DNA of 64,000 nt from an uncultured Solirubrobacteraceae bacterium (GTDB lineage: Bacteria; Actinomycetota; Thermoleophilia; Solirubrobacterales; Solirubrobacteraceae): positions 1 through 64,000 of the forward strand of contig CAZPQW010000016.1 of the NCBI GenBank assembly GCA_964588985.1, given 5' to 3'. Positions 1 to 64,000 of the stretch are shown here, piece after piece. Numbering within the stretch: the stretch's first letter is position 1; each line of letters starts with the position of its first letter. The position numbers and the translations under genes are program-made. The notes beneath the pieces were generated by a model. The model had not been told where the DNA came from. It did not search any database and saw nothing but the letters and a program-made list of their open reading frames with translations.

Positions 1-3421
<3,421 letters not shown>

Positions 3422-3766
3422 GAAACGACTCCTTCGGAGGGCGATACACGGGCAGAGGAGGGCGCCGAAGCGCGACTAGGAAAGATAGCACAGGCTATCC
3501 CTACCCAGAAGGGCCGCCAGCACTCACGGACCCCACCCTTCGAGAAATTCGCGTATGTGGCGCGACCTCGGCGTATCGGGTGGCTGCGACTATCGGCTAG
3601 CGGACGGCACTTTACCGGAAAGCGCGCGATTTTGTTATCGGCGCATAAAGAAGGCCCCGCCAAGCCGCTCCATCCGAGAGCAGCCGACAAACTGCGCCCT
3701 CGGCCTTAGTAGTGCTTTGTTAGGTGGTCGGGGCGTTCATGGACCAAGCCGGGCGACGCGGGCGCC

Positions 3767-3795
3767 CGAAGCCCGTGCTGGTGGCACGGGCTTCG
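3767..3795 (-). terminator. 12-bp stem-loop downstream of the inserted two-gene cassette
   Basis: CGAAGCCCGTGC-tggtg-GCACGGGCTTCG perfect inverted repeat. Confidence 0.5.
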
Positions 3796-3872
3796 AGGGC
3801 ATGTGGCGATCCGGCGCCGCGTACACGGACGCATCCGGACGTGCCGATCATTTTGAAACAGGTTCTTAGCGC

Positions 3873-4061
3873 CTACTTGAGGTAGCCACGTCTGCGCAGA
3901 GTGTCGAGGGCGCTCTTGATCTCAGCGCGGGAACTCGCAAGCGTGCGGCCGTATTTCGCGGACTTTCGATCAGCCATCTCGATAGCGGACCGATTTCGCT
4001 CGCGTACCCGCTCGATGCTCCACAGGGTGTTCTGTACGCGCTCGCGCTCCTCCGGGGTCAT
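3873..4061 (-). CDS. Small basic helical hypothetical protein (62 aa)
   Basis: ATG overlaps the upstream gene's stop (ATGA) and follows an AGAGGAG SD; amphipathic helical sequence. Confidence 0.65.
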   Translation of the reverse strand: MTPEERERVQNTLWSIERVRERNRSAIEMADRKSAKYGRTLASSRAEIKSALDTLRRRGYLK

Positions 4062-4558
4062 GGCTTCTCCTCTTGCCGGCTTTGCAGTCTATCTATGCGA
4101 TCGGCGAGGAACTCAATGCCCAATCGAGCCTGCGCGAGAGCGTTGTCGCCCTCCAGGAGCCTCTGCTGCAAACCTTCGATGGTCTCTCTGGCATCGTCAA
4201 GGTCGGTATCGAGGGTCTCTGCGCCCCGCTCGACCCGAGCGATTGGCTCTGATGCCTTGAACGGCCCGAGCTGTGCGAGCCAACGACGCTCAACGACCAA
4301 GCCGACGACTGAGATCACGACATAACCGGCGGCAAAGATGAGAGCCACCCTGATCAGCAGAATGACGACCCGGCTGTCGAAGATGTTGTCTACGAAGCTC
4401 GGGTTCTTTGTCGTCGGCAGCTGGCTCGGGTAGATCTGTGTGCCGGCAAGGACAACGGCAGCCACGAGCGCGAGGAGCGCCGTGATCCCGACGAGCGCCT
4501 GCCACAGCGGGGTCTGCTCCTGCCGGGCGTCCCGGTCGAACGTGGTGTCTTCATTCAC
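4058..4558 (-). CDS. Hypothetical membrane protein, 2 TM helices plus C-terminal coiled coil (166 aa)
   Basis: Two hydrophobic stretches then a heptad-rich acidic tail; TAGCAT -10-like box 7 nt before the GTG. Confidence 0.75.
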   Translation of the reverse strand: MNEDTTFDRDARQEQTPLWQALVGITALLALVAAVVLAGTQIYPSQLPTTKNPSFVDNIFDSRVVILLIRVALIFAAGYVVISVVGLVVERRWLAQLGPFKASEPIARVERGAETLDTDLDDARETIEGLQQRLLEGDNALAQARLGIEFLADRIDRLQSRQEEKP

Positions 4559-4664
4559 GCGGCGGATGCTACGCCGCGCTTAGGGTGGTTCAGTCGAGCG
4601 CTCTACTTCCTACTTCAAGGACACCCGGCGTCGTACACCAGAGCGCCCCCTCGGCAAAAGCGAA

Positions 4665-4713
4665 GCCGTCCGTCGGATGGTCGTCGCGAAGTCACGACCA
4701 TCCGACGGACGGC
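4665..4713 (-). terminator. 20-bp perfect hairpin after rplL
   Basis: GCCGTCCGTCGGATGGTCGT-9 nt loop-ACGACCATCCGACGGACGGC immediately 3' of the rplL stop. Confidence 0.75.
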
Positions 4714-4720
4714 GCAGCGC

Positions 4721-5110
4721 CTACTTCACCTCCACGCTAGCCCCAGCCTCCTCGAGTTCCTGCTTGAGCTTGTCGGCCTCCTCGCGGTCGATGCCCTCCT
4801 TGACGGGCTTGGGGGCCTCGTCGACGAGCGCCTTGGCCTCTTTGAGCCCGAGGCCGGTCGCCGCGCGCACGACCTTGATGACCTGGATCTTCTTGTCGCC
4901 TGCGCCCGAGAGGATCACGTCGACCGTGCTCGATTCTTCCTCCGCGGCCGCGTCGCCGCCACCGCCGCCACCCGCGGGCGCGGCAGCCGGGGCTGCCATC
5001 GCGGCGGCGGACACGCCGAACTCCTCCTCGAGCGCCTTGATCCGCTCGGCGAGCTCGAGCACCGAGATGCCCTTGAGCTCCTCGATCCAATCCTGTGTGC
5101 TGGTTGCCAT
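4721..5110 (-). CDS. rplL: 50S ribosomal protein L7/L12
   Basis: [36 protein letters not shown]. Confidence 0.99.
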
Positions 5111-5115
5111 GGTGT

Positions 5116-5922
5116 TCAGTCCTCCTTGGTGGGATTCGTCTCGGCGTCCTCGGGCTGAACCTCAGCCGAGACGTCCGCCTGGTTGTCGTCTGCTTGGGCC
5201 GGCTCGTCTGCCTCCGGCTCCCCCTCCGGGGACGATGCAGTCTGTGTCTCCGCGCTGGCCTCGGCCTCCGCGGGCGCCTCGGCCTCTGGCTCCTGCGCCG
5301 CCGGTGCGTCCTCGGCTGCGGGCTCCTCGGCCTTCGGCTCCTCCGGCGCGGGCTCCTCGGCCGCTGCCTCCGCGGCCGCGGGGGGAGCGCCGGCGGGGAT
5401 CTCGCCGGAAGCCTTCTTCTCGTGCACCTGGCCGAGGGCGACCGCGAGGCCGCCGATGAGAGCGCCGAGCGAGCGCACGAGACCGGAGATGGGCGAGGCG
5501 ACGACGCCGACGAGCTGGCCGTAGAGGACCTCACGCGAGGGCAGGCGCGAGAGCGAGCGGATCTGCTCGACGTCGAGCGCAGAGCCTTCCATCAGCCCGC
5601 CCTTGAAGGGCAGCAGCTGGGTCGCTTTGGCGTAGTCGGCGAGCGTCTTGGCCGCGGTGGCCGCGTCGCCACGCACGAACGTCAGTGCGGTCGGGCCGGC
5701 GAGGTAGTCCTTGAGCGCCTCGGCGCCCACCTGGTCGGCGGCGCGCTCGGTGAGCGAGTTCTTGACCACCTTGAAGGTGGCGTCGGCGTCGCGGAGCTTG
5801 GTGCGCAGCTCGGCTACCTGCGCGACGGTGATGCCTCGGTAGTCGACGGCGAAGATCGCCTCGGACTGCTCGATGTTCTCGGCGATCTCAGCGATCGCCA
5901 CGGCCTTTTGGTCTCTGTTCAT
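5116..5922 (-). CDS. rplJ: 50S ribosomal protein L10 with long acidic C-terminal tail
   Basis: [27 protein letters not shown]; operon position. Confidence 0.97.
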
Positions 5923-5929
5923 TTGGGGC

Positions 5930-6010
5930 TCCTATCCCGGTCTTACACCGCTGGCCGATCTTCGATCGTCAGCGCGTTTGCCGGGGTTCTTCGGTGGCCT
6001 GTAGGAAGAT
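5930..6010 (-). promoter_or_regulatory. Possible L10 leader (rplJ autoregulatory RNA)
   Basis: Structured rplA-rplJ spacer at the canonical L10-leader position; fold not verified. Confidence 0.4.
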
Positions 6011-6013
6011 GCG

Positions 6014-6745
6014 CTAGGCGGCGATCGTCGCCGCGGGCGCCTCCTCGAGGATTTCACGTGTACGGCTGGTGTCGACCTTCACGCCCGGACCCATCGTCGA
6101 GGCGACGGTGATCGAGCGCAGGTAGCGGCCTTTCGCTGCCGACGGCTTTGCGCGGATGAGCTCTTCGACCACCGCTGCGTAGTTCTCGAGCAGCGTGCGG
6201 TCCTCGAAGCTGGCCTTGCCGATCACCAGGTGCACGATCGCGGTGCGATCGGTGCGGTATTCGACCTTGCCGGACTTGGACTCCTGGACCGCTTTGGCGA
6301 CGTCCATCGTGACCGTGCCGACTTTCGGGTTCGGCATCTTGCCGGACGGGCCGAGGATGCGCCCGAGCTGACCGACGACGGACATCATGTCGGGGGTGGC
6401 GATCGCGACGTCGAAGTCGTCGAAGCCCTCCTGGATCCGTTTGGCGAGGTCCTGGGCGCCCACGACGTCGGCGCCGGCCTCTTCGGCCTCGCGCGCCTTG
6501 TCGCCCTGTGCGAACACCGCGATCTTGACGTCTTTGCCGAGCCCGTTCGGGAGCGCGATCGTGCCGCGCAGCTGCTCGTCGGCGTGACGCACGTTCAGCC
6601 CGGTGCGGACGTGGACCTCGATCGACTCGTCGAATTTGGCGTTCGTCAGGGAGCGCACGAGCGCGATCGCCTCGGCGGGCGCGTATTCGCGCTCGCGGTC
6701 GACCTTCGTGAGGCTCTCGGAGTAGCGCTTGCCGTGTTTGCTCAT
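6014..6745 (-). CDS. rplA: 50S ribosomal protein L1
   Basis: [37 protein letters not shown]. Confidence 0.99.
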
Positions 6746-7167
6746 GATGTGACGTCAACTCCCATCGAGCGCGCGGTGCCGGCGATGATCTTCGAGGCCT
6801 GCTCGACGTCGTGCGCGTTGAGGTCGTCGAGCTTGCGCGCGGCGATCTCGCGCAGCTGGTCCTGGGTGATCGTGCCAACCTTCACGCGGTTGGGCTCGCC
6901 CGAGCCCTTGTTGATTTTGATCGCCTGGCGGATCAGCACCGCGGCGGGCGGGGTCTTGGTGACGAACGTGAACGAGCGGTCCTCGTAAACGGTGATCACC
7001 ACCGGGATGACCGTCCCCGTTTCGCTCTGCGTCTGCGCGTTGAACGCCTTGCAGAACTCCATGATGTTGATCCCGTGCTGACCCAGCGCAGGGCCGACCG
7101 GCGGGGCGGGGCTCGCCTGCCCGGCGTTCGCCTGCAGCTTGATAGTCGTCAAAACCTTCTTAGCCAT
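6742..7167 (-). CDS. rplK: 50S ribosomal protein L11
   Basis: [32 protein letters not shown]. Confidence 0.99.
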
Positions 7168-7689
7168 TTAGAGCTTCTTCACTTGATCGAATTGGACCTC
7201 TACAGGGGTCTCCCTGCCGAAGATTGATACCAGCACCTTGAGCCGCGAGGCGTCCTCGTTGATCTCGGAGATCTCGCCGGAGAAGTCCGACAGCGGCCCG
7301 GAGACCACCTTGACGGACTCGCCGATCGTGAACTGGGCGCGGGTGCGGGTCGCGGTGGCGACCTCCTTGTGCAGCAGGCGGTCGACCTCCATCTGGGTCA
7401 GCGGCACGGGCTCCTGGGAGGCGCCGACGAACCCGGTCACGCCGGGGGTGCCCTTGACCACGCCCCAGGAGTCCTCGTTGAGCTCCATGTTCACGAGCAC
7501 GTAGCCCGGCATGGTGCGCTTCTCGACGGTGACCTTCTGGTTGTCCTTCATCTCCGACACCGCTTCGGTGGGGACGACCACGCTGCGCACCGCGCGCTGC
7601 TGGCCGAGGGAGATGAGCCGGTGCTCGAGGTTGTGCTTGACCTTGTTCTCGTGACCGGAGTATGTGTTGACGACGTACCAGCGAAACAT
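7168..7689 (-). CDS. nusG: Transcription termination/antitermination factor NusG
   Basis: WYVVNTYSGHENKVK..PGYVLV..SIFGRETPVE. Confidence 0.98.
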   Translation of the reverse strand: MFRWYVVNTYSGHENKVKHNLEHRLISLGQQRAVRSVVVPTEAVSEMKDNQKVTVEKRTMPGYVLVNMELNEDSWGVVKGTPGVTGFVGASQEPVPLTQMEVDRLLHKEVATATRTRAQFTIGESVKVVSGPLSDFSGEISEINEDASRLKVLVSIFGRETPVEVQFDQVKKL

Positions 7690-7767
7690 TCAGAGACTCC
7701 TGTGCTGCATTTCGAGGGAGCGGAAGAAGAAGATGGATGTGAGAGAGCGGTCTGACGTCATCGGACG

Positions 7768-8313
7768 TCAGAGGATGAATTCGACGAGTTCCTTGGCTAC
7801 ATAGTCGGCGAGACCGAGGTACGCGCCCGCGATGGCGACGAAGCCGAGCACGACCGCGGTCGCCTGGCTGACCTGCCGGCGGTCGGGCCACTGCACGCGC
7901 TGGAGCTCGGCCCAGCTGGCGCCGAGAAAGCCGATCGCGCGGTTGCCGCCGCGCAGTGGAGCACCGGAGGGACGCTCGAGGTCGCCGCCGCCCCCTCCGT
8001 CGTCGCTGCCGCCACCGCCGCCTTTACCGGCAGCGCCGCCTCCACCCGAGCCACCGGCCGGAGCCTGGATCTCGTCGCGCGTCGCGAGCCCGTCGCCATT
8101 GGTGTCCTGCAGCTCGCTGTCGGGCGTGACGGTGACGCCGCCCGCGCCGCGCACGAGCGCGGCGTCGAACTCGTCGACGTCTCCAGAGGCGTGCTCGAGC
8201 GCCCCGGGGACGTCCGTCCGCACGGGCTGGCTGGGCACGGCCTCGACGCGGCCACCGGCCGTCGTGCCTCGCCGAGCGCGGCGTTGCTTTGCACGTTTGC
8301 GGTCACGAGCCAC
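7768..8313 (-). CDS. secE: Preprotein translocase subunit SecE with long disordered N-terminal extension
   Basis: C-terminal ELQRVQWPDR motif plus one TM helix; between rpmG and nusG. Confidence 0.92.
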   Translation of the reverse strand: MARDRKRAKQRRARRGTTAGGRVEAVPSQPVRTDVPGALEHASGDVDEFDAALVRGAGGVTVTPDSELQDTNGDGLATRDEIQAPAGGSGGGGAAGKGGGGGSDDGGGGGDLERPSGAPLRGGNRAIGFLGASWAELQRVQWPDRRQVSQATAVVLGFVAIAGAYLGLADYVAKELVEFIL

Positions 8314-8328
8314 AGCAGCGCTCCCGCG

Positions 8329-8493
8329 CTAGCGAGTCTCCCGATGGCTGGTGTGCTTGCGACACCAGCGACAGTACTTGCGCAGCGACACCCGGTCGGG
8401 GTTGTTGCGCTTGCTCTTGTTTGTCTGGTAGTTGCGATGCTTGCACTCCTCGCAGGCGAGGGTGATAGCAATTCGAACGTCTCCGCGGGCCAT
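8329..8493 (-). CDS. rpmG: 50S ribosomal protein L33 (Zn-binding form, two CxxC pairs)
   Basis: [38 protein letters not shown]; start moved to the ATG at 8493. Confidence 0.98.
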
Positions 8494-8702
8494 GATCAAA
8501 AATCCCTGCGTCGGTGTGGAAGCGACCCCGGGCGAAGAAAAACCCCGCCCAGGCGCGAGGTCCAAGCAGTCTAGCGCGCTTTTCGTCTCGTGTGATTCGC
8601 CCGCTCCGATGCGGCCCTAGCAGGGACCGGGAACCTAGACTCGAAACCCGCAAGCGAGCGACGCTGCGGCCGCCGACCCGCCCATCAGAGAAGGAGACAC
8701 CC

Positions 8703-9467
8703 ATGCACCTGCCCGAGCCGATTCCCCCCGTCGTCCACGACGAGTCCTTCGCCGGAGTCACCTACCACATACGCGGGGAACTGGTTCCCGAGCTGCAGAT
8801 CGAGATCTCCAACCAGTCGGTGATGTTCGAGCACCACGTGCTGCTGTGGAAGGAAACGCAGCTCAACATCGAGCTGAAGAAACTGCCGGGCGCGATCAAG
8901 CGCAAGATCGCCGGCCTCGAGTTCTTCGTCACGAAAACCTCCGGCACGGGGCGGATCGCGTTCTCGCGCGACTCGCCCGGCCAGTGCATCCCGCTGCACC
9001 TGCGCCAGGGCGAGGGGCTGGACGTGCGCGAGCACCAGTTCATCGCGGCGACCGACAACCTCGACTACAGCTTCGAACGGATCAAGGGCGTGCAGAACAT
9101 GCTCCTCGGCGGCTCGGGCTTCTTCATGGACAAGTTCCGCGCCACCGACGGCGACGCGCTGGTGTGGCTGCACGGTCACGGCAATGTGTTTCTAGTGCAG
9201 CTGATGGAGGGCGAGCAGCTCGACGTGGAGGCCGGCGCATGGCTCTACAAGGACCCGTCGGTGAAGCTCGAGGCGGTCACCATGGGGTTGAAGACGGGCA
9301 TCTTCGGCGGCGGCGGAAAGCTCACGTGGAATCGCTTCACGGGGCCCGGCCGACTGGCCATCCAGACGATGTTCATCGCGCCGATGGAGGGCATCGAGAG
9401 CCCCGCCACCGCGGCCGGCGCCGGCGGGGTCGCGGGCGCGCTGATCTCGGGGCTGGTGCGCGGCTGA
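8703..9467 (+). CDS. AIM24/DUF124 family protein
   Basis: AAGGAG SD before ATG 8703; GGSGFFM, WLHGHG and FTGPGRLAIQTM motifs. Confidence 0.85.
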   Translation: MHLPEPIPPVVHDESFAGVTYHIRGELVPELQIEISNQSVMFEHHVLLWKETQLNIELKKLPGAIKRKIAGLEFFVTKTSGTGRIAFSRDSPGQCIPLHLRQGEGLDVREHQFIAATDNLDYSFERIKGVQNMLLGGSGFFMDKFRATDGDALVWLHGHGNVFLVQLMEGEQLDVEAGAWLYKDPSVKLEAVTMGLKTGIFGGGGKLTWNRFTGPGRLAIQTMFIAPMEGIESPATAAGAGGVAGALISGLVRG

Positions 9468-9470
9468 TCG

Positions 9471-10547
9471 CTACTCGTACAGAGTCAGGGTCGCGAGGAT
9501 CACATACAGCGCCACGAGCGACCAGCCCTCGAATTCGGCTGCCTCGCCGTCGCCGGTGACCTGCCACAGGGCGAGCGCGGTCAGCGCGAGCGCGCCGATG
9601 AGGACGGGCGCGAGCGCGAACGTGAGCGTGGTGGCGAGCATGAACGAGATCAGCACGAGCACCGGGAACAGGAACGCCGCGATTTGGGCGACGGAGTTTT
9701 TGACCACCGAGATCGCGAGGTCAGAGCGTCCCTTCCACGCGAGCACCAGCCCCGCGGTGTTCTCCACCGCGTTGCCCGCGATCGCCACGATCACGAGCCC
9801 CGCGAACGCCTGGGAGATGTGCAGCTGGACGATCGCGGGGGACAGCGCGTTGACGAACCAGTCCGACACGAACGCCGATGCGGTGCCCGCGACGATCAGC
9901 AGCGCGAGCGTGAATCCGAGCGACAGCCGCAGCGTGCGGACCTCGGACTGCTCGGGCGGGCTCTCCGGCTTGCCGTCGGCGCGCAGGTACGGCACCACCC
10001 AAGCCATATAGACGACCAGCAGGCACACCGCGCCCACCGCGGAGATCGCCTTGACGTGATGGCTCGCCGGGTCGTGCGCTCCGAGCGAGAGGCCGAGCAG
10101 CACGAGGATGAACACCGTCACCTGAAGCAGCGTCGCCGTGTCTCTCGGCAGGCGCTTGGAGAAGCGCATCAGGCCGTCGTCGGAGCGGCGGGCGCCGACC
10201 ACGATCACGAGGCCGAGCACCAGCAGCGCGTTCGCGAGGATCGATCCCACGATCGCCGTCTGCGCGACGATCAGCTCGCCCTTCTGCAGCGCGAAGATCA
10301 CCACGAACAGCTCCGGCAGGTTGCCGAGCGTCGACTGCATCATCCCCGTCACGCCCGGCCCAAAACGCTCGCCGAGCTGCTCGGTGGCGAACGACACCAC
10401 CCACGCCAGGCCCGCCAGCGCGAGCGTCGCGACCCCAAAGCGCGGGACCGCCGCCCAGGTGCCGTAGTCGGCGATCCCGGCGAGCGCGGTGAGCAGCGCG
10501 ATCGCCGCCAGGGCTGAGCGCTCAAGAGGAGTGATGCCGACGGCCAC
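9471..10547 (-). CDS. Ca2+/H+ antiporter (CaCA/ChaA family)
   Basis: Alpha-repeat motifs GNLPELF, GSILANALLVLG and AIAGNAVEN; multi-TM; start approximate. Confidence 0.9.
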   Translation of the reverse strand: MAVGITPLERSALAAIALLTALAGIADYGTWAAVPRFGVATLALAGLAWVVSFATEQLGERFGPGVTGMMQSTLGNLPELFVVIFALQKGELIVAQTAIVGSILANALLVLGLVIVVGARRSDDGLMRFSKRLPRDTATLLQVTVFILVLLGLSLGAHDPASHHVKAISAVGAVCLLVVYMAWVVPYLRADGKPESPPEQSEVRTLRLSLGFTLALLIVAGTASAFVSDWFVNALSPAIVQLHISQAFAGLVIVAIAGNAVENTAGLVLAWKGRSDLAISVVKNSVAQIAAFLFPVLVLISFMLATTLTFALAPVLIGALALTALALWQVTGDGEAAEFEGWSLVALYVILATLTLYE

Positions 10548-10575
10548 GCTCCGGCGACAATATCCTGCAGCACAG

Positions 10576-11364
10576 ATGCGCCTCACCACATTCCTCGCAC
10601 CAGGCTCGAGCACTCCCCGCGCGGGCGAGGTCCGCGACGAGCGCGTCTACGCATACGCGCAGGAGGAGCTCACGGTGCTCGACCGCCTCGCGGGCCCCGA
10701 GGCAGCGCCCGTGGAGGGGCCGTCGTGGGCGCTCGCCGAGGTCACGCTGCTCGCCCCCGTCCCCGCTCCCCGCGCGATCTTCGGGATCGGCCTCAACTAC
10801 GCCGACCACGTCCGTGAGACCGGCGGCGAGACGCCCGAGCGCCCGATCGTGTTCATGAAGCTGCCCTCCTCCGCCGCGCCCCCCAACGCACCCGTTCACC
10901 GCCCCGAGGTGGTTCGGCTGCTGGACTACGAGGGCGAGCTCGCGGTGATCATGGGCCCCGGGCGCTCCGTCGCCGGCTACGCCGTCGCCGACGACGTCAG
11001 CGCGCGCGACCTCCAGGGCCGCGAGCCGCAGTGGACGCGCGCGAAGGGCGCCGACGGCTTCTGCCCCTATGGCCCGTGGATCACCACCGCCGACGAGGTG
11101 CCCGACCCCCACACGCTCGCGCTGCGCACGTGGGTCAACGGCGAGCTGCGCCAGGACTCCAACACCTCCAACCTGATCTTCACCGTGCCCCAGCTGATCG
11201 AGTTCATCTCCGAGACCTGCACGCTGCAGGCCGGCGACGTGATCCTCACTGGCACGCCCTCAGGCGTCGGGCTCGGGCAGAGCCCGCCCGCTTTCCTATC
11301 CTCGGGCGACGTCGTGCGGATCGAGATCGAGCGCCTCGGCGCGATCGAGCACGCGATCGCCTAA
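10576..11364 (+). CDS. Fumarylacetoacetate hydrolase family protein
   Basis: IGLNYADH, LDYEGELAV, DVSARDLQ, GDVILTGTPSGVG. Confidence 0.95.
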   Translation: MRLTTFLAPGSSTPRAGEVRDERVYAYAQEELTVLDRLAGPEAAPVEGPSWALAEVTLLAPVPAPRAIFGIGLNYADHVRETGGETPERPIVFMKLPSSAAPPNAPVHRPEVVRLLDYEGELAVIMGPGRSVAGYAVADDVSARDLQGREPQWTRAKGADGFCPYGPWITTADEVPDPHTLALRTWVNGELRQDSNTSNLIFTVPQLIEFISETCTLQAGDVILTGTPSGVGLGQSPPAFLSSGDVVRIEIERLGAIEHAIA

Positions 11365-11432
11365 CCGGGACGCACCTGCAACACCACCATGCGAACCGAG
11401 TAGCCGGCCGTGCCGGCCTTCCTAAAAATCCG

Positions 11433-12014
11433 TCAGTGGTTCTCGAGGATTTTGTCCACGAGCCCGTACTCAAGCGCCTGCTCGGCGGTGAAGAAGCGGT
11501 CGCGCTCCATGTCCGCGCGCACCTGCTCCTCCGGTTTGCCCGTCGCCTCCGCGTAGATCGCGTCGATCTCTTTGCGCATTTTGATGATCTCGCGCGCGTG
11601 GATCTCGATGTCCGTCGACTGGCCCTCGAAGCCCGCCGATGGCTGGTGGATGAGGATCCTCGAGTTGGGCAGCACCGCGCGCTTGCCCTTCGTGCCCGCC
11701 GCCAGCAGCAGCGAGCCCATCGACATCGCCACCCCCACGCACATCGTCGCGATGTCCGGTTTGACGAATCGCATCGTGTCGTAGATCGCCAGGCCCGAGT
11801 AGATCGAGCCGCCGGGCGAGTTGATGTAGATCGAGATGTCCTTGTCCGGGTCCTGGCTCTCCAGGTGCAGCAGCTGCGCCACCACCAGGTTCGCCACCTG
11901 ATCGTCGATCGGCGTGCCCAGGAAGATGATGCGCTCGTTCAGCAGTCGCGAATAGATGTCGAACTCGCGCTCGCCGCGTGCCGTGCGCTCTATGACCATC
12001 GGGATCAGTGGCAT
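11433..12014 (-). CDS. clpP: ATP-dependent Clp protease proteolytic subunit
   Basis: [29 protein letters not shown] (catalytic Ser), ILIHQP. Confidence 0.97.
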
Positions 12015-12133
12015 GGATCCCACCCTAGCGCTCGCCACCCGGTAGCCGTATGTCCGGGTTCCCGCATGCAGGGTCGGGGTAGGCGTGGGAGCGACGATGG
12101 ACACTCAAGCCTCGCTATATCTGGAGATGCCAC

Positions 12134-12676
12134 ATGAGCTTTCGTCCCGCCCCGCACAGCCCTGTCCCGCGCACCCCGCGCATTCGCCTCGCACTCGCCG
12201 CCGCGGCGATGCTCGCGACGTTCGCGTTCGTCGCGGGCGCGGTCGCGATGACCAGCCACGCCGGTTGGCCGCCTGACGAGCACCTCGTCATGGACAAGGG
12301 CCCCGCCGGACGCACCCACACGCTGAGGGGCAAGCCGAATCTCCACAACTACCTGCTCGGCGGCTACGGCAACGACACCATCTACGGCGGCGAAGCCGGC
12401 GACGTGATCTGGGGCGACTACCACCCCTCCGGCTGGCCCGCGCACCAGACCGCCGTCATCCACGCCGGCAACGGCAAGAACTTCATCTACTCCAACGACA
12501 CCGTCAACTACGTCTGGACGGGCACCAACCCCGCCACCGTCGTGCACGCGCACGAGGACTCGGGCGTCATCCACTGCGAAAACCCGCACATCGTCGTCTT
12601 CACCAGCCACCACGCCCTGCCCCACTACAAGCTGCACGGCTGCCGGCACATCAGCTTCTACTCCGTCGGCTACTGA
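12134..12676 (+). CDS. Secreted protein with RTX/hemolysin-type Ca-binding repeats, His-rich
   Basis: Signal peptide; LLGGYGNDTIYGGEAGDVIWG; GGAG SD. Confidence 0.75.
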   Translation: MSFRPAPHSPVPRTPRIRLALAAAAMLATFAFVAGAVAMTSHAGWPPDEHLVMDKGPAGRTHTLRGKPNLHNYLLGGYGNDTIYGGEAGDVIWGDYHPSGWPAHQTAVIHAGNGKNFIYSNDTVNYVWTGTNPATVVHAHEDSGVIHCENPHIVVFTSHHALPHYKLHGCRHISFYSVGY

Positions 12677-12682
12677 CGCCGC

Positions 12683-13675
<993 letters not shown>

Positions 13676-13728
13676 AACGCGGTTCCTTTCGGTCGAAGTC
13701 GTGACCCGCTTCCAATAATGTGCGTGTC

Positions 13729-14301
13729 GTGTTCCCCCTGAACCTACCCAACCTGCTCACCGTCCTACGCATCATGCTCGTGCCGGTGCTCGTCGTCGCG
13801 CTGCTCGGGAACACGCCCGCCGGCGACGTGCTCGCCGCCGTCGTGTTCGCGCTCGCCTCGCTCACCGACTTCATCGACGGCTACCTCGCTCGCGCTCGCG
13901 ACTCGATCACCACGTTCGGCAAGCTCATGGACCCGCTCGCGGACAAGCTGCTGATCGTCGCCGCGCTCATCTCGCTCGTGTCCCTGCACCGCCTCGCCGC
14001 GTGGGTCGCGATGGTCATCATCACGCGCGAGCTCGCCGTAACGGTGCTGCGCATGGCCGCCACGCAGGCGGGCGTCGTGATGGCCGCGAGCATGTTCGGC
14101 AAGATCAAGACCTGCCTGCAGATCGCCGCGATCCTCGCCGTCATCGCAGTTCACGGCACGCCGCTGTGGGTCGCCGCGCTGCTCTACCTCACGGTGATCG
14201 TCACCGTGCTCTCCGGCCTCGACTACTTCTTCGGGATCCGCCGCCGGATGGCCAAGCTCGACGCGCAGGCCGAGAAGCTCGAGACCCAAGCCCGCGGCTA
14301 G
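13729..14301 (+). CDS. pgsA: CDP-diacylglycerol--glycerol-3-phosphate 3-phosphatidyltransferase
   Basis: [10 protein letters not shown]; [24 protein letters not shown]-alcohol phosphotransferase motif. Confidence 0.93.
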
Positions 14302-14317
14302 GACAGCCGCGGCGGGC

Positions 14318-15340
14318 TCAGGCCGAGGGCCGGGGACGGCCCGCGTCGAGCCACTCCTCGAGGTTCGTCTGATGCGGCGCCGGAGCGCCCGTCGCGATCT
14401 CCTCGCGCAGCTCTGAGAGCAGGCCATGACGTTCGGCGAGCACGTTGTGCTGGTGGATCGTCTCGAGGTTCTCCTGGCGCGCGGAGACGAAGCTCGCGCC
14501 GTCCAGATCCCCGAACGCCCCAACCGCGCCCGCGATCATCTCGCGCACGCAGTCCTCCACGAAGCGCGGCCGGCGGTGCGCCTTCTCCACCACCTCAACC
14601 TCGTCGGAGCGCTTCATCAGCTCGTAGATCTCCGACGACATGCTGCTCTCCGCGATCTCCAGCAGCGCCGTCGCGTCGATCTCCGCCCGCGAGCTCTCGA
14701 CGAAGCCGATCTGCAGCGTCGCGAGGCCACGCTGGTTGTGCGTCGCCACCGGCACGTGCTCGAGGATCCGGTCGACCTGCTCCGAGGAGAATCCGTCGCC
14801 CAGGAGCCGCTCGCGCGCACGCGCCGCCACCAGCTCCTGCGCGCACGGGCACGCCGTCATGCCCGTCGCCGACACGCCCACCGTGCGGCGCGTGCCGTGC
14901 TCGAACGCCACCGCGCGGCCGTGCAGCGTGTAGATCTCCTGCGTCTGCACTCCTGAGATCGGGGCGGGCTTGTGCTCGGGGTAGCGCGCCTCGATCGTCA
15001 CCTCCGCGCGGTCGGCGCCCTGGCGCTCACGCACGAGCTCCGCGATGTGCTGGGCGAGCGTCTCCGCGCGAAACGGCGACTCGCTGAAGACCACCTCGCC
15101 GATCGCCTCGTTGACCACCTCGTCGAAGCGCGACATGTGCGCGCCCTTCTGCTTGCGGCTCAGATCCACGAAGCAGTCGAAGCGCGCCGAGAACAGCTCG
15201 TCGCGGATCCGCACCACCTTCTCCACCCCGCTCACGCCCACGCGCGAGAGGCCCACGGGGATCACAGGCACGCGCGCCTGGACGTCGTCGCCTGCGCCCA
15301 TTGTGGGAGACAGCATGGGGGTCGACCGTGTCGCCTGCAC
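14318..15340 (-). CDS. GTP cyclohydrolase of the FolE2/MptA family, MptA-like
   Basis: KGAHMSRF, GMTACPCA, ATHNQRG, MKRSDE, PRFVEDCVR, ETIHQHN. Confidence 0.9.
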   Translation of the reverse strand: MQATRSTPMLSPTMGAGDDVQARVPVIPVGLSRVGVSGVEKVVRIRDELFSARFDCFVDLSRKQKGAHMSRFDEVVNEAIGEVVFSESPFRAETLAQHIAELVRERQGADRAEVTIEARYPEHKPAPISGVQTQEIYTLHGRAVAFEHGTRRTVGVSATGMTACPCAQELVAARARERLLGDGFSSEQVDRILEHVPVATHNQRGLATLQIGFVESSRAEIDATALLEIAESSMSSEIYELMKRSDEVEVVEKAHRRPRFVEDCVREMIAGAVGAFGDLDGASFVSARQENLETIHQHNVLAERHGLLSELREEIATGAPAPHQTNLEEWLDAGRPRPSA

Positions 15341-15588
15341 CGTCAGCCAAGCCTAGCGCGCCCCACGCCCACCCCACACTCGTCGGGAAGCGGCATCCCC
15401 AACCGCCGATTCTGGTATCACTCCGCACATGATCCGTCGGACCGGAATATCGACCGTTGGACGATATGGCTCGGCGGTGGGGGTAATCACGCAGCGAAAC
15501 TGTCGACACAAACGCAACGCACGGGAGGCTTAGCGTAGGTGAGGGGAGGCGGAACGGATCTCCGTTCCGATGGGAGTCGTATAGGTCC

Positions 15589-16836
15589 TTGGGAGTCAAA
15601 TTGAGCCAAAAGCTTGAGGGTCTCACGGCCACCGCGGGTGACACCGCCGTGGTCGAGATCGAGGAGTTGCAGGGGATCATCAGCGAAGGTCAGGAAAAGG
15701 GATTCCTGGCGGCCGACGTACTCATCGCGGCGGTCGAGGAGGCGGAGCTCTCGCCTCAGCAGACACACGACCTGTTCAGCTATCTGGAGGAGCACGGGAT
15801 CGACCTCGCCGGTGCAGGCGAGGCGACGGGAGAGCTGCACCCGGAGGGGCGCGAGCGTCCCGCCACCGAGCAGCCCGACGCACCGGCCGGCGACGGCGCG
15901 GAGCTTGCGAGCGTCGAGCACGACGAGGTCGAGGACCGCGACGAGCAGATCCAGGGCCTGCACTCGCGCCTGGAGGATCTCAAACGGCCCGACATCGACC
16001 TCACGGTCGAGCCGAGCCTCGACTCGCTGCGGCTGTACCTGCGCTCGATCGGGCGGGTGCCGCTGCTGAGCGCCGAGGAGGAGGTCGCGCTCGCGAAGCG
16101 CATCGAACGCGGCGACGTCGCCGCCAAGCAGCACATGGTCGAGGCCAACCTGCGCCTCGTCGTGTCGATCGCCAAGGGCTACGTCGGACGTGGCCTCACG
16201 CTGCTCGACCTGATCCAGGAGGGATCGCTCGGGCTGATCAGGGCGGTGGAGAAGTTCGACCACCGCCGCGGCTACAAGTTCTCCACCTACGCCACCTGGT
16301 GGATCCGCCAGGCGGTCACCCGCTCGCTCGCCGACAAGGGACGCACCATCCGCATCCCCGTGCACATGGTCGAGCGGCTCAACAAGCTCATCCACGCCGA
16401 ACGCAGACTCATCCAGCAGCTCGGGCGCGAGCCCAACCCCGCGGAGCTCGCCGAGGAGCTCGAGTGCACCGTCCGCGAGGTGCGCGACGTGATGCGCATC
16501 ACCCAGCAGCCGATCTCGCTCGAGAAGCCGGTCGGCGAGGAGGACGACTCCTCGCTCGCCGACTTCGTCGAGGACGCAACCGCCGAGTCGCCGTTCGAGA
16601 TCGCCTCCGAAGCGCTGCGCAGGGAAAACGTCACGCGCGTGCTCGCGTGCCTGCCGCGGCGCGAGCGCGAGGTGATAGAGATGCGCTACGGAATCGTCGG
16701 CGGGCGCTCGCGCACCCTCGAGGAGGTCGGCCGCGCGTTCAACATCACCCGCGAGCGCGTCCGCCAGATCGAGAACCGCACGCTCAAAAAGCTGCAGACG
16801 CTGCCCGACGCGCAGCCGTTGCGCGAGGCCTCCTAG
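15589..16836 (+). CDS. RNA polymerase sigma-70 factor, RpoD/RpoS-like paralog
   Basis: [49 protein letters not shown]; start uncertain. Confidence 0.93.
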
Positions 16837-16915
16837 CCTCGAGCAGCCTCAATCGCAGGCCGTCCCGCGCGGCGGCCTGCGAGCAACATCGGAAGGCCCT
16901 AAACTGACGGCCCCT

Positions 16916-16997
16916 GGCGGGGTTCCCGAGCGGTCAAAGGGGACGCGCTGTAAACGCGTTGGCTCTGCCTTCGCAGGTTCGAATCCTGCCCCCGCCA
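16916..16997 (+). tRNA. tRNA-Tyr(GTA)
   Basis: Acceptor stem GGCGGGG/CCCCGCC, anticodon arm CGCG-CTGTAAA-CGCG, long variable arm, GGTTCGAATCC T-loop; CCA not encoded. Confidence 0.97.
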
Positions 16998-17268
16998 TCT
17001 CGATGCGCCGACGGACATGGAGGTCCAGTCGCGGAAGATCCGGCCAACGCCCGAGAACATTAGGCTTTCCGGTGGGCTTCTGGGAGTCATGGGGATGGCT
17101 CGCTGCGCGCAGACGGTTCTGAGCAGGAGCATTTCGGGAGCAGAGCTGGCTCGGGATCGGGAGCATCGGAAGCAAAGGCCGTCGAGGGACGCGCGTCGAG
17201 GACGAAAAGAGGGCGCTAAGTGCCGAATATCACGCTGAACCGTCGAGCCTCCGTGTCACACTGCGGGC

Positions 17269-18249
17269 ATGGCGGAGGAGCCGATCAAGATTGATTCCGA
17301 CTGGCTCAGGATCGATGTCGAGTCTGTTGAGATAGGCGACCCCGAGCCGGATGGCACGCGGTCGCTTCGGGTCCGCTTCTCAAAGGCTCGCTACAAGCTC
17401 CAGGAGGACGGGAGCGTGCGTGACATTCAGACCAACGATGTCTTCCCGCCCGAGGTCTGGGAGAGTGCGATCAGTCAGATACTCAACGCGGTCGCCAACG
17501 GGCCGACCATCGAGTCGCCCAAACGCCAGGACCTCTACGAGAGACTTCAAGAGCGCTCGGAGGCAGTCGGCTACGCCCTTGAGCACCCCGAGTCGATCGA
17601 GCAGCCGCAGTCGCCGGAGAACCCGCTGGCCGATTTGGTCGGCTCTGAGGTAGCGGTCGCCGCCCTGTGCATCGATCTTGTCGGCTCGACCCAACTGCAA
17701 GCGAGCAATCCCGATGCCTACGGGCGGATCGTCCCGCTGCTGCTGCGCGAGCTTGCCCAGATCGTTGGGGACTGCGATGGGGTGATCGTCAACTTCACGG
17801 GCGATGGTCTGATCGCGGCCTTCGACGGCCACGGCATCTCGATCGCTGCCTGCGACGCCGCGATACATGCCGCCTCGGTCATGGTCGCGGTCGTCTACAC
17901 GGCGCTAAACGTGCAACTTGAACGTCACGGCCTGCCCGCCGTCGATATCCGCATCGGAGCCGACGCTAGCGAGGCGTCGGTGCGCGTCGTTGGCAGCGCG
18001 GCCTCCCGTACTCAGCCCGACGTGTACGGGATGGCTCTCACGATGGCAGCAAAGATTCAGGCCGTCGGTGCGCCCGGCGAGGTCTGGATAGGTGAAAGGC
18101 TCCACGGCCACCTGCACGTCAATAACCAAGTGACCTGCGTACCCGTGGAGCCGCCTGCTAGCTGGCGCTTCGTCAACGGCGGCAACTGGGCCTACAAGCT
18201 CTACGCGATCCCTGTGCGATCGTGGGTAGCAAGGCCCGAGGCTGCCTAA
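17269..18249 (+). CDS. Class III nucleotidyl cyclase domain protein with unknown N-terminal domain
   Basis: CIDLVGST, NFTGDGLIAAF, IRIG, DVYGMALTMAAKIQ, GEVWIGE. Confidence 0.88.
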   Translation: MAEEPIKIDSDWLRIDVESVEIGDPEPDGTRSLRVRFSKARYKLQEDGSVRDIQTNDVFPPEVWESAISQILNAVANGPTIESPKRQDLYERLQERSEAVGYALEHPESIEQPQSPENPLADLVGSEVAVAALCIDLVGSTQLQASNPDAYGRIVPLLLRELAQIVGDCDGVIVNFTGDGLIAAFDGHGISIAACDAAIHAASVMVAVVYTALNVQLERHGLPAVDIRIGADASEASVRVVGSAASRTQPDVYGMALTMAAKIQAVGAPGEVWIGERLHGHLHVNNQVTCVPVEPPASWRFVNGGNWAYKLYAIPVRSWVARPEAA

Positions 18250-18391
18250 CGCAGCCGTGCTAACAGCAGCGTTCGGCTGGCTTCCTGACCGGAATCGCTA
18301 GGTGCTTGACCTGTTTCGCCGTAAATGACCCACCTACAGTGATCATGGTCGAGGGACACTGGCGCAGGTGGCCTCGCGGACCGTCGTGGCC

Positions 18392-19216
18392 TCAATAAAC
18401 GGGCGTTCCAGCGAGGTCCGACTGCACAACAGGTGCCGCCAAGCCGTACCGCAAGCACACCTTCTTCACGAGTTCGGCTAACCATGCGGGTGCTGCTGGC
18501 GACACATGTACGCGCTCGATAAGGCGGTCAAGATCCACTGAGACTCTGACCCCCTGGGGGACCTGCTCATCGGGGTCAACACATCGCTCATCGCGCTCAC
18601 CGTCAGCCGCCTGACGGCTGCAGTAGACCGCGCGCAACTCGCCCTCGAACTCAAAGCTATGCCGCTTGTGAACAAACGGGGCCAAAGCGTTACCTTCTGG
18701 AATCCAGTCCGCGTCGTAGTCCATGTACTGAACCCGTCCTATGTAGACACGTGGCGTTGGATCGCTTTCCGGCAAGCTTTCAATCGGTCCGAAAGCGCTC
18801 CTCAGTCGCTCAAAAGTCGAGCGAATCGCTACCCCTCCAGTCGGTGGTACGTACAAGCCCCAAAGTGCCGCGCTCTCGCGCTGGTTCATACTCCAGCAGT
18901 TGATAAAGGTCTCACGCCGGGCCTTTAGTCGCATCTCGGCGAGAAACGACCACATCGCGTCCAGGTTCTCTGTAGCTACAGGCTGCTTGTAAAGCTCCGG
19001 GTACATCAATGGCCTCACCAGCGGGTTCACGCGGGACAAGCTCCCCTCGAAAGGATCACTCAGGCGCTCGGCGCATGCGAAGAATAGGGATTGGGTGTCG
19101 AGCATGGATACAAGCTTCGTGAAGTCGATGTAGCGCCAGACGACCGCTTGAAGATCTTCGGGCGGCGTAAACACGGGATGCTCTGTGTAGCGGAGGTCTA
19201 GCGGCTCGATTTCCAT
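18392..19216 (-). CDS. DUF2971-like protein
   Basis: VWRYIDFTKL..LSDPFEG..INCW..ESAALWGLY..KRHSFEFEGELR..VHVSP. Confidence 0.75.
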   Translation of the reverse strand: MEIEPLDLRYTEHPVFTPPEDLQAVVWRYIDFTKLVSMLDTQSLFFACAERLSDPFEGSLSRVNPLVRPLMYPELYKQPVATENLDAMWSFLAEMRLKARRETFINCWSMNQRESAALWGLYVPPTGGVAIRSTFERLRSAFGPIESLPESDPTPRVYIGRVQYMDYDADWIPEGNALAPFVHKRHSFEFEGELRAVYCSRQAADGERDERCVDPDEQVPQGVRVSVDLDRLIERVHVSPAAPAWLAELVKKVCLRYGLAAPVVQSDLAGTPVY

Positions 19217-19667
19217 AGGCAGAACCTATCGCGTGCGGGCGGCAGTCTCGCTCAACAGCGGGCCTCAGGCGGGCGGTATTGACTTCGACGCCGTAAACGG
19301 CCGAACGGTCCTTTATTGCTGGGGATCCACCGCATCGCGTCGCCGGGAACGCTAACCGCTTTGCTGGGTTTCGCATTTCAGCGAGACGGGTTTCTTCTTT
19401 CGTTGTGGCGGCTTCCTAGGCCACTTGATGCAGGCCACTTCGCCGCTGCCTCAGATCGTCACACAGATGATCTCGGCGTTGCTGCGGCCGGACGTACAAC
19501 CCAGCCAGCATATATCGTTCCCAGGCGATTGTCCCGGACCGCCGACTCATCCCAATTACCGATCAAAGTCAGGCACGGTTCCGATGCGGCCCCATTCCCA
19601 TTTGAGAGCGTTCATCTTCCAAGGCACACAGAAGGCGGGGGCCGACGCTGCCGAGCATAGCCGTGCG

Positions 19668-20069
19668 ATGGGCGAACTGGTGTTGACGAAGGAGCAGCAG
19701 CTCGAGCACGATCATCTATATAGCTGCCTGTCGGTTCTCGATGGCAAGGCCGCGGCGCTCCTACAGTTCGACTCGATCCTCATCGCGACATCGACGATCG
19801 TGCTGTCGCTCCTAGAAGCCGGAGTAGATGCGAGTTCTGTAGCAGTGGCGGCAGCACTGATCTTCGCCACCATCTCGTCTGCGACGACTCTTGCCGTCAT
19901 AACTCTATTCTGGACTGAGGCTTCCGACCTCAGCACGCCGGATGTCTACCTGCACCATCTACTTGGCGTTCGCGATCAAAGAACCGTCCGCTATCGACTC
20001 GCGTGGCTCGCCGCATGGGTGTCTCTTGCCGCTCTGGTGATCGGAGCGATCTTGAACCGCGTACTCTGA
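19668..20069 (+). CDS. Small 3-TM membrane protein resembling Pycsar effector (PycTM/DUF5706-like)
   Basis: LDGKAAALLQFDSILI..TM..TM..RTVRYRLAW..TM; start set to ATG 19668. Confidence 0.65.
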   Translation: MGELVLTKEQQLEHDHLYSCLSVLDGKAAALLQFDSILIATSTIVLSLLEAGVDASSVAVAAALIFATISSATTLAVITLFWTEASDLSTPDVYLHHLLGVRDQRTVRYRLAWLAAWVSLAALVIGAILNRVL

Positions 20070-20089
20070 GGCTGCCACCAACAGTAGGC

Positions 20090-20560
20090 TTACGTACCGA
20101 TGTCCTCTCGCCAGGCCTCCGGCCAGCGCTCTTGGAAGTCCCTCATCAGGGCAATGCAACGAGCATCGTTCAGCAGCGTCACCTCTACCCCTCGAGCTTT
20201 GAGATAGTCGATCGCGCCGGGAAACGTCACGGCCTCCCCGACTACGACGCGAGGAATGCCGAACAGCAACACCGCACCGGTGCACATGTCGCACGGAGCG
20301 AGCGTGCTGTAGAGGGTCATGCGCCGATAGTCCCTCCTTCTGCCAGCGTTCCTGAGACAGGCAACCTCACCGTGCGCGATCGGATCGCCCCGCTGAATTC
20401 GCTCATTGTGACCAACGGCGACAAGCTCGCCGTCAGCACCCAGCGCAGCGCCGATTGGTATACCGCCTTCGCTCAGGCTCTTCTGTGCCTGCCGGTATGC
20501 CTCTTCGAATATCGCCCGCTCGCCGGGGTCGAGGACGTTCATGTCTTTCCTTTGTCGCAT
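20090..20560 (-). CDS. Zn-dependent nucleoside/cytosine deaminase (yeast Fcy1-like)
   Basis: HGEVACL..TLAPCDMC..WREDIG. Confidence 0.93.
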   Translation of the reverse strand: MRQRKDMNVLDPGERAIFEEAYRQAQKSLSEGGIPIGAALGADGELVAVGHNERIQRGDPIAHGEVACLRNAGRRRDYRRMTLYSTLAPCDMCTGAVLLFGIPRVVVGEAVTFPGAIDYLKARGVEVTLLNDARCIALMRDFQERWPEAWREDIGT

Positions 20561-20695
20561 TGCCTGGGAGTGAGCGTCGCCGACCGCTGGTCAAGCGTCA
20601 ATTGATGACGCGTGAACCGCGCTGCGGTCACCGTAGCTGCTTGGCTGGTCATATTGCGGGGACGAATCCACGGGAAGGGCGCTCACGACAAGGCG

Positions 20696-20723
20696 CAGTC
20701 CTCGACCCTCAGTCCTCGACCCT
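20696..20723. repeat. 14-bp tandem duplication
   Basis: CAGTCCTCGACCCT x2. Confidence 0.8.
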
Positions 20724-20854
20724 CTTGGTTTGCACTGACGGCCCAGTCGGCCCCCGCCACTGCAGCACACTCAGAGCGCTGTGGAGTCTGCGGATGTTGT
20801 GCCAGGTCTCGATGTAACCGTGCAAATCAAAAGCAATGATATAGAATTACACGG

Positions 20855-22018
20855 ATGATCAAGCGACGCGTGGGTGCTGAAGTCGCCGAGCTGCTGGACC
20901 ATGTTCCGGCCGTCGCCCTCCTGGGACCGCGGCAGTCGGGCAAGACGACGCTGGCCCTCGAGATCGCCGAGAGGCGGCCATCGGTGTACCTGGACCTCGA
21001 GTCCGCCGCCGACCGCGCCCGCGTCTCCGAGCCGGCCCTGTACTTCGCCGACCACACGCACGAGCTCGTGATCCTCGACGAGATACACCGTGCCCCTGGC
21101 CTGTTCGAAGCACTGCGCGGCGTAATCGACCAGGGCAGGCGCGAAGGCAGGGGGGTCGGCCGGTTCCTGCTGCTCGGCTCCGCCGCGATCGACCTGCTGG
21201 CGCAGTCGGGCGAGAGTCTCGCGGGGAGGATCGCGTTCGTCGAGCTCGCGCCGTTCGACATCACAGAGGTCGGCGCGGCCGAGCTGGACCGGCTCTGGGT
21301 CCGCGGAGGATTCCCCGACAGCCTTCTCGCGGCTAGCGACGCGACCAGCCTGCGCTGGCGACAGGACTTCATCCGCACATACCTCGAGCGCGAGATTCCG
21401 CAACTCGGCCCACGCATCCCGGCCGAGACACTGCGACGGCTGTGGACGATGTTCGCGCACCATCAGGGCGGCCTGCTCAACGCCGCGCAGCTCGCACGCG
21501 GACTCGGCGTGAGCGGGGCAACGATTGCCCACTACCTCGACCTGATGGTCGACCTGCTGCTCGTGCGGCGCCTGCCACCCCACCTATCAAACGCCGGCAA
21601 GCGGCTCGTGCGCTCACCGAAGGTCTACATACGCGACAGCGGCCTCGTGCACGCGCTGCTCGGCCTGCCCGACAAGGAGACGCTGCTCGGACACCCAGCG
21701 GCCGGAGGAAGCTGGGAGGGCATGGCAATCGAGAACCTACTCGCCGCGGCAGGGCCACAAGCTCAGGGGAGCTTCTACCGCACAAGCCACGGTGCGGAGG
21801 TCGACCTCGTCCTCACCTGGCCCAACGGCGAGGAGTGGGCAATCGAGATCAAGCGCAGCCTCGCGCCGACCCCCGAGCGCGGCTTTCACTCCGCCCTCGC
21901 CGACCTCAACCCCAAGCGCGCACTCATCGCCTACCCCGGACCAGACCGCTACCCCCTCGCGCCGACAATCGAAGCGATCGGCTTGGCAGAGCTATGCGAA
22001 CAAACACAGGCAAGCTGA
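20855..22018 (+). CDS. AAA_14 ATPase with DUF4143 C-terminal domain
   Basis: GPRQSGKTT, ILDEIH, GGFP, KVYIRDSGL, EVDLV..IEIK. Confidence 0.93.
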   Translation: MIKRRVGAEVAELLDHVPAVALLGPRQSGKTTLALEIAERRPSVYLDLESAADRARVSEPALYFADHTHELVILDEIHRAPGLFEALRGVIDQGRREGRGVGRFLLLGSAAIDLLAQSGESLAGRIAFVELAPFDITEVGAAELDRLWVRGGFPDSLLAASDATSLRWRQDFIRTYLEREIPQLGPRIPAETLRRLWTMFAHHQGGLLNAAQLARGLGVSGATIAHYLDLMVDLLLVRRLPPHLSNAGKRLVRSPKVYIRDSGLVHALLGLPDKETLLGHPAAGGSWEGMAIENLLAAAGPQAQGSFYRTSHGAEVDLVLTWPNGEEWAIEIKRSLAPTPERGFHSALADLNPKRALIAYPGPDRYPLAPTIEAIGLAELCEQTQAS

Positions 22019-22818
22019 GCCGCGTTCCTCTCAGACGACGTGGGACTGAACTGGTCTCGGCCGCGCGCGGTCTGAATCGACACCCGGCGCTCCTCGAAGC
22101 GGCCAAACGAACGCGAGAGCGGCTGCTGGGTGACGAGCAGTTCATCGACCGGCTGTCCACGGCTCGCGGTCGCCCAGCCGACCTCGCCACTCGCGAGCTC
22201 AGCACGCTCAGAGGCGACGCTCCAGGTGTGCTGGGCGAGCTCGGCCTCACCGCTCTGCAGGCCTGGCAGGCACTCGCCGAGAACCGGGGTCGCGGTCGCG
22301 GCGAGGTCGATGTCGCGATCATGTTCACCGATCTCGTCGGGTTCTCCAGCTGGTCGTTGCAGGCGGGAGACGACCTGACGATTGCGCTTCTGCGCGACGT
22401 CAGCGACGCGATCGAGCCACCGATCCTGGAGCGCAGGGGTGAGGTGGTGAAGCGTCTCGGCGATGGCTTGATGGCCGCGTTCTGGGACGCATCCAGCGCC
22501 ACCGAGGCCGCCTTCGAGGCGTGCGAGCGCGTCTCCTCGATCGAGATACCCGACTACCGTCCCCGGCTGCGGACCGGCATCCACCTCGGTCGTCCACGCA
22601 AGATCGGAGGCGACTACTTCGGCGTCGACGTGAACATCGCGGCGCGCCTCGTCGAAGCCGCCGAGCCCGGGGAGATCCTCCTCTCGGAGAGCGCCATGCG
22701 GTCACTCGGCGCGTTCGAGGTGAGCGCGACGGAGCGGCGCATCACAGCGAAGGGCGCCCCCGCGAATCTCCTCGCACACGCGGTGCAACAACCGCTTGGC
22801 GCCTCCACAAGGCCGTAG
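21994..22818 (+). CDS. Adenylate cyclase (class III, canonical motifs)
   Basis: MFTDLVGFS, VKRLGDG, DYFGVDVNIAARL; start uncertain. Confidence 0.85.
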   Translation: MRTNTGKLSRVPLRRRGTELVSAARGLNRHPALLEAAKRTRERLLGDEQFIDRLSTARGRPADLATRELSTLRGDAPGVLGELGLTALQAWQALAENRGRGRGEVDVAIMFTDLVGFSSWSLQAGDDLTIALLRDVSDAIEPPILERRGEVVKRLGDGLMAAFWDASSATEAAFEACERVSSIEIPDYRPRLRTGIHLGRPRKIGGDYFGVDVNIAARLVEAAEPGEILLSESAMRSLGAFEVSATERRITAKGAPANLLAHAVQQPLGASTRP

Positions 22819-22932
22819 ATCACGACGCAACTGCGGCCGAAACCCGACTGCACCGCAACCCGGGCGCGAGGCCTCCCCTTGGCCCCGCGCCCGACCCCGT
22901 CTCCTGCGGCGACTCCCCCAGCCGCCGACCCC

Positions 22933-24444
22933 TCAGGTTTCGGCTTTGATCTCCACCGCTTCGGCGTTCTTGATTTTGCCCTTGCTCGTCAGCCCAGCCT
23001 GAGCAGGGGCGCCCGCGCCGATGGTGGCGAGCAACGTCTGGCCAGCGCCTTCTTCGAAGCGTTCGGGCGCCTGTTTGCCGGCGACGGCGCTGAACGCGAG
23101 CGTTGTCGAGGTGGCCATCTTCTCGACCGCCCCGATCGGCGCGATCACCGAGCCGCTCACCGAGATCTTGCTGCCGGAGGCGCATTCGGCGGTGAGCAGC
23201 GTGGGCGAGTGCGTGAGATCCAGGCCGACCGAGACGTGGAGCTGTTCTCCTTCGACCGCGTCGGCGATGAACCCGAGCGTGCCCGCGAGCGCGCTCGTGA
23301 CGATTTCCCCGTTCGCCGCGCCGGCGCTCTGGCAGGCTTCCTTGCTCGTGGCGAGCTTGCAGCCGGTGAACGTGGTCGTCGCGGTGGCGGTTTTCGCGCC
23401 CGTGTACTGACCAGCGGTGACCGCGTGCGAGCACCGCACTCCCGCCCCTCCGACCGTTTCGAGGGTGCTCGCACCGGCGTTGACGGTGAACGAGGGCTTC
23501 GGGCCCGGCCCGGTGGTCCATTCATACCGCCCGCCCTTCGCGGTGGTCAGACAGCCCGCGTCGGCGTAGCTTCCGCTGTAGGTCTTTTCCTTGCCCTGCC
23601 CCACGCCTTCGAGCTTCACGCAGCGACCGAGCTCGGGGAGTTCCCGCTCGGCCCTCAACGTCGCCGCCGAGACGTTCTCGAACGTGTTGTTCAGAACCGC
23701 CGTGTTGTGCCCCGCCGCCGCCGGCACGCCCGCGATCAGGTCCACCGAAGGGTCGATCAGGAGCGACAGCAGGCCGCCGCAGCCGCCCGCGCCGGGAACG
23801 GAGAAGCTGTTGTCCACCACCGAGCCGCCGCTGATCACGATGATCCCGCCCGCGCCCGCGAATTCGAGTTTGCCCGCGCTGCCCGAGATCGGTTTGTTCG
23901 GGGAGGGCGGGCTCGTTGTGCCGCTCGTCAGCTGCAGGTCCACGGGCGTCGTGTTCGAGCCGATGTAGCACGAGCCTCCGAGCAGCGGGTTACCGAGATT
24001 GACCTTGATCGGGAGCGACACCGCGACGCCTTTGCGCGCGAAGAAGTTCGGCAGGTTGAGAACCACGGGGCCGGTGAGCTCAGCCGTGGCCTGCACTTCG
24101 GTGAGCCCCGGCAGCAGTTCGATGCCGATCAGCCCGCCCGGCAGCTGGAGCGCCGTCTTGGACAGGGTGTTGCCGTCGGCCGCCGGGACGATGTCGGGCG
24201 AGGTCGCCGTCAGACCGCCCTGGAGCGTGATCGTCTTGTTGATCGGAACGGCCTTGTTGCCGAGGTGGAATTCGCCGCTCGTGGTGTAGGACACGATGCA
24301 GCTCACGACCGCCGGGTTGCTCGTGGGACAGTCGTCGAAGACCGAGAATTCCTTCTGGAGCCCGGCCATCGCGGACCCGGCGCCGACAAGCGCGGCCACC
24401 GACGTCACGAGCGCGACCAAGGCCATCCTCACCTTCAAATCCAT
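22933..24444 (-). CDS. Secreted Cys-containing beta-rich hypothetical protein (503 aa)
   Basis: Signal peptide ending SAMA; AGGAGG SD; Gly/Thr/Ser-rich. Confidence 0.85.
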   Translation of the reverse strand: MDLKVRMALVALVTSVAALVGAGSAMAGLQKEFSVFDDCPTSNPAVVSCIVSYTTSGEFHLGNKAVPINKTITLQGGLTATSPDIVPAADGNTLSKTALQLPGGLIGIELLPGLTEVQATAELTGPVVLNLPNFFARKGVAVSLPIKVNLGNPLLGGSCYIGSNTTPVDLQLTSGTTSPPSPNKPISGSAGKLEFAGAGGIIVISGGSVVDNSFSVPGAGGCGGLLSLLIDPSVDLIAGVPAAAGHNTAVLNNTFENVSAATLRAERELPELGRCVKLEGVGQGKEKTYSGSYADAGCLTTAKGGRYEWTTGPGPKPSFTVNAGASTLETVGGAGVRCSHAVTAGQYTGAKTATATTTFTGCKLATSKEACQSAGAANGEIVTSALAGTLGFIADAVEGEQLHVSVGLDLTHSPTLLTAECASGSKISVSGSVIAPIGAVEKMATSTTLAFSAVAGKQAPERFEEGAGQTLLATIGAGAPAQAGLTSKGKIKNAEAVEIKAET

Positions 24445-24513
24445 TCCTGATCCTCCTGATTAGGCATCGCTCTGTCCCCCTCCCCAGACGGGGCAGGGCG
24501 GTGATCCTACTCA

Positions 24514-24604
24514 GGTTGACGAAATCTCACAAGTACATTTCTTATGCACAAGTCTTGACTTTGCATGGAAAGGTAATAAATGGCGAATTACTTAATAGTC
24601 AACC
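24514..24604. promoter_or_regulatory. AT-rich regulatory region with palindrome
   Basis: ATGCACAAGTC-TT-GACTTTGCAT imperfect palindrome, CACAAGT direct repeat, flanking GGTTGAC/GTCAACC. Confidence 0.5.
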
Positions 24605-24650
24605 CGTGTGCCTACCGGTGAAAGGTGACACAACCACGACTGCCAGCCGC

Positions 24651-26123
24651 TCAGGCGACCGGAGCCAGCGCCTCCGGCACGCGCACCGCGCGCAGGTCTC
24701 CATCCGGCTCGCGCACGATCCCCGCGGCACTCACCTGCGGCCACGGCGCACCCGGCCGCGCGAGGTGGAAGCCCTGCACGAGCGGCACACCGAGCCGCCG
24801 CACCGCGTCGAGCTCCCCCGCCGTCTCCACTCCCTCGGCCACGAGCAAACTGCCGACCTGCTTGGCGTAACCGGCGAGCGCGCCCACGAGCGCGGCACGC
24901 TCACCGTCGCCGTCGATACCGGCGACCAGCGAGCGGTCGAGCTTGAGGTAGGCGGGACGGACGGAGGTGATCTGGCGCAGCCCCGAGTAGCCCGCGCCCA
25001 TGTCGTCGACCGCGAGGCTCACGCCACGCGCCCGCAACGGCGCGATGACGACCTGCAGCTGCATGTCGCTGTGGACGAGCGTCTCCTCGGTGACCTCCAC
25101 GATCAGCCCCCGCAGGTCGTCCTGCCCGCGCGCGCCGACGCGTTCGAGCATGTCGATGGTGCGGTCTTCGAGCAGCACGGGCGCGGACAGGTTGAGCGAG
25201 AGGCTCGTCCCTGCCGGACGGCGCGCATACAGCTCGAGCGCCAGACGCAGGCACGCGCGCTCGAGCGCCGGGCGCTCCCCGAGCTGCTCCGCGAGCGCGA
25301 ACCAGTGCAGCGGGCTTCCGTCCATGCCTGGCTGGGAGAAGCGCGCTAGCGCCTCGTATGCGTGCACCGTGCCGGTGCGGATGTCCACGATCGGCTGCAC
25401 CGCCATCGACAGCCCCTCGCCTAGCAGCAGCTGCGCGAGCGCGCCTTCCGCGAGCGCCATGTCGCCACCCGCAAAGCCCTCGCCCGAGGGACGCGCGGGC
25501 GCCCCTCCCTCCCCCGCGTTCGCGCGCCCGCTGCGCTCAGCCACGCGCGCGGCGATGTCCCCGGCGAGCAGCAGCGTCTCGGCGCTGTCGGCCTGCAGGC
25601 GCGCCTGGCGCAGCAGCAGGTTGAGCTCGTTGGTGAGCCTGCCCGCGGTGAGCAGGAACGCGACCGTGGCGACGCACATCGCGGCGTAGTCGCCGTGCAG
25701 GTAGCCCGCGCGCGCGATCGGCAGCGCGAGCGCGCCCAACACGATCGTGCGGCCCATCCAGTGCACTCGCCCGCCGCGCGCGAGCACGCCGCTCGCGACC
25801 GCCACCAGCCACAGCAGGCTGAGCACGTTCACCCACTGCCCGCCGAAGCCGATCAGCAGCACGCCCGCGCTGCCGGCGAGCGACTCCTCGACGCTCAGCC
25901 ACCGAAGCCGGGGCGCGGCGAGCTGCACACCGGCGGTGAGGGCGATCGTCGCGAAGGCGATGAGCCCGAGCGTCGGATGCGGAAGCAGGCTCGACTGGGA
26001 GAGAACCAGCGCGATGCCGACGAAACCCACGGCGACGCGCGTCGTCGCGGCGGTCCTGCGTGCGCGCAGGATGTGACCGCCCGTCTCGATCGGTACAGGA
26101 GCGGCTAGCAACTCCATCGTCAC
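24651..26123 (-). CDS. Membrane-anchored EAL c-di-GMP phosphodiesterase
   Basis: YEALARF, DDMGAGYS, KLDRS, AEGVE, QGF; N-terminal TM helices. Confidence 0.92.
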   Translation of the reverse strand: MTMELLAAPVPIETGGHILRARRTAATTRVAVGFVGIALVLSQSSLLPHPTLGLIAFATIALTAGVQLAAPRLRWLSVEESLAGSAGVLLIGFGGQWVNVLSLLWLVAVASGVLARGGRVHWMGRTIVLGALALPIARAGYLHGDYAAMCVATVAFLLTAGRLTNELNLLLRQARLQADSAETLLLAGDIAARVAERSGRANAGEGGAPARPSGEGFAGGDMALAEGALAQLLLGEGLSMAVQPIVDIRTGTVHAYEALARFSQPGMDGSPLHWFALAEQLGERPALERACLRLALELYARRPAGTSLSLNLSAPVLLEDRTIDMLERVGARGQDDLRGLIVEVTEETLVHSDMQLQVVIAPLRARGVSLAVDDMGAGYSGLRQITSVRPAYLKLDRSLVAGIDGDGERAALVGALAGYAKQVGSLLVAEGVETAGELDAVRRLGVPLVQGFHLARPGAPWPQVSAAGIVREPDGDLRAVRVPEALAPVA

Positions 26124-26203
26124 CCGATCGACCTCGCGCGCGCACGGCTTGAGGGTGGAGACCGTACTTTCGGCCGATCGGCAGTCGCGTGCCGGCAGCC
26201 GCC

Positions 26204-26740
26204 TCAGTCTTCGATGCAGGGGGCTCCGGCGAGCTTTCCCTCGACGAGCGCCGCGTGCGCGTGTGCGGCGTGCGTGCCCGGAGGCAGGCCGAGCCGCAGG
26301 CCCACGCGACGCAGCAGCTCCAGCATCTGCTCCCGCTCGTCAGCGCTGAGATCAGCGCACAGGTGCTGCTCGAAGCCGGTCGCCACGACGAGCGCCTGAC
26401 CGAGCAGCTCGCGCCCGTCGTCGGTCAGGTGCAGCGCACGGGTGCGCCGGTCCAGCGGGTTGTGCCGGCGTTCGAGCAGCCCACGCTCCTCGAGCCCGTC
26501 GACGAACGCGACCATCCTGCTCGGGGGGATCTGCAGCCGCTCGCCGATCGCCTGCTGGGACTGGCCCTCGGAGGCTCCCACGGCGCGCAACAGCGCGAAC
26601 TCGCGTGGTTCCAGCTCCAGCGGCGCGAGCGTCTGGTGGAAGTGGCGGCTGACGGCGTAGCCGGTCGAGGAGAGTGTGAAGCCGACCGAGCGGAAGGAAG
26701 CGCTCGCATCGAGCGTCGGTACGTCTATGTCGCTCTCCAT
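26204..26740 (-). CDS. MarR family regulator
   Basis: LEERGLLER..DRRTRALHLTDDG; divergent from the efflux operon. Confidence 0.92.
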   Translation of the reverse strand: MESDIDVPTLDASASFRSVGFTLSSTGYAVSRHFHQTLAPLELEPREFALLRAVGASEGQSQQAIGERLQIPPSRMVAFVDGLEERGLLERRHNPLDRRTRALHLTDDGRELLGQALVVATGFEQHLCADLSADEREQMLELLRRVGLRLGLPPGTHAAHAHAALVEGKLAGAPCIED

Positions 26741-26779
26741 ACCCCCGATGATACTGCAGCGGAAAGACTTCTTATGTAT

Positions 26780-26799
26780 ATTATTCTGCACGGAATCAT
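26780..26799. promoter_or_regulatory. Probable MarR operator
   Basis: Near-palindrome ATTATTCTGCACGGAATCAT in the divergent promoter. Confidence 0.55.
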
Positions 26800-26826
26800 T
26801 CCTACCCGAATCGATGGAGTAGAACC

Positions 26827-28983
26827 ATGACATCGCTCACCCGCTGGGTCCTCGCCCACAAACGCATCGTCGTCGGCTTCTGGGTCGTGCTGACCCTCGT
26901 GGGCATGGTCTCGTCGAGCTCCGCGACGAAAGCGCTCAAGCAGAAGTTCTCCGTGCCGGGCAAGGAAGGCTGGCTGACCAACCGCCAGATCGCGAAGGAC
27001 TTCCACGGCACCGGCGGCAACGGCGCCCCGCTGCTCGCGGTGGTGACGCTTCCCGCGGCCAGCCCCGTCGACTCCAAGAGCGTGCAAAGCGAACTGCGCG
27101 CGGTGGAATCGCGGATCGAGAGCACCCTGCCGGGTACGCGCATGGCTGGCTACGCGAGCACGCACGAACAGGCCCTCCTGTCGAGCGACAGGCACACGAC
27201 GTTCATCGTCGCCTACCCCCCGCCCGACCCGACGCAGGCGTTCGAAAACAACCCCGAAGCGGCGAAACGCGCGAGCGCGGCGCTGAAGGGCGCGACCGTG
27301 GCGGGCGCCCCGGTGCACCTGACGGGCTACGACGCGCTCTCGAACCAGAGCGGCGGCGGCAAGGGGCCGGGCGTGCTGCTCGAGGCGATGCTCGGCGGGC
27401 TCGGAGCGCTGCTGGTGCTGGCGTTCGTGTTCGGCTCGTTCCTCGCGGTCGTGCCGATCATGATGGCGATCGTTTCGATCCTCACGACGTTCCTCGTCGT
27501 TTGGGGCCTCACGACGATCACGGAAGTCTCCCCGATCGTGCAGTTCCTGATCGCGCTGATCGGGCTGGGCGTGTCGATCGACTACTCGCTGCTGGTTGTG
27601 GTCCGCTGGCGCGAGGAGCGCGCCCACGGCCTGTCGGGCGAGGAGGCGATCGAGCGCGCGATGCAGACCGCGGGTCGGGCGGTGGTGTTCAGCGGCACGA
27701 CCGTCGCGATCGGCCTATTCGCGCTCGTCGCACTGCCGGTGCCGTTCCTGCGCTCCGTCGGCTACGGCGGCATGCTGATCCCTCTGATCAGCGTGATCGT
27801 GGCGCTGACGCTGCTGCCGGTGGTGCTGAGCAAGCTCGGCTCGCGCCTGGACTGGCCGCACATCCGCGACGACGACAAAGCGAGCCGCTCTTGGACGGGC
27901 TGGGCGAACCTGATCGTGCGCGCGCGTTGGGTCGCCGCGCTGGGCGCGGCGCTCATGCTCGCTGCGCTCGTGCTCGCGGCGACGAACCTGCAGCTGGGCA
28001 CGTCGAACGTGAACACGATCGCCAAAGAAGGCGACGCCAAGCAGGGCCTCATCGCGCTCGAGCGCTCGGGGATCGGCTCGGGCGTGATCGTGCCGAACGA
28101 GGTGCTCGTCGAAGGCGCGAGCTCTCCGACCGCGGTGGCGCAAACGCTCGCGAAGCTTCCGGGCATCCACGGCGCGGTCGCGCCGAGCTCGTCGCGGTGG
28201 CGCCGTCCGGGCGCGGCGGTCGTCGACGCATTCACCATCCCCGACGCCTCCACGGCGGCCGGCCGCTCGACGCTCGAAGACGTGCGCTCAACCGTGCGCG
28301 CGGCGTCGCCGGGAGTCCGACTCGGCGGGCTGGCCGCGCAGAACAAAGACTTCATCGACGCGGTGTACGGCAACTTCCCGCTGATGATCGCGTTGATCGC
28401 CATCATCACGTTCATCCTGCTCGCACGCGCGTTCCGCTCGCTGCTGCTGCCGCTGAAGGCGGTGATCCTGAACGTGATCAGCGTGGGCGCCGCGTGGGGC
28501 GTGCTCGAGCTGGTGTGGCAGACCGGCCACGGCTCGCACCTGATCTGGGGCATCTCGGCGACCGGGTCGATCACCGCGTGGATCCCGCTCATGGTGTTCG
28601 CGTTCCTGTTCGGTCTTTCTATGGACTACGAGGTGTTCATCCTGGCGCGCATGCGCGAGGAGTACGACGCGACCGGCGACACGAACACCGCGGTGGTGCG
28701 CGGCATCGGGCGCACGGGCCGGCTGGTGACGAGCGCGGCGCTGATCCTGTTCCTCGCGTTCGTGTCGCTCGCGTCCGGCCCCGAGACCGAAATCAAAGTC
28801 CTCGCGACGGGCCTCGCTGCTGGCATCCTGCTCGACGCGACGGTGATCCGCGCGCTGTTCGTGCCAGCGGCGGTGTCGCTGTTCGGCCGCTGGAACTGGT
28901 GGCTGCCGCACCTGCCCGCGCGGCTCCTGCGCGTGCAGCCATCGCTCCCGCCGCGCGTCGCGACCGAGTCGGAGGCGTCGTGA
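26827..28983 (+). CDS. MMPL family transporter
   Basis: GLGVSIDYSL..R.REE; FGLSMDYEVF..R.REE; two-repeat topology. Confidence 0.95.
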   Translation: MTSLTRWVLAHKRIVVGFWVVLTLVGMVSSSSATKALKQKFSVPGKEGWLTNRQIAKDFHGTGGNGAPLLAVVTLPAASPVDSKSVQSELRAVESRIESTLPGTRMAGYASTHEQALLSSDRHTTFIVAYPPPDPTQAFENNPEAAKRASAALKGATVAGAPVHLTGYDALSNQSGGGKGPGVLLEAMLGGLGALLVLAFVFGSFLAVVPIMMAIVSILTTFLVVWGLTTITEVSPIVQFLIALIGLGVSIDYSLLVVVRWREERAHGLSGEEAIERAMQTAGRAVVFSGTTVAIGLFALVALPVPFLRSVGYGGMLIPLISVIVALTLLPVVLSKLGSRLDWPHIRDDDKASRSWTGWANLIVRARWVAALGAALMLAALVLAATNLQLGTSNVNTIAKEGDAKQGLIALERSGIGSGVIVPNEVLVEGASSPTAVAQTLAKLPGIHGAVAPSSSRWRRPGAAVVDAFTIPDASTAAGRSTLEDVRSTVRAASPGVRLGGLAAQNKDFIDAVYGNFPLMIALIAIITFILLARAFRSLLLPLKAVILNVISVGAAWGVLELVWQTGHGSHLIWGISATGSITAWIPLMVFAFLFGLSMDYEVFILARMREEYDATGDTNTAVVRGIGRTGRLVTSAALILFLAFVSLASGPETEIKVLATGLAAGILLDATVIRALFVPAAVSLFGRWNWWLPHLPARLLRVQPSLPPRVATESEAS

Positions 28984-29984
28984 TGGGCGAGAACGGCATC
29001 GAGGTGCAGGGCCTGGTGCGCGACTTCAAGGGCGGCGTGCGGGCAGTCGACGGGATCGACCTGCACGTCTCCCCCGGCGAGATCTACGGCTTCCTCGGTC
29101 CGAACGGCGCAGGCAAGTCGACGACGGTCCTGGTGCTCACGACGCTGCTGCCGCCCACGTCGGGCACCGCGCGCGTGGCGGGGCTAGACGTGGTCCGCCA
29201 GGGCGCGGAGGTGCGTCGCGCGATCGGCGCCTCGCTGCAGGAGTCGGCGCTCGACCCGTTCCTGACGGGCCGCGAGCACATGCGCCTACAGAGCGCGCTG
29301 CACGGCCTCGGCAAGGCGGAGCGCGAGAAGCGAGGCACGGAGCTGCTGGAGCGCGTCGGGCTGACCGATGCGGCAGACCGCAAGGTGGGCGGCTACTCGG
29401 GCGGGATGAAGCGCCGCCTGGATCTCGGTCTCGCGCTGGTGCACGGCCCGCGGCTGCTGTTCCTCGACGAGCCAACCACGGGCCTCGACCCTCAGAGCCG
29501 CGCGGCGCTGTGGGACGAGGTGCGCCGCCTGGCGAACGACGGCGTGACGGTGTTCCTCACGACGCAGTACCTCGAGGAGGCGGACGTGCTCGCCGACCGC
29601 GTGGGGATCATCGACCGCGGCAAGATCGTCGCGGAGGGCACGCCCGCCGAGCTGAAGGCGGCGATCGGCCGCCCGAGCGTCGAGGCGACGCCCGCGGACC
29701 CGGGCGACCGCGAGCGGTTGACGGCGGTGATGGGACGCTTCGGCGAGCCCGCGGCGGCATCGCCGAACGGCGTCGCGGCGCGACTGCCGGAGGGCGTGGG
29801 CGACCTCGCGGAGATCGTGCGCACGCTCGACGCGGAGCACATCCCGATCGCGGACCTGCGCCTGCACACCCCCACCCTCGACGACGTGTTCCTGGCCAAG
29901 ACGGGGCGCTCGCTGGAGGGCGCGGGCGACGGCGCGGACGCGGGCCCGGAGGAAGAGCGGGCGACGACGGCGGTGGGCTCGTGA
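28983..29984 (+). CDS. ABC transporter ATP-binding protein (DrrA-like)
   Basis: GPNGAGKST, YSGGM, FLDEPTTGLDP. Confidence 0.95.
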   Translation: MGENGIEVQGLVRDFKGGVRAVDGIDLHVSPGEIYGFLGPNGAGKSTTVLVLTTLLPPTSGTARVAGLDVVRQGAEVRRAIGASLQESALDPFLTGREHMRLQSALHGLGKAEREKRGTELLERVGLTDAADRKVGGYSGGMKRRLDLGLALVHGPRLLFLDEPTTGLDPQSRAALWDEVRRLANDGVTVFLTTQYLEEADVLADRVGIIDRGKIVAEGTPAELKAAIGRPSVEATPADPGDRERLTAVMGRFGEPAAASPNGVAARLPEGVGDLAEIVRTLDAEHIPIADLRLHTPTLDDVFLAKTGRSLEGAGDGADAGPEEERATTAVGS

Positions 29985-30760
29985 ACGGCTCGCACGCGAC
30001 CCAGATCGGCGTGCTGGCGAGGCGCTCGATGCTGAAGACGCTGCGCCAGCCGTTTCAGATGTTCCCAATCGTGTTCTTCCCGCTGATCCTGCTGGCGGTG
30101 AACGCGAGCGGCCTGCGCGCGGCGACGCGCCTGCCCGGCTTCCCCACCCACTCCTACATCTCCTTCGCGATCGCGGTGGCGTTCATCCAGGGAGGCATGT
30201 TCGCGCTGATCAACACCGGCACGAACCTCGCGGAGGACATCGAGAGCGGCTTCTTCAACCGCCTCGCGCTGACGCCGCTGCGGCGCGTGTCGCTGATCGC
30301 GGGGCTGCTGGTGGGCGTGGCGGCGCTCGGCGTGCTGCAGTCGGGCGTGTACATCCTGATGGGCGTGATCGCGGGCGCCCACCTCGAAGCGGGCGTGGGC
30401 GGGGCGCTCGTGATCCTCGCGCTCGGCTCGCTCACGGCGGTCGGCTTCGGCGCGCTCGGTTGCGCGGCGGCTCTTCGCACCGGTTCGGGCGAGGCGGTGC
30501 AGGGCCTCTTCCCCCTGTTCTTCGTGTTCATCTTCCTGTCGTCGAGCAACCTCCCGCGCAACCTGCTGCGGACGGGCTGGTTTCACACGGTCGCGACCTG
30601 GAACCCGATCTCGTACCTGATCGAGGGCTTCAGAAGCCTTTTCATCTATGGATGGGATGGCGCGGCGTTGTGGCGTGGCTTCGCGGTGGCGATCGGGCTG
30701 ACGCTTCTGGCTCTCCTCGCGGTGGCCGGGGCTATGAACACCAGAATGCAACGGACATGA
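29981..30760 (+). CDS. ABC-2 type permease
   Basis: Multi-TM, WNPISY motif, translationally coupled. Confidence 0.9.
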   Translation: MNGSHATQIGVLARRSMLKTLRQPFQMFPIVFFPLILLAVNASGLRAATRLPGFPTHSYISFAIAVAFIQGGMFALINTGTNLAEDIESGFFNRLALTPLRRVSLIAGLLVGVAALGVLQSGVYILMGVIAGAHLEAGVGGALVILALGSLTAVGFGALGCAAALRTGSGEAVQGLFPLFFVFIFLSSSNLPRNLLRTGWFHTVATWNPISYLIEGFRSLFIYGWDGAALWRGFAVAIGLTLLALLAVAGAMNTRMQRT

Positions 30761-31548
30761 GCGGCACACGTGTGACCGGCGGTGGGATCTGGCGCGTGGC
30801 GGGCACGATCGCGTGGCGCAGCCTGCACACGTACGTGCGCCGGCCGGACCTGTTCGTTCCTTCGCTGGTGTTCCCGCTGATCTTCCTCGCGAGCTTCGCG
30901 GGCGGGCTGTCGGCGCTGGGCTCGGTGCCGGGCTTCCACTTCCCGGCGGGCTACACGGCGTTCCAGTTCGTGTTCGTGCTGTGCCAGTCGGCGATGTTCG
31001 CGGGGCTGTTCACGGGCTTCACGCTCGCGTTCGACTTCGAGAGCGGCTTCGCGCGGCGGCTGATGCTCGCGGCGGAGGACCGGCGCGGGATCGCGCTCGG
31101 CTATGCGCTGGTGGCGCTGTCGCGCGCGGCGATCACCCTGAGCGTGGTCACCGCGGTGGCGGTGGCGACTGGGATGCGGGTGACGGGCGACGGCGTGGAC
31201 GTGTTCGGGCTGTATGGGCTGGCGGCGCTGCTGGTGCTGGTGGGCTATGGCTGGGCGGCGGGCGTGGCGTTCCGCTTCCGCTCGATCCAGGCGGGGCCGC
31301 TGATGCAGACGCCGGTCTTCCTGATCATCTTCCTCGCCCCGGTGTACGTGCCGCTGGGGCTGCTCAAAGGCTGGATTCACACGGTGGCGAGCGTGAACCC
31401 GGCGACCGCCTTCCTGGAGGCCGGCCGCGGACTGATCTCGGGCGTGCACGACCACACGGCGCTCGCGTACGTGTGCGCGGTGGCGCTGATCGGGCTGTTC
31501 GGGATCTGGATGCTGCTGGGGCTGCGCAGCGCCGAACGCTCGACCTAG
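30757..31548 (+). CDS. ABC-2 type permease
   Basis: Multi-TM, VNPAT motif, ATGA overlap. Confidence 0.9.
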   Translation: MSGTRVTGGGIWRVAGTIAWRSLHTYVRRPDLFVPSLVFPLIFLASFAGGLSALGSVPGFHFPAGYTAFQFVFVLCQSAMFAGLFTGFTLAFDFESGFARRLMLAAEDRRGIALGYALVALSRAAITLSVVTAVAVATGMRVTGDGVDVFGLYGLAALLVLVGYGWAAGVAFRFRSIQAGPLMQTPVFLIIFLAPVYVPLGLLKGWIHTVASVNPATAFLEAGRGLISGVHDHTALAYVCAVALIGLFGIWMLLGLRSAERST

Positions 31549-31607
31549 TGTTCACGGAGCCCTCGACTGGGCTCGCGCCGCAAGGCTTTAAGTCCTAGTC
31601 AGAAACA

Positions 31608-31952
31608 CTATGACGAAGATTGAAGCCGCCGAGCGAGCTCCTCGGCTTGAGTCGTACTCAAGAGCACCCTTTGCAACACGCCGTGGTTACGCACCGCAAA
31701 TGACAACCCCGGCACGTTTCGCCGCACGATGAAGAGCTGATCGAGGCGGATGGTGCGCGCGACGAACATCAGCCACGGGAGACGCAACCCGACCTTCATC
31801 CCGCCCCGCATCGCCTCGCGGACTGGATTCTCGACGACCTCGACTTCGCTGATGTCCGAGCGCGCGAGGGTGAGGTCTCGCATCAGCCCGAGCACCTTCT
31901 CCCACCGGGCCAGGCGCACTTCGACGGACTGCTCGGTGACGATGACGCGCAT
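31608..31952 (-). CDS. Hypothetical protein (possible PH-like fold)
   Basis: MRVIVTEQSVEVRLARWEK..; TACGCT box 6 nt upstream. Confidence 0.7.
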   Translation of the reverse strand: MRVIVTEQSVEVRLARWEKVLGLMRDLTLARSDISEVEVVENPVREAMRGGMKVGLRLPWLMFVARTIRLDQLFIVRRNVPGLSFAVRNHGVLQRVLLSTTQAEELARRLQSSS

Positions 31953-32031
31953 GCGCGAAGCGTATCCGGCTTGCAAACGCGGCCAATGGGGGTAGAACGA
32001 GGGAGAGGAAATCGAGCGAAGGGAGCGGGCG

Positions 32032-32475
32032 ATGGTTGAGTCCTCGGGGACGCCCACCAGAGTGCTGGTGGTGGCGCACAAGACGGCGGCGACGCAACCG
32101 CTGCTGGATGCGGTGCGAGCGCGCGCCGCAAGGGGCCCGAGCAGCTTCACGCTGCTTGTCCCGAACGCGGCCCACGGGCTGCACAGGGTGGTGGACGCGG
32201 AGGATCAGGGAGCGGACGAGGCCCGGTCGGTGATCGCGCAGGCGGTGCCGCTGTTGAGCGATGCGGCGGGCGCACCGGTGGAGGGCATCGTTGGCGATCC
32301 GGACCCCACGGCGGCGGTTCAGGACGCGCTCAACCTGCGCGGCTTCGACGAGGTGATCGTCTCGACGCTCTCACCGCGGTTGTCGCGCTGGCTGAAACTG
32401 GACCTGCCGAGCAAGGTGTCGGGGATGGGGCTTCCGGTGACCACCGTGACCCCGACGGACGAGCACGAAGGATAG
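32032..32475 (+). CDS. Universal-stress-protein-like hypothetical
   Basis: RVLVVA..GDPDP..FDEVIVST..GLPVT. Confidence 0.75.
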   Translation: MVESSGTPTRVLVVAHKTAATQPLLDAVRARAARGPSSFTLLVPNAAHGLHRVVDAEDQGADEARSVIAQAVPLLSDAAGAPVEGIVGDPDPTAAVQDALNLRGFDEVIVSTLSPRLSRWLKLDLPSKVSGMGLPVTTVTPTDEHEG

Positions 32476-32482
32476 CGATGAC

Positions 32483-32570
32483 GACAGTTGTCAGCACGAT
32501 AGTCTTGCGTTTATAAATCGAAGCCTGCAGACAGTTCGGAGACGCCTCAGACCTTACGAGACATCTGTCT
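32483..32570. promoter_or_regulatory. GACA-N2-TGTC palindromic operators upstream of the XRE gene
   Basis: GACAGTTGTC (32483-32492) and AGACATCTGTCT (32559-32570). Confidence 0.55.
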
Positions 32571-32607
32571 GTGGAACTTTCGTCTGAGCAGAGCGAGAGT
32601 TGAAACG

Positions 32608-32826
32608 ATGGAGACTGTCCGCAGACAATTTGCCGCCAACCTACGCCACCACCGCGACCGCGCGGGGCTGTCTCAGGAGGCGCTGGCGGACATCTGCGAT
32701 CTGCACCGCACCGAGATCAGCCTGCTCGAGCGCTGCAAGCGCTCGCCGCGCCTTGAGACGATCGTGATCCTCGCCCACGGACTGCAGCTCTCCTCCCCGG
32801 GTGAGCTGCTCGAGGGAATCAGCTAG
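32608..32826 (+). CDS. XRE family HTH regulator (controller-protein-like)
   Basis: GLSQEALA..LHRTEISLLER..SPRLETI. Confidence 0.9.
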   Translation: METVRRQFAANLRHHRDRAGLSQEALADICDLHRTEISLLERCKRSPRLETIVILAHGLQLSSPGELLEGIS

Positions 32827-32875
32827 AGGCACGTGGCAACGCGCCGAGGCGCGGACGCACCGGCCCAGTCGCGCG

Positions 32876-33112
32876 TCAGCTGTGGGCCGGCTCTGCGCGC
32901 AGGATTCGCGTGCCACCGTCAGCCGAGACCAAGACGACAGCTCGGTTGTCGCCGAGAGCCCGCTCGATCGCGGCATCGGTGTGGGGAGTATCGGCGTCGA
33001 TGAAAGCCGCGCGCTCAGGGTAGGGCGAGCGTTCCAAGATCGCCAGCTCGATCGCCTCGTCCATCACACGAGCCGCGGGTGATCCGTTGCCGTTGGTGCT
33101 CATCTGCGCCAT
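32876..33112 (-). CDS. Small hypothetical protein (78 aa)
   Basis: GC3-rich codons; TATGAT box 6 nt before the ATG. Confidence 0.6.
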   Translation of the reverse strand: MAQMSTNGNGSPAARVMDEAIELAILERSPYPERAAFIDADTPHTDAAIERALGDNRAVVLVSADGGTRILRAEPAHS

Positions 33113-33249
33113 GCCTCGATCATAGGTTGATAGCCGCCCGTCGCATCGTGTGCTGGCTCGTTCATGCTGCCAACCTACGGCGCGCTTGCGATGGGACTCT
33201 CGCGCGACCTGGCCGCCGAGCCGTCTGGAGCCCCACTTACTGTTGCCGC

Positions 33250-33972
33250 ATGAGCTGGCACACGGGCAGACTTGCGGCTTTCGACATCGAGACGACGGGC
33301 ATCGATCCGACACGCGATCGCATCGTGACGGCGGCGGTGAGCGTCGTCGGCGGCGGACAGCCCTCCGAGCATCGCTCGTGGCTGGTTGACCCAGGCATCG
33401 AGATCCCGGCCGGCGCTACCGCCGTGCATGGCATCACGAACGAGCGCGCCCGGGCCGAGGGGCAGGACCCGCGCGAGGCGGTGGAGGAGATCACCGCGGC
33501 GTTGGCCGAGCAGCTTCGCGGCGGCGTGCCGGTGATCGCTTTCAACGCACGCTTCGACCTGACGATCCTCGATCGCGAAGCCCACCGGCACGAATGCCAA
33601 GCGCTCGTCGACCGCGTAGGTGGAGAGAGCGGCATGCTCGTGATCGACCCTCACGTCCTCGACAAGCAGTTCGATCGTTTCCGGCGAGGAAAGCGGACGC
33701 TGGGCGCTGTGTGCGAGCACTACCGCGTCCCATTCGACGAGGCGCACGCCGCGGGAGCGGACGCGCTCGCGGCGGCCCGACTCGCGTACAGGCTCGGCTC
33801 GACGGTCGAGGAGCTGCGCGACCTCGACCTCCCCGCTTTGCACCGCGAACAGATCTCGTGGGCGGCCGAGCAGGCCGCGTCGCTGCAGGACTACTTCCAG
33901 CGCCAGGGCCGCAACGAGCACGTCGAGGGGGCCTGGCCGGTCATCCCCGAGGCTCTCCCGCAGGCCGCCTAG
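33250..33972 (+). CDS. DEDDh 3'-5' exonuclease (DnaQ-like)
   Basis: AFDIETTG, AFNARFD, AHAAGADA. Confidence 0.93.
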   Translation: MSWHTGRLAAFDIETTGIDPTRDRIVTAAVSVVGGGQPSEHRSWLVDPGIEIPAGATAVHGITNERARAEGQDPREAVEEITAALAEQLRGGVPVIAFNARFDLTILDREAHRHECQALVDRVGGESGMLVIDPHVLDKQFDRFRRGKRTLGAVCEHYRVPFDEAHAAGADALAAARLAYRLGSTVEELRDLDLPALHREQISWAAEQAASLQDYFQRQGRNEHVEGAWPVIPEALPQAA

Positions 33973-34032
33973 ACGCGGGCCGCCCAGCGGGTTTGGCTAG
34001 CTGCGCCCGAGCGCGATACAGTGCTCGCACCC

Positions 34033-34105
<73 letters not shown>

Positions 34106-34118
34106 TGCCGAGCGCTGC

Positions 34119-35369
34119 TCACCCCTCCCGCGCCAGCGCCAGCACCCTCCGCACAGCGTCGAACAGCGGCGCCGGCATCCGCTCGGGCGGCAGCGAGCGC
34201 AGACGTCGCCACGCGTGCTCGGGCTTGTGGTGGTGGCCGACGAGCCCCGCTGCGCCCTCGAAGTCGGGGATCAGCATCACCGTGTGCTCCGGTCCGGCGA
34301 GCTTCGCGATCCTCGCGTTGAGGCCGCGCATCGAGGCGCTCGGGCGTCGGCCGGTGGGCGCGTCGCGGTCGTAGACGGCCACGAACGGCACGCGCGCCGC
34401 CCTGCACACGCGAGCGAACAGCGGGATGTTCGACTTGCCGCCGCAAGCCACGATCGAGATCCCCTCGCGGTCGGGGTCGGCTCCGAGCGCGTCGAACACG
34501 AACGGGAACGCGAGCTTCTCCGTCTGCCCCTCCACCAGCAGCGCCGCGCGCGCGAGGAACAGCTCGCTGCGCTCCGCGTCGAACTCGCTCAGCACGCGGA
34601 AGTCCTCGTCCGGTGTGATCGGGTGCGGCTGCATGATCGTGGTGCCGCTCGAGGGGTGGCGCTGCACGAGCGCGAGCTCCTCCAGGCGCGCCACGTTGAG
34701 GAAGCTCGGCGAGTGCGTCGAGTAGATCACCTGGCTGCCGGCGTCCGCAAAGCGACGCAGCAGCCGATAGAGGTAGCGCTGCGCCTGCGGGCGCAGATAC
34801 AGCTCGGGCTCCTCGATCAGCAGCACCAGGCCGCACAGGCCGGAATCGCACGACGCCGCTATCGCGTTCACAAGCGACATCGCCGGCGCGGTCGCCCCGT
34901 CCCCATCGACGCCGAGCTGCTCTGTCATCTCCCGGGCGAGGCTCTCGACCGCCGGATCCGCGCCCTCGAGCCCGCCCGCCGACGCAAGCACCGCACCCGT
35001 CCGCAGCTCGCCCGGCAGGAACGCCACCGGAGGGCGCGCGCCGCCGTCGAGCCGCGCGATGTCCGGCGGACGCGACGTGAGCGACAGCTCGCCGCCTCCG
35101 ACGAGGGTCCCGTCGATCGCGATCTCTCCCGCGCCGCCGGCGAACGTGTCCTCCACGCCGAGCGCCCTCACCGTCGGATCGAGCAGCGCACGGATCGCGA
35201 GCAGCAGGTTCGACTTGCCCGCGTTCGCTTCACCCACGAGCGCGCACAACCGACCGGGCGCGATCGACACGTCGAGGGCCGAGCGAAAGCCGCGCACGCG
35301 CAGCCGCTGCAGGCCGAACTCCGCGCGCCCCTCCTCCGCAGTCGGCTCCTCCTCGGACACGTCGTCCAC
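34119..35369 (-). CDS. OLD family ATP-dependent endonuclease (ABC ATPase + TOPRIM)
   Basis: GEANAGKSN, LLIEEPE, STHS, LLVEGQTE, YDRD; start uncertain. Confidence 0.88.
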   Translation of the reverse strand: MDDVSEEEPTAEEGRAEFGLQRLRVRGFRSALDVSIAPGRLCALVGEANAGKSNLLLAIRALLDPTVRALGVEDTFAGGAGEIAIDGTLVGGGELSLTSRPPDIARLDGGARPPVAFLPGELRTGAVLASAGGLEGADPAVESLAREMTEQLGVDGDGATAPAMSLVNAIAASCDSGLCGLVLLIEEPELYLRPQAQRYLYRLLRRFADAGSQVIYSTHSPSFLNVARLEELALVQRHPSSGTTIMQPHPITPDEDFRVLSEFDAERSELFLARAALLVEGQTEKLAFPFVFDALGADPDREGISIVACGGKSNIPLFARVCRAARVPFVAVYDRDAPTGRRPSASMRGLNARIAKLAGPEHTVMLIPDFEGAAGLVGHHHKPEHAWRRLRSLPPERMPAPLFDAVRRVLALAREG

Positions 35370-35389
35370 CGGGATGCCGATCCGCCGAG

Positions 35390-36610
35390 CTAACCCTCGG
35401 AGGTGGCGATGTTCTCGAACACCGCCGCCATCCCCTGCCCCCCGCCGATGCACATCGTCTCGAGGCCATAGCGCGCGCCGCGCCGCGCGAGCTCGCGCAG
35501 CAGCGTCGTCATGATCCGCCCGCCGGTCGCGCCGATCGGGTGCCCGAGCGAGATACCCGAGCCGTGCACGTTGACGCGCTCGAGGCCGTCGGGCAGGTCC
35601 CACTCGCGCAGCACCGCGAGCGCCTGCGCGGCGAACGCCTCGTTGAGCTCGATCAGGCCCATGTCCGCCATCGTCAGGCCCGCACGCTCGAGCGCACGCC
35701 TGCTCGCGGGCACCGGGCCGATGCCCATCGTCTCCGGCGCCACGCCTGCCGCGGCCCACGACACGAGGCGCGCGAACGGCTTCAGTCCCATCTCGGCGGC
35801 CTTCTCGGGGTGCGTGACGATGCACACCGCCGCGCCGTCGTTCTGGCCGCTCGCGTTGCCCGCCGTGACGGTCGCTTCGGGGTCGGTGCGGCCCATGATC
35901 GGGCGCAGCTCGCCGAGACGCTCGAGCGTGGTGTCCGCGCGCGGGTGCTCGTCGCGGTCGATCAGCCTCTCCTCCTTGCGGCTCTTCACCAGCACCGGCA
36001 CGATCTCCTGTGCGAAAGTGCCGTCCTCCTGCGCGGCCACCGCTAGTTGGTGCGAGCGCAGCGCGAACTCGTCCTGCTCGGCACGCGGGATCGAGTACTG
36101 GCGGCGCAGGTTCTCCGCCGTTTCGATCATGCCGCCTGGCATCGGGTGGTTTATGCCCCCGGCGGTGATGCGTCCACGCACGAGGCGATCCGCGAGCATC
36201 ACACCGCCGCCCTTCACGCCCCAGCGCATGCCCGTGGCGTAGAACTCCGCCTGGCTCATGCTCTCCGCGCCGCCCGCCAGCACCAGGTCGGCCGCGCCCG
36301 TCTGGACCTCCATGCAGCCGAGCATCAGCGCCTGCAGGCCAGCGCCGCAGCGTCGGTCGACCTGCATCCCCGGAACCTCGATCGGCAGGCCCGCGTCGAG
36401 CGCCGCGATCCGGCCGAGCGCGGAGGCCTCCCCGTTTGGGTAGCCCTGGCCGAGGATCACGTCGTCGATCTCGCCCGTCGGCAGCGACGTCCGCGCGACC
36501 AGCTCGCGGATTACGGTGGCCGCCAGTTCCGTGACCGTCACGTCGCGGAACATGCCGCCGAAGCCGCCCACAGCGGTCCTCAACGGTTCGCAGATCACGG
36601 CTTCGCGCAT
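35390..36610 (-). CDS. Acetyl-CoA C-acetyltransferase (thiolase)
   Basis: RRCGAGLQA, NEAFAAQ, GHPIGATG, CIGGGQG. Confidence 0.96.
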   Translation of the reverse strand: MREAVICEPLRTAVGGFGGMFRDVTVTELAATVIRELVARTSLPTGEIDDVILGQGYPNGEASALGRIAALDAGLPIEVPGMQVDRRCGAGLQALMLGCMEVQTGAADLVLAGGAESMSQAEFYATGMRWGVKGGGVMLADRLVRGRITAGGINHPMPGGMIETAENLRRQYSIPRAEQDEFALRSHQLAVAAQEDGTFAQEIVPVLVKSRKEERLIDRDEHPRADTTLERLGELRPIMGRTDPEATVTAGNASGQNDGAAVCIVTHPEKAAEMGLKPFARLVSWAAAGVAPETMGIGPVPASRRALERAGLTMADMGLIELNEAFAAQALAVLREWDLPDGLERVNVHGSGISLGHPIGATGGRIMTTLLRELARRGARYGLETMCIGGGQGMAAVFENIATSEG

Positions 36611-36621
36611 CGCCGCGGAGC

Positions 36622-37449
36622 CTACAGCGAGATCTGAACCCGCCGGGGCCCGGTCGGGATCGCCGACTTCGGCGGCTTCGCGCCTTTCCCCGACCCGGAC
36701 GTACCGCCGGCGTTCGCTCGTGCGACGAGCAGCGAGAACAGCTCCTGCTCGGCGCTCGCGGGGAACGGCACGGGCAGCCCGAAGCTCAGCATTTGCACCT
36801 CGTCCTGGCCGTGGGTGAAGCCCACCATCTCGATGTAGAAGGGAACTTTCACTTCGTGAAGCGCGAACGCGCCCGTGATGCGCCACGCGAAAGTGCCGGA
36901 CGTGCCTGCCGCGGACGGCGTTCCGCTGCTGATCGACACGAGCTTCGCGCTCGCGCCGCCCTGTGTCTGCTTCGCGAGCAGCTCGCGCATGAAGCTCATC
37001 AGGCACACGCGCGCGTGGGCGCTGCGAATCGCCTTGAGTTCAGCGGTCGCCTGTGCGGGCGTCGCGACGATCGTGACGGACGAGCTCACTGTCAGGTGGA
37101 GGACCTGGGCGTGGTGTTCGAAGCTCTTCGAGCTCGCTTCGGCCAGCGCGTCGCTCGCGGCCTGCTCGCCCATGCAGCGCGCGAGCTTGTGTTCCAACTT
37201 CTTTTCGACCAGCGTGTCGTGTTCGTGTGCGCGCGCTGCCGTGAAGCCCGGGAGGTCGCTCGCCTGCAGGTTCAGCGTGACTGCGAGCCTCCGGGCGCGT
37301 GCTCGCGTCAGCCCCAGCTTGACGTGCGTGGAGGAACCGGAGACCGTCTTCGCGCCGCCGAAGTGCGCGCTCTTGCCGCACGCGACGAGGAGAGCTGCGG
37401 CTGCGAGCAGCAGGAGGATGACGGCCGTTCGGCGCAAGCTCAGACGCAT
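36622..37449 (-). CDS. Hypothetical lipoprotein
   Basis: Lipobox LVAC after a signal peptide. Confidence 0.8.
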   Translation of the reverse strand: MRLSLRRTAVILLLLAAAALLVACGKSAHFGGAKTVSGSSTHVKLGLTRARARRLAVTLNLQASDLPGFTAARAHEHDTLVEKKLEHKLARCMGEQAASDALAEASSKSFEHHAQVLHLTVSSSVTIVATPAQATAELKAIRSAHARVCLMSFMRELLAKQTQGGASAKLVSISSGTPSAAGTSGTFAWRITGAFALHEVKVPFYIEMVGFTHGQDEVQMLSFGLPVPFPASAEQELFSLLVARANAGGTSGSGKGAKPPKSAIPTGPRRVQISL

Positions 37450-38303
37450 AGCTCTCCGCGCCCGACGACCACGGCCGACCCGCCCACCTCGACCCTGTCG
37501 ATCCGCTCGCCGTCGCCCTCGGCCCACGCGTACAGCAGCGACGGGCGGCCGACCTCGACGCCCTGGCTGATCTCGATCTCCTCCCCGGAAACGATCCGTC
37601 CGTGGCGGTAGAGGTGCACAGCCAACGGGCCCGCGGCGGAGCCAGTGGCGGGGTCCTCGCCCACACCGAGCGCGGGCGCGAACATGCGCGTCTTCCAGTG
37701 CTTGCCAGCCCCGGCGAAGCAGTTTGCCTCCACCTGGCCCAGCCTCGCCAACGCGCCGAGGTTCGGGGCAAGCGCGGAGACCGCATCACGGCTGTCGAGC
37801 TCCACGTAGACGTGGCGGGGCCCGTTGCAGTAGACCTCCACCGGCAGGCCCGAGCGCTCCACGCCGAGCGCCGCGAGCAGCGCCGTCTCGTGCGCGAACG
37901 CCTCCCACGTGGGGATCGGCTGGACCATCCAGCCGGAGGCCACGCGATCCCCGTCCTCCCCCAGGCGCAGGCGCACGGGCACCAACCCGCCGGTCGTCTC
38001 GAGCGTGACGGTGTCCTGCCCGAGCGCCCGTCCGAGCACGATCGCGCAGCCGAGCACCGGGTGTCCCGCGAAAGGCAGCTCGCCGCCCGGCGTGAAGATG
38101 CGCACGCGCGCGTCGCCGTCTCCCTCGGCGGGGAACACGAACACGCTCTCCGACAGGTTCAGCTCGCGCGCGACACGCTGCATCCGCTCCTCGCTCACGC
38201 CGCGAGCGTCTGTGAACACCGCCAGCTGGTTGCCCTGCAGGGGCGTGTCGGTGAACACGTCCAGCAGGACGTATTCGAGCGGGCTACGCACTCGCGCGGC
38301 CAC
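37440..38303 (-). CDS. PhzF family isomerase
   Basis: DVFT..GNQLAV, NLSESVF, ELPFAGHP, EDPATGSA. Confidence 0.95.
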   Translation of the reverse strand: MAARVRSPLEYVLLDVFTDTPLQGNQLAVFTDARGVSEERMQRVARELNLSESVFVFPAEGDGDARVRIFTPGGELPFAGHPVLGCAIVLGRALGQDTVTLETTGGLVPVRLRLGEDGDRVASGWMVQPIPTWEAFAHETALLAALGVERSGLPVEVYCNGPRHVYVELDSRDAVSALAPNLGALARLGQVEANCFAGAGKHWKTRMFAPALGVGEDPATGSAAGPLAVHLYRHGRIVSGEEIEISQGVEVGRPSLLYAWAEGDGERIDRVEVGGSAVVVGRGELCV

Positions 38304-39090
38304 GCATCAGCTGCTTGTACGCGTCGGCCACGAGCGGGATGCGCAGGCGCGGCGCGCGGCGCATGACCCAGAACGCGGCGCGCAGGTGAGGACGGTCGAC
38401 GACCACCACGGGGCCACCCTTCTCGGTCGCACGCACGATCGCGCGTGCGACGTGGTCCGCGGACATCGCCTTCTCGGGCACGACGCCGCCGGTCGGTCCC
38501 CAGCGGTGCTCTTCCTCGAGCTGATCCGTCGCCACGTCGCCCGGGCACACCACCGTGGCGCTCACGCCGCTGCCGGCGAGCTCGTGCGCGAGCACCTCAC
38601 CGAGGCCGACCATGCCCCACTTGCTCGAGCAGTAGGACGCGTAGGAGGGTCCTCCGATCAGACCCAGCTCGGATGAGACGAGCACGATCCGCCCGCCGCG
38701 GCGCTCGCGCATGCTCGGGAGCACGCTCTGGGCGAGCCAGATCGCGGCTCCCACGTGCAGGCGGTAGCTCTGCTCGAAGTCGGCGGGCGTCACGTCCTCG
38801 ACGAAGTCGCGCCGCAGCACCCCGGCGCAGCTGATCAGCGCGTCGATCGGCCCGAGCGCCGCGCTCACCTCCGCGACCGCGCGTGAGCACTCGGCGGGGT
38901 CGGTGAGGTCGGCGGCGACCACGTGGCGCTCGCCCTCGAATCCGGCGGCGATCTCGGCGAGCAGCCCGGCGTTGCTCGCCACCAGCCCCACCTTGGCTCC
39001 TAGCGAGGCGAAGCGCTGCGCGGTCGCGAGGCCGATGCCGCGCGAAGCGCCGGTCACGAGGACGGTCTTGCCTGCGAAGCTCGCGCTCAT
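38284..39090 (-). CDS. SDR family oxidoreductase
   Basis: TGASRGIG, YCSSK. Confidence 0.95.
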   Translation of the reverse strand: MSASFAGKTVLVTGASRGIGLATAQRFASLGAKVGLVASNAGLLAEIAAGFEGERHVVAADLTDPAECSRAVAEVSAALGPIDALISCAGVLRRDFVEDVTPADFEQSYRLHVGAAIWLAQSVLPSMRERRGGRIVLVSSELGLIGGPSYASYCSSKWGMVGLGEVLAHELAGSGVSATVVCPGDVATDQLEEEHRWGPTGGVVPEKAMSADHVARAIVRATEKGGPVVVVDRPHLRAAFWVMRRAPRLRIPLVADAYKQLMRGRASA

Positions 39091-39135
39091 GGGGCGGAAC
39101 CTTAGTCCGCGCGCTTGCCGCTAGCGTTTGCGCCC

Positions 39136-39882
39136 ATGACCGAGGGCAAAGGCAGGGTGAGACTGCGTCAGGCGGTGCTCGTGGCGGGAGAGCTCGAGCC
39201 GGCGGCCGCGGCGCTGCGCTCGACGTTGCACCTGGGCGAGCCCTACCGCGACCCGGGCGTCGGCGCGTTCGGGCTTCAGAACGTGGTGTTCGCGCTCGGC
39301 GACCGCTTCCTGGAGATCGTCTCGCCGATCGCTGAGAACACCACCGCCGGCCGGTACCTGCAGCGCCACGGCGGAGACGGCGGCTACATGGTGATCTTCG
39401 ACATCGAGGACCAGGAAGACTTCGAGGGGACGCGATCGCGCGCGCTCGCGCTCGGAGTGCGCGTGGTGTTCGAGATCGCCCTGGAGGACATCGCGACGGT
39501 CCATCTCCACCCCGCCGACATGCGTGGCGCGATCGTCTCGCTCGATCGCTCGGACCCCTACGGCAGCTGGCGTTGGGGCGGCCCGGACTGGACGGGACAG
39601 ATCGGGACAGGCGCTGAGGGGCGGCTGGTCGGCGTCACCATCGCCGTGGACGATCCGTCTGCAGTCGCGGCGCGCTGGGCGAAGGTGCTGGGCGTGGCGA
39701 TGAGCGACATAGAGCTACCGACGCTGCTCCTGGACGAGGGCGAGGTTCGCTTCGAGAGCGCCACCGACGAGCAGTCCGAAGGACTGGCCGAGATCGCGGT
39801 GTCGATCCCGTTCGAGCTGCCCGGCGGAGCCGAGACGGTGGAGCTAGGCGGGGTGCGGCTGCGACGCGTTGTGGAGGCCTGA
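39136..39882 (+). CDS. VOC/glyoxalase-like protein
   Basis: RLRQAVL..FLEIVSP..GGDGGYMVI..HLHPAD. Confidence 0.8.
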   Translation: MTEGKGRVRLRQAVLVAGELEPAAAALRSTLHLGEPYRDPGVGAFGLQNVVFALGDRFLEIVSPIAENTTAGRYLQRHGGDGGYMVIFDIEDQEDFEGTRSRALALGVRVVFEIALEDIATVHLHPADMRGAIVSLDRSDPYGSWRWGGPDWTGQIGTGAEGRLVGVTIAVDDPSAVAARWAKVLGVAMSDIELPTLLLDEGEVRFESATDEQSEGLAEIAVSIPFELPGGAETVELGGVRLRRVVEA

Positions 39883-41466
39883 GACTTCGGGCATCGCAGG
39901 CACGGAGGTGGGCGCAAGACGGGCTTCGCGGCGGGCGGCGAGCTCGACCATGAACGCGTCGACCACGCGCGGGTCGAACTGGCTGCCGGCGCACTCGAGC
40001 AGCTCGTGCACCGCTTCGGCTTCGGTCTTCGCTTCGCCGAACGGGCGCGCCGCGATCATCGCGTCGAACGAATCGCACACGAACACGATGCGCGCCGCGA
40101 GCGGGATCTCCTCGCCGGCGAGACCGTGCGGGTAGCCGCTGCCGTCGAAGCGCTCATGAGTCGCGCCCACGATCTCCGCGACGTGCGCGAGCGCGGGGGC
40201 GGCGCCGAGGATGCTCGCGCCGATCGTCGGGTGGCGGCGCATCAGGTCCCAGTCGTGGCCGTCCAAGGGGCCGGCCTTGTGCAGCACCGTGTACGGGATC
40301 GCCATCTTGCCGATGTCGTGCAGCTCGGCCGCGCGGACGGTGTTCAGGAGGTCCCCTCCGGTGAGCCCCAGGCGGCGAGCCACGCCGTCTGTGAGCTCGG
40401 CCACGTGGGAAGAGTGTTCGTGCAGTCCGGGCTCGTGGGCGGCGAGGATCTGGAGCGCGAGGTCGCGGGTCTGCGTGACGGCGCTCGCGCGGCTGGATTC
40501 CTTGCACGCGTACATGCGCTCGTCCGCGAGCTGCAGCGCCATGTCGGGGCCGGAGGCCTCCTCGGGGAGCATCACCGACCCGTGTGAGCTGGTGATCGAG
40601 AACCCCTCGCCGTCCTCCGCGAGGGCGAGGGTGCAGGCCTCGACCATATCCTCGCCGCACTCGCCCCACAGCAGCGCGCAGAACTCGTCGCCGCCGAGGC
40701 GGTATGCGCGCCCGTCGGCGCCCACGGCGTGCTTGAGAGCGCGCGAGACGCGGCCGAGCAGCAGGTCGCCGCCGAGGTGGCCAAACGTGTCGTTGTAAGC
40801 CTTGAAACCGTCGAGGTCGAACATCAGCAGCCGCACCGTCTTGCCCTCGTTGGTGACGTGCCAGATGCCCGCGAGATCCTCGGCGAGCTGGCGACGGTTG
40901 GCCAGTCCGGTCAGCGGGTCTATCGTCGCCTCGCCGCGCTGGTGGAGTTCGGCGGTCTCAAGGGCCCACACGATCGACACCACCGCCACGAGCAGGGCGA
41001 GCGTGGTCATCACGGGCACGGGGTTCTTGAGCGTCTCGCCGGGGTCGAGCCCGAGCGTGACGACGAGGATCACCGCGACGGTCAGGGCGAGGCCCGCGAT
41101 CACCACCTGCGGGCGAAAGCGCGCCGCGACCATGCCGGCCGGCAGGACGAGCCACGGAAGCGCGGGACTCTTGGGGCCGCCGCTCAGGACGACGCCCGCG
41201 GCGAGCAGCGCCATCGTCATGAGGATCGCGCTCATGCTCACACGCTCCGGGTGGTCGCTCGCGGCCATGCGGCGGTCGATGCTCAGGAAGTTCAGCGCGG
41301 ACAGGCCGAACAGGACCAGCGTCCACCAGCCAAGCCAGGGCGTGGCGAGCACGAGGGTGACGCCCACCGCTCCCGATCCGACCTTGCGGATCATGCTCAC
41401 GCGGCTGTTCGCGTCGGCGACGCGCGCGCGGTCCATCTCGGTGGGGCAGAGCCAGCTTTCCGACAT
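39844..41466 (-). CDS. Membrane GGDEF + HD-GYP bifunctional c-di-GMP enzyme
   Basis: RLGGDEF; HDIGK; HERFDGSGYP; N-terminal TMs. Confidence 0.93.
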   Translation of the reverse strand: MSESWLCPTEMDRARVADANSRVSMIRKVGSGAVGVTLVLATPWLGWWTLVLFGLSALNFLSIDRRMAASDHPERVSMSAILMTMALLAAGVVLSGGPKSPALPWLVLPAGMVAARFRPQVVIAGLALTVAVILVVTLGLDPGETLKNPVPVMTTLALLVAVVSIVWALETAELHQRGEATIDPLTGLANRRQLAEDLAGIWHVTNEGKTVRLLMFDLDGFKAYNDTFGHLGGDLLLGRVSRALKHAVGADGRAYRLGGDEFCALLWGECGEDMVEACTLALAEDGEGFSITSSHGSVMLPEEASGPDMALQLADERMYACKESSRASAVTQTRDLALQILAAHEPGLHEHSSHVAELTDGVARRLGLTGGDLLNTVRAAELHDIGKMAIPYTVLHKAGPLDGHDWDLMRRHPTIGASILGAAPALAHVAEIVGATHERFDGSGYPHGLAGEEIPLAARIVFVCDSFDAMIAARPFGEAKTEAEAVHELLECAGSQFDPRVVDAFMVELAARREARLAPTSVPAMPEVSGLHNASQPHPA

Positions 41467-41575
41467 TGCACCCCCACCGTCGTCCGCCGGAGGGCATTGC
41501 TTGAAGGGCGCTAAGCGGCTGCACAAAAAATCTCAACGCTTACTTCGGAAGATACGAACAGGACGAATACGCCGT

Positions 41576-41833
41576 CTAACGGGACCTCAACTTCGTGGGC
41601 GAGAGGTCCGGGTAGGAACTCATGGAGATCCGACGCGCGACCCGTCCGCTATCGACGTCGGCGAGGTAGTAGAGGACGGAGAACGCGACGAGCTCCTCGA
41701 CGCTCACGCCCAGGCGTGCGCTTTCCTCCCGCACCGCCTCCCACGCGAACACGTCCATCGGCAGGTTGAGGCTGCGATCCGCATCGGCCTCCACCGCCTG
41801 CTCTGCGCCCACAGCCGCCCTCGATTGGATCAC
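41576..41833 (-). CDS. Small hypothetical protein, possible ribbon-helix-helix
   Basis: LNLPMDVFAWEAVREESARLGVSVEELV pattern. Confidence 0.55.
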   Translation of the reverse strand: MIQSRAAVGAEQAVEADADRSLNLPMDVFAWEAVREESARLGVSVEELVAFSVLYYLADVDSGRVARRISMSSYPDLSPTKLRSR

Positions 41834-41955
41834 GCCACACTTCTACTCAACGGGAGACGTCCGTCGATGTTCACGCGCGCGCGGACCAAAAAAGGCTGAA
41901 CTTTGCTCGCGCGAGGTGCGTTTCCGCGCACCGCCGTTCGGGTACGGTCAACAAC

Positions 41956-42945
41956 ATGAACCTCAACCCCCTCCGCCGCTCGCGGCCCACGCTCCCCGCC
42001 CCTCGCGCGCTGCTCACGCTCGCGCTCACCCTCGCCGCGATCGGCGCGGTCGTATCCGGGGTGGAGGCGGCCACGCCACCTGCACCGAGCGCGAGCACGG
42101 GGGGCACCTCGGGCGTGAGCTATTCGGCGGCGACGCTCCACGGGTACGTCAACCCGCACGGCCAGGCCACCGACTACGTCTTCCAGTACGGCACCACCCG
42201 CGCATACGGCTCGCAGACCCCCCTCGCCCCCGCCGGGAGCGGCACGAGCAGCATCCAGGTGACCCAGGCGGTGAGCGGGCTGCAGCCGCTGAAGACCTAC
42301 CACTACCGCATCCTCGCCACCGGCCCGGGCGGAGCGACGGCCGGCGGCGACCGCACGTTCACGACGCCGAAGATCCCGCTGTCGGTGGCGATCGTTGGCG
42401 TGCCCAACCCGGTGGTGTACGGAAGCACGGCGTTCGTCGAGGGAACGCTGTCCGGGACCGAAGGAGCCAATCATCTGGTCCAGCTCGAAGCCAACCCCTT
42501 TCCTTATGTGAGCGGCTTCAAGGTCGTGGGCAACGCCGAGCGCACGAACACCGCCGGCGGCTTCTCCTTCGCGCTTCCGGGGCTGCTGGAGAACGCGCAG
42601 ATCCGCGTGGTGACGCTGGGCAAGCCGCTCGTGTCGAGCCCTGTGCTCATCGAGGGCGTCGCGGTGCGGGTGACCCTGCACGCGCGCGCGACGAGACGCC
42701 GCGGCTTCGCGCGGCTGTACGGGACGGTCACGCCCGCCGAGGCCGGCGCGCTGGTTGGCTTCCAGCTGCTGAAGCCGGGGCACCGCTCGGTCAACGTCGG
42801 CGGCACCGTCGTCAAGCAGGGCACGAGCGCCGTCTCGAGCTTCAGTCGCGTGGTGCGTGTGCACCGAGGCCTGTACAAGGCGCTGATCAAGGTCTTCGAC
42901 GGCGCCCACGTGGCGGGCTACAGCGCTCCTGTGCTAATCCGTTAG
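41956..42945 (+). CDS. Secreted fibronectin type III-like protein
   Basis: Signal peptide; ATLHGYVNPHG..FQYG..SGLQPLKTYHYRI. Confidence 0.85.
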   Translation: MNLNPLRRSRPTLPAPRALLTLALTLAAIGAVVSGVEAATPPAPSASTGGTSGVSYSAATLHGYVNPHGQATDYVFQYGTTRAYGSQTPLAPAGSGTSSIQVTQAVSGLQPLKTYHYRILATGPGGATAGGDRTFTTPKIPLSVAIVGVPNPVVYGSTAFVEGTLSGTEGANHLVQLEANPFPYVSGFKVVGNAERTNTAGGFSFALPGLLENAQIRVVTLGKPLVSSPVLIEGVAVRVTLHARATRRRGFARLYGTVTPAEAGALVGFQLLKPGHRSVNVGGTVVKQGTSAVSSFSRVVRVHRGLYKALIKVFDGAHVAGYSAPVLIR

Positions 42946-42947
42946 GC

Positions 42948-43439
42948 GTGCGGAGAGCGCTGGAGTGGCTGGTTCCGGCGGAGAACCCGTCGGGAGCGAT
43001 CTACGGCGCGATCGTGATCGGCGCGCTGCTCGCGGCTGAGAGCGGCCGCCACGAGAGCTACGTCGGCACGATCGGCTCGGCCGCGATCGCGACCGCGCTG
43101 TACTGGCTCGCGCACGCCTACGCGAGCGTGCTCGGACGCCGTCTGGCGACCCACGAGCGCCTCACCGCGGGCGCACTCGTGCGCGCGCTGGGCCACGACT
43201 GGGCGCTCGTCCGCGGCGCGGCGGTGCCGCTGGTCGCGCTCGTGGCCTCCTGGATCGCGGGCGCCGCGCAGGAGACGGCCGTGAACGTGGCGCTGTGGAG
43301 CACCGTCGCGAGCCTGCTCGCCTTCGAGGCGATCGCTGGCATTCGCTCGCATGCGAAGCCGGGGGAGCTGGTGCTCGAGATGAGCGTGGGGGTCACGATG
43401 GGCGTCGCGATCCTCGCGCTGAAGATCGTCCTGCACTAA
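42948..43439 (+). CDS. Integral membrane hypothetical protein
   Basis: AIYGAIV..WLAHAYA..LKIVLH; several TM segments. Confidence 0.8.
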   Translation: MRRALEWLVPAENPSGAIYGAIVIGALLAAESGRHESYVGTIGSAAIATALYWLAHAYASVLGRRLATHERLTAGALVRALGHDWALVRGAAVPLVALVASWIAGAAQETAVNVALWSTVASLLAFEAIAGIRSHAKPGELVLEMSVGVTMGVAILALKIVLH

Positions 43440-43515
43440 ACAGCCCATTCTGCGGAACGAATTGGCTGTAGACAAAAAACCGCTGACATGGAATGATCTG
43501 TGATCGTCGGATCGT

Positions 43516-44943
43516 TTGACAAACGTCGTCCGGCTGGAAAGATCGATTCGGGGAGGTCGAATGGCAGCGGGAGGGAGATCGTCGTTGACTCAGCGCGCTG
43601 GTCGCGCTGGACGCGAAACCACCCCAAACTCAATCAAGCCCCTCTACAAACGCCTGCCGCACGGCCCGCACAGGCTCGATCGCGACCAGGTGATCCTCCA
43701 CCAGCGGGCGCGCATCCACGGCGCGATGGTGGAGGCGGTGGCGGAGTGCGGCTACGAGAACACGAGCGTCAAGCAGGTCATCAGCCTCGCGGGCGTCTCG
43801 CGGCGGTCCTTCTACGAGCAGTTCGCGAACAAGCAGGAGAGCTTCCTCGCGACATTCGACCTGCTCGCCCACCAGACGGCCCAGCGCTCGCGCACCGCTT
43901 ACGTGACCGCCGACGGCGGCCTCGAGGAACGGCTCGGGGCGGCGTTTGGCCAACTCGCGGCCACGGCCCGCGACGAGCGCAAGCCGACGATCCTCGTGAT
44001 GCTCGAGGCGCAGACCGCGGGCCCGCCCGGCACGATGCGACTGTGCAAGGGCATCGCCACGTGCGAGCAGATGCTCTCGCTCAGCTTCGCCGACGACCCA
44101 CACGCGGACCCGCTGCCGACGCCGATTGTGCGCGCGATCGCCGGCGGGCTGCACGGCGCGGCCTCGCAGGTCATCCGCCGAGGCCCGGTGGAGAACAGCG
44201 CGCACCTCGCCGAGGAGATGTTGCGTTGGACGATGCTCTTCCAAGCTCCCGCGGCGGCCCAGCTGGCCGATCGCCTCGCCCCACGACTCAGCCAGCGGAT
44301 GCGCGAGATCTCGACCATGGGCACACGTGCGCCGGTCGAGGCGGAGGCGGCGAGCGCGGACGATCGCGAGCTCCTCATGCAGAACGCCCTGCGACTGGCG
44401 ACGATGCACGAATATCGCGAGCTGACGGCACCGCAGATCGCGGACGAGGCGGGGCTGTCGATCGACGTCTTCCTGCAGCATTTCGCGGGCAAGAACGAGT
44501 GCTACGTGGCGGCGTTCGACATGATCGGAGAGGATCTGCTCGCACTCGTCGCCAGCCCCGAGCTGACCTCCACCTCGGATTGGCCGCGCGCGGTACGGCG
44601 CACGGTTGCTCGCCTGATGCGCGACCTCGCGGAGCAGCCGCTGCACGCGCGCACGATCGCCCAGGAGGCGTTCTTCGCGGGCGGCGACGCGGTGCGGCGC
44701 GATCTCGCGCTGGCCCGCGGCATCGCCACGCTGCTCACCGAGGGAGCACCCGGCCCCGCGCCGAGCGCGTTCACGCTTGACGGCATCGCCGGCGCGATCT
44801 GGCACACGATCCGCTGCCAGGTGGCGAGCGGCCGTATCCAGCTGCTCGACGCGCTGTCGGACTATGTCTCCTACATCGTGCTCACACCCTTCATCGGAGG
44901 GCGGGAGGCGAGCGAGATCGTGACCGAGGAGCCGCCCGTTTAG
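43516..44943 (+). CDS. Tandem (double) TetR family regulator
   Basis: Two HTHs: GVSRRSFYEQFANK and GLSIDVFLQHFAGK; start may be 43561. Confidence 0.88.
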   Translation: MTNVVRLERSIRGGRMAAGGRSSLTQRAGRAGRETTPNSIKPLYKRLPHGPHRLDRDQVILHQRARIHGAMVEAVAECGYENTSVKQVISLAGVSRRSFYEQFANKQESFLATFDLLAHQTAQRSRTAYVTADGGLEERLGAAFGQLAATARDERKPTILVMLEAQTAGPPGTMRLCKGIATCEQMLSLSFADDPHADPLPTPIVRAIAGGLHGAASQVIRRGPVENSAHLAEEMLRWTMLFQAPAAAQLADRLAPRLSQRMREISTMGTRAPVEAEAASADDRELLMQNALRLATMHEYRELTAPQIADEAGLSIDVFLQHFAGKNECYVAAFDMIGEDLLALVASPELTSTSDWPRAVRRTVARLMRDLAEQPLHARTIAQEAFFAGGDAVRRDLALARGIATLLTEGAPGPAPSAFTLDGIAGAIWHTIRCQVASGRIQLLDALSDYVSYIVLTPFIGGREASEIVTEEPPV

Positions 44944-44969
44944 GGAGCCGGAGGGAGCCGGAGCTCCGG

Positions 44970-45239
44970 CTAACGACGCCGGCGCGTGGTGCGTTCGACG
45001 AAGTACGTGAGCACGATGCCAACGAGCAGCGAGAGCACGATCACCACGATCAGCGGCGCGTTGCCCGAGCCGAAGATCCAGTTGACCTTCACGTCTTTGA
45101 CGTTGAACACCGCGAACAGCGTGATCAGGACCGCGAGGATCACCAGGGCGCCGGTGCGCGCCCGCTCGCCGCGGCCGCGCTTGGCGGCCTTCTTCGAGGA
45201 CTTCTCCGAACCGGGCTGCTGTGCGGTTGGCGCAGACAT
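44970..45239 (-). CDS. LapA/DUF1049-like small membrane protein
   Basis: 2 TM with FAVFN..V.V..IF..PL. Confidence 0.75.
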   Translation of the reverse strand: MSAPTAQQPGSEKSSKKAAKRGRGERARTGALVILAVLITLFAVFNVKDVKVNWIFGSGNAPLIVVIVLSLLVGIVLTYFVERTTRRRR

Positions 45240-45243
45240 GAGC

Positions 45244-45837
45244 CTATGTTGATCCTAGCTCGGTGCGCACCCACTCACAGCCCGCGGAGAGATCCTCGAC
45301 GCCGAGCGCGGCGGCGACGTTGAGCGCCATGCCGTGGCGGAAGAAGTCGTCGAGGCGCTCGGGCTCGGCGCCGGAGAGCTCGCCCGCGAGCGCCACGAGC
45401 TGCGCGTAGCGGTGGCGCACAAGCGCGCGCACGACCTCGTCGTCGCACGCGGCGTAGGACTGGTGCTGGAGCATCAGGTAGTCGCGGTCGCTCAGCAGGA
45501 GGCTCTTGTAGGCGCGGCCCATCGCGTCGAGTGCGTCGACGCAGTCGGCGGGCGCACCCCCCTCGCGGTACTCGGCCGCCGCGCGCTCGAACATGTCGGC
45601 GACGCGCTGGAAGCTCAGCTCGAGCGCCGCGAGGAACAGCTCGCGCTTGTTGGAGAACAGGCTGAACACGTACGGCTGCGCGACGCCGACGCGCCGCGCA
45701 ATGCGCTCGACGGGCGTGCCGTGCAGGCCGCCGTGCGCGAACTCGTGCACCGCCGCGGCGATCAGCTCCTCGCGGCGCTGGGCCGCGGGGACGCGCCTGC
45801 GGGCGTGCTCGCCGTCGGTCAGAGGCCGCGCGCTCAA
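45244..45837 (-). CDS. TetR family regulator
   Basis: GVAQPYVFSLFSNKRELF; TTG start overlaps the MFS stop. Confidence 0.9.
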   Translation of the reverse strand: MSARPLTDGEHARRRVPAAQRREELIAAAVHEFAHGGLHGTPVERIARRVGVAQPYVFSLFSNKRELFLAALELSFQRVADMFERAAAEYREGGAPADCVDALDAMGRAYKSLLLSDRDYLMLQHQSYAACDDEVVRALVRHRYAQLVALAGELSGAEPERLDDFFRHGMALNVAAALGVEDLSAGCEWVRTELGST

Positions 45838-47255
45838 GCCGACTCCCCCACGAGCGGTGCCCGCCCTGCCGGCATCTCCGAGACCGCCGCCCGCATCGCG
45901 AAGGGGAACATCAGCACAACCAGCGCGCCCGCCGCGAGAACCGCCACGCCGACCCACATCGCGGGGAACAGGCCGTCGACGAACGCCTGGTGGGTGCCGT
46001 AGCCGCCGGAGCCGGTGAACACCGACGCAAGCACCGCGACGCCGAGCACGCCGCCGACCTCGCGGATGGCGTTGTTCGCGCCCGAGGCTTGGCCGGCCTG
46101 CTCGGTGCGCACGGATGCGAGCACGGCGTTGGCGGACGGGGCGAACACGAGCGCCATGCCGGCGCCGGCCATGATGAAGGGGACGATCATCTGCGAGTAG
46201 GACACGTGTGTGGACAGTATGGCCGCAAGCCAGGCGAGCGCGCCGGCCTGGAGCGAGAGGCCGGCGACCATGAAGGGACGGCTGCCGAAGCGCTCGGAGA
46301 ACACGCCCGCGAATGGCGCGACGACCATCGAGGCCCCGGTCCACACGAGCAGCTTCAGCCCGGCCTGCAGCGGCGTGTTGCCGAGCACGTTCTGCATGTA
46401 CTGGGAGAGGAAGAAGATCGACCCGAACATGCCGAAGTACATGCTCAGCGACGCGACGTTGGTGACCGCGAACGAGCGCTTGGCGAAGAACCCCATCGGC
46501 AGCATCGGCTCGCTCGCGCGCAGCTCCCACACGACGAAGCCCGCGAGCAGCAGCGCGCCGCCGATCAGGCTCGCGAGCACCGTGGAGCTGGTCCAGCCGA
46601 GCGACTGCGCGCGCACGAGGCCGAACACGATCCCGAACGCGCCGCTCGATCCGAGCGCGAGACCGGGGACGTCGAGCGTGCCGTAGGGGCCGCGGCTCTC
46701 GCTCAGCACGCGCGCGGCGAGTGGGATCATGCACACGCCGATCGGCACGTTGATCCAGAAGATCCAGTGCCAGGAGATGCCCTGCACGACCGCGCCGCCG
46801 ACGAGCGGGCCGAGCGCAACGGCGATCCCGCTGATGCCCGACCACACGCCGATCGCGATCCCGCGTCTCTCGTCGGGGAACGCTTCCGCGAGCAACGTGA
46901 GCGTCAGCGGCGTGACGACCGCCGCGCCGGCCCCCTGCACGGCGCGCGCCGCCACCAGCAGCCCGGTCGACGGCGCAAGCGCCGCCATCGCGGAGGCTGC
47001 GGTGAAGATGCTCATGCCGATCACGAACATGCGCTTGCGCCCGAAGCGGTCGCCGAGGGCGGCGCCGGTGAGCAGCAGCACCGCGTAGGAGAGCACGTAG
47101 GCGTTGACCGTCCACTCGAGCGCCTGGATCGAAGCGCCGAGGTCGCGGTGGATGGTGGGCAGCGCGACGCTCACCACGAGGTTGTCGAGCACCACCATGA
47201 ACAGCGCCGTCGAGACGATCCCCAGGGTCCAGCCGTTCCTCCGCGAGTCGCTCAT
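45834..47255 (-). CDS. DHA2 (EmrB/QacA) MFS efflux transporter
   Basis: LDNLVVSVALP, LGDRFGRKR, WIFWINVPIG. Confidence 0.96.
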   Translation of the reverse strand: MSDSRRNGWTLGIVSTALFMVVLDNLVVSVALPTIHRDLGASIQALEWTVNAYVLSYAVLLLTGAALGDRFGRKRMFVIGMSIFTAASAMAALAPSTGLLVAARAVQGAGAAVVTPLTLTLLAEAFPDERRGIAIGVWSGISGIAVALGPLVGGAVVQGISWHWIFWINVPIGVCMIPLAARVLSESRGPYGTLDVPGLALGSSGAFGIVFGLVRAQSLGWTSSTVLASLIGGALLLAGFVVWELRASEPMLPMGFFAKRSFAVTNVASLSMYFGMFGSIFFLSQYMQNVLGNTPLQAGLKLLVWTGASMVVAPFAGVFSERFGSRPFMVAGLSLQAGALAWLAAILSTHVSYSQMIVPFIMAGAGMALVFAPSANAVLASVRTEQAGQASGANNAIREVGGVLGVAVLASVFTGSGGYGTHQAFVDGLFPAMWVGVAVLAAGALVVLMFPFAMRAAVSEMPAGRAPLVGESA

Positions 47256-47269
47256 CCCATGCTCCTAAC

Positions 47270-47313
47270 TTAGTGGTCGCTAATCTCCTCGCGGTGAGCT
47301 TAGCAGCCACTAA
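47270..47313. promoter_or_regulatory. Two TetR-type operators
   Basis: TTAGTGGTCGCTAA (47270-47283) and TTAGCAGCCACTAA (47300-47313), near-palindromic and inverted copies of each other. Confidence 0.7.
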
Positions 47314-47365
47314 TAAGATGTCAAGAGAGGAGGGCCACCGCGCGCACGGCGAATACCATGGTGTG

Positions 47366-47995
47366 ATGAAGCCGAGCATCAGCGGAGCACTCGCCGTCGG
47401 TCTCTCGAGCGTCGCGCTGCTCGGCGGCTGCGGCTCGCAGACCAAGACCGTCTCCGAAACTCAGCCGCCCGCGAGCACGCAGCCGGCCACCACCGCCACC
47501 CAGCCGACGACGAGCACCGCGCCGACGAGCAAAAGCCCGGCCACGGGTGCGGACGGCGGGACCCCCGCGCCGAGCACCACCCGCACCGCGCCCGCGCCGG
47601 CGTTCACGCAACAGGAAACCCACGCCGAAGGCGTGAGCGCCGCCGCCGAACTCGTGCGGGCGCGCGGCTACACGCCGAACAGCACCGCCGAATACCACGC
47701 CGGCCAGACCCTTCGGGTGCTCGTGGGTACGCGCACGGGCTCCGCCGACGGCTATGGCCAGCAGGCGTTCTTCTTCGTCGGCGGCCGCTACATCGGCACC
47801 GACACCAAGGAATCGAGCGCCACCGTGAAGGTGGTCTCCCAGAGCGACACCGAAGTGACGCTCGCCTACCCGGTGTACAGGAAAGGCGACCCGCTCGCCT
47901 CGCCCTCGGGCGGACAGGCTACCGTGCGCTTCCAGCTGAACAACGGCAAACTCGCCGCGCTCGGCACGATCCCGCCGGCCAGCTCTCGCAACTGA
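47366..47995 (+). CDS. LppP/LprE family lipoprotein
   Basis: Lipobox LGGC, Thr/Pro linker, QAFFFVGGRYIGTDT. Confidence 0.8.
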   Translation: MKPSISGALAVGLSSVALLGGCGSQTKTVSETQPPASTQPATTATQPTTSTAPTSKSPATGADGGTPAPSTTRTAPAPAFTQQETHAEGVSAAAELVRARGYTPNSTAEYHAGQTLRVLVGTRTGSADGYGQQAFFFVGGRYIGTDTKESSATVKVVSQSDTEVTLAYPVYRKGDPLASPSGGQATVRFQLNNGKLAALGTIPPASSRN

Positions 47996-48074
47996 TCTCA
48001 GCGTGCCCGCTCGCACGAGCGGAGGTCCTATCGTGGTGGGAGATCGAAAGACCCCACGAGAAAGGCTTGATCGA

Positions 48075-48473
48075 ATGAGCGCACAGATCGACGGCAAGGC
48101 CGAGGCACTGCTCAAGGCCAAGAACTTCGCCCACGTGGCGACACTCCGCGCGGACGGCTCGGTGCAGACGGCGCCCGTGTGGGTGGACGTGCAGGACGGC
48201 CGCCCGGTGGTCAACTCAGCCGAGGGACGCGCGTGGCCGCGCAACCTCGAGCGCGACCCGCGCGTGACGCTGACGGTGCAGAACATGGAGAACCCCTACG
48301 AATACGTCGAGGTTCGCGGGCGCGTCGCCGAGCGCACCCACGAGGGCGCGGACGAGCACATCGACTCGCTCGCGAAGAAGTACATGGGCGTGGACTCCTA
48401 CCCGATGCGCCAGCCGGGCGAACAGCGCGTGATCATCCGCATCGAGCCCGAGCACGTCCACGTGCAGGGCTGA
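48075..48473 (+). CDS. PPOX class F420-dependent oxidoreductase
   Basis: ATLRADGS..PVW..RNLERDPRV..YVEVRG. Confidence 0.9.
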   Translation: MSAQIDGKAEALLKAKNFAHVATLRADGSVQTAPVWVDVQDGRPVVNSAEGRAWPRNLERDPRVTLTVQNMENPYEYVEVRGRVAERTHEGADEHIDSLAKKYMGVDSYPMRQPGEQRVIIRIEPEHVHVQG

Positions 48474-48492
48474 CAGCCGCGCCAAGCCGAGA

Positions 48493-48768
48493 TCAGACGC
48501 GACGCAACAGCCGCCGCCACAGCGACGGGGCGCGCGGCTGCGTGCGCAGCCACTCGTCGCGTAGGACCAGTTCTCCTCGAGCCCTGGCCTTCATCACACA
48601 GCGCGTGTGGGCATGGCGGCGTCGGCTGCTGTCGCCTTCGGGCTTGATCAGCATATGCTCGCTGACAGAAGCCAGATGAAGACCACATATAGGACATCGA
48701 TACGTCGCCGGCTTGAGATTGGCCGCGCTCCGTACCGTCCACCATGGAGCCGCCGGAAGGTTGGACAT
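48493..48768 (-). CDS. Small Zn-finger-like protein (91 aa)
   Basis: TYRCPICG..H..RRRHAHTRC; GACAAT box 6 nt upstream of the ATG. Confidence 0.65.
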   Translation of the reverse strand: MSNLPAAPWWTVRSAANLKPATYRCPICGLHLASVSEHMLIKPEGDSSRRRHAHTRCVMKARARGELVLRDEWLRTQPRAPSLWRRLLRRV

Positions 48769-49839
48769 CGCCCCATTGTCGCGCCGCTCGGCGCCACGCT
48801 CGCGGCCGGCGTCGCGGTGGGCGTCGCGGTCGTGCTCGCGAGGGCCACGCGCGAGCGCCGAACGCAACCGCTTCCCGACCTCGACCGGCGACTGGGCCTG
48901 AAACCCGACGAGACGCTCGCCCACGGCCTGCAGCGCATGGCGCTCGGCCAGGTCGACCTCGCGCTCGAGCAGCTCGCGGGCGCGAGCGCGGGGGAAAAGC
49001 GCGCGGAGAAAGCCGTGCACGAGACGCGCAAGGCGCTCAAGCGCCTGCGCGCGCTGCTCAGGCTGCTGCGGCGGGAGCTCGGTGAGGACGCGTTCGCCCG
49101 CGAGGACGCCGCGGTGCGGGACATCGCCCGACAGCTGTCCGGCGCCCGCGACGCGGAGGTGATGCTCGCGACGCTCGACGCGCTGATCGAGCGCCACCCG
49201 CGCAAGCTCGCGCGACGCAAGGGGGTACGCCGGCTGCGTCGAGCGCTGCTCGCCGAGCACGAGCGGACGGAGCACCAGACGCTCGGCGACGGCGCCGCGC
49301 TGGAGCACGTGCTAACGGAGCTGCGCGACCTGCGGGTGAGGGTGGTCGCGTGGCCGCTGCGCGATCGCGACGCGACGAGGCAGGTCGATGCGGGACTGCG
49401 GGATCTCTATGCCCAGGGACGCAAGCGCTACCGGCGCGCGGAGCGCACGCGGGGCAAGGACATCCACGCGATGCACCTGTGGCGCAAACGCGTCAAGGAC
49501 CTCCGCTACGTCGCGGAGATGCTCGAGCGCGGATCGAAGTCGCAGAAGAAGCGCCGCGGACGGTCGGCGCACCTGCACCGCCTGGCCGACCGCGCCGACA
49601 CGCTCGCGGAAGTCCTCGGCGAGGACCACGACCTCGCGGTGCTCGCCGAACGCGTCCGGGCGCAGGCCAAGCCGGGCAACCGAGCCCGCAAGAAGTCGAA
49701 GCGGGTCGGGCGCGCCACGCGCAAGGCGCTCTTGAAGCAGATCGCGCGTCGGCGGCGCAAGCTGCGCAGGCAGGCGCTGCGCGAAGGGGAGCGCCTGTAT
49801 CGGCGCGGCCCCAAGAGGTTCGTGCGCGAGCTCAGCTGA
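48607..49839 (+). CDS. CHAD domain (polyphosphate-binding) protein; true start uncertain
   Basis: VHETRKALKRLRALL, ARDAEV, HLWRKRVKDLRY, LGEDHDL. Confidence 0.88.
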   Translation: MGMAASAAVAFGLDQHMLADRSQMKTTYRTSIRRRLEIGRAPYRPPWSRRKVGHRPIVAPLGATLAAGVAVGVAVVLARATRERRTQPLPDLDRRLGLKPDETLAHGLQRMALGQVDLALEQLAGASAGEKRAEKAVHETRKALKRLRALLRLLRRELGEDAFAREDAAVRDIARQLSGARDAEVMLATLDALIERHPRKLARRKGVRRLRRALLAEHERTEHQTLGDGAALEHVLTELRDLRVRVVAWPLRDRDATRQVDAGLRDLYAQGRKRYRRAERTRGKDIHAMHLWRKRVKDLRYVAEMLERGSKSQKKRRGRSAHLHRLADRADTLAEVLGEDHDLAVLAERVRAQAKPGNRARKKSKRVGRATRKALLKQIARRRRKLRRQALREGERLYRRGPKRFVRELS

Positions 49840-50305
49840 CGCTGACGAGCGTCATCGTGCGCTTGCCCCTGGGCAGCGCCACCGGAACCTTGTCCCCGGC
49901 CTTGCGACCGAGCAGCGCCACCGCGACGGGGGATTCCGCCGACAGCAGCCCGTCTTTCGGGGACGCGTCGTGCGAGCTGACGATCCGCCAGGTCTTCTCG
50001 GCGCCGTCCTCGTCGCGCACCACCACCGTCGAGCCGAAGCCCACCACGCCGTCCGCGCCAGTCGGCTCTTCCTCGACCACCACCGCCTGCGCGATCTTCT
50101 CGCGCAGCCTCGCGATCTTCGTCTCGAGGTGCGCCTGGTCGTTCTTCGCGTCGTGGTACTCGCTGTTCTCCTTCAGGTCGCCCCATTCGCGCGCGGTTTT
50201 GATCCGTTCCGCGATCTCGCGACGACCCGTGTCCTCGAGCGACTCCAGTTCCGCCTTCAGGGCCTCCAGGCCCTCAGCCGTTGTCAGGTTGCTCGCCTCG
50301 GTCAC
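49832..50305 (-). CDS. greA: Transcription elongation factor GreA
   Basis: AREWGDLKENSEYHDAK, SAESPVAVALLG. Confidence 0.92.
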   Translation of the reverse strand: MTEASNLTTAEGLEALKAELESLEDTGRREIAERIKTAREWGDLKENSEYHDAKNDQAHLETKIARLREKIAQAVVVEEEPTGADGVVGFGSTVVVRDEDGAEKTWRIVSSHDASPKDGLLSAESPVAVALLGRKAGDKVPVALPRGKRTMTLVSVS

Positions 50306-50350
50306 CGCCGTCCAGCCTACTCCACCCGCCACGCACGCCGAGCTATAGAT

Positions 50351-51631
50351 CTAAAAATAGGTGCTCGCCGGCGAGGACAGCAGCGCGTAGATCTGCGCCA
50401 CCGCCGCCTGGTAGAGCAGTTGCGCCGACGGCGGCGTGCCCGCCACGAACACGTCGTCGGTCAGGCGCCTGTACTGCCACGCGTAGTTGACGTAGTTCTG
50501 CGCCGGCGCCTTCCCGGGCGGGTCGTGCGTGATCGAGTCGAGGTACATCAGGTTGCGAAAGAACACCGCCGGGAAGAACGGGTTCTCGCCGGCGAGCCGT
50601 TCCGGCGTGAAGTACGCCACCGCCGCCCGCGCGGTCTGGCGGGCCTGGTAGAGAAAGCCCGCGTTGCCTGTCGCCTGGTAGAGCATCGCGCCCGCGCCGA
50701 TCATCGTGCCCTGGTTGTAGCTCCACAGCGATCCTTCCACCACGCCCTTCGGGTTGACGTGGTCGGCGTACAGTTCGCCCGGCGCCAGCAGGCAGGTGCG
50801 CACCCACTGGTAGGCCATTTCCGCGAACCGCAGGTACTCCGCGTTGTGCGTCAGCCCGTACAGCTGCAGCGCCAACTCCGCCGCCGGCGCGGTCGTGACC
50901 GTGTTGCGGTCGGTGTTCGTCGCGGCGTTGTCGAACGGTATGCCGCCCGGGCAGCCCAGTTCCGGGTTCGTCTGCCACGCAGCTGTCTCGAACGCCATGA
51001 TCGCTTCCGCGCTTTCGCGCACCGACGGTTCGTGGGTCAGCTTGTACAGCCGCACCAGCTCGATCCCCACCCAGTCGTTGTCGTCGTAGTACTTCGTGCC
51101 GCCCGGCCCCGCCGGCGGCGCCACCGTGCCGTCGAACGCCGCCAGCGTGCTCGTGAACACGCCTTCTTCCGCACCCGAGTTGTTCGCGTCGAGATACGAG
51201 CGCAGGCCCACCTCGCGGGCTTTCAGTTCGCGCGCCATCGACACCCCCAGGTGCGGGATGTTCGCCAGGCTCACCGTCACCGCGAGCGCCTGCGAGAACG
51301 GCCACAGATACGAGAACGGTTCGCCCGCGTACAGGCCCGAGCCGAGCAGGTAGTAGTGCGCCTGCATCGCTTCGAACGCCGCCAGCGCCCGCGCCGGGTT
51401 GCCCCGCAGTTTCGCCTTCTTGGACTTCTTCTTCTTCGATTTCGAAGCGGAGGCGCGCGCGAATTCCGAGACGCGCGGATGGAACGCCGCGCGTGTCGCG
51501 CCCGCCGGGTAATGCGACGGATCGGCCTGTGCCCGTGCAGCGCTCGCGGCCCGCGCGGTGGGGGCCGCGCTGAGCAGCAGCACGCCACACAGGATTCCGA
51601 GCGCGTGTCTGTGGCGGAGGCCGGCGATCAT
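50351..51631 (-). CDS. Secreted glycoside hydrolase family 76
   Basis: Signal peptide; YYDDNDW catalytic DD; WSYNQG. Confidence 0.88.
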   Translation of the reverse strand: MIAGLRHRHALGILCGVLLLSAAPTARAASAARAQADPSHYPAGATRAAFHPRVSEFARASASKSKKKKSKKAKLRGNPARALAAFEAMQAHYYLLGSGLYAGEPFSYLWPFSQALAVTVSLANIPHLGVSMARELKAREVGLRSYLDANNSGAEEGVFTSTLAAFDGTVAPPAGPGGTKYYDDNDWVGIELVRLYKLTHEPSVRESAEAIMAFETAAWQTNPELGCPGGIPFDNAATNTDRNTVTTAPAAELALQLYGLTHNAEYLRFAEMAYQWVRTCLLAPGELYADHVNPKGVVEGSLWSYNQGTMIGAGAMLYQATGNAGFLYQARQTARAAVAYFTPERLAGENPFFPAVFFRNLMYLDSITHDPPGKAPAQNYVNYAWQYRRLTDDVFVAGTPPSAQLLYQAAVAQIYALLSSPASTYF

Positions 51632-51676
51632 CGAAGTCAAGCAAACACAACCGGCGACGGCGCCATTCGATTTGGT

Positions 51677-52528
51677 ATGAAGGCGGTCTTGCACTTCGAC
51701 TACGCCACCGTCGGGCACGTCGCGGTCGACGTGCTCCCCGACGGCTCGCGCCGCGCCGGCGGGGCGGCGTTCTACAGCGCGTTGCAGGCCGCGCGGCTGG
51801 GTCTGAGCGCATTGGTCGTCACGCGCGGCGTGCCCGAGGAGATCGAGGAGCTGCTCGCGCCCTACAGCCACGAGCTCGAGCTGCGGATCCTCCCCGGCGA
51901 GCACACCACCACGCTGCTCACCTCCGGCGCGGGCGCCGAGCGCAGCCAGTGCGTGTCCGCGTGGGGCGGTCCGATCGACGAGGACCTCGAGCTCGACGGC
52001 TCGATCGTCCACATAGCGCCGGTCGCGCGCGAGACCCCCACGCGCTGGCGCGGGCGCAGCGAGTTCGTCGGGCTCACGCCGCAGGGGCTCGTCAGGCAGT
52101 GGCCGGGCGAGGATCGCCGGATCGCGCTCACCGCGCCCACCCCCGTGAGCGAACGCGTCGCCGACGGCTGCAACGCGGTCGTCGTCAGCGAGCACGAGCG
52201 CGCCGCCTGCTCCACGCTGATCGCGCGAGCGCTGTCCGCCGGCGCGGTCGTAGCGGTCACCGACGGCGCCGAGCCCAACACGCTGCTGCTGGGAGACGGT
52301 CGGGAGCTCGCGCTGGATGTGCCCTCCATCGACGTCGCGCGCGACGACCTCGGCGCCGGCGACGTGTTCGCCGCCGCGTTCTTCGTCGCGCTCGCCGAGG
52401 GACAACCGCCCGCCGACGCAGCCGGCTTCGCCAACGCCGCCGCCGCCGTGCGCATGCAGGGCGAGGGAGCCGGCGCGGTCGGCGATCGCGACGCCGTCCT
52501 GGCGCGGCTCAGCGCCGTGAGTGGCTGA
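51677..52528 (+). CDS. PfkB family carbohydrate kinase
   Basis: GGAAFY..VTDG..DDLGAGDVFAAAF. Confidence 0.88.
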   Translation: MKAVLHFDYATVGHVAVDVLPDGSRRAGGAAFYSALQAARLGLSALVVTRGVPEEIEELLAPYSHELELRILPGEHTTTLLTSGAGAERSQCVSAWGGPIDEDLELDGSIVHIAPVARETPTRWRGRSEFVGLTPQGLVRQWPGEDRRIALTAPTPVSERVADGCNAVVVSEHERAACSTLIARALSAGAVVAVTDGAEPNTLLLGDGRELALDVPSIDVARDDLGAGDVFAAAFFVALAEGQPPADAAGFANAAAAVRMQGEGAGAVGDRDAVLARLSAVSG

Positions 52529-52540
52529 GAGGCAACGGCC

Positions 52541-53587
52541 TCAGCCGGCGAGCGCCGCGTCGATCTTCCGCGCCAGCTCCCGCACGTCGACCCGCTCGCT
52601 CGCGCCACACGCGCGGACCGCCAGAATCAGACTGCCGCCCACCGGCGCCATCTCCACCTTCGCCACGCGCGCACCCGGCGCGCACGCGTGGATCGCACGG
52701 GTGAGCGGCTCCACGAACACGGGGCCAGCCTTGAACGCGCTGCCGATCAGTCCCACGGGGAACACCCCGTCGCCAGACGCTTCCTCGCCCGCCAGGCACG
52801 CCCGGCGGATGACCGCCGCGATCTGCTCGCCCAGCTCGCGTGCGCCCCGCTCGTACAGCGCGCGCGCCACCACGTCGCCACGCTCCGCGAGCTTCGCCGT
52901 CTCCGTCGCGAACGCCGCGATCTCGCCCTTGGTGAGCGGCTTGGAGTACACCAGGTGCGCCGCCGCCTCCACGCTCGGCGCGTCGAAGAACTCCATCGCC
53001 GCCTCGCTCAGCCCGGTCGGCGGGCCGGATGACTCGCGGTCGCGCAGCGCCGCCTTGATCGACTGCACACCCAGCCAGTAGCCCGAGCCCTCGTCGCCCA
53101 GCACGTGCCCCCAGCCGCCCGCGCGCCACGCGCGCCCGTCAGGCCCCACGCCGAACACGTTCGAGCCCGTGCCCGAGATCACCGCCACCCCCGGTCCGCC
53201 GCCCGTCGCCGTCGCCCACGCGCCCACCACGTCGTTCACCACGATCCACGCCTCGGTGCGCGCGGCACGCACGTGCCCCGCGATCGAGTCGGTGTTCGTG
53301 CCCGCCACCGCGATCACCGCCGTCGTCAGCTGCCCACCGTCTATCCCCGCGCTCCGCATCGCGCTGTCGGCCGCGCCCAGCAGCGCATCCACGGCCGCCC
53401 TCGCGCCGACCGCGTCCTCGTTGCTCGGACCGCCGTGGCCGATGTGCACCGACCCGCTGTCGAGGTCGAGCACCGCCGCGAGCGTCTTCGTCGCGCCGCC
53501 GTCGACCCCGAGCACGTAGCGCGCGCCCTCGCGGGTCTGGGGATGCGTCAGCGCCGGCGGAAGCTGTACGAGAGGATCGCGGCGCAT
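52541..53587 (-). CDS. N-acetylglucosamine kinase-like (BadF/BadG/BcrA/BcrD ATPase family)
   Basis: GVDGGATKT, ISGTGS, GGWGHVLGDEGSGY. Confidence 0.9.
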   Translation of the reverse strand: MRRDPLVQLPPALTHPQTREGARYVLGVDGGATKTLAAVLDLDSGSVHIGHGGPSNEDAVGARAAVDALLGAADSAMRSAGIDGGQLTTAVIAVAGTNTDSIAGHVRAARTEAWIVVNDVVGAWATATGGGPGVAVISGTGSNVFGVGPDGRAWRAGGWGHVLGDEGSGYWLGVQSIKAALRDRESSGPPTGLSEAAMEFFDAPSVEAAAHLVYSKPLTKGEIAAFATETAKLAERGDVVARALYERGARELGEQIAAVIRRACLAGEEASGDGVFPVGLIGSAFKAGPVFVEPLTRAIHACAPGARVAKVEMAPVGGSLILAVRACGASERVDVRELARKIDAALAG

Positions 53588-53676
53588 TGGCGCAGATCCT
53601 CCCAGGATTCACGGATGGGCACGCGCAGTCGGAAATCGCGCGCGCGTGGATTCAACCATCTAGGATCGAGCCCGCC

Positions 53677-54654
53677 ATGGACGCCGCCGCCATCTTTCCC
53701 TCCGCGCGGATGCGCGCGGGGATGTACGAGTCCTTCTACCTGCGCGCGGTCTCGCCCAGCGAGCCGGTGGGCGTGTGGATCCGCAACACCGTCCACAAGG
53801 CGCCCGGGCGCCCGCCGCAGGGCTCGGTGTGGTGCACCGTGTTCGACGCCCGCGCCGGCGCGCCCTTCATGCACAAGCACAGCACGCACCAGCTGAGCGT
53901 CCCCGCCGGCGGCTGGATCGCGATCGGCCCAGACACCAGCATGGGAGCCGGCCGTGCGCAGGGAAGCTGCGGCCCCGCACGCTGGTCGCTGACCTACTCG
54001 AGCGCTGAGCCCGAACTGCGCCACCTCTCCCCCGAGTGGCTCTACCGCATGCCGCTGCCGCGCACCAAGCTCACCAGCCCCGCGCCCGCCGCCGCGTTCG
54101 ACGGCGTGCTCGAGCTGGACGGACGCGACCCGATCGAGCTGAGCGGCTGGCGCGGCATGGTCGGCCACAACTGGGGCAGCGAGCACGCCGAGCGCTGGAT
54201 CTGGCTGCACGGGATCGACTTCGCCGACACGCCCGACGCGTGGCTCGACGTGGCCCTCGGCCGGCTGCTCATCGCCGGCCGCATGACCCCGTGGGTGGCC
54301 AACGGCGTGCTCAGCCTCGACGGCCGCCGCCACCGTCTCGGCGGCCTCGGCGCGCGCGGGCTGCGGGTGAGCGAGAGCGCCCAGGGAGCCGTGCTGGAGA
54401 TCCCCGGCGGGCACGGCCTGTCGCTGCGGGCGCGCGTGGACGTTCCGCCCGGGTCGGCCGCCGGCTGGCGTTACGCGGACCCCGACGGCGGCGAGCACGA
54501 CGTCGTCAACTGCTCCGTCGCCGCGCTCGAGCTGACCGTCGAGCGGGAGGGCGCCCGGTCCAGGACGCTGCGGACGGAGCAGGGCTGCGCGTATGAGTTG
54601 GGGATGCGCGAGCGCGACCACGGCGTCGCGATCGCCCCGTTCTCCGACGGCTGA
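53677..54654 (+). CDS. Hypothetical protein, possible tocopherol-cyclase/lipocalin-like fold
   Basis: YESFYL..GHNWGSEHAERWIW; Trp-rich beta pattern. Confidence 0.75.
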   Translation: MDAAAIFPSARMRAGMYESFYLRAVSPSEPVGVWIRNTVHKAPGRPPQGSVWCTVFDARAGAPFMHKHSTHQLSVPAGGWIAIGPDTSMGAGRAQGSCGPARWSLTYSSAEPELRHLSPEWLYRMPLPRTKLTSPAPAAAFDGVLELDGRDPIELSGWRGMVGHNWGSEHAERWIWLHGIDFADTPDAWLDVALGRLLIAGRMTPWVANGVLSLDGRRHRLGGLGARGLRVSESAQGAVLEIPGGHGLSLRARVDVPPGSAAGWRYADPDGGEHDVVNCSVAALELTVEREGARSRTLRTEQGCAYELGMRERDHGVAIAPFSDG

Positions 54655-54659
54655 CTCAG

Positions 54660-54877
54660 CTGAGATCCACCACTGCGACTGGGCCGGCGAGAAGTTACCG
54701 GCCCAGCCGTGTGGAGGGGTCTGAGGAGCCTTGAACCGGCCCCTCAGGAGGGGAGGAGAGAAACGTCATGTGGGAGTGCTCTGCCGGCTCACGGCGGATT
54801 GGCCTGGATGAGAGACCTCCGCCCAGTCCATCGGACCTACCGTCCCGACTCGCTGGTGAACGTGTTACCGACATTGC
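54660..54877 (-). ncRNA. Candidate structured small RNA (~215 nt)
   Basis: Minus-strand promoter upstream, several hairpins, CU-rich anti-SD tract, no convincing ORF. Confidence 0.5.
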
Positions 54878-54883
54878 TCAGTA

Positions 54884-54911
54884 AACATATCAAGAATATG
54901 GAGATCGTCAA
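54884..54911 (-). promoter_or_regulatory. Sigma-70 type promoter
   Basis: TTGACG-N16-TATGTT with extended TGn. Confidence 0.65.
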
Positions 54912-54961
54912 GGGGTGCCCGTAAAGATCTCCAAAGGCGTCGAGCGGCCGCCGCAGCGCTC

Positions 54962-56713
54962 ATGCCCAAGCTCGATCCGGCCGATCTGCCATATGCAGGG
55001 CATTCCACCATGCAAGAGCCGCAGATCACAACACCGCAGCCCGGGCCGACCGCCGACCCGACGCTCGACGGGCAGCGCCTCACGGTCGCGGCCGAAGCGC
55101 TGCTGCGCGAGCATCCCGACGCTTATGTGTGCGGGCTCGCCGCCAACGGGCTGATAGTTCCCGTGCCGCAGACCGTTGGCCTGTGGGGCCAGGGGCTGAT
55201 CGAGGGCCGGGCGCTGATCGATCACGTGGTGGCGGCCGATCGCATCACCGTCACCAGGCTGTGGGTGCGCATCCAGGAGGAGGGCGCCGCCTCGGCGAAG
55301 GTGCGGATGCTGCGCAAACCGACCAGCTGGGCGACGCTTCACTTCCTCGACCTGCGCGAAATCCACGGCGTGCTGCTCGGCATCGTGATCCCCAGCTCCG
55401 AGGAGGCCCAGGACGCCGGCGAGCTCGAGGAGCTGCCGTTCGCCGCGCCTCGCTTCTGCTCGCTGATGGAGGACGAGACGGCCAAAGTGCTCGACTGCGA
55501 CGACGCCTTCACGGAGATGTTCGGCTACACGCTGGAGGAGCTGCTCGGCGAGTCCGTGCTCGACCAGATCCACCCCGACGACCAGGGCCGCGCGGTGGAG
55601 GGCTGGCTGGCGGTCGTCTCCACCAACCGCGACCAGCAGACCCGCCTGCGCCGCAGGCGCAAGGACGGGACGTGGATGTGGGTCGACACGACGCTTCGCA
55701 ACTACCTCAACCAGCCCGGACGCAACCACGTGCTGGTGGAGATGATCGACATCTCCGCCGAGATGCAGGCCCACGAGGCGCTCCAGGAACGCGAGGAGCT
55801 GCTGCGGCGCCTGACGAACGCGATGCCCGTCGGGCTGCTGCACCTCGACGTGGAGCGCAGCGTCGTCTACCACAACGCCAGACTGCTGGACATCCTCTAC
55901 GGCTCGGACGCGAGCACACCCGAGCAGACCGTGGCCGAAGAGACGCCCGCAACCGGGAGCTCCAACGCGGACGCCGACACCGCGAGCACGCTGCTGCAGA
56001 CGCTGAGCGACGAGGGCAGGGCGGCCTTCGACGCGGCGCTCGCGGAAGTGCTCGGCGAGGGCGCCGATCGCGACGTCGAGGCCGACATCGTGCTGCCCAT
56101 GGGCGCGTGGCGACGCGCGCTCTTCAGCCTGCGTGCGCTGCTGCGCGCGAACGGCGAGGTGAGCGGCGCGATCACCTGCGTGCTCGACGTGACCGACAGC
56201 GCCCGCGCCCGCGAGGAGCTCGAGAAGCGCGCCACGTACGACACGCTCACGCTCTGCCGCAACCGCTCGTCGATCATCGCCGCCCTCGAGCACGAGCTCG
56301 AGCGCGAGGACGGCGCGCGCACGGGCGCTGTCTACGTCGACCTGGATCTCTTCAAGCCCGTCAACGACACCCTCGGGCACGCCGCCGGCGACGAGCTGCT
56401 GGCGCTCGCCGGCGAGCGCCTCAGGCTCGCGAGCCGCGACAGCGACGTCGTGGGGCGCCTCGGGGGCGACGAGTTCCTCGTCGTCCTGCGCGACGTCCCC
56501 GACACCGACACCGCCGTGCGCGTCGCCAACCGCATCAGCGAGGTGCTGTGCGGGACGTGCGAGCTCTCCTGCGGCAGCGTCGAGCTGCGCGCGAGCATCG
56601 GCGTCGCGTGCTCGGCCGACGAGACGATCACGGCCGAAGAGCTCGTCAAGCGCGCCGACGCCGCGATGTACGCGTCAAAGGACCAGGGCCGGTGCGCGCC
56701 CGTCCTCGCCTGA
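54962..56713 (+). CDS. PAS-domain diguanylate cyclase
   Basis: IHPDD PAS/PAC motifs; RDSD I-site; RLGGDEF; start may be 55010. Confidence 0.93.
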   Translation: MPKLDPADLPYAGHSTMQEPQITTPQPGPTADPTLDGQRLTVAAEALLREHPDAYVCGLAANGLIVPVPQTVGLWGQGLIEGRALIDHVVAADRITVTRLWVRIQEEGAASAKVRMLRKPTSWATLHFLDLREIHGVLLGIVIPSSEEAQDAGELEELPFAAPRFCSLMEDETAKVLDCDDAFTEMFGYTLEELLGESVLDQIHPDDQGRAVEGWLAVVSTNRDQQTRLRRRRKDGTWMWVDTTLRNYLNQPGRNHVLVEMIDISAEMQAHEALQEREELLRRLTNAMPVGLLHLDVERSVVYHNARLLDILYGSDASTPEQTVAEETPATGSSNADADTASTLLQTLSDEGRAAFDAALAEVLGEGADRDVEADIVLPMGAWRRALFSLRALLRANGEVSGAITCVLDVTDSARAREELEKRATYDTLTLCRNRSSIIAALEHELEREDGARTGAVYVDLDLFKPVNDTLGHAAGDELLALAGERLRLASRDSDVVGRLGGDEFLVVLRDVPDTDTAVRVANRISEVLCGTCELSCGSVELRASIGVACSADETITAEELVKRADAAMYASKDQGRCAPVLA

Positions 56714-56826
56714 CAAGCGGAACGGCTCGCGCAGAGAACGCAGAAGGGCGGGAAGTCAGGAGCCCGTTACGAGCGCCCGCTCCCCGCCCTCGAGCGAGAT
56801 TGCGAATCTAACCTAGGCGGCGAGGA

Positions 56827-57558
56827 CTATTCGAAGCCGAGGTTTCCCCCGATCAGTTCCTCGTGCAGCACACCCCTGTAGGAGCCGGTTTTGGCTTCGG
56901 GGTGTTTGAATTCCGAGCACTCGCCTTCTTCGAAGCTGAATTCCATGTTCTTGAATTCAGTCGAGATCTGCAGCTCCTTCTGGAAGCCGGTCGGGAACGC
57001 CTTGAGGTGCGTGCTCGCGACTTCTTCGTTCGAGAACAGAGCCGCCGAGTACTGTTCTTCGGGTTTGGCGATCGCCCTCATCGGCACCGTCTGAGCGGGC
57101 CAGCTGATCAGGCACTTGATGCCCGTGATTTTCAGTTCGGCCGCGCCGCTGCCGATTTCAACCGAGCCTTCTTCGCCTTCCGTGCCGACTTCGGCGGAGC
57201 CGTTGGCGTGGAAGCTGTATTCGACCGGCGCCAGGAACCTGGTCTTCAGCGTCGCTGGTTCCGCGCCGACTTTGATCGACGTCGTGCAGCCGTGGTATTT
57301 GGCCACGACCTTCAGCGTCGCGGACGCTTCTTCGGTCACGATCCCCTTCGTGCCCGCGCTTTCGCAGGTTGTGTGGATCGGTCCGAATTTGAACGCCTGC
57401 GGCCCGACGCTGCCGCCCTTGACCTTGCCCGGCGTCGCTTCGGAAATCGTCTTTTTCGCGATGCTGGCCGTAAAGGTGTGGGCCATCGCGGCGGTGGCGC
57501 TGAGCGCAACCGCGCACACGGCAGCCATCAGCCCGAGTGTGATCCTCACGCGTCTCAT
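56827..57558 (-). CDS. Secreted hypothetical protein (243 aa, paired Cys)
   Basis: Signal peptide ending AAMA; AGGAG SD. Confidence 0.85.
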   Translation of the reverse strand: MRRVRITLGLMAAVCAVALSATAAMAHTFTASIAKKTISEATPGKVKGGSVGPQAFKFGPIHTTCESAGTKGIVTEEASATLKVVAKYHGCTTSIKVGAEPATLKTRFLAPVEYSFHANGSAEVGTEGEEGSVEIGSGAAELKITGIKCLISWPAQTVPMRAIAKPEEQYSAALFSNEEVASTHLKAFPTGFQKELQISTEFKNMEFSFEEGECSEFKHPEAKTGSYRGVLHEELIGGNLGFE

Positions 57559-57986
57559 TCTCCTAGGTCCTCGCTTTCGCCCCGGAAGGCTAGATTCGGC
57601 TAGTTGTTGTCAACCTGATGCCGCCCGCGGGTACTTGGGTTCCCCTCCACAGACCCCGAGATGGCGGGCCGAGCATACCATAGGCGCACCGTCCGAAACG
57701 CAGCGCAGAACCTGCCGACATCCAGTATCGGTGGGGAAAATCGCGGACATGGCCGACTCAAAACTCAACCCGACCCGTCACAACCGCTCGACATCTCGTT
57801 TGCATGACGTTCACAAGCGATGATGCTGGACGCTAGCGTACCCAATCGTTTCGCATCGCGCTCCCCGGGCTTAGCTCTGTATTAGGCGCGGCTGGCAGTC
57901 TCCCCTCATGGCTCTACCCTCCCAGGCGTAGGGCCAGGGCCCATCGGACCACCATTCACGGGCCCGCAACCAAGAGCGCACAACCC

Positions 57987-58700
57987 ATGGCCGGTACACC
58001 CAAACGGAAGATCATGATCGGCGTGGCCGTGCTCGCGATCCTCGTCGGGACGGTCCTTGCGATCGTGACGGCCTCCGGCTCGAGCGAGGGGCCGCTGGTA
58101 CGTCCGCACCACGATGCGGATGCTCGCGACAGTCGCGGCGATCTCGCGCTCGCCTCCGCCTACCTCGGCGTCTCCAGGGCGCAGCTTCGACACGAGCTGA
58201 GCTCCGGCTCGACGCTCGCCGACATCGCCAACGCGACCAGCGGGCACTCCGCGTCCGGCCTAGAGCATGCGATGTTCGCGGCCAGAGCGGCGCGCCTGAG
58301 CGAAGCTGTCTCCACGGGAGCGCTGTCCAAGGCCAAGCAGACGAGCAGACTTGCGAGGCTGTCCGAACACCTCGCCGCCGAGATCTACCGTCAGCACACC
58401 GTCAACGCCGGATCCGGCGACATCGCGACCGCGGGCGCCTATCTCGGGCTCACGACCAGGCAGATCCGCGACGAGCTGCGCTCCGGACGCTCGCTCGCCC
58501 AGATCGCGGCCGCCAGGGCGGGGAAGTCCGCCGGCGGCCTGATCCACGCGCTCGTGACCGCCAAGCGCGCCGCGCTCGCGGCCGCCGTCCACTCGGGGAC
58601 GCTCAGCCGCTCGGCCCAGAGCACGATGAGCGCCGAGCTCGAGCGACGGGCGACCGCGGAGGTCGACCGCGTGCCTTCCAAGCGCGCCGCCCGCGGCTGA
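57987..58700 (+). CDS. Exported/membrane-anchored protein with two internal helical repeats
   Basis: AYLGVSRAQLRHELSSGSTLADIA and AYLGLTTRQIRDELRSGRSLAQIA. Confidence 0.8.
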   Translation: MAGTPKRKIMIGVAVLAILVGTVLAIVTASGSSEGPLVRPHHDADARDSRGDLALASAYLGVSRAQLRHELSSGSTLADIANATSGHSASGLEHAMFAARAARLSEAVSTGALSKAKQTSRLARLSEHLAAEIYRQHTVNAGSGDIATAGAYLGLTTRQIRDELRSGRSLAQIAAARAGKSAGGLIHALVTAKRAALAAAVHSGTLSRSAQSTMSAELERRATAEVDRVPSKRAARG

Positions 58701-58717
58701 CGGTCGGGCCGCTCCGT

Positions 58718-59086
58718 TCAGGCCCCCGCCGGGTCCTCCAGCCTGAAGTGCGGGTTCTCGATGATGCCGATCGGCGAGCCCAGCGGGCTGTCCACGCTCG
58801 CCACGCGAATCCCGTCGCCCACGTCGTGGACCGCGCTGCGCTCCGTCGCGCCGTGCGACAGCAGCCACGCCATGCCCGCATCCGCGTCGTCCACGCCCCA
58901 GTAGGTCATCGGACCGTCCGCCGCGGGCATGTCCGGGTTCAGGCCCAGCTCGTAGCCGCCGACGTTGTAACCGACGTAGAACGGCTCGTCGAAATACGGG
59001 GCGATCCCGAGCAGGTCCGTGAACCAGCGCTTGGCCTCGTCGAGGCTCGGCGCCGGGTAGATGATCGTTCGCAGGCCGAGGAACAC
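58718..59086 (-). CDS. VOC family protein
   Basis: GLRTIIY..YVGYNVGGYELGL..DVGDGIRVA..GIIENP. Confidence 0.88.
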   Translation of the reverse strand: MFLGLRTIIYPAPSLDEAKRWFTDLLGIAPYFDEPFYVGYNVGGYELGLNPDMPAADGPMTYWGVDDADAGMAWLLSHGATERSAVHDVGDGIRVASVDSPLGSPIGIIENPHFRLEDPAGA

Positions 59087-59245
59087 AGGTGCAAGTTTCA
59101 CATAGCGAGAGGACGGCACTTTCGCGCGCGCCGGCTGACTTTGCACTCGAAAATGCAGACGTAAGGCTTCTTTCTGAGGCCGTCGATGTCCCCGTCAAAG
59201 GACACGTGTGTGTCCGTATCCAAAAGACCAACAAGGGGGCACAAC

Positions 59246-59704
59246 GTGTTCATGCACCTTGGCAGGCGCAACAAAAGCGCCGGCCGCAAACGTAAGACCG
59301 CGGCGCTGCTTGCGCTCGTGCTTGCAGCCATGATCGGGGTGGGCGCTTACGCGTTTACCGCGAGCAACGAAATCAAAGCTCGGTACGCAGGTGCCGGCAC
59401 AGCGACGGTCAGCGGCTACACGAACGCCAAAGACGTCAGCTACACGTGGAACGAAGCAGGCACCAAGATGACCGCCACCAACTTCGTGTTGGAAGGCAGC
59501 GAAATCCCGTCCGACGTCAAGGTCGCCCTGACCGAAGGCGCTCCGAAAACAGCCGACTGGGTCGACTGTGCAGGCAGCGGTGGAGAAATCAAAGAACTCA
59601 CCGCAACGACGTTCGAAGTCTCCTGCAAATTCGAAGTGGAAAACAAACTAGGTGACAACCTGGCAGTAGCAGCAGTCAGCGAAGGCACCGTGGTCATCGA
59701 ATAA
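59246..59704 (+). CDS. Pilin/TasA-like secreted protein with SipW-class signal peptide
   Basis: Basic N-region, hydrophobic helix, GAYAFTASN; AAGGGGG SD; one Cys pair; directly upstream of a SipW-type peptidase. Confidence 0.75.
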   Translation: MFMHLGRRNKSAGRKRKTAALLALVLAAMIGVGAYAFTASNEIKARYAGAGTATVSGYTNAKDVSYTWNEAGTKMTATNFVLEGSEIPSDVKVALTEGAPKTADWVDCAGSGGEIKELTATTFEVSCKFEVENKLGDNLAVAAVSEGTVVIE

Positions 59705-59720
59705 CGAGACCCATGGGCTC

Positions 59721-59751
59721 GCGGAGCGGCCGGAAACCCCGGCCGCTCCGC
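59721..59751 (+). terminator. 13-bp hairpin between the pilin-like gene and the peptidase gene
   Basis: GCGGAGCGGCCGG-aaacc-CCGGCCGCTCCGC. Confidence 0.7.
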
Positions 59752-59764
59752 ACCTTTACCAGTC

Positions 59765-61648
59765 ATGAAACCGAGACTCGTCAAACGAATCGCATCCAGC
59801 GCCCTAGGACTGATCGTCCTGGGGCTCGTGTGGTTCTACACGGCACCGACGGGCTTCGGCGGCTCCACGACCTACGTGGTCACACACGGAGTCAGCATGG
59901 AACCTCGCTTCCACACGGGCGACCTCGCGATCGTTCGCAGCCAGAGCAGCTACCACGTGGGCGAAGTCGTCGCCTACGAGAGCAAGATGCTCGGCACCGT
60001 CGTGCTGCACCGGATCATCGGCAAGACCGGCGACCGGTACCTGTTCAAGGGCGACAACAACCACTTCATCGACTTCGAACATCCGACCGCCAAGCAGCTG
60101 GTCGGCTCGCTGCGGCTGCACATCGCGGGCGCGGGCGCGGAGTTCCAGTCGATCCGATCCCCGGCGCTCGTCGGGATCCTCGTCGCCGTCGCGATCCTAC
60201 TGCTCACCGGAGGCGTGTTCACCAAACGCCGCAGGCGCAGGCGCAGGCAGGCGCAGGACGATGTGCAGACCACCCAGCACCAGCCGATGCGAGCACTGAA
60301 GCGCCCCTCCGAGCACGCGACCGGCGTACTCACGGTCGGCCTGATCGCCCTGTTCCCGTTCGTGCTGCTCGCGCTGCTCGCGTTCACCCGTCCGCCCACC
60401 GCACGGCGGCCCTCAGAAATCTCCTACAAGCAGAGCGGCAAGCTCTCATACTCGGCGCACGCGACGCCTGGACCGACCTACGCGAACAACGTCGCCCAGA
60501 CCGGCGACCCGCTCTTCACACGCGTCGTCAACGACGTCGACCTGCACTTCGAGTACCGGCTCGACACGACCGCCAAGCAGTCGCTCGCCGGAGCCGCCTA
60601 CATGTCCGCGAACGTCGCATCGACGAGCGGCTGGCACACGACGCTCGCGCTCGGCGGCACCACCCGCTTCCACGGCAACCGCGCGACCGTCGACGCGACG
60701 CTCGGCCTGAACTCGCTTTTCGACCTGCTCCATCGCGTCCAGGCCACCACGGGGGTCAGCAGCGGCTACACGCTCACCCTCGTTCCCCACGTCAGCACGC
60801 ACGGGACGATCGACTCCAAGCCGCTGCACGCGACGTTCGCGCCGCAGATTCCCTTCACCGTCACCCCGCTCGAGGTCGAGCCCGTGGCGGCCAGTACCAG
60901 CACGACCACCACCACCGACGCGAAACCAGCGAAGAGCCCCTTCGCGCCCGCCGCGTCCGGCACGGTGAAGGGAACCGACTACAAGCCGCTCTACCTCCCG
61001 CTCGGGTTCGCGCGTCCGTCCGTGTCCACCGCGCGCCGTGTCGCGCTGGGCGGGATCGCGCTCGTCGTGCTCGTGCTGCTCGGGGTCCTCGCCCTCCCCC
61101 GGCCACGACGCAAGGCCGAGTCGACGACCATCCGTTCGCGTTACGGGCGCATGGTCGTGCAGGTGGATCGCGTCTGGCAGCTGCCCGGGGTGCCAGTGAT
61201 CGACGTCGCGGACATGGACGCGCTCGCTCGGATCGCCGAACACTACGATCGCTCGATCCTGCACGAGACCACCGACGAAGGCGAGGCCTTCTGGGTCACC
61301 GACGAGAGCGGCCAGTTCCGCTACGCGATCGGCGTGTGGGCGCCCGCGGCGCTTGCCCCGGAGGCGATCGGCGAGCAGATCGCGGCCGAGGCTCCCCTCT
61401 ACCCGGAGCCAGAGGCGCCGGCCGAGGAGCTTCCGTACGAACCGTTCACCGGCCAGGCCCACACCGCCGAGATCCCGCTCGGCGGGTTGGTGTCCGTGTA
61501 TGAGACCCAGCCCGCGCCCGAGATCTTCGCGAGCGCCCCGGTCGTGGAGGACTGGGCCGCCCACGACGCCGCCGACGCGATCGTGCGCGAATGGCGCGCG
61601 GGGTGGGACACGGCGGATGTGACGCGGACGTCGAGCAGCCCCGTCTGA
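59765..61648 (+). CDS. Signal peptidase I (SipW/S26B type) fused to a DUF5305-like membrane-anchored domain
   Basis: GVSMEP (Ser), VLHRII (His), KGDNN; further TMs, extracellular beta domain, C-terminal VIDVADMDALARIAE. Confidence 0.85.
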   Translation: MKPRLVKRIASSALGLIVLGLVWFYTAPTGFGGSTTYVVTHGVSMEPRFHTGDLAIVRSQSSYHVGEVVAYESKMLGTVVLHRIIGKTGDRYLFKGDNNHFIDFEHPTAKQLVGSLRLHIAGAGAEFQSIRSPALVGILVAVAILLLTGGVFTKRRRRRRRQAQDDVQTTQHQPMRALKRPSEHATGVLTVGLIALFPFVLLALLAFTRPPTARRPSEISYKQSGKLSYSAHATPGPTYANNVAQTGDPLFTRVVNDVDLHFEYRLDTTAKQSLAGAAYMSANVASTSGWHTTLALGGTTRFHGNRATVDATLGLNSLFDLLHRVQATTGVSSGYTLTLVPHVSTHGTIDSKPLHATFAPQIPFTVTPLEVEPVAASTSTTTTTDAKPAKSPFAPAASGTVKGTDYKPLYLPLGFARPSVSTARRVALGGIALVVLVLLGVLALPRPRRKAESTTIRSRYGRMVVQVDRVWQLPGVPVIDVADMDALARIAEHYDRSILHETTDEGEAFWVTDESGQFRYAIGVWAPAALAPEAIGEQIAAEAPLYPEPEAPAEELPYEPFTGQAHTAEIPLGGLVSVYETQPAPEIFASAPVVEDWAAHDAADAIVREWRAGWDTADVTRTSSSPV

Positions 61649-61677
61649 GCACCGCGTCGATCTTCGCGAAGCCCGCC

Positions 61678-63153
61678 TTACGCCGGAGAGGCTCCGCGAC
61701 TCGCAAGCTGTCCTACGAACCGCACCGCCCCTGGCATCCGGCGCGCGAGCGCAACGGCAACACGATCTGAGCGGCGCATGTACCCTGCCGCCCCGTCGAG
61801 CTCGGCCTGCGGTGCGCGCTCCTCATCCAGAGCGTAGAGGCGCCATGAGCCGGGAACGCCCTTCAGCTCGTGCTCGCCGCGGCTCGTGAACAACATGTTC
61901 GAGCCGACGACGAGCTCCTTGACAGTCGAAGAGACCACGATCTCGCCGGGTTCCGCGAGCGCGCCGACGCGGGCGCCGATGTGGACGGCCAAACCACCGA
62001 GATCGTCACCGACCACCTCGCACTCGCCGGAGTGGATACCGCTGCGCAAACGTATTCCGAGCTCCGCGACGCCCTCGCGTATCGCCTCAGCGCAGCGCAT
62101 CGCGATCGCCGGCCCGTCGAACGCGGACAACGACCCGTCACCGATGTGCTTCACGACTCGGCCGCCGTGCTCGGATACGGTCCTGTCTACGAGTTGGTCG
62201 TGGCGCTCCAGCACCTCTCGCCAGGCGCGATCGCCGAGCTCCGCCGCGCGCGACGTCGAGGCCACGATGTCCGTGAACAGCACGGTCGCCAGTATCCGGT
62301 TCGGCTCTGTGCGGTGCACGGCGCCGGTGACGAACCGCTCGACCTCCTCCACCAGCCCATCGGCGAACCAGAAGGCGTGATCGACACCCGGGAGCGTGAC
62401 GAGGCGGGCGCCGGTTATCCCATCCGCAAGCTGCTGGCCGGCCTCCACCGGAATGATGCTGTCGTCGACCGCATGCACCACAAGCGTCGGCATGCGCACC
62501 GCCGACAGGACGTCGCGCACATCGATCCGTACCACGGTTTCGATGAGGGCTCGGGCCATTCGCGGGCTCGCCGCGGCCCTCGCGAACATCCCGAACCCGC
62601 GCTTCTGCGACTCGGTCATGGTCACGCTCGGGGCCAGGGTCTTCATCAGCATGCCCCCGTCACCCCAATGGTCGAGTATCTCGTCGAAATCCTCGAAGCT
62701 GCGTTCCGCGCGCTGGAGGACCTCAGCTGGCCACGTCTCGCGGGCAGCCTCCATCGCGCATGCGAACGCCCCGAACAGCACCAGCAGCGAGACCCGCTCC
62801 GGATGCATCGCTGCCATCAGCACCGCCGCGGGACCACCCTCCGAGACACCCAAGAGCGCGGCCCGGCGCGAGCCCGCCGCGTCAAGGACCGCGTCCATGT
62901 CGGCCACGCGCTCCTCGAGCGTCGGCAGCTGCCGGACCGGGTCCGACAGACCGGTGCCGGGCTTGTCGTAGATGATCAGCCGCGCGAATGAAGCAAGGCG
63001 GCCCATGAAGCGCGCCATCGCAGGCTCTGCCCACTGCAGATCCAAGTGCGAGATGAAGCCCGGCGACAGGAGCAGATCGACCGGACCGTCGCCCACCACC
63101 TGATAGGCGATCGAGATCCCGTCTCGCTCGACGTACTGCGTCTGCGGCTGCAC
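61678..63153 (-). CDS. Alpha/beta hydrolase-adenylate cyclase fusion (LipJ-like)
   Basis: GVSEGG nucleophile motif; LFTDIVAST, KHIGDG, GLAVHIGARV. Confidence 0.92.
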   Translation of the reverse strand: MQPQTQYVERDGISIAYQVVGDGPVDLLLSPGFISHLDLQWAEPAMARFMGRLASFARLIIYDKPGTGLSDPVRQLPTLEERVADMDAVLDAAGSRRAALLGVSEGGPAAVLMAAMHPERVSLLVLFGAFACAMEAARETWPAEVLQRAERSFEDFDEILDHWGDGGMLMKTLAPSVTMTESQKRGFGMFARAAASPRMARALIETVVRIDVRDVLSAVRMPTLVVHAVDDSIIPVEAGQQLADGITGARLVTLPGVDHAFWFADGLVEEVERFVTGAVHRTEPNRILATVLFTDIVASTSRAAELGDRAWREVLERHDQLVDRTVSEHGGRVVKHIGDGSLSAFDGPAIAMRCAEAIREGVAELGIRLRSGIHSGECEVVGDDLGGLAVHIGARVGALAEPGEIVVSSTVKELVVGSNMLFTSRGEHELKGVPGSWRLYALDEERAPQAELDGAAGYMRRSDRVAVALARRMPGAVRFVGQLASRGASPA

Positions 63154-63308
63154 GACAACGAGTCTACGCTCGCGAGGACGACAAATGTCGAATGCGCGGC
63201 TAGTTCAGGTGTTGGGAACTTCACTACACAGGTCCACAGCCATCGGGCTCCGTATCTTGAGAAAATCGCGCAAATGCCGATAACAAGCGCAAATCGCGTA
63301 GATCACGC

Positions 63309-63314
63309 TATAAT
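63309..63314 (+). promoter_or_regulatory. -10 box of the HTH-PIN operon inside an inverted repeat
   Basis: GATCA-cgcTATAA-TGATC; AAATCGCG direct repeats upstream. Confidence 0.55.
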
Positions 63315-63362
63315 GATCTCGACCTCGCTCAGTGATCAAAAGCCTTTCGGAAGGAACCAGCA

Positions 63363-63632
63363 ATGTCCGCTGTCGGCTCACAACCAAGGCTGCTCTCCAC
63401 AAAGCAGGCCGCCGAGCTGCTCAACGTCAGCAGACGCACGATCCTCAACTGGATCGAGGCGGAGAAGATTCCCTACCTCAAGCTGCCAGGTGGGGACTAC
63501 CGCGTCCCACTCGCCGGCCTGCTCGCCTCGCTGTCCGGCACCTACCGCCTGGATGAGGAGATCCGGGCGCTGGATCAGCGATTCGCAGGAGTCAGCGACC
63601 AAGACGTACAAGCCGCTCTCGCAGACCTCTAG
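63363..63632 (+). CDS. Excisionase-type HTH (HTH_17) protein, putative antitoxin
   Basis: LLSTKQAAELLNVSRRTILNWIEAEKIP..GGDYRV; GAAGGA SD. Confidence 0.85.
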   Translation: MSAVGSQPRLLSTKQAAELLNVSRRTILNWIEAEKIPYLKLPGGDYRVPLAGLLASLSGTYRLDEEIRALDQRFAGVSDQDVQAALADL

Positions 63633-63664
63633 CCTCGAGATCGGCGTCCGGTAGACCATCGCCA

Positions 63665-64000
63665 GTGCGTCCCGTCGTGCTAGACACCAGCGTGATCCTG
63701 CCGGCGGTCATCTCCCCGAGGGGCTACCGCCGACGCTTCTGGGTGCTGCTGGCGTTCGGCGCACTCGCCGAACGACGCGACCTCGCCCGCCTGCAAGACG
63801 GAGCACCACGAGCTGGCGCACACGAGGCACTGCGCGGGCATGACATCGCCTCGCTGGCAGCACAGGCGGAAGCCAGATATCAGCGCCTCCGTGACGCCCT
63901 GCCGTCCAGCTGCCCCGATCACTGGCGACTCATCGGCTCGCGCCCTCTACTCGCCGAGTACGAGCGCAAGCTGCACGAGATCGGGCCGAGACTCGATCCC
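63665..64000 (+). CDS. PIN domain (VapC-like) protein, partial
   Basis: Not in the ORF track. Manual translation from GTG 63665 gives RPVVLDTSVILPAVISPRG..LIGSRPLLAEYERKL, open to the window end. Confidence 0.75.
   Translation, partial: MRPVVLDTSVILPAVISPRGYRRRFWVLLAFGALAERRDLARLQDGAPRAGAHEALRGHDIASLAAQAEARYQRLRDALPSSCPDHWRLIGSRPLLAEYERKLHEIGPRLDP

Follow-up and report, generated by a model that had tools for sequence, protein, structure and literature searches.

A solo class III cyclase with a family-specific N-terminal domain spreads among islands of Solirubrobacterales and may derive from Pycsar accessory cyclases

Next to a tRNA-Tyr gene on contig CAZPQW010000016.1 of an uncultured Solirubrobacteraceae bacterium (GCA_964588985.1), an ORF for a class III nucleotidyl cyclase opens a variable island. 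The stretch analysed here, termed the window, comprises positions 1 to 64,000 of this contig. The ORF and its short conserved flanks make up a gene module; no other DNA is shared by the window and 12 related Solirubrobacterales loci (Table 1).

Table 1 Features of the cyclase module and its island edge, in window coordinates
Feature	Position	Strand	Basis or remark
tRNA-Tyr, conserved edge of variable island	16915..16999	+	cyclase module is the island's first gene
Shared gene module, ~1.12 kb	17196..18340	+	blastn, flank alignments
Conserved 5' flank	17196..17268	+	alignment columns near-invariant from about 17214
Cyclase CDS, 326 aa	17269..18249	+	N-terminal domain specific to the family, then class III cyclase domain
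N-terminal domain, residues 1-113	17269..17607	+	alignment, model of residues 1-125
Class III cyclase homology domain, residues ~114-321	17608..18231	+	PF00211, VIA, Foldseek
D136, first metal-binding Asp, within DLVGST (17674-17691)	17674..17676	+	HMMER alignment, translation; D in 104/104 family sequences
N175, adenine-selecting Lys position, within NFTGDG (17791-17808)	17791..17793	+	HMMER alignment, translation
D179, second metal-binding Asp, within GDG	17803..17805	+	D in 104/104 family sequences
D251, presumed second base-specifying position, Asp retained, within DVYGM (18019-18033)	18019..18021	+	
TMAAK, with T258 (transition-state Asn position) and K262 (Arg position)	18040..18054	+	
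Conserved 3' flank	18250..18340	+	alignment; no convincing structure

The ORF encodes a genuine cyclase domain and not a chance resemblance. PF00211 scores 34.4 bits on residues 130-290 (Pfam cut-off 21.9), and in the model of the full protein (pLDDT 81) residues ~114-321 reach VIA Z scores of 20-22 against CyaB, CyaC, BcPycC, EaPycC and Cya2 (for 3r5g, Z 22.1 and r.m.s.d. 2.5 Å, with 188 residues aligned). The top Foldseek match is the cytidylate cyclase EaPycC (8jsf, E 1.6e-12), 1ybt is the fold match with the highest identity (22-25%), and the best NCBIfam match, LipJ, is weak (E 2.8e-5; 23 bits, where the cut-off is 800). Residue equivalences were taken from HMMER alignments to solved cyclases, and motif positions were verified by translation. 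The canonical Lys and Asp pair of adenylate cyclases is incomplete, with N175 in place of the Lys and D251 retained. N175 aligns with the Lys of 3mr7 ('KTTGDG') and with the Glu of the guanylyl cyclase Cya2 (2w01, 'DEFMGDG'). D251 lies seven residues upstream of T258, and we take it to be the second base-specifying position because this spacing fits the canonical D-x6-N. The transition-state Asn and Arg (NxxxR) are absent; T258 and K262 stand instead, aligned with the N and R of 3mr7 ('VNVAARLE'), and the uridylate cyclase 8jsz reads 'NMAAKL' at this site, with Lys at the Arg position. N175 and T258 occupy two of the six canonical positions. A neighbouring cyclase at 21994-22818 reads KRLGDG and VNIAARL. 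The first-pass annotation, made from the letters of the window, had described both metal-binding Asp as intact, the adenine-selecting Lys as Asn, NxxxR as TxxxK and the cyclase at 21994 as canonical, and alignment and translation bear it out on all of these points. The encoded enzyme looks catalytically competent, and its product is probably a cyclic-nucleotide signal.

With its relatives, the protein forms a distinct, unnamed, N-terminally extended and PycC-like family, which we here define by a ~113-aa N-terminal domain, a cyclase domain with both metal Asp, and a Lys replacing the transition-state Arg. At E ≤ 1e-30 the family comprises 236 clusters among 1.84 billion representatives, from bacteria and archaea; most of the 150 clusters listed, of these 236, are 300-350 aa long and span profile positions ~5-315, and the representative of the window's cluster (93% identical) scores 449.6 bits against the family profile. 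Members from Planctomycetota, Nitrosopumilaceae and Haloterrigena are annotated solely as 'adenylate/guanylate cyclase domain-containing protein'. For eight longer members, Pfam shows PF00211 alone, plus one weak DUF892 match, and no fusions.

An N-terminal domain of about 120 aa that it could not recognise had been recorded in the first-pass annotation, and this stands, at about 113 aa and with no Pfam, NCBIfam or fold match. Residues 1-124 have no Pfam match at E ≤ 10, an NCBIfam search with the whole protein returned nothing over the N-terminal part at E ≤ 0.1, and the ESM Atlas gave no usable match for the domain. Modelled separately, residues 1-125 (pLDDT 75, pTM 0.48) form a beta-meander (strands within 17-59) followed by two long helices (61-77 and 86-105), for which the best Foldseek match has an E of 0.87 and the best Z in a VIA-wide comparison is 3.3 among 48,161 chains; this is no proof of a new fold. 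Six residues, R14, D16, R41, Y42, D52 and R96, are invariant in a 12-row family alignment and recur in 88, 93, 95, 94, 94 and 89 of 104 aligned family sequences, respectively, and the window protein carries all six.

In the cyclase domain, D136, G178 and D179 are present in 104 of 104 family sequences and R228 in 92. The Arg position is K in 101 (R in two, N in one), making Lys-for-Arg the hallmark of the family, and the Asn position is N in 62, S in 32 and T in three. The adenine-Lys position reads K in 87, N in 11, S in three, D in two and R in one, and the D251 position D in 92 and E in seven, so the family at large retains the adenine-type K/D pair. Because most members keep this pair, N175 is a derived minority state, and it has arisen several times: the best family tree needs five changes to explain Asn at the Lys position, and well-supported branches force at least three of them. 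Asn at this position shows no link to loss of the transition-state Asn in independent tree pairs. Among relatives down to 42% identity, NFTGDG is invariant, as are the metal Asp, GDG, R228 and K262. Both conserved residues of the C-terminal hairpin, W299 (81 of 104) and Y309 (96 of 104), are found in the window protein. In a wider cyclase tree, the family (26 rows) forms one side of a branch with an SH-aLRT of 89. Grouping with housekeeping adenylate cyclases had been named beforehand as evidence against an unusual enzyme; the window's cyclase domain lies outside a clade of 31 multi-domain actinobacterial cyclases (SH-aLRT 98). This tree, whose housekeeping sample is narrow, does not place the family relative to PycC (support 73).

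When window positions 15500-21000 were compared by blastn with the 12 related loci (L009-L020), only 17196/17221 to 18253/18334 matched, at 84-94% nucleotide identity. The core present in all loci runs from ~55-62 nt upstream of the start codon to ~80-92 nt past the stop; its edges are ragged, and by all-against-all extents six loci share more. The 5' flank is presumably promoter and leader; a simple sigma-70 promoter scan found nothing in it, and a simple terminator scan found nothing in the 3' flank. A structured 3' flank or attC-like element was rejected, since the predicted fold is weak and lacks covariation (RNAalifold -9.8 kcal/mol, covariation term +0.53), and Rfam gave the tRNA alone. 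Transposon-like ends were likewise rejected, as no inverted repeat joins the two ends of the module at seed 7. A 10-nt direct repeat, GTCGAGGGAC (17181-17190 and 18348-18357), falls a few nucleotides beyond the homology on either side; with four further exact 10- or 11-mer repeats in the same 1.35 kb, we read it as chance. Metatranscriptome contigs from four runs in four studies carry parts of the ORF or relatives of 88-99% identity; as DNA carry-over is possible they are no proof of transcription, and the absence of cover over 17014-17241 and beyond 18325 carries no meaning.

Homology to the same genus on the tRNA-Tyr side stops at about 16999-17002, among the matches listed, and the far side of the island lies at about 29000-31600. 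The 3' end of tRNA-Tyr is not repeated anywhere in the window and was rejected as an att site. Some part of a 10.2-kb query was matched in all 40 related genomes (24 of the same genus, 16 of the same order), and none of the 40 has a full-length relative of the gene; across the phylum, the family occurs in only three of 401 genomes, in one as a fragment. The gene is not a housekeeping, vertically inherited cyclase. In five genomes the cyclase is 89-94% identical and the RpoD-like sigma factor 66-80%. The flanks of the 12 loci are unrelated, and mobile-element, toxin-antitoxin or defence genes abound in them, including integrases, TrwC relaxase, T4SS coupling proteins, RES-Xre, TacA and Gp49/HTH pairs. 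PADLOC families are present in the flanks of six of the 12, and an integrase, relaxase or T4SS coupling protein lies within 4-5 kb in five (L011, L012, L016, L018 and L019). A phage origin was rejected, with no match in a phage collection or in IMG/VR searched with two alignments. Eleven of 13 copies are intact, and 55 pairs of these 11 have a median dN/dS of 0.24 (0.155 for the cyclase domain). The gene is under purifying selection and has spread horizontally. It also decays, as seen in the internal stop of the L019 copy, in the partial and probably frame-shifted L020 copy (85% nucleotide but 56% amino acid identity) and in the G189 copy, which is split into two ORFs.

The link to Pycsar comes from two contexts of distant members: a PycC-PycTM pair adjoins the gene in both distant members that have a readable context. 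On a Haloterrigena plasmid, the member (5806-6783) is divergent from PycC (4998-5735) and PycTM (4513-5001). In the operon of genome G118, PycC (6885-7709; PDLC02369, E 1.4e-71) is followed by PycTM (7715-8248; PF18967) and then by the member (8254-9201), which takes the second-cyclase slot, comparable to the PycC-PycTM-second PycC layout of genome G086. Pycsar loci with several cyclases are noted in a preprint (10.64898/2026.08.12.744502). In the class of G118 the family was found in one of 87 genomes, and a plasmid search gave one match only. Both PycCs that adjoin family members carry Lys-for-Arg, where the window's neighbouring cyclase is canonical instead. The first-pass annotation had stated that PycCs show AAK and lack the adenine Lys; the first part agrees with 8jsz and both adjacent PycCs, whereas the second does not hold throughout, the position being D in 8jsz and the G118 PycC but K in the Haloterrigena PycC.

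No Pycsar effector (PycTM, TIR or cNMP-binding) was found by Pfam among 100 flank ORFs of the 12 related loci. The window's copy has no adjacent PycTM or CNBD-TIR effector by Pfam, PADLOC or NCBIfam, and no PycTM match was found in its own genome (95.9% complete). Two of the eight other carrier genomes have a weak PycTM match (29-33 bits), roughly 90-330 kb away if two contigs (C2 and C3) are the cassette's own; the remaining seven of nine, the window's included, have none. A downstream membrane ORF (19425-20069) was rejected as a PycTM: it has no Pfam, PADLOC or NCBIfam match, is not similar to the Haloterrigena PycTM and is missing from the 12 related loci. The protein's own PADLOC PycC matches (10 models, best 61 bits) were set aside as evidence of membership, given that ordinary cyclases score higher. 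At E ≤ 1e-12, PDLC02367 matches 177 of 401 Actinomycetota genomes; among the matches listed, ORFs of ~1000 aa score 67-81 bits, compared with 61 for the window protein and 232-319 for true PycCs.

Set beside known systems, the protein resembles PycC in its class III fold and in the Lys replacing the transition-state Arg, but the conserved N-terminal domain is absent from the PycCs compared, and in the window's clade the gene lacks a PycTM or PycTIR partner. Its C134, N175, T177 and I182 do not match the specificity residues given for EaPycC (F100/R142/Q144), AnPycC (F60/K104/F109) and BcPycC (Y50/D94/R97) in PMC11224242. The cGMP-forming PucC of Pucsar (bioRxiv 10.64898/2026.08.12.744502) is comparable as an immune-type cyclase of mobile islands and in showing that base specificity differs among Pycsar-related cyclases, which are also able to make purine cNMPs; Pucsar cyclases, however, come with linked CNBD-TIR or 3TM effectors, whereas the window's gene is solo. 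Resemblance to non-canonical housekeeping class III adenylyl cyclases of the Rv1900c/LipJ type lies in the weak LipJ match, in the identity to 1ybt and in the activity of Rv1900c without a transition-state Asn (PMC4886424), although these are conserved chromosomal multi-domain enzymes and the window's gene is sporadic, island-borne, horizontally spread and equipped with its own N-terminal domain. Like moron-type cargo, it is a self-contained single ORF with short conserved flanks amid unrelated mobile-element genes, but simple scans find no promoter or terminator and no copy lies on a recognised phage.

We favour, tentatively and at somewhat below an even chance, the reading that the gene stems from Pycsar accessory cyclases, as an offshoot that is solo and mobile. 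Distant members would be the extra (third) gene of PycC-PycTM anti-phage loci, and the window's copy would belong to a derived subclade in which the adenine Lys changed to Asn and the gene departed from the operon. What now moves among integrative or conjugative elements and tRNA-side, defence or toxin-antitoxin islands of Solirubrobacterales, a group of soil actinobacteria, would be a compact unit of ~1.1 kb, the ORF between its two flanks. The N-terminal domain may sense a cue from a phage or other invader, upon which a head-to-tail homodimer would cyclise an NTP to the 3',5'-cNMP, and this signal would act on a receptor not linked to the gene. T258 counts against the offshoot reading, as it replaces a residue that is important for catalysis in canonical enzymes. 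The earlier suggestion of an unusual cyclic nucleotide fares unevenly: Lys-for-Arg shared with PycCs and the two relatives in PycC-PycTM loci speak for such a product, and the K/D majority of the family and the lack of a linked effector speak against it. A bolder version, which we consider unlikely, is a one-gene, self-mobile immune (or counter-immune) module whose new N-terminal domain would sense invaders and which would make a non-adenine cNMP, have no dedicated effector and act via host cNMP-binding proteins or else cross-talk with effectors gated by cNMPs and encoded elsewhere, the repeated Lys-to-Asn changes being changes of nucleotide.

Several of these observations also suit an ordinary cAMP-forming adenylate cyclase carried as mobile-element cargo, which would feed the host cAMP/CNBD network for the benefit of the element and have no immune role. 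The K and D majorities in the family (87 and 92 of 104), the D251 retained here and the lack of a dedicated linked effector point this way, and receivers exist, as the host genome has three cNMP-binding-domain proteins and eight cyclase-domain matches. Sinha's 2005 work reportedly found an Asn/Asp specificity pair in Rv1900c. Active adenylyl cyclases without the transition-state Asn do exist, Rv1900c being an example (PMC4886424). The cargo reading sits poorly with relatives inside PycC-PycTM loci, with the PycC-type Lys-for-Arg, with the repeated change at the Lys position within the family, and with a gene that is sporadic, island-borne and horizontally spread, and we regard it as a possible but somewhat improbable explanation.

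Loss of the effector, N175 and T258 at canonical positions and the damaged copies (L019, L020, G189) could instead mark a decaying or inactive remnant of a Pycsar operon, whose product would be a pseudo-enzyme that does nothing or only binds nucleotide; a dN/dS of 0.155 in the cyclase domain, 11 of 13 copies intact, catalytic residues (metal Asp, GDG, R228, K262) invariant down to 42% identity and recent spread into at least 12 contexts make this decidedly unlikely. The mobile-element genes within 4-5 kb in five of 12 loci, the solo gene and the weak PycTM-like genes elsewhere in two of eight carrier genomes would also fit a tool of mobile-element conflict or counter-defence, whose cNMP would jam, pre-empty or falsely trigger cNMP-gated effectors, whether the host's or those of rival elements. 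A literature search found no precedent for such a tool, seven of nine carrier genomes lack a PycTM match, and we give it little credence. Least probable, at a very small chance, is single-protein abortive infection, in which the cyclase would sense infection and drain the NTP pool, with no need of a receptor: a solo gene in defence-like islands and a sensor-like N-terminal domain agree with it, but the sequence gives no sign of very high turnover, and with T258 one would expect slower catalysis. No cyclase is known to act by draining the NTP pool.

Pycsar has so far been understood as a cyclase plus an effector, normally a membrane protein that the cyclic-nucleotide signal turns on. Given that ordinary actinobacterial cyclases outscore the window's protein on PDLC02367, PADLOC PycC matches alone should not be read as Pycsar. 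The N-terminally extended cyclases described here point to a sizeable family, so far unnamed; one of its lineages has no effector, yet is selected and spreading among mobile elements. Provided that the solo enzyme is active, the target of an effector-less, immune-type cyclase signal would become a testable question, as would whether the product nucleotide shifts with each of the recurrent changes at the Lys position.

The first-pass annotation had described the cyclase ORF as a class III cyclase with both metal-binding Asp intact, Asn in place of the adenine-selecting Lys, TxxxK in place of NxxxR and a canonical neighbouring cyclase. This description is correct: aligned by HMMER to solved cyclases and checked by direct translation, the ORF has D136 and D179, N175, and T258 and K262, and the neighbour carries the canonical motifs. 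N175 aligns with the guanine-selecting Glu of Cya2 (2w01) and the Lys of 3mr7, and D251 is retained at the second base-selecting position. The single Pfam domain of the ORF is PF00211 (Guanylate_cyc; residues 130-290, 34.4 bits, cut-off 21.9 bits). An AlphaFold2 model of the 326-aa protein (pLDDT 81, pTM 0.75) matches class III cyclases across residues ~114-321 (Z 20-22), and Foldseek ranks EaPycC (8jsf) highest (E 1.6e-12 over 251 columns). Adenylyl (CyaB, CyaC), guanylyl (Cya2) and pyrimidine cyclases (BcPycC, EaPycC) obtain equal fold scores, and therefore the fold does not separate a PycC from an adenylate cyclase.

The N-terminal domain, called unrecognised at first, is indeed without a family match in Pfam (residues 1-124, E<=10) or in the N-terminal part of an NCBIfam scan of the whole protein (E<=0.1), and the ESM Atlas holds no usable neighbour for it. 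Modelled alone (pLDDT 75, pTM 0.48), it forms a beta-meander (strands 17-59) and then two long helices, an arrangement for which neither Foldseek (best E 0.87) nor VIA-wide (best Z 3.3) returned a fold match. Within residues 1-113, R14, D16, R41, Y42, D52 and R96 are family-invariant, and the domain may be a sensor.

A word-indexed search returned 62 relatives of the cyclase, around two dozen of which are 300-330 aa long and align across most of their length, including the N-terminal part. When 1.84 billion representatives were searched with a profile, 236 clusters passed E<=1e-30; among the best 150 of these, the majority are 300-350 aa and span profile positions ~5-315. The few named members, from Planctomycetota, one Nitrosopumilaceae archaeon and one Haloterrigena plasmid, are labelled only 'adenylate/guanylate cyclase domain-containing protein'. 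In an alignment of 104 full-length sequences, made up of the window protein and 103 of the best 150 representatives (290-400 aa), D136, G178 and D179 are each present in 104/104. Lys occupies the Arg position in 101 of the 104, and thus Lys-for-Arg is a family hallmark. The Lys position is K in 87, N in 11, S in 3, D in 2 and R in 1, the second specificity position is D in 92 and E in 7, and the Asn position is N in 62, S in 32 and T in 3. The adenine-type K/D pair is thus the family default, and N175 and T258 of the window protein are, by these counts, minority states. N175 is nevertheless fixed in the subclade of the window protein: NFTGDG is unchanged down to 42% identity, and the window protein groups with the sequences P0013 and P0014 in one clade (SH-aLRT 99). 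On the family tree, the Asn state at the Lys position takes 5 changes, and well-supported branches force at least 3 of these; the position is labile, and no coupling to loss of the transition-position Asn was seen on this tree.

Both distant family members that we read in context (2/2) adjoin a genuine Pycsar pair. On the Haloterrigena plasmid NZ_CP069189, the member (26% identical to the window protein, BLASTP E 1e-28) lies in divergent orientation to two genes, a PycC and one that carries the annotation 'Pycsar system effector family protein' (PF18967, 49.7 bits). G118, a low-G+C actinobacterium, has an operon ordered Mrr-like nuclease, PycC (PDLC02369, E 1.4e-71), PycTM (PF18967) and family member, with an integrase after it on the opposite strand. 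Each of the two neighbouring PycCs has the Lys-for-Arg state, and so does 8jsz, a uridylate cyclase of solved structure. Another actinobacterial genome, G086, carries PycC (PDLC02369)-PycTM-PycC (PDLC02367) at C1:1332522-1336214 (L051); this operon and that of G118 (L041, on C7) each have two cyclases around one PycTM, with a second cyclase of a different type in each.

For 65 cyclase domains we built a quick maximum-likelihood tree. Its rows were 26 hand-picked family members (23 by protein id, of which the first search supplied 9 and the 150 representatives 14, plus 3 from loci), 6 PycCs and 33 other cyclases from fetched loci, leaving out two loci of unpublished genomes and domains covering <110 profile positions. 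The family falls on one side of a branch with SH-aLRT 89, and a clade of 31 multi-domain cyclases (SH-aLRT 98) stands apart from it; the family-PycC relation has a support of just 73, and the housekeeping sample is narrow. The ten PADLOC PycC matches of the window protein (best 61 bits) were rejected as evidence of membership, given that ORFs of about 1000 aa outscore it. In a control with PDLC02367, 177 of 401 Actinomycetota genomes match at E<=1e-12 (a tally that takes in 12 flagged unpublished genomes, on which no other claim rests), and among the matches listed, scores are 67-81 bits in ORFs of about 1000 aa and 232-317 bits in true PycCs. Because, true PycCs aside, the matches listed fall mostly in cyclase domains of 450-2100-aa ORFs, single-gene PycC matches of 60-80 bits are uninformative.

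Comparison with 12 related loci (4 metagenomic, 8 in genomes of Solirubrobacterales species) shows that the sole DNA common to them and the window is a module of ~1.12 kb (17196/17221 to 18253/18334, 84-94% nt identity). Among ten window proteins the cyclase alone recurs, two stray weak matches aside, and no ORF family outside the cyclase footprint occurs in more than 4 of the 13 loci, that one within a 3' flank extension. Counted from the start codon, the core of the module in an all-against-all comparison extends from about -55/-62 to about +1060/+1073. Its edges are ragged, with sharing that extends 5' to -110 to -210 in L010, L011, L012, L016, L017 and L018 and 3' to about +1190 in L010, L011, L012 and L016; the pairs L009/L019 and L012/L016 are syntenic. 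We found no terminal inverted repeats at the module ends, no convincing target duplication and no att repeat. An exact 10-nt direct repeat (GTCGAGGGAC; 17181-17190 and 18348-18357) brackets the module a few nt outside both homology edges, where other exact 10-/11-mers repeat nearby, so it is probably due to chance. Five carrier genomes have an RpoD-like sigma factor 66-80% identical to that of the window and a cyclase 89-94% identical, which points to recent horizontal spread of the cyclase.

In the window genome the cyclase is the first gene of a variable island. All 40 same-genus genomes searched match part of a 10.2-kb query, and among the matches listed homology on the cyclase-proximal side stops at tRNA-Tyr, near window 16999-17002. 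Among five same-genus loci, DNA beyond tRNA-Tyr corresponds to window ~31620-32830 in G004, G452 and G012 and to ~29031-29732 in G013, and the G015 locus has no match to the window beyond tRNA-Tyr; this makes window ~17000 to ~29000-31600 a variable island. Judged by the listed matches and the 4/5 relatives that resume at ~29000 or ~31600, the genus has a variable hotspot 3' of tRNA-Tyr. Neither an integrase nor an att repeat was seen in the island stretch read. G+C dips to 0.597 at 18001-20000, and GC3 is 0.79 for the cyclase versus 0.92-0.95 for upstream core genes. The PDC-S31 ORF is convergent with the cyclase and was not found in the 12 related loci. The membrane ORF resembles PycTM at first sight and was rejected as such, with no Pfam, PADLOC or NCBIfam match and no similarity to true PycTM. 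DNA resembling the PDC-S01 ATPase gene occurs at other places in the genomes G011, G443, G019 and G007. Further into the island, a 490-aa ORF (24651-26123, -) has hydrophobic N-terminal segments and, by eye, an EAL-like (c-di-GMP phosphodiesterase) C-terminal part.

Features of the window around the cyclase
Feature	Position	Strand	Remarks
tRNA-Tyr	16915-16999
Cyclase ORF	17269-18249	+	326 aa
D136, metal Asp, in DLVGST	17674-17691	+
D179, metal Asp, in NFTGDG	17791-17808	+
T258 and K262, TMAAK	18040-18054	+	Positions of N and R in 3mr7 (HMMER alignment)
PDC-S31 candidate-defence protein	18392-19216	-	274 aa; PADLOC E 1.8e-18, without Pfam match
Membrane ORF without family	19425-20069	+	Hydrophobic helices in C-terminal half; start codon uncertain
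CMP/dCMP-type zinc deaminase	20090-20560	-	PF00383 70.5 bits; TadA-like 70 bits, below NCBIfam cut-off of 150
AAA_14 + DUF4143 ATPase, PDC-S01	20855-22018	+	PADLOC E 5.4e-88
Neighbouring cyclase	21994-22818		Canonical motifs KRLGDG, VNIAARL

The flanks of the 12 loci (100 ORFs against Pfam, 53 of these against PADLOC) contain no cNMP-binding, TIR or PycTM protein. Pfam matches include integrases (L011, L019), TrwC relaxase and T4SS coupling proteins (L012, L018), a HerA/TrwB-like ATPase (L016), RES-Xre, TacA/GNAT and Gp49/HTH pairs (L011, L013, L019), RelA_SpoT and PIN (L009), DUF4365 (L010), ComM/DprA with HTH and M78 genes (L014) and ParAB, along with a tRNA-Ile (L015); in 6 of the 12 loci PADLOC recognises known or candidate defence families. 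Neither PF18967 nor PDLC02364 finds a PycTM in the window's genome (95.9% complete), which holds 3 cNMP-binding-domain proteins and 8 cyclase-domain matches. Weak PycTM-like matches in 2 of 8 other carrier genomes (32.8 and 29.4 bits) lie roughly 90-330 kb from the cassette by contig coordinates, on the assumption that C2 and C3 are the contigs that carry the cassette.

The window gene is most likely a solo, horizontally moving offshoot of an N-terminally extended, PycC-like accessory cyclase family. A rival reading is an inactive remnant. The L019 copy (7995-8969) has an internal stop, the L020 copy, partial at a contig end with 85% nt but only 56% aa identity, is probably frame-shifted, and an extra copy in G189, which belongs to the same family as the window's genome, is split in two ORFs (L042 7333-8180). 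The ORF is intact in 10 of the 12 loci (11/13 copies with the window), and the 11 intact copies give a median dN/dS of 0.24 (55 pairs; N-terminal part 0.28, cyclase domain 0.155; median dS 0.21); the gene is under purifying selection, somewhat relaxed, and occasionally lost. Four metatranscriptome runs, one from each of four studies, yield contigs with parts of the ORF or of close relatives, which is consistent with expression but no proof of it. The gene could also be a counter-defence tool or a drain on NTPs.

Another rival is an ordinary adenylate cyclase carried as cargo. The proposal of an unusual cyclic nucleotide stands in part: the Asn-for-Lys change, fixed in the subclade and recurrent in the family, is consistent with a specificity shift, but the kept Asp, the K/D default and the active cyclases without the canonical Asn described in the available text of PMC4886424 leave cAMP a possible product. 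PycC specificity residues vary between clades, and none of the residue sets in the available text of PMC11224242 equals the window's C134/N175/T177/I182.

A full-text literature search returned no description of the family or of effector-less mobile Pycsar-type cyclases. The only near statement, in the available text of one 2026 preprint, is a sentence that some Pycsar-1 loci carry multiple cyclases (10.64898/2026.08.12.744502); the supplementary tables of this preprint, outside the search, may list members. As a solo mobile offshoot, the cyclase would probably synthesise a 3',5'-cNMP as a homodimer, with synthesis probably responding to a cue read by the N-terminal domain, and the receptor of this cNMP would not be linked to the cyclase gene.

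Follow-up and report, generated by a model that had tools for sequence, protein, structure and literature searches.

What does the intergenic gap at positions 54655-54961 of the window (the whole stretch of 64,000 nucleotides analysed here) encode, flanked as it is by two plus-strand genes? A preliminary description made from the letters of the stretch proposed that a minus-strand promoter fires into this gene-free gap and yields a trans-acting small RNA (sRNA) pairing with ribosome-binding sites, and listed as alternatives a leaderless peptide, a plus-strand open reading frame (ORF) and a plus-strand CsrA sponge. In this study, we find the sRNA reading to be better supported than each of these alternatives, and that the locus carries a genus-restricted sRNA gene that is real and previously undescribed. 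Judged from its sequence and that of its homologues, a stand-alone non-coding RNA gene at 54911-54676 of the minus strand is highly probable, and the full statement, in which the RNA also works by anti-Shine-Dalgarno-type base pairing, is moderately so.

The gap is bordered on the promoter side by a gene for a PAS-GGDEF diguanylate cyclase (Table 1), in whose product both the GGDEF and the RxxD site are intact (RDSD...GGDEF read in translation), so that the divergent cyclase named at the outset is confirmed. On the other side, the stop codon of the convergent tocopherol-cyclase/AttH-like gene and the base of the putative terminator hairpin are 21 nt apart. The product of this gene has no Pfam match, and among the Atlas clusters those nearest to it bear PF14249 and stem mostly from Actinomycetota; the Atlas version of the protein begins at residue 31. 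The host genome has 3.4 Mb and 68% GC, and contains exactly one full-length copy of the sRNA as detected by covariance model R1. A repeated element was also considered and rejected, the seed and the terminator core each occurring a single time in the host genome.

Table 1. Positions of the putative sRNA gene, its parts and the neighbouring genes in the window
Feature	Position	Strand	Remarks
BadF/BadG/BcrA/BcrD-type ATPase gene	52541..53587	-	Co-oriented, further downstream of the sRNA; Pfam PF01869 1.6e-28
Tocopherol-cyclase/AttH-like gene, 355-aa ORF	53587..54654	+	Convergent with the sRNA
Terminator hairpin, 12-13 bp GC-rich stem (CUGGGCCGG/CCGGCCCAG)	54676..54709	-	Predicted from fold and homologues
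Unpaired linker ACCCCUCCACA, motif 2, CCUCC-like	54710..54720	-	Predicted from sequence and fold
Hairpin 2, CUGAGGGGCC / GGUUCAA / GGCUCCUCAG	54721..54747	-	Predicted from fold and covariation
Unpaired C/U-rich tract CUCCCACAUGACGUUUCUCUCCUCCCCUCC, about 30 nt, motif 1	54748..54777	-	Predicted from fold and homologues
5' domain	54778..54876	-	Fully paired in the fold; sequence and length vary among homologues
Predicted transcription start	54877..54879	-	5-7 nt past the -10, from promoter geometry
Extended -10 TGaTATGTT	54884..54892	-	16-nt spacer; family consensus TGATAAGGT
-35 hexamer TTGACG	54906..54911	-	sRNA promoter
PAS-GGDEF diguanylate cyclase gene	54962..56713	+	Divergent from the sRNA; Pfam GGDEF 1.4e-35, PAS_3 1.1e-18

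The promoter TTGACG-N16-TGnTATGTT was found on the minus strand where the preliminary description had placed it, and it is the sole sigma-70-like site between 54300 and 55300, with 0.0 sites expected from 50 shuffles. Among 57 distinct homologous loci, 56 have TTGNNN followed, after 16 or 17 nt, by a TANNNN -10, the promoter of the 57th having been misparsed by the script. The -35 hexamer is TTGACA in 35 of the 57 and TTGACG in 11, and among the 56 parsed promoters the 16-nt spacer and the TG before the -10 are each kept in 54. Conservation sets in abruptly at CCTTGAC and extends through the AT-rich spacer to about +12, with none among the homologues upstream of the -35. The predicted first transcribed bases are GAGCAAUG, most homologues having GAACAUUG there.

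The minimum free energy fold of the predicted 209-nt RNA pairs the 5' domain, leaves the tract unpaired and forms two hairpins. Homologous loci have between 23 and 117 nt separating the -10 from the conserved tract, with a median of 74. The core of the tract is GACGUUUCUCUCCUCC at 54752-54767, and the unpaired probability in this fold is about 0.7-0.9 or more along the entire tract. The two hairpins proposed earlier, CUGAGGGGCC/GGCUCCUCAG (54747-54721) and CUGGGCCGG/CCGGCCCAG (within 54709-54676), can be read in the sequence and were recovered in the fold, and the two proposed tracts, UUUCUCUCCUCCCCUCC and ACCCCUCCACA, are likewise read directly and are predicted to be unpaired. In the terminator loop the window reads UAACUUCUCG and the family the C-rich CUCCCCUCG (motif 3); the window copy has a loop that is not C-rich and a tail that is U-poor. 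Averaged over the homologous loci, the 9 nt past the terminator stem contain 3.9 T on the minus strand, versus 1.6 A in the 9 nt preceding it, where an RNA of the opposite strand would have its tail.

How widely is this layout distributed? Of 401 sampled genomes from a single genus of uncultured Solirubrobacteraceae, at least 45 have it, each in one copy. When 61 related genomes were searched at the DNA level, three contained the hairpin-tract module and two others pieces of its flanks; in this first alignment the promoter was conserved as well, while the stretch from promoter to tract was not. Of the 401 genus genomes, 24 were matched, once each, by a strict pattern (TTTCTCTCCTCC, 15-45 nt, CCCTCC), and none by the reversed control pattern. 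Canonical copies account for 22 of these 24 matches; a further one (G383) has the promoter and the tract joined to another kind of 3' scaffold, and the last (G216) is a chance match inside a coding sequence. A prokaryote-wide scan of one genome per species gave 26 pattern matches, 23 of them in Solirubrobacteraceae metagenome-assembled genomes; the other three (Streptomyces, Lachnospiraceae and Acidobacteriota) are chance matches, scoring at most 19.3 bits with R1. The metagenome scan added 37 contigs, all matches lying on contigs of at least 1.2 kb.

Loci lacking the strict pattern were reached with model R1, which detected seven further copies among 16 loci of the GGDEF orthologue and 16 further copies among 69 other genomes carrying that orthologue. 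When R1 was run on 150 genomes of the family, the other genera gave two weak matches (28.7 and 26.9 bits), mostly over the terminator, and a broader model, R2, had no match in 145 genomes of 41 other Solirubrobacteraceae genera. The sRNA family is thus confined to one genus among the genomes searched.

The promoter, the tracts and the two hairpins are found again, in unchanged order, in the homologous loci, beyond chance and with covariation. Across 56 distinct sequences, in an alignment fitted to the model and with many members selected by the pattern, standard pairs occupy 94.3% of cells versus 86.1% in shuffles, and 112 cells are changed on both sides versus 29; none of 500 shuffles matches the observed value on any of five measures, and pairing falls to 32-49% of cells when the partner is slid by 1-3 columns. 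Compensatory changes are present at all 11 pairs of hairpin 2 in these sequences. The terminator stem is paired in 98% of cells, with seven of its 13 pairs invariant and four showing compensatory changes. Since the main alignment was fitted to the model and many of its sequences were selected by the pattern, the 16 copies found by the model only provide a cleaner test: compensatory changes occur at 19 of 26 pairs, and at 12 of 13 in hairpin 2, and on four of the five measures none of 500 shuffles reaches the observed value. All homologues are from one genus and hence not independent, and the pairing statistics are to be read in this light.

The tract core GACGUUUCUCUCCUCC is identical in the 22 strict-pattern loci, which were, however, selected by that very pattern. 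Among the 16 model-found copies the tract varies (CGUCUCGCUCCUCC, CGUGUCUCACCUCC, CACAUCUCCCCCUCC and one deletion), yet 15 of them still have a CUCC-containing pyrimidine tract. The linker CCCUCC is at least 90% conserved in the homologue alignment, and a CCUCC-like linker is present in most of the model-found copies, 15 of which also have a C-rich terminator loop; both helices persist. Each of the three C-rich motifs is complementary to GGAGG-type sequences. The helices and the three C-rich positions are the conserved part across the wider family, and the other letters drift. The sequence of the terminator stem and the tract is conserved beyond what pairing needs, and could equally represent a protein-binding site.

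The neighbourhood of the gene recurs too. A divergent PAS-GGDEF orthologue within 1.5 kb was found in 21 of the 22 strict-pattern loci, in accordance with the arrangement first described, and at 1.9 kb in the 22nd; among the model-found loci it was within 1.5 kb in eight of 16. The tocopherol-cyclase-like gene is convergent in 13/22 strict-pattern and 12/16 model-found loci, and the BadF/BadG-type ATPase gene is co-oriented downstream in 20/22 and 14/16, respectively, starting about 40-60 nt past the terminator in seven strict-pattern loci. Orthologues of the diguanylate cyclase are present in 124 of the 401 genus genomes, and among the best 30 of the cyclase-orthologue loci the RNA is present in 21, reduced to a truncated remnant in one and absent from eight, which means that gain or loss of the RNA is independent of its neighbours. 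The shared neighbourhood says little for a functional link, because it comes from one genus only and may simply be inherited.

Comparison with known RNA families gave no assignment. An Rfam search of 54000-55600 returned no family match at E up to 10 except a chance-level Pyrobac-1 (18.5 bits), and the Rfam check proposed earlier thus ended with no family reaching its threshold. A homologue of the majority type (L124) had only sub-threshold Rfam matches, each of them to an sRNA with C-rich motifs, namely to BjrC80 (30.8 bits, threshold 80), sX13 (30.5, threshold 50) and ar14 (25.4, threshold 58.8), and a second homologue (L046) scored 29.4 bits with sX13 (threshold 50). The sX13 RNA of Xanthomonadaceae (RF02232) is likewise a short stand-alone sRNA with several C-rich motifs, and the 30.5-bit alignment of the homologue spans the terminator and its C-rich loop. 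According to the published account, the C-rich motifs of sX13 repress mRNAs that have G-rich motifs near the start codon, independently of Hfq (PMC3771888). However, sX13 carries its C-rich motifs in three apical loops, whereas here two of the three stand between hairpins and one in a loop; the phylum is different (here Actinomycetota), and the window copy had no sX13 match at E up to 10.

The cuckoo/ar14 RNAs of Alphaproteobacteria (RF02344; CcsR, NfeR1) also bear anti-Shine-Dalgarno-like motifs, and the majority form of the present family carries UCUCCUCCC. Cuckoo RNAs are reported to have CCUCCUCCC motifs of this kind in the loops of 2-4 adjacent hairpins, and their stems change by compensatory mutation while the motif stays fixed (PMC4615179). 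In cuckoo RNAs the motif is in every loop, whereas the main motif here lies in a long unpaired tract, with motifs between hairpins, and the ar14 score of the majority-type homologue (25.4 bits) is far from 58.8. From the same phylum, Actinomycetota, 6C/B11 (RF01066) shares the C-rich single-stranded regions, by which 6C is reported to bind multiple mRNAs, G-C pairing being sufficient without a chaperone (PMC6486639). 6C is built of two hairpins with C-rich loops, an architecture different from the present one, and it had no match in 54000-55600 at E up to 10 (threshold 47 bits); none was found in the host genome at E up to 1 either, in a search of doubtful sensitivity whose cut-off was reached in 0 control genomes. 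BjrC80 of Bradyrhizobiaceae (RF02354) aligns over hairpin 2, the linker and the C-rich-loop terminator, but with many non-canonical pairs and far below its 80-bit threshold. As far as sequence can tell, the RNA resembles the families with C-rich motifs in its way of working and is a member of none.

We therefore propose, in part by analogy with these families, the following mechanism. A strong extended -10 promoter of sigma-70 type would drive a stand-alone non-coding RNA of about 200 nt (54911-54676, minus strand), which would present an unpaired pyrimidine tract (…GACGUUUCUCUCCUCCCCUCC), a hairpin kept for its structure only, an unpaired CCUCC motif and a terminator hairpin, with a third C-rich motif displayed in the terminator loop of most homologues. 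The single-stranded C-rich motifs may pair with the G-rich Shine-Dalgarno regions of several mRNAs, and such pairing would block translation initiation, making the RNA a trans-acting and chaperone-independent regulator; Hfq was not found in the host genome. We infer this anti-ribosome-binding-site mechanism mainly because all three motifs complement GGAGG-type sequences, and the pairing is suggested by composition, accessibility and analogy; the predicted transcription, the ends of the RNA and the identity of putative targets are of the same conditional kind.

Target searches, made in the host genome only and with crude start-site calls, brought up no mRNA that stood out from control seeds. 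With up to four mismatches allowed, a 17-nt complement had 84 matches in the host genome, none of them compelling; exact complements of at least 11 nt gave 23 matches besides the sRNA locus, a few of them at likely start sites, and no near-perfect complement was present. RNAduplex energies of the 26-nt seed against 10,782 crude start regions followed the same distribution as those of the reversed seed (mean -16.7 vs -15.8; 1st percentile -27.4 vs -26.7). For a 12-nt seed, with at most one mismatch and G-U pairs allowed, we counted 1,488 sites genome-wide versus 1,333-1,991 for seven control seeds, and 261 versus 183-280 near starts. The claim of a trans-acting sRNA that pairs with ribosome-binding sites stands in its first part, an independent sRNA gene being indicated by the promoter, the covariation, the terminator, the single copy and the lack of a conserved ORF, and gains nothing in its second from targets, none exceeding the control seeds.

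Individual candidates fared as follows. The GGDEF mRNA was rejected as a target, its only duplexes being long ones, rich in loops, with a G-rich part of the coding sequence some 200 nt into the gene, and so was the start region of the ATPase gene, whose duplexes with the seed are weak and inconsistent (-9.9 to -19.6 kcal/mol). The flagellin leader made an attractive candidate, having a pair of GGA hairpins and a start region (CAAGGAGAUGAACGC-AUG) in which 11 of the 12 seed bases find a partner; by duplex energy, however, it ranks 1,194 among the 10,782 start regions, and it was not retained. The flagellin site is invariant both in genomes with the sRNA (28/28) and in genomes without it (10/10), thus there is no co-variation between the two. 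C-rich motifs upstream of flagellin were set aside as well, being unconserved and located in the spacer of a sigma-28-like promoter.

Several other explanations have to be weighed against the sRNA reading. The gap might encode a small protein. Two ORFs exist, a leaderless minus-strand one of 59 aa (54874-54695) and a plus-strand one of 38 aa (54768-54884), and the ATG of the latter is preceded by the RBS-like GGAGGAGAGAAACGTC. However, that ATG (54768) is replaced by AGG or GTT in three of the four first-found homologues, and among 26 full-length homologues the longest ORF over the conserved motif changes frame (sense strand, 0 or 2; antisense strand, 0, 1 or 2), with no sense ORF in three and no antisense ORF in one. 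Neither ORF of the window has a Pfam match, the promoter-to-tract length varies over 23-117 nt, and conservation tracks base pairs rather than codons, structure being kept and no reading frame being conserved on either strand. Both peptides of the preliminary description are accordingly rejected, and we consider a protein product barely credible. The plus strand might instead give a GGA-rich RNA (GGAGGGG, GGAGGAGAG and, in the loop of homologues, CGAGGGGAG) that titrates CsrA. The host genome encodes two CsrA proteins, FliW adjoining one of them, and flagellin, and for this reason the sponge idea deserved a proper test; moreover, some four GGA are found in the complement of the conserved motifs, and in most homologues a hairpin loop contains one of these. 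Nevertheless, the conserved promoter is on the minus strand, as is the only T-rich tail, and the upstream side of a plus-strand RNA is unconserved beyond the hairpin and preceded by a gene that differs among loci. FliW-type CsrA systems have a protein antagonist and no known sponge RNA. Because promoter and terminator point the opposite way, a plus-strand sponge is unlikely, indeed highly so.

Two further explanations accept the minus-strand RNA and assign it another role. It may be a cis-acting element, serving as a 5' leader or attenuator of the ATPase gene or as an antisense RNA against the tocopherol-cyclase-like mRNA at its 3' end, in line with the same-strand ATPase gene downstream in most loci, at times only some 40-60 nt off the terminator, and with the proximity of the cyclase-like stop codon to the hairpin in the window. 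Against a leader, the convergent gene separates the RNA from the ATPase gene in 13 of the 22 strict-pattern loci, the window included, with the RNA fully conserved; the 5' domain, where an aptamer would be expected, is the variable part, no alternative antiterminator pairing was seen, and the seed pairs poorly with the ATPase start region as given above. Against an antisense role, the RNA is kept without the cyclase-like gene in 9/22 strict-pattern and 4/16 model-found loci. We judge a cis-acting element quite unlikely. Alternatively, the RNA may bind or sequester a protein through its pyrimidine-rich single strands or its invariant terminator stem-loop, rather than bind mRNAs. The invariance of over half of the terminator pairs (7/13), the conservation of loop and tract in sequence and not in structure alone, and the outcome of the target searches all speak for such a role, whereas no candidate protein was identified, all three motifs complement GGAGG-type sequences, as known C-rich sRNAs work, and in divergent copies the tract changes its letters but stays rich in C and U, which fits degenerate pairing better than a specific binding site. 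Protein binding is, on balance, rather unlikely, and we prefer the trans-acting, mRNA-pairing sRNA.

A more specific role can be imagined for this sRNA. In flagellated members of the genus it might be the post-transcriptional arm of a motility/c-di-GMP module, encoded back-to-back with an active PAS-GGDEF cyclase, its C-rich motifs competing or cooperating with CsrA at GGA leaders such as that of flagellin. Such a module is, in our estimate, very unlikely. The evidence does not favour it, given the rank of the flagellin start region and the invariance of the flagellin site in genomes without the sRNA. If true, this would make the RNA the first sRNA linked to a CsrA circuit of the FliW type, as well as the first regulatory RNA known from Thermoleophilia.

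A full-text literature search found no paper joining 'Solirubrobacterales' and 'sRNA', and the papers joining 'Solirubrobacter' and 'small RNA' were unrelated by title. To the extent of these searches, the literature describes no regulatory RNA from Solirubrobacterales or Thermoleophilia. The C-rich, anti-Shine-Dalgarno-like design is known from Xanthomonas, Alphaproteobacteria and Mycobacterium, and the present RNA opens no new kind of mechanism; it would add an independent case to the recurring design of C-rich, anti-Shine-Dalgarno-like sRNAs acting without Hfq. With its one-genus range, its repeated gain and loss and one truncated remnant, the family is therefore a usable case for the study of sRNA gene turnover. 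Solirubrobacterales and Thermoleophilia, an abundant and almost uncultured soil lineage, gain with it a well-supported sRNA gene with a promoter, a structure and a candidate seed.

The flagellin 5' leader of this genome contains two GGA-presenting hairpins, the first reading GUCGAC-ACGGA-GUCGGC and the other, which covers the ribosome-binding site, CGUCAUC-AAGGA-GAUGAACG. Both hairpins are also found in the flagellin leaders of the other loci compared (L136-L162 and L166-L175, in addition to L134 of the genome itself), and CGUCAUCAAGGAGAUGAACG preceding the flagellin AUG has the same letters in 38/38 loci examined. Judged by the CsrA-site consensus, the leader resembles a classical operator with two CsrA sites, and a sigma-28-like promoter, recognised by its match to the sigma-28 consensus, lies upstream of it. 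The same genome encodes a flagellin-family gene, fliW and csrA side by side, together with a second, solitary csrA, and we did not find Hfq in it (coordinates in the table).

Positions of the features discussed, in the window and in other contigs (C1, C5, C38) of the same genome
Feature	Position	Strand
GTGTCCAAGCGCCGTTTCAGCGCTCATG, covering the cyclase start codon and the bases immediately before it	window ~54935-54964	
Inverted repeat at the start of the BadF/BadG-type ATPase gene	window ~53588-53615	minus
Flagellin 5' leader (locus L134)	C5 ~57205-57270	minus
Flagellin-family (FlgL-like) gene, fliW and csrA, consecutive	C5:90264-91870	
Second csrA, solitary	C1:253513-253668	
Second locus with a 3' design like that of the sRNA	C38:9671-9751 (L033 1501-1581)	minus

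A second locus of the genome, on contig C38, resembles the 3' design of the sRNA, with an unpaired CCCGCCUCCUCCCAG tract, then a GC hairpin whose loop is CUCCCCCC, then a GUGUUUAA tail, and scores 21.1 bits with R1, the covariance model of the sRNA family. It lies directly 3' of an ORF, and a promoter scan at the locus found none; it could represent a C-rich RNA derived from a 3' UTR, or simply a terminator. Altered copies of the sRNA itself occur elsewhere in the genus. The copy in G383 (L010 / L058), near which there is no cyclase orthologue, keeps the CCUGACGUUUCUCUCCUCC tract letter for letter, together with the promoter of the family, and differs in its 3' half, where a hairpin around CCCCCGCCCUCCCC is followed by another terminator. 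A truncated remnant in G124 (L093), lying ~120 nt from the cyclase start, has its promoter and tract deleted and retains the 3' arm of hairpin 2, the linker and the terminator (45 bits, model positions 51-93).

Conserved sequence is also present at the starts of two protein genes near the sRNA. GTGTCCAAGCGCCGTTTCAGCGCTCATG is conserved at the DNA level across cyclase loci with or without the sRNA, the window copy being more diverged, and contains no Shine-Dalgarno sequence; it may be a promoter, a leader or an alternative start. At the ATPase gene, the inverted repeat AATCCTG(A/G)GAGGAT overlaps the ribosome-binding site and is conserved in the window and at the equivalent position in 18 other loci, often with an additional GATCCTAAC copy ~30 nt upstream, and might serve as an operator or fold into a hairpin that sequesters the ribosome-binding site.

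Across the genus-wide sample, flagellin was found in 33/36 genomes with a cyclase orthologue versus 3/8 without, and because this sample is small and its genomes are related, the co-occurrence does no more than hint at the cyclase and the sRNA belonging to the motile lineages of the genus.

Follow-up and report, generated by a model that had tools for sequence, protein, structure and literature searches.

Small exported proteins encoded beside a membrane signal peptidase raise the question of whether the enzyme is dedicated to its neighbour and, if so, what the processed protein becomes. We considered such a locus in a 64,000-nucleotide stretch of DNA (the window) from an uncultured Solirubrobacteraceae bacterium (GCA_964588985.1, CAZPQW010000016.1:1-64000). 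A sequence-only reading had described it as a two-gene fibre system, in which a pilin-like subunit is followed by a strong hairpin and by a SipW peptidase fused to a membrane anchor domain. All of the noted features of the subunit ORF, the hairpin and the fusion ORF were found in place, as follows.

59233..59239, + strand: Shine-Dalgarno-like AAGGGGG, read from the sequence, 6 nt before the GTG at 59246 and 12 nt before the ATG at 59252
59252..59704, + strand: subunit gene, starting with ATG and encoding a 150-aa precursor (152 aa from the alternative GTG start at 59246)
59252..59353, + strand: signal peptide, residues 1-34, with an RKRK n-region, a 17-residue h-region and A-Y-A at -3 to -1 (from hydropathy)
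59354..59410, + strand: mature N-terminal segment FTASNEIKARYAGAGTATV, candidate donor strand (from pLDDT and conservation)
59721..59751, + strand: hairpin with a perfect 13-bp stem, a 5-nt loop and no T-run, ending 13 nt before the peptidase start codon
59765..61648, + strand: fusion ORF, signal peptidase plus DUF5305 module, 627 aa
59789..60220, + strand: TM1 (residues 9-27), extracytoplasmic Ser/His peptidase domain (28-133) and TM2 (134-152) of the fusion (from TIGR02228 and hydropathy)
60326..61339, + strand: DUF5305-type module of the fusion, with TM3 (188-206), outer beta-sandwich (207-425), TM4 (426-444) and cytoplasmic alpha/beta part (445-525) (from PF17231 and AF2)
61340..61648, + strand: C-terminal tail of the fusion, residues 526-627 and stop codon; acidic, Pro/Ala-rich and poorly conserved (pLDDT ~30)

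Conservation of the gene pair

The subunit gene lies directly upstream of the fusion gene and on the same strand in 78/78 related Solirubrobacterales loci, and because the pair is kept in every one of them the arrangement is far beyond chance. This bears out the proposal of a conserved two-gene unit in which a small exported protein accompanies a Ser/His peptidase fused to a DUF5305 membrane module. That the two genes form a dedicated export and maturation pair, a small secreted protein with its own membrane signal peptidase, is well supported.

A metagenome scan for distant relatives of the subunit (alignment A5) yielded 79 loci, 56 of which contain a peptidase/DUF5305 match. The match was present in all eight loci flanked by 1.5 kb or more on both sides and in 24 of the 30 with that much sequence on one side; no adjacent peptidase was found in the remaining 6/30. 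A single ORF covers both the peptidase and DUF5305 in 20 of the 56 positive loci. Two to four tandem subunit paralogues occur in 20/79 of the metagenome loci, as they do in pilin loci.

The peptidase-DUF5305 fusion

The fusion protein was expected to carry an S26B-type peptidase, and it does. The archaeal-type signal peptidase I model TIGR02228, which we take to correspond to MEROPS S26B, matches residues 14-143 at 65.0 bits, above its curated cutoff of 51.85, and scores 67.5 bits when the genome is searched; PF00717 matches at 27.5 bits against a cutoff of 23.3. Residues S44 (within GxSMxP), H82-R83, D97 and D103 are invariant in the 29/29 fusion homologues aligned; S44, H82, D97 and D103 are presumably catalytic, an assignment taken from work on Sec11 and SipW. 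The nearest solved sequences to the peptidase are human SEC11A/C (E 2e-7), with bacterial SPase I at 0.013. The fusion fits the ER/archaeal type of signal peptidase, with a Ser and with His, not Lys, as the predicted general base. At least 655 homologues of the fusion were found (E<=1e-3), and those listed are 50-100% identical to it and mostly named 'signal peptidase I'.

The identification of this enzyme as SipW did not hold. The SipW equivalog NF046067 scores 28.3 bits against a cutoff of 190, and a classical SipW/TasA locus lies elsewhere in the genome, on contig C14. Judged by these matches, the fusion peptidase is predicted to work like SipW and is not a SipW orthologue.

Four hydrophobic segments are present in the fusion (residues 9-27, 134-152, 188-206 and 426-444), and their predicted cytoplasmic flanks are rich in K/R. 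PF17231 (DUF5305) aligns to residues 427-514 at 28.0 bits, just below its gathering cutoff of 29 and over profile positions 125-211 of 217 only; precomputed Pfam lists place PF17231.8 on the identical protein and on many homologues. By hydropathy and AF2, the fusion matches the DUF5305 architecture of a TM segment, an outer beta-sandwich, a second TM segment and a cytoplasmic alpha/beta part. Residues 190-525 were modelled with pLDDT ~80-95, showing strands at 212-408, a helix at 420-443 and an alpha/beta unit at 450-522, of which the cytoplasmic alpha/beta part is the most conserved stretch of the fusion. The peptidase domain was modelled poorly (pLDDT <50). The C-terminal tail has a pI of 4.05 and varies in length across homologues.

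The sequence-only reading had divided this region into extra TMs, a ~230-aa extracellular beta domain, another TM and a cytoplasmic DUF5305-like module. Both the beta domain and DUF5305 are present. The beta domain is somewhat shorter, at ~200-220 aa (residues 207-425), and the outer domain, TM3, TM4 and the cytoplasmic part are better described as one DUF5305-type module, because the AF2 layout agrees with the architecture given in the available portion of bioRxiv 10.64898/2026.01.04.697558. Fold searches with the fusion returned weak beta-sandwich matches for its outer domain, comprising AF_0446 (3but; E 3e-4) and the TMEM106B lumenal domain in Foldseek, and RbmA (Z 8.3) and YEATS (Z 8.2) in VIA. 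Signal-peptidase-complex accessory subunits were absent among the fold matches listed. The further idea that the fusion anchors or nucleates a fibre found no support, and both DUF5305 papers, in the parts available, propose a signal-peptidase accessory role instead.

The small exported subunit

The subunit has one hydrophobic segment (residues 17-35 by hydropathy) leading into the cleavage site A32-Y33-A34, which is followed by F35-T36-A37-S38-N39. The mature protein would comprise 116 aa, with a mass of 12.1 kDa and an acidic pI of 4.5. The n-region of its signal peptide is rich in K and R and contains no conserved twin arginine. An h-region of 17 residues followed by A-x-A with Gly at -6/-4 makes a textbook cleavage site; since this site is an ordinary one, a housekeeping signal peptidase could cut the subunit too.

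Residues A32, Y33, A34, F35, T36 and A37 are invariant in 32/32 subunit sequences, and two Cys are invariant in the family. The cleavage box has a mean column identity of 0.98 in alignment A1 and 0.77 in alignment A4, and residues 35-58 are better conserved than the core (0.72 versus 0.55 in A1; 0.62 versus 0.37 in A4), making the cleavage box and mature N-terminus the most conserved parts of the protein. There are 93 subunit homologues, and the median identity of the subunit to its relatives is 47%. The family comprises at least 1144 clusters at 50% identity in a representative library (E<=1e-3) and has no Pfam or NCBIfam model; this genome holds one subunit gene only.

The AF2 monomer shows a six-strand Ig-like core with pLDDT ~90, whereas residues 31-53 fall below 50 and are modelled as disordered. 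A conserved, disordered N-terminus outside a six-strand core is compatible with a donor strand, although it is not proof of one, and on this model polymerisation of the subunit by donor-strand exchange is plausible. A multimer prediction with three mature subunits (residues 35-150, alignment A1) gave ipSAE values of 0.30, 0.36 and 0.23 against a mark of 0.42; it was run without controls and is not used as evidence.

Searches for a specific relative returned little. Foldseek with the subunit model gave no match at E<=1e-3, and the fold searches as a whole (Foldseek against pdb, VIA wide and a second look) gave generic Ig/FnIII matches only, with a best Z of 6.4; TasA, AbpA, Taf and chaperone-usher pilins were absent among the fold matches listed. 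For the whole model, helix and sandwich together, the top Foldseek rows included archaellin 5tfy (E 0.015; Z 6.0 in VIA) and the Pyrobaculum pilus 6w8u (E 0.052). The subunit matched no DUF1102, TasA or Taf-related Pfam model. The SipW-cognate signal peptide, proposed as a diagnostic, was not detected by TIGR04088 (NCBIfam E<=10), and the TasA/camelysin family model PF12389 (Pfam E<=0.1) did not match either. A profile-profile comparison of the subunit family (A4) with the genome's own TasA family (A7) by hhalign gave a probability of 2.4% over 13 columns. A PDB sequence search with the subunit profile gave nothing meaningful, and the ESM Atlas search returned unnamed clusters only.

The intergenic hairpin

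The strong hairpin between the two genes proved to be a conserved feature. Its folding energy is -36.7 kcal/mol, compared with -19.6 +/- 2.6 for 200 shuffled sequences (z -6.6; 0/200 as good). In 78/78 related loci the subunit gene is followed by an equivalent hairpin with an energy of -30 kcal/mol or lower, a strength reached by 4/310 control segments. The stem sequences differ between loci, and compensatory changes are found at 5/7 consensus pairs. No terminator-like site is listed at this position, and as it has no U-tract, the hairpin is not a canonical intrinsic terminator. The peptidase start codon that follows has no Shine-Dalgarno sequence. The datasets listed as containing the locus include no RNA set. 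The possibility of a dispersed repeat was dismissed, as the hairpin is unique in the genome.

Neighbouring genes and related loci in the genome

We describe three upstream neighbours of the pair.

54962..56713, + strand: PAS-GGDEF diguanylate cyclase (Pfam GGDEF 122.8 bits, PAS_3 67.7 bits)
56827..57558, - strand: exp243, a divergent gene for a 243-aa exported protein of no known family (no Pfam or NCBIfam match)
57987..58700, + strand: tm237, 237 aa, with an N-terminal TM segment and helical repeats (no family match)

The PAS-GGDEF protein has tblastn matches in 30/78 related loci, upstream and on the same strand, ~22 of which are roughly 65-77% identical over most of the protein. The exp243 family HMM matches 32/78 loci, in 31 on the opposite strand and within ~2.5 kb upstream. 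A homologue of tm237 lies directly upstream of the subunit gene in 22/78. Together with the two to four subunit paralogues of the distant relatives, the frequency of exp243 and of the cyclase argues against calling the pair a 'minimal' two-gene machine.

The exp243 protein begins with a signal peptide of the form MRRVR...A-x-A, followed by a conserved F-x-A-S in which F29 is nearly invariant. It is a candidate second substrate or a candidate minor or tip subunit. BLASTP found no match between it and the subunit, and hhalign of the two families gave 15% probability over 10 columns, so that exp243 is not a detectable paralogue of the subunit.

At the classical SipW/TasA locus on contig C14, the TasA-like protein matches PF12389 at 34.6 bits and TIGR04088 at 19.2 bits, and is 76-100% identical to the best 120 of 3631 matches. 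A weak third S26-like match was seen on contig C6.

Relation to known systems

The closest described systems are the archaeal Tafi and AbpX loci, in which DUF5305 and a signal peptidase accompany a pilin. Haloarcula hispanica requires its signal peptidase TafD to process the TafA pilin and to form fimbriae; the Taf cluster also encodes the DUF5305 protein TafG, which is found next to the peptidase again in other archaea, according to the available text of PMC11821415. TafE pili are described as assembling by strand donation in the accessible part of PMC12337348. DUF5305 has been proposed to be a signal-peptidase accessory subunit, sometimes fused to the peptidase (bioRxiv 10.64898/2026.01.04.697558, available in part).

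Tafi members occur in haloarchaea, and counterparts that depend on Sec occur in Thermococcales and Archaeoglobales; the pilins are TafA/TafE or DUF1102 proteins, accompanied by TafD and TafG. TafD has a second Ig-like outer domain. The arrangement that marks a Tafi-like cluster, a subunit beside a signal peptidase and DUF5305, is present here with the enzyme parts fused. As far as the available portions of PMC11821415 and PMC12337348 describe them, the Tafi systems resemble our locus in placing an ER/archaeal signal peptidase I and DUF5305 beside exported beta-sandwich subunits of 150-200 aa, in the Sec-type signal peptides of the non-halophile versions, and in encoding extra exported tip or adaptor proteins of ~130-300 aa. 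They differ in that TafG is a separate protein in archaea, whereas peptidase and DUF5305 form one polypeptide here. Our host is a bacterium (Solirubrobacterales), and the mature form of the putative fibre subunit is smaller at 116 aa.

The AbpX loci of Pyrodictium abyssi and of bacterial and archaeal homologues encode a signal peptidase I and a DUF5305 accessory protein. In the parts of their description available to us, they share with the present locus an acidic subunit (pI about 4-4.5), a conserved aromatic residue that opens the mature N-terminus, and a dedicated TIGR02228-type peptidase. Within the same limits, their peptidases are described with ten TM helices, compared with four in the fusion, and by sequence AbpX (mature form 163 aa) groups with the TasA superfamily, whereas our subunit family does not.

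Bacillus subtilis TapA-SipW-TasA and the C14 locus likewise place a dedicated ER/archaeal Ser/His peptidase beside its substrate. The motif around the cleavage site is also alike, a small residue, an aromatic and Ala followed by an aromatic or Thr and then Thr or Ser, as in GAYA/FTAS of the subunit and GTFA/TFTSS of the C14 TasA-like protein. TapA offers an analogue for a possible third exported partner. SipW differs in having no DUF5305 module, and the two substrate families differ in divergence, the C14 TasA protein being 76-100% identical (best 120 of 3631) and the small subunit 47% at the median. The eukaryotic signal peptidase complex is related through its catalytic subunits SEC11A/C, nearest to the fusion by sequence; it also has membrane-spanning accessory parts on both sides, a likeness that is an analogy only (bioRxiv 10.64898/2026.01.04.697558, available in part). 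We found no description of the unit in Thermoleophilia in the literature, in agreement with the sequence-only reading, although the available parts of PMC11821415 and of the bioRxiv report mention fusions of this architecture in other bacteria.

Proposed mechanism and alternatives

We favour, at about an even chance, the reading that the unit is a dedicated export and maturation system for a small surface-fibre subunit, a bacterial counterpart of Tafi/AbpX and of Bacillus TasA/SipW. The 150-aa precursor would be exported by Sec and cut after A-Y-A by the 627-aa Ser44/His82 enzyme, with DUF5305 acting as an in-chain accessory module. Cleavage would free the invariant N-terminus F-T-A-S-N, and the freed segment, as the putative donor strand, would insert into the neighbouring subunit's six-strand Ig-like core to build a chaperone-free fibre. 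The GC-rich hairpin and the peptidase start without a Shine-Dalgarno sequence probably hold subunit expression far above that of the peptidase, possibly through partial termination, 3'-end stabilisation of the subunit transcript or weak re-initiation. The frequent PAS-GGDEF neighbour suggests c-di-GMP-linked (biofilm) control, and exp243, whose N-terminus carries F-x-A-S, could serve as a nucleator or as a minor or tip subunit.

A dedicated peptidase and substrate need not imply a fibre. The small protein could be a monomeric or layer-forming surface or secreted protein, such as a coat protein, an adhesin or a hydrophobin-like Ig-fold, its conserved N-terminus serving only for recognition by a specialised peptidase or for later modification. 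We regard this as possible though somewhat unlikely. Conservation of the pair speaks for dedicated processing and not for polymerisation, the sandwich is generically Ig-like with no specific pilin matches, profile comparison shows no link to TasA, and a single subunit gene is present in the genome. However, conservation runs ~20 residues past the cleavage site and signal peptidase recognition usually needs less than this; the same segment is unstructured in the monomer model, and relatives carry tandem paralogues. Furthermore, donor-strand fibres are the known or predicted product of every described system that combines this peptidase type with DUF5305, as far as the available portions of the sources go.

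The strict co-occurrence of the two genes would also suit a protein that is never cleaved, namely one that stays in the membrane by its N-terminal helix as a partner or regulator of the peptidase-DUF5305 enzyme, in the manner of the small subunits found in the eukaryotic signal peptidase complex, with the true substrates elsewhere (exp243, for example, has a similar F-x-A-S motif). High conservation of the h-region and the AYAFTA box could then mean helix-helix contacts. We consider this improbable, as A-x-A with Gly at -6/-4 after a 17-residue h-region fits cleavage, the strong Shine-Dalgarno and the hairpin suggest expression far above the enzyme, unlike a stoichiometric partner, and paralogue arrays in relatives fit structural subunits better. 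We give very little credence to the idea that the subunit resembles a type IV pilin or an archaellin, retaining its hydrophobic N-terminal helix for assembly by type IV machinery, with the peptidase as an incidental neighbour. This reading draws on the presence of 5tfy and 6w8u among the top rows, but their scores lie within the generic Ig-like background. A class III motif has Gly or Ala before the hydrophobic stretch, and no such motif is found between the RKRK n-region and the h-region. In addition, the 78/78 neighbour is a Ser/His signal peptidase I and not an aspartyl prepilin peptidase.

A broader form of the fibre reading, which we think unlikely as a whole, joins a new class of very small (~116 aa) chaperone-free donor-strand subunits to cleavage-coupled assembly and a c-di-GMP link. 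The class may extend over soil Actinomycetota and Chloroflexota and be unrelated in sequence to TasA. The outer beta-sandwich of the enzyme may hold the freshly cleaved N-terminus and hand it over to the growing fibre, so that cleavage may be coupled to polymerisation or anchoring. The conserved cytoplasmic module may tie this step to c-di-GMP from the neighbouring cyclase.

That dedicated ER-type signal peptidases mature donor-strand fibres across domains of life (TasA, AbpA, Tafi, AbpX) has become clear only recently, and the role of DUF5305 is still a guess. The locus is a compact bacterial version, with one subunit gene and one enzyme gene and with a covalent link between the peptidase and DUF5305; natural variants number in the hundreds, and neither Pfam nor NCBIfam covers the subunit family. 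As a compact fused pair with many variants, it makes DUF5305 function and the coupling of cleavage to polymerisation directly testable in a two-gene construct. If the subunit forms a fibre, it is likely a matrix component for Solirubrobacterales, which are abundant and poorly studied soil and rhizosphere bacteria; should it not polymerise, the locus would nevertheless illustrate clearly how a signal peptidase can be private to one cognate substrate.

Distribution

The unit occurs in 3/120 sampled genomes of the organism's own GTDB family and was absent from the 3/3 same-genus genomes examined. This patchy distribution indicates that it is dispensable. Mis-binning of contig C16 was considered and rejected, since the genome's only rpoB is on C16 and an identical 39-aa RpoB end is found in a same-genus genome. 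The 24 DNA datasets listed as containing the locus are mostly rhizosphere metagenomes.

The conserved pair

The subunit, a small exported protein, and the fusion, a signal peptidase of ER/archaeal type carrying a DUF5305 module, very probably form a dedicated maturation pair. We regard this as the safe conclusion because the two are conserved strictly and widely. Two ORFs, those of the pair, lie on the + strand within 59246-61648 of the window.

Features of the locus (coordinates, strand, description)
54962-56713; PAS-GGDEF diguanylate cyclase, upstream of the pair, with matches in 30 of 78 related Solirubrobacterales loci
56827-57558; -; 243-aa exported protein (exp243), divergent; family HMM matches 32 of 78 loci, with divergent orientation in 31
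57987-58700; +; 237-aa TM/helical protein (tm237), the immediate upstream neighbor of the subunit gene in 22 of 78 loci
59233-59239; +; Shine-Dalgarno-like AAGGGGG preceding the subunit gene
59252 ATG (150 aa) or 59246 GTG (152 aa); +; subunit ORF, two readings of the start
59721-59751; +; hairpin with a perfect 13-bp stem and 5-nt loop, 16 bases past the subunit stop codon
59765-61648; +; fusion ORF, 627 aa

The subunit precursor has a K/R-rich start and one hydrophobic segment (residues 17-35 by hydropathy), and its cleavage region reads G-V-G-A-Y-A/F-T-A-S-N, the slash marking the predicted cleavage point. The exported small protein with AYA-FTASN ending its signal peptide, as the sequence-only reading had described it, is therefore present. 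If cut after A34, the mature subunit would have 116 aa and a computed mass of 12.1 kDa, and would be acidic (pI 4.5). No Pfam or NCBIfam model matched the subunit at its cutoff, and the SipW-cognate signal peptide, which the sequence-only reading had left as a check, was not found, with no match to TIGR04088 even at E<=10.

A word-index search gave 93 subunit relatives, unnamed or 'hypothetical' save for a single enzyme name out of keeping with all the other rows. At E<=1e-3 an exhaustive profile search gave 1144 clusters, of which 205 remained at 1e-10 and 20 at 1e-30; most are 120-150 aa long. Of the 150 listed, 47 were scanned and none reached a curated Pfam or NCBIfam cutoff, and the 38 sequences of the distant alignment shared no recurring known family. 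Residues A32, Y33, A34, F35, T36 and A37 are invariant in all 32 close relatives. The consensus of the 38 distant members is AYAFTASNTVP..AG.G..ISGYTVSNV.YTL, and G47, C106 and C125 are invariant across them. Mean column identity in the close and distant alignments was 0.98 and 0.77 for the cleavage box (residues 32-39), 0.72 and 0.62 for the mature N-terminus (residues 35-58), and 0.55 and 0.37 for the core (residues 59-150).

A signal peptidase joined to a DUF5305 module

The peptidase had been proposed to be of the S26B type, and this is borne out by TIGR02228 (archaeal/ER-type signal peptidase I), which matches fusion residues 14-143 at 65 bits (cutoff 51.85). Two other models fell below their cutoffs, the Bacillus SipW equivalog (28 bits, cutoff 190) and the bacterial-type TIGR02227 (24 against 47). 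Human SEC11A/C are the closest solved sequences (E 2e-7), while bacterial SPase I reached only 0.013. Alignment of 29 homologues showed S44 (in GxSMxP), H82-R83, G96-D97, N99 and D103 to be invariant, and we take the Ser/His (+Asp) to be the catalytic set, after work on Sec11 and SipW.

Hydropathy analysis placed four TM segments at residues 9-27, 134-152, 188-206 and 426-444, with K/R-rich stretches at the N-terminus, in the loop 153-187 (RRRRRRR) and past TM4, and on this basis the peptidase domain and residues 207-425 are predicted to lie outside the cell. The anticipated DUF5305 assignment stood in position, with PF17231 matching residues 427-514, but narrowly missed the cutoff (28.0 bits against 29). 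The AF2 model of the fusion had a mean pLDDT of 60.9, with a poor peptidase part, confident residues 190-525 (pLDDT about 80-95) and a disordered stretch at 526-627. Its layout comprises beta-sandwich strands at 212-408, followed by a TM helix (420-443) and, on the cytoplasmic side, a small alpha/beta unit (450-522), which is the most conserved part of the fusion alignment. The HMM matches, TM layout and AF2 layout therefore place a peptidase and a whole DUF5305 module on one chain. Elsewhere in the class the two parts are encoded as adjacent or separate ORFs (G197:C8:680950-682391 and G182:C8:673020-674165), so split and fused forms coexist there.

The intergenic hairpin

The hairpin has a free energy of -36.7 kcal/mol against a shuffle mean of -19.6 (sd 2.6, n=200; z -6.6), and 0 of 200 shuffles fold as well. 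It has no T-run and is absent from the output of a consensus terminator scan, and its arm sequence forms no other hairpin copy elsewhere in the genome. The fusion start codon lies 13 bases past the stem, without a Shine-Dalgarno sequence. Across the 78 loci the subunit-fusion spacer measures 55-318 nt (median 83), and every spacer holds a hairpin, with the best 46-nt window at -30.2 kcal/mol or lower; among random 88-nt control segments from the same loci, 39/310 reach -25 and only 4/310 reach -30. Stem sequences vary between clades, with double changes at 5/7 consensus pairs. The hairpin is genuine, a conserved element at the RNA level. Pilin operons offer a precedent for setting a high subunit ratio by a hairpin, and by analogy it is plausible that this one sets a high subunit-to-enzyme ratio.

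Conservation and distribution

We scanned one genome per species for relatives of the fusion, obtaining 257 stretches, and analyzed the best 78 loci, all from MAGs labelled Solirubrobacteraceae or Solirubrobacterales, with fusion identities of 47-62%. Conservation of the gene pair, which the sequence-only reading had left as a check, held throughout, as a subunit-HMM match lies directly upstream of the fusion on the same strand in 78/78 loci. A metagenome scan queried with the distant subunit clade matched 309 stretches, of which 79 loci were kept. A peptidase/DUF5305 match was present in 56/79 (8/8 with >=1.5 kb on both sides and 24/30 with >=1.5 kb on one side), a single ORF covered both parts in 20, and 2-4 tandem subunit genes occurred in 20/79.

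The locus has a patchy distribution: it turned up in 19/301 genomes sampled from the class, the window's own included, in 3/120 other genomes of the family, all three in one genus, and in 0/3 same-genus genomes (94-97% complete). Two same-genus genomes align to the window at 48052-54655 only, and none carries the pair. The block 54962-61648, from the GGDEF gene through the fusion, was not found in these two genomes, which are syntenic to about 54655, and it behaves as a variable island. In one Solirubrobacteraceae MAG the cyclase keeps its syntenic position while the pair lies on a separate contig.

Divergence across the block is mosaic. Between the window and three related loci (L058, L060 and L076), exp243 is 83-86% identical, while the subunit is only 46-47% and the fusion only 51-54% identical. 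This suggests either exchange or replacement of a cassette or diversifying selection acting on the pair. For a glyoxalase-like gene, the window and L058 show 88% identity.

The window holds the genome's only rpoB. Against the RpoB of two MAGs, labelled Solirubrobacteraceae and Solirubrobacterales, its product shows 94% and 92% identity, and against that of two further genomes of the class 76%; because of these identities the placement in Thermoleophilia is reasonable.

Proposed assembly of the subunit

Related enzyme sets serve known fibres. The report on the Tat-fimbriae of Haloarcula hispanica (PMC11821415) describes the components TafA, TafC and TafE, the loss of TafA processing and of fimbriae upon deletion of the signal peptidase TafD, and the DUF5305 protein TafG, thought to act with TafD. 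It also describes Sec-dependent clusters in Thermococcales and Archaeoglobales, with peptidase, DUF5305 and DUF1102 subunits of 150-200 aa for which donor-strand exchange assembly is predicted, and a DUF5305 domain inside some bacterial signal peptidases (Actinoplanes, Tepidiforma). A cryo-EM structure of the TafE pilus is reported in PMC12337348 to show assembly by strand donation, with a role in biofilm formation. In the AbpX preprint (bioRxiv 10.64898/2026.01.04.697558) DUF5305 is a putative SPase I accessory protein, at times fused to SPase I, e.g. E8MZY1 of Anaerolinea thermophila. Whereas TafD and TafG are separate proteins in the haloarchaeal system, their counterparts here are joined in one predicted fusion protein. 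Literature searches on TasA, SipW and donor-strand pili in Solirubrobacter, Actinobacteria and Actinomycetota turned up no account of the small-subunit family, and the earlier remark that the system had no description in Thermoleophilia agrees with this search of articles; supplementary homologue tables of the DUF5305 papers may list Actinomycetota loci.

The AF2 monomer of the subunit (pLDDT 72.8) has a helical signal peptide, residues 31-53 without confident structure, and a core folded as a six-strand sandwich (pLDDT about 90). Among the matches listed, fold searches returned generic Ig/FnIII domains only (best VIA Z 6.4), and Foldseek gave 0 matches at E<=1e-3. Comparison with the TasA family of the same genome gave an hhalign probability of 2.4%.

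As a single mechanism, a fibre built by donor-strand exchange explains the pair best, with about an even chance of being correct. It is favored by the precedents for this enzyme set, by the disordered mature N-terminus with its extended conservation, by the six-strand core and by the paralogue arrays in relatives. It is an inference; fold and profile searches gave no link to known fibre subunits, and no multimer model was confident. The further idea that the fusion anchors or nucleates the fibre gained no support beyond the membrane location of the protein.

Neighboring genes and a second locus

In about 22 of the 30 loci with a cyclase match, the match covers most of the protein, at roughly 65-77% identity. 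In the exp243 family the signal peptide ends A-x-A, with an F-x-A-S motif 0-10 residues further on (AMA/HTFTAS in the window; FG(K/E)F(T/I/V)AS in most relatives). This motif resembles the FTAS start of the subunit, but a profile comparison of the two families gave no similarity. The tm237 protein, which matches no known family, has a single TM segment at its N-terminus and two ~25-residue internal repeats, each with AYLG at the start and IA at the end.

Directly downstream of the fusion and convergent with it, 61678-63153 (-) encodes a 491-aa protein with an alpha/beta hydrolase domain and a class III adenylate/guanylate cyclase domain, conserved in only 2/78 loci. At the window edge, 63363-64000 (+) holds an 89-aa HTH_17 (excisionase-type) protein and then an ORF starting MRPVVLDTSVILPAV. 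This truncated ORF has no Pfam match and, judging by its motif, resembles a PIN-domain toxin; the two may form a toxin-antitoxin pair.

The same genome has a second, classical TasA/SipW locus on contig C14 (G000, L001:980-3321, -). It encodes a 205-aa TasA-family protein (PF12389, 34.6 bits; TIGR04088, 19.2 against a cutoff of 19) whose signal ends GLGTFA/TFTSS, a stand-alone SipW-type peptidase of 203 aa (TIGR02228, 78 bits) and, as the third product, a 149-aa exported protein whose tail is FnIII-like. Relatives of the TasA protein number 3631, with 76-100% identity among the matches listed.
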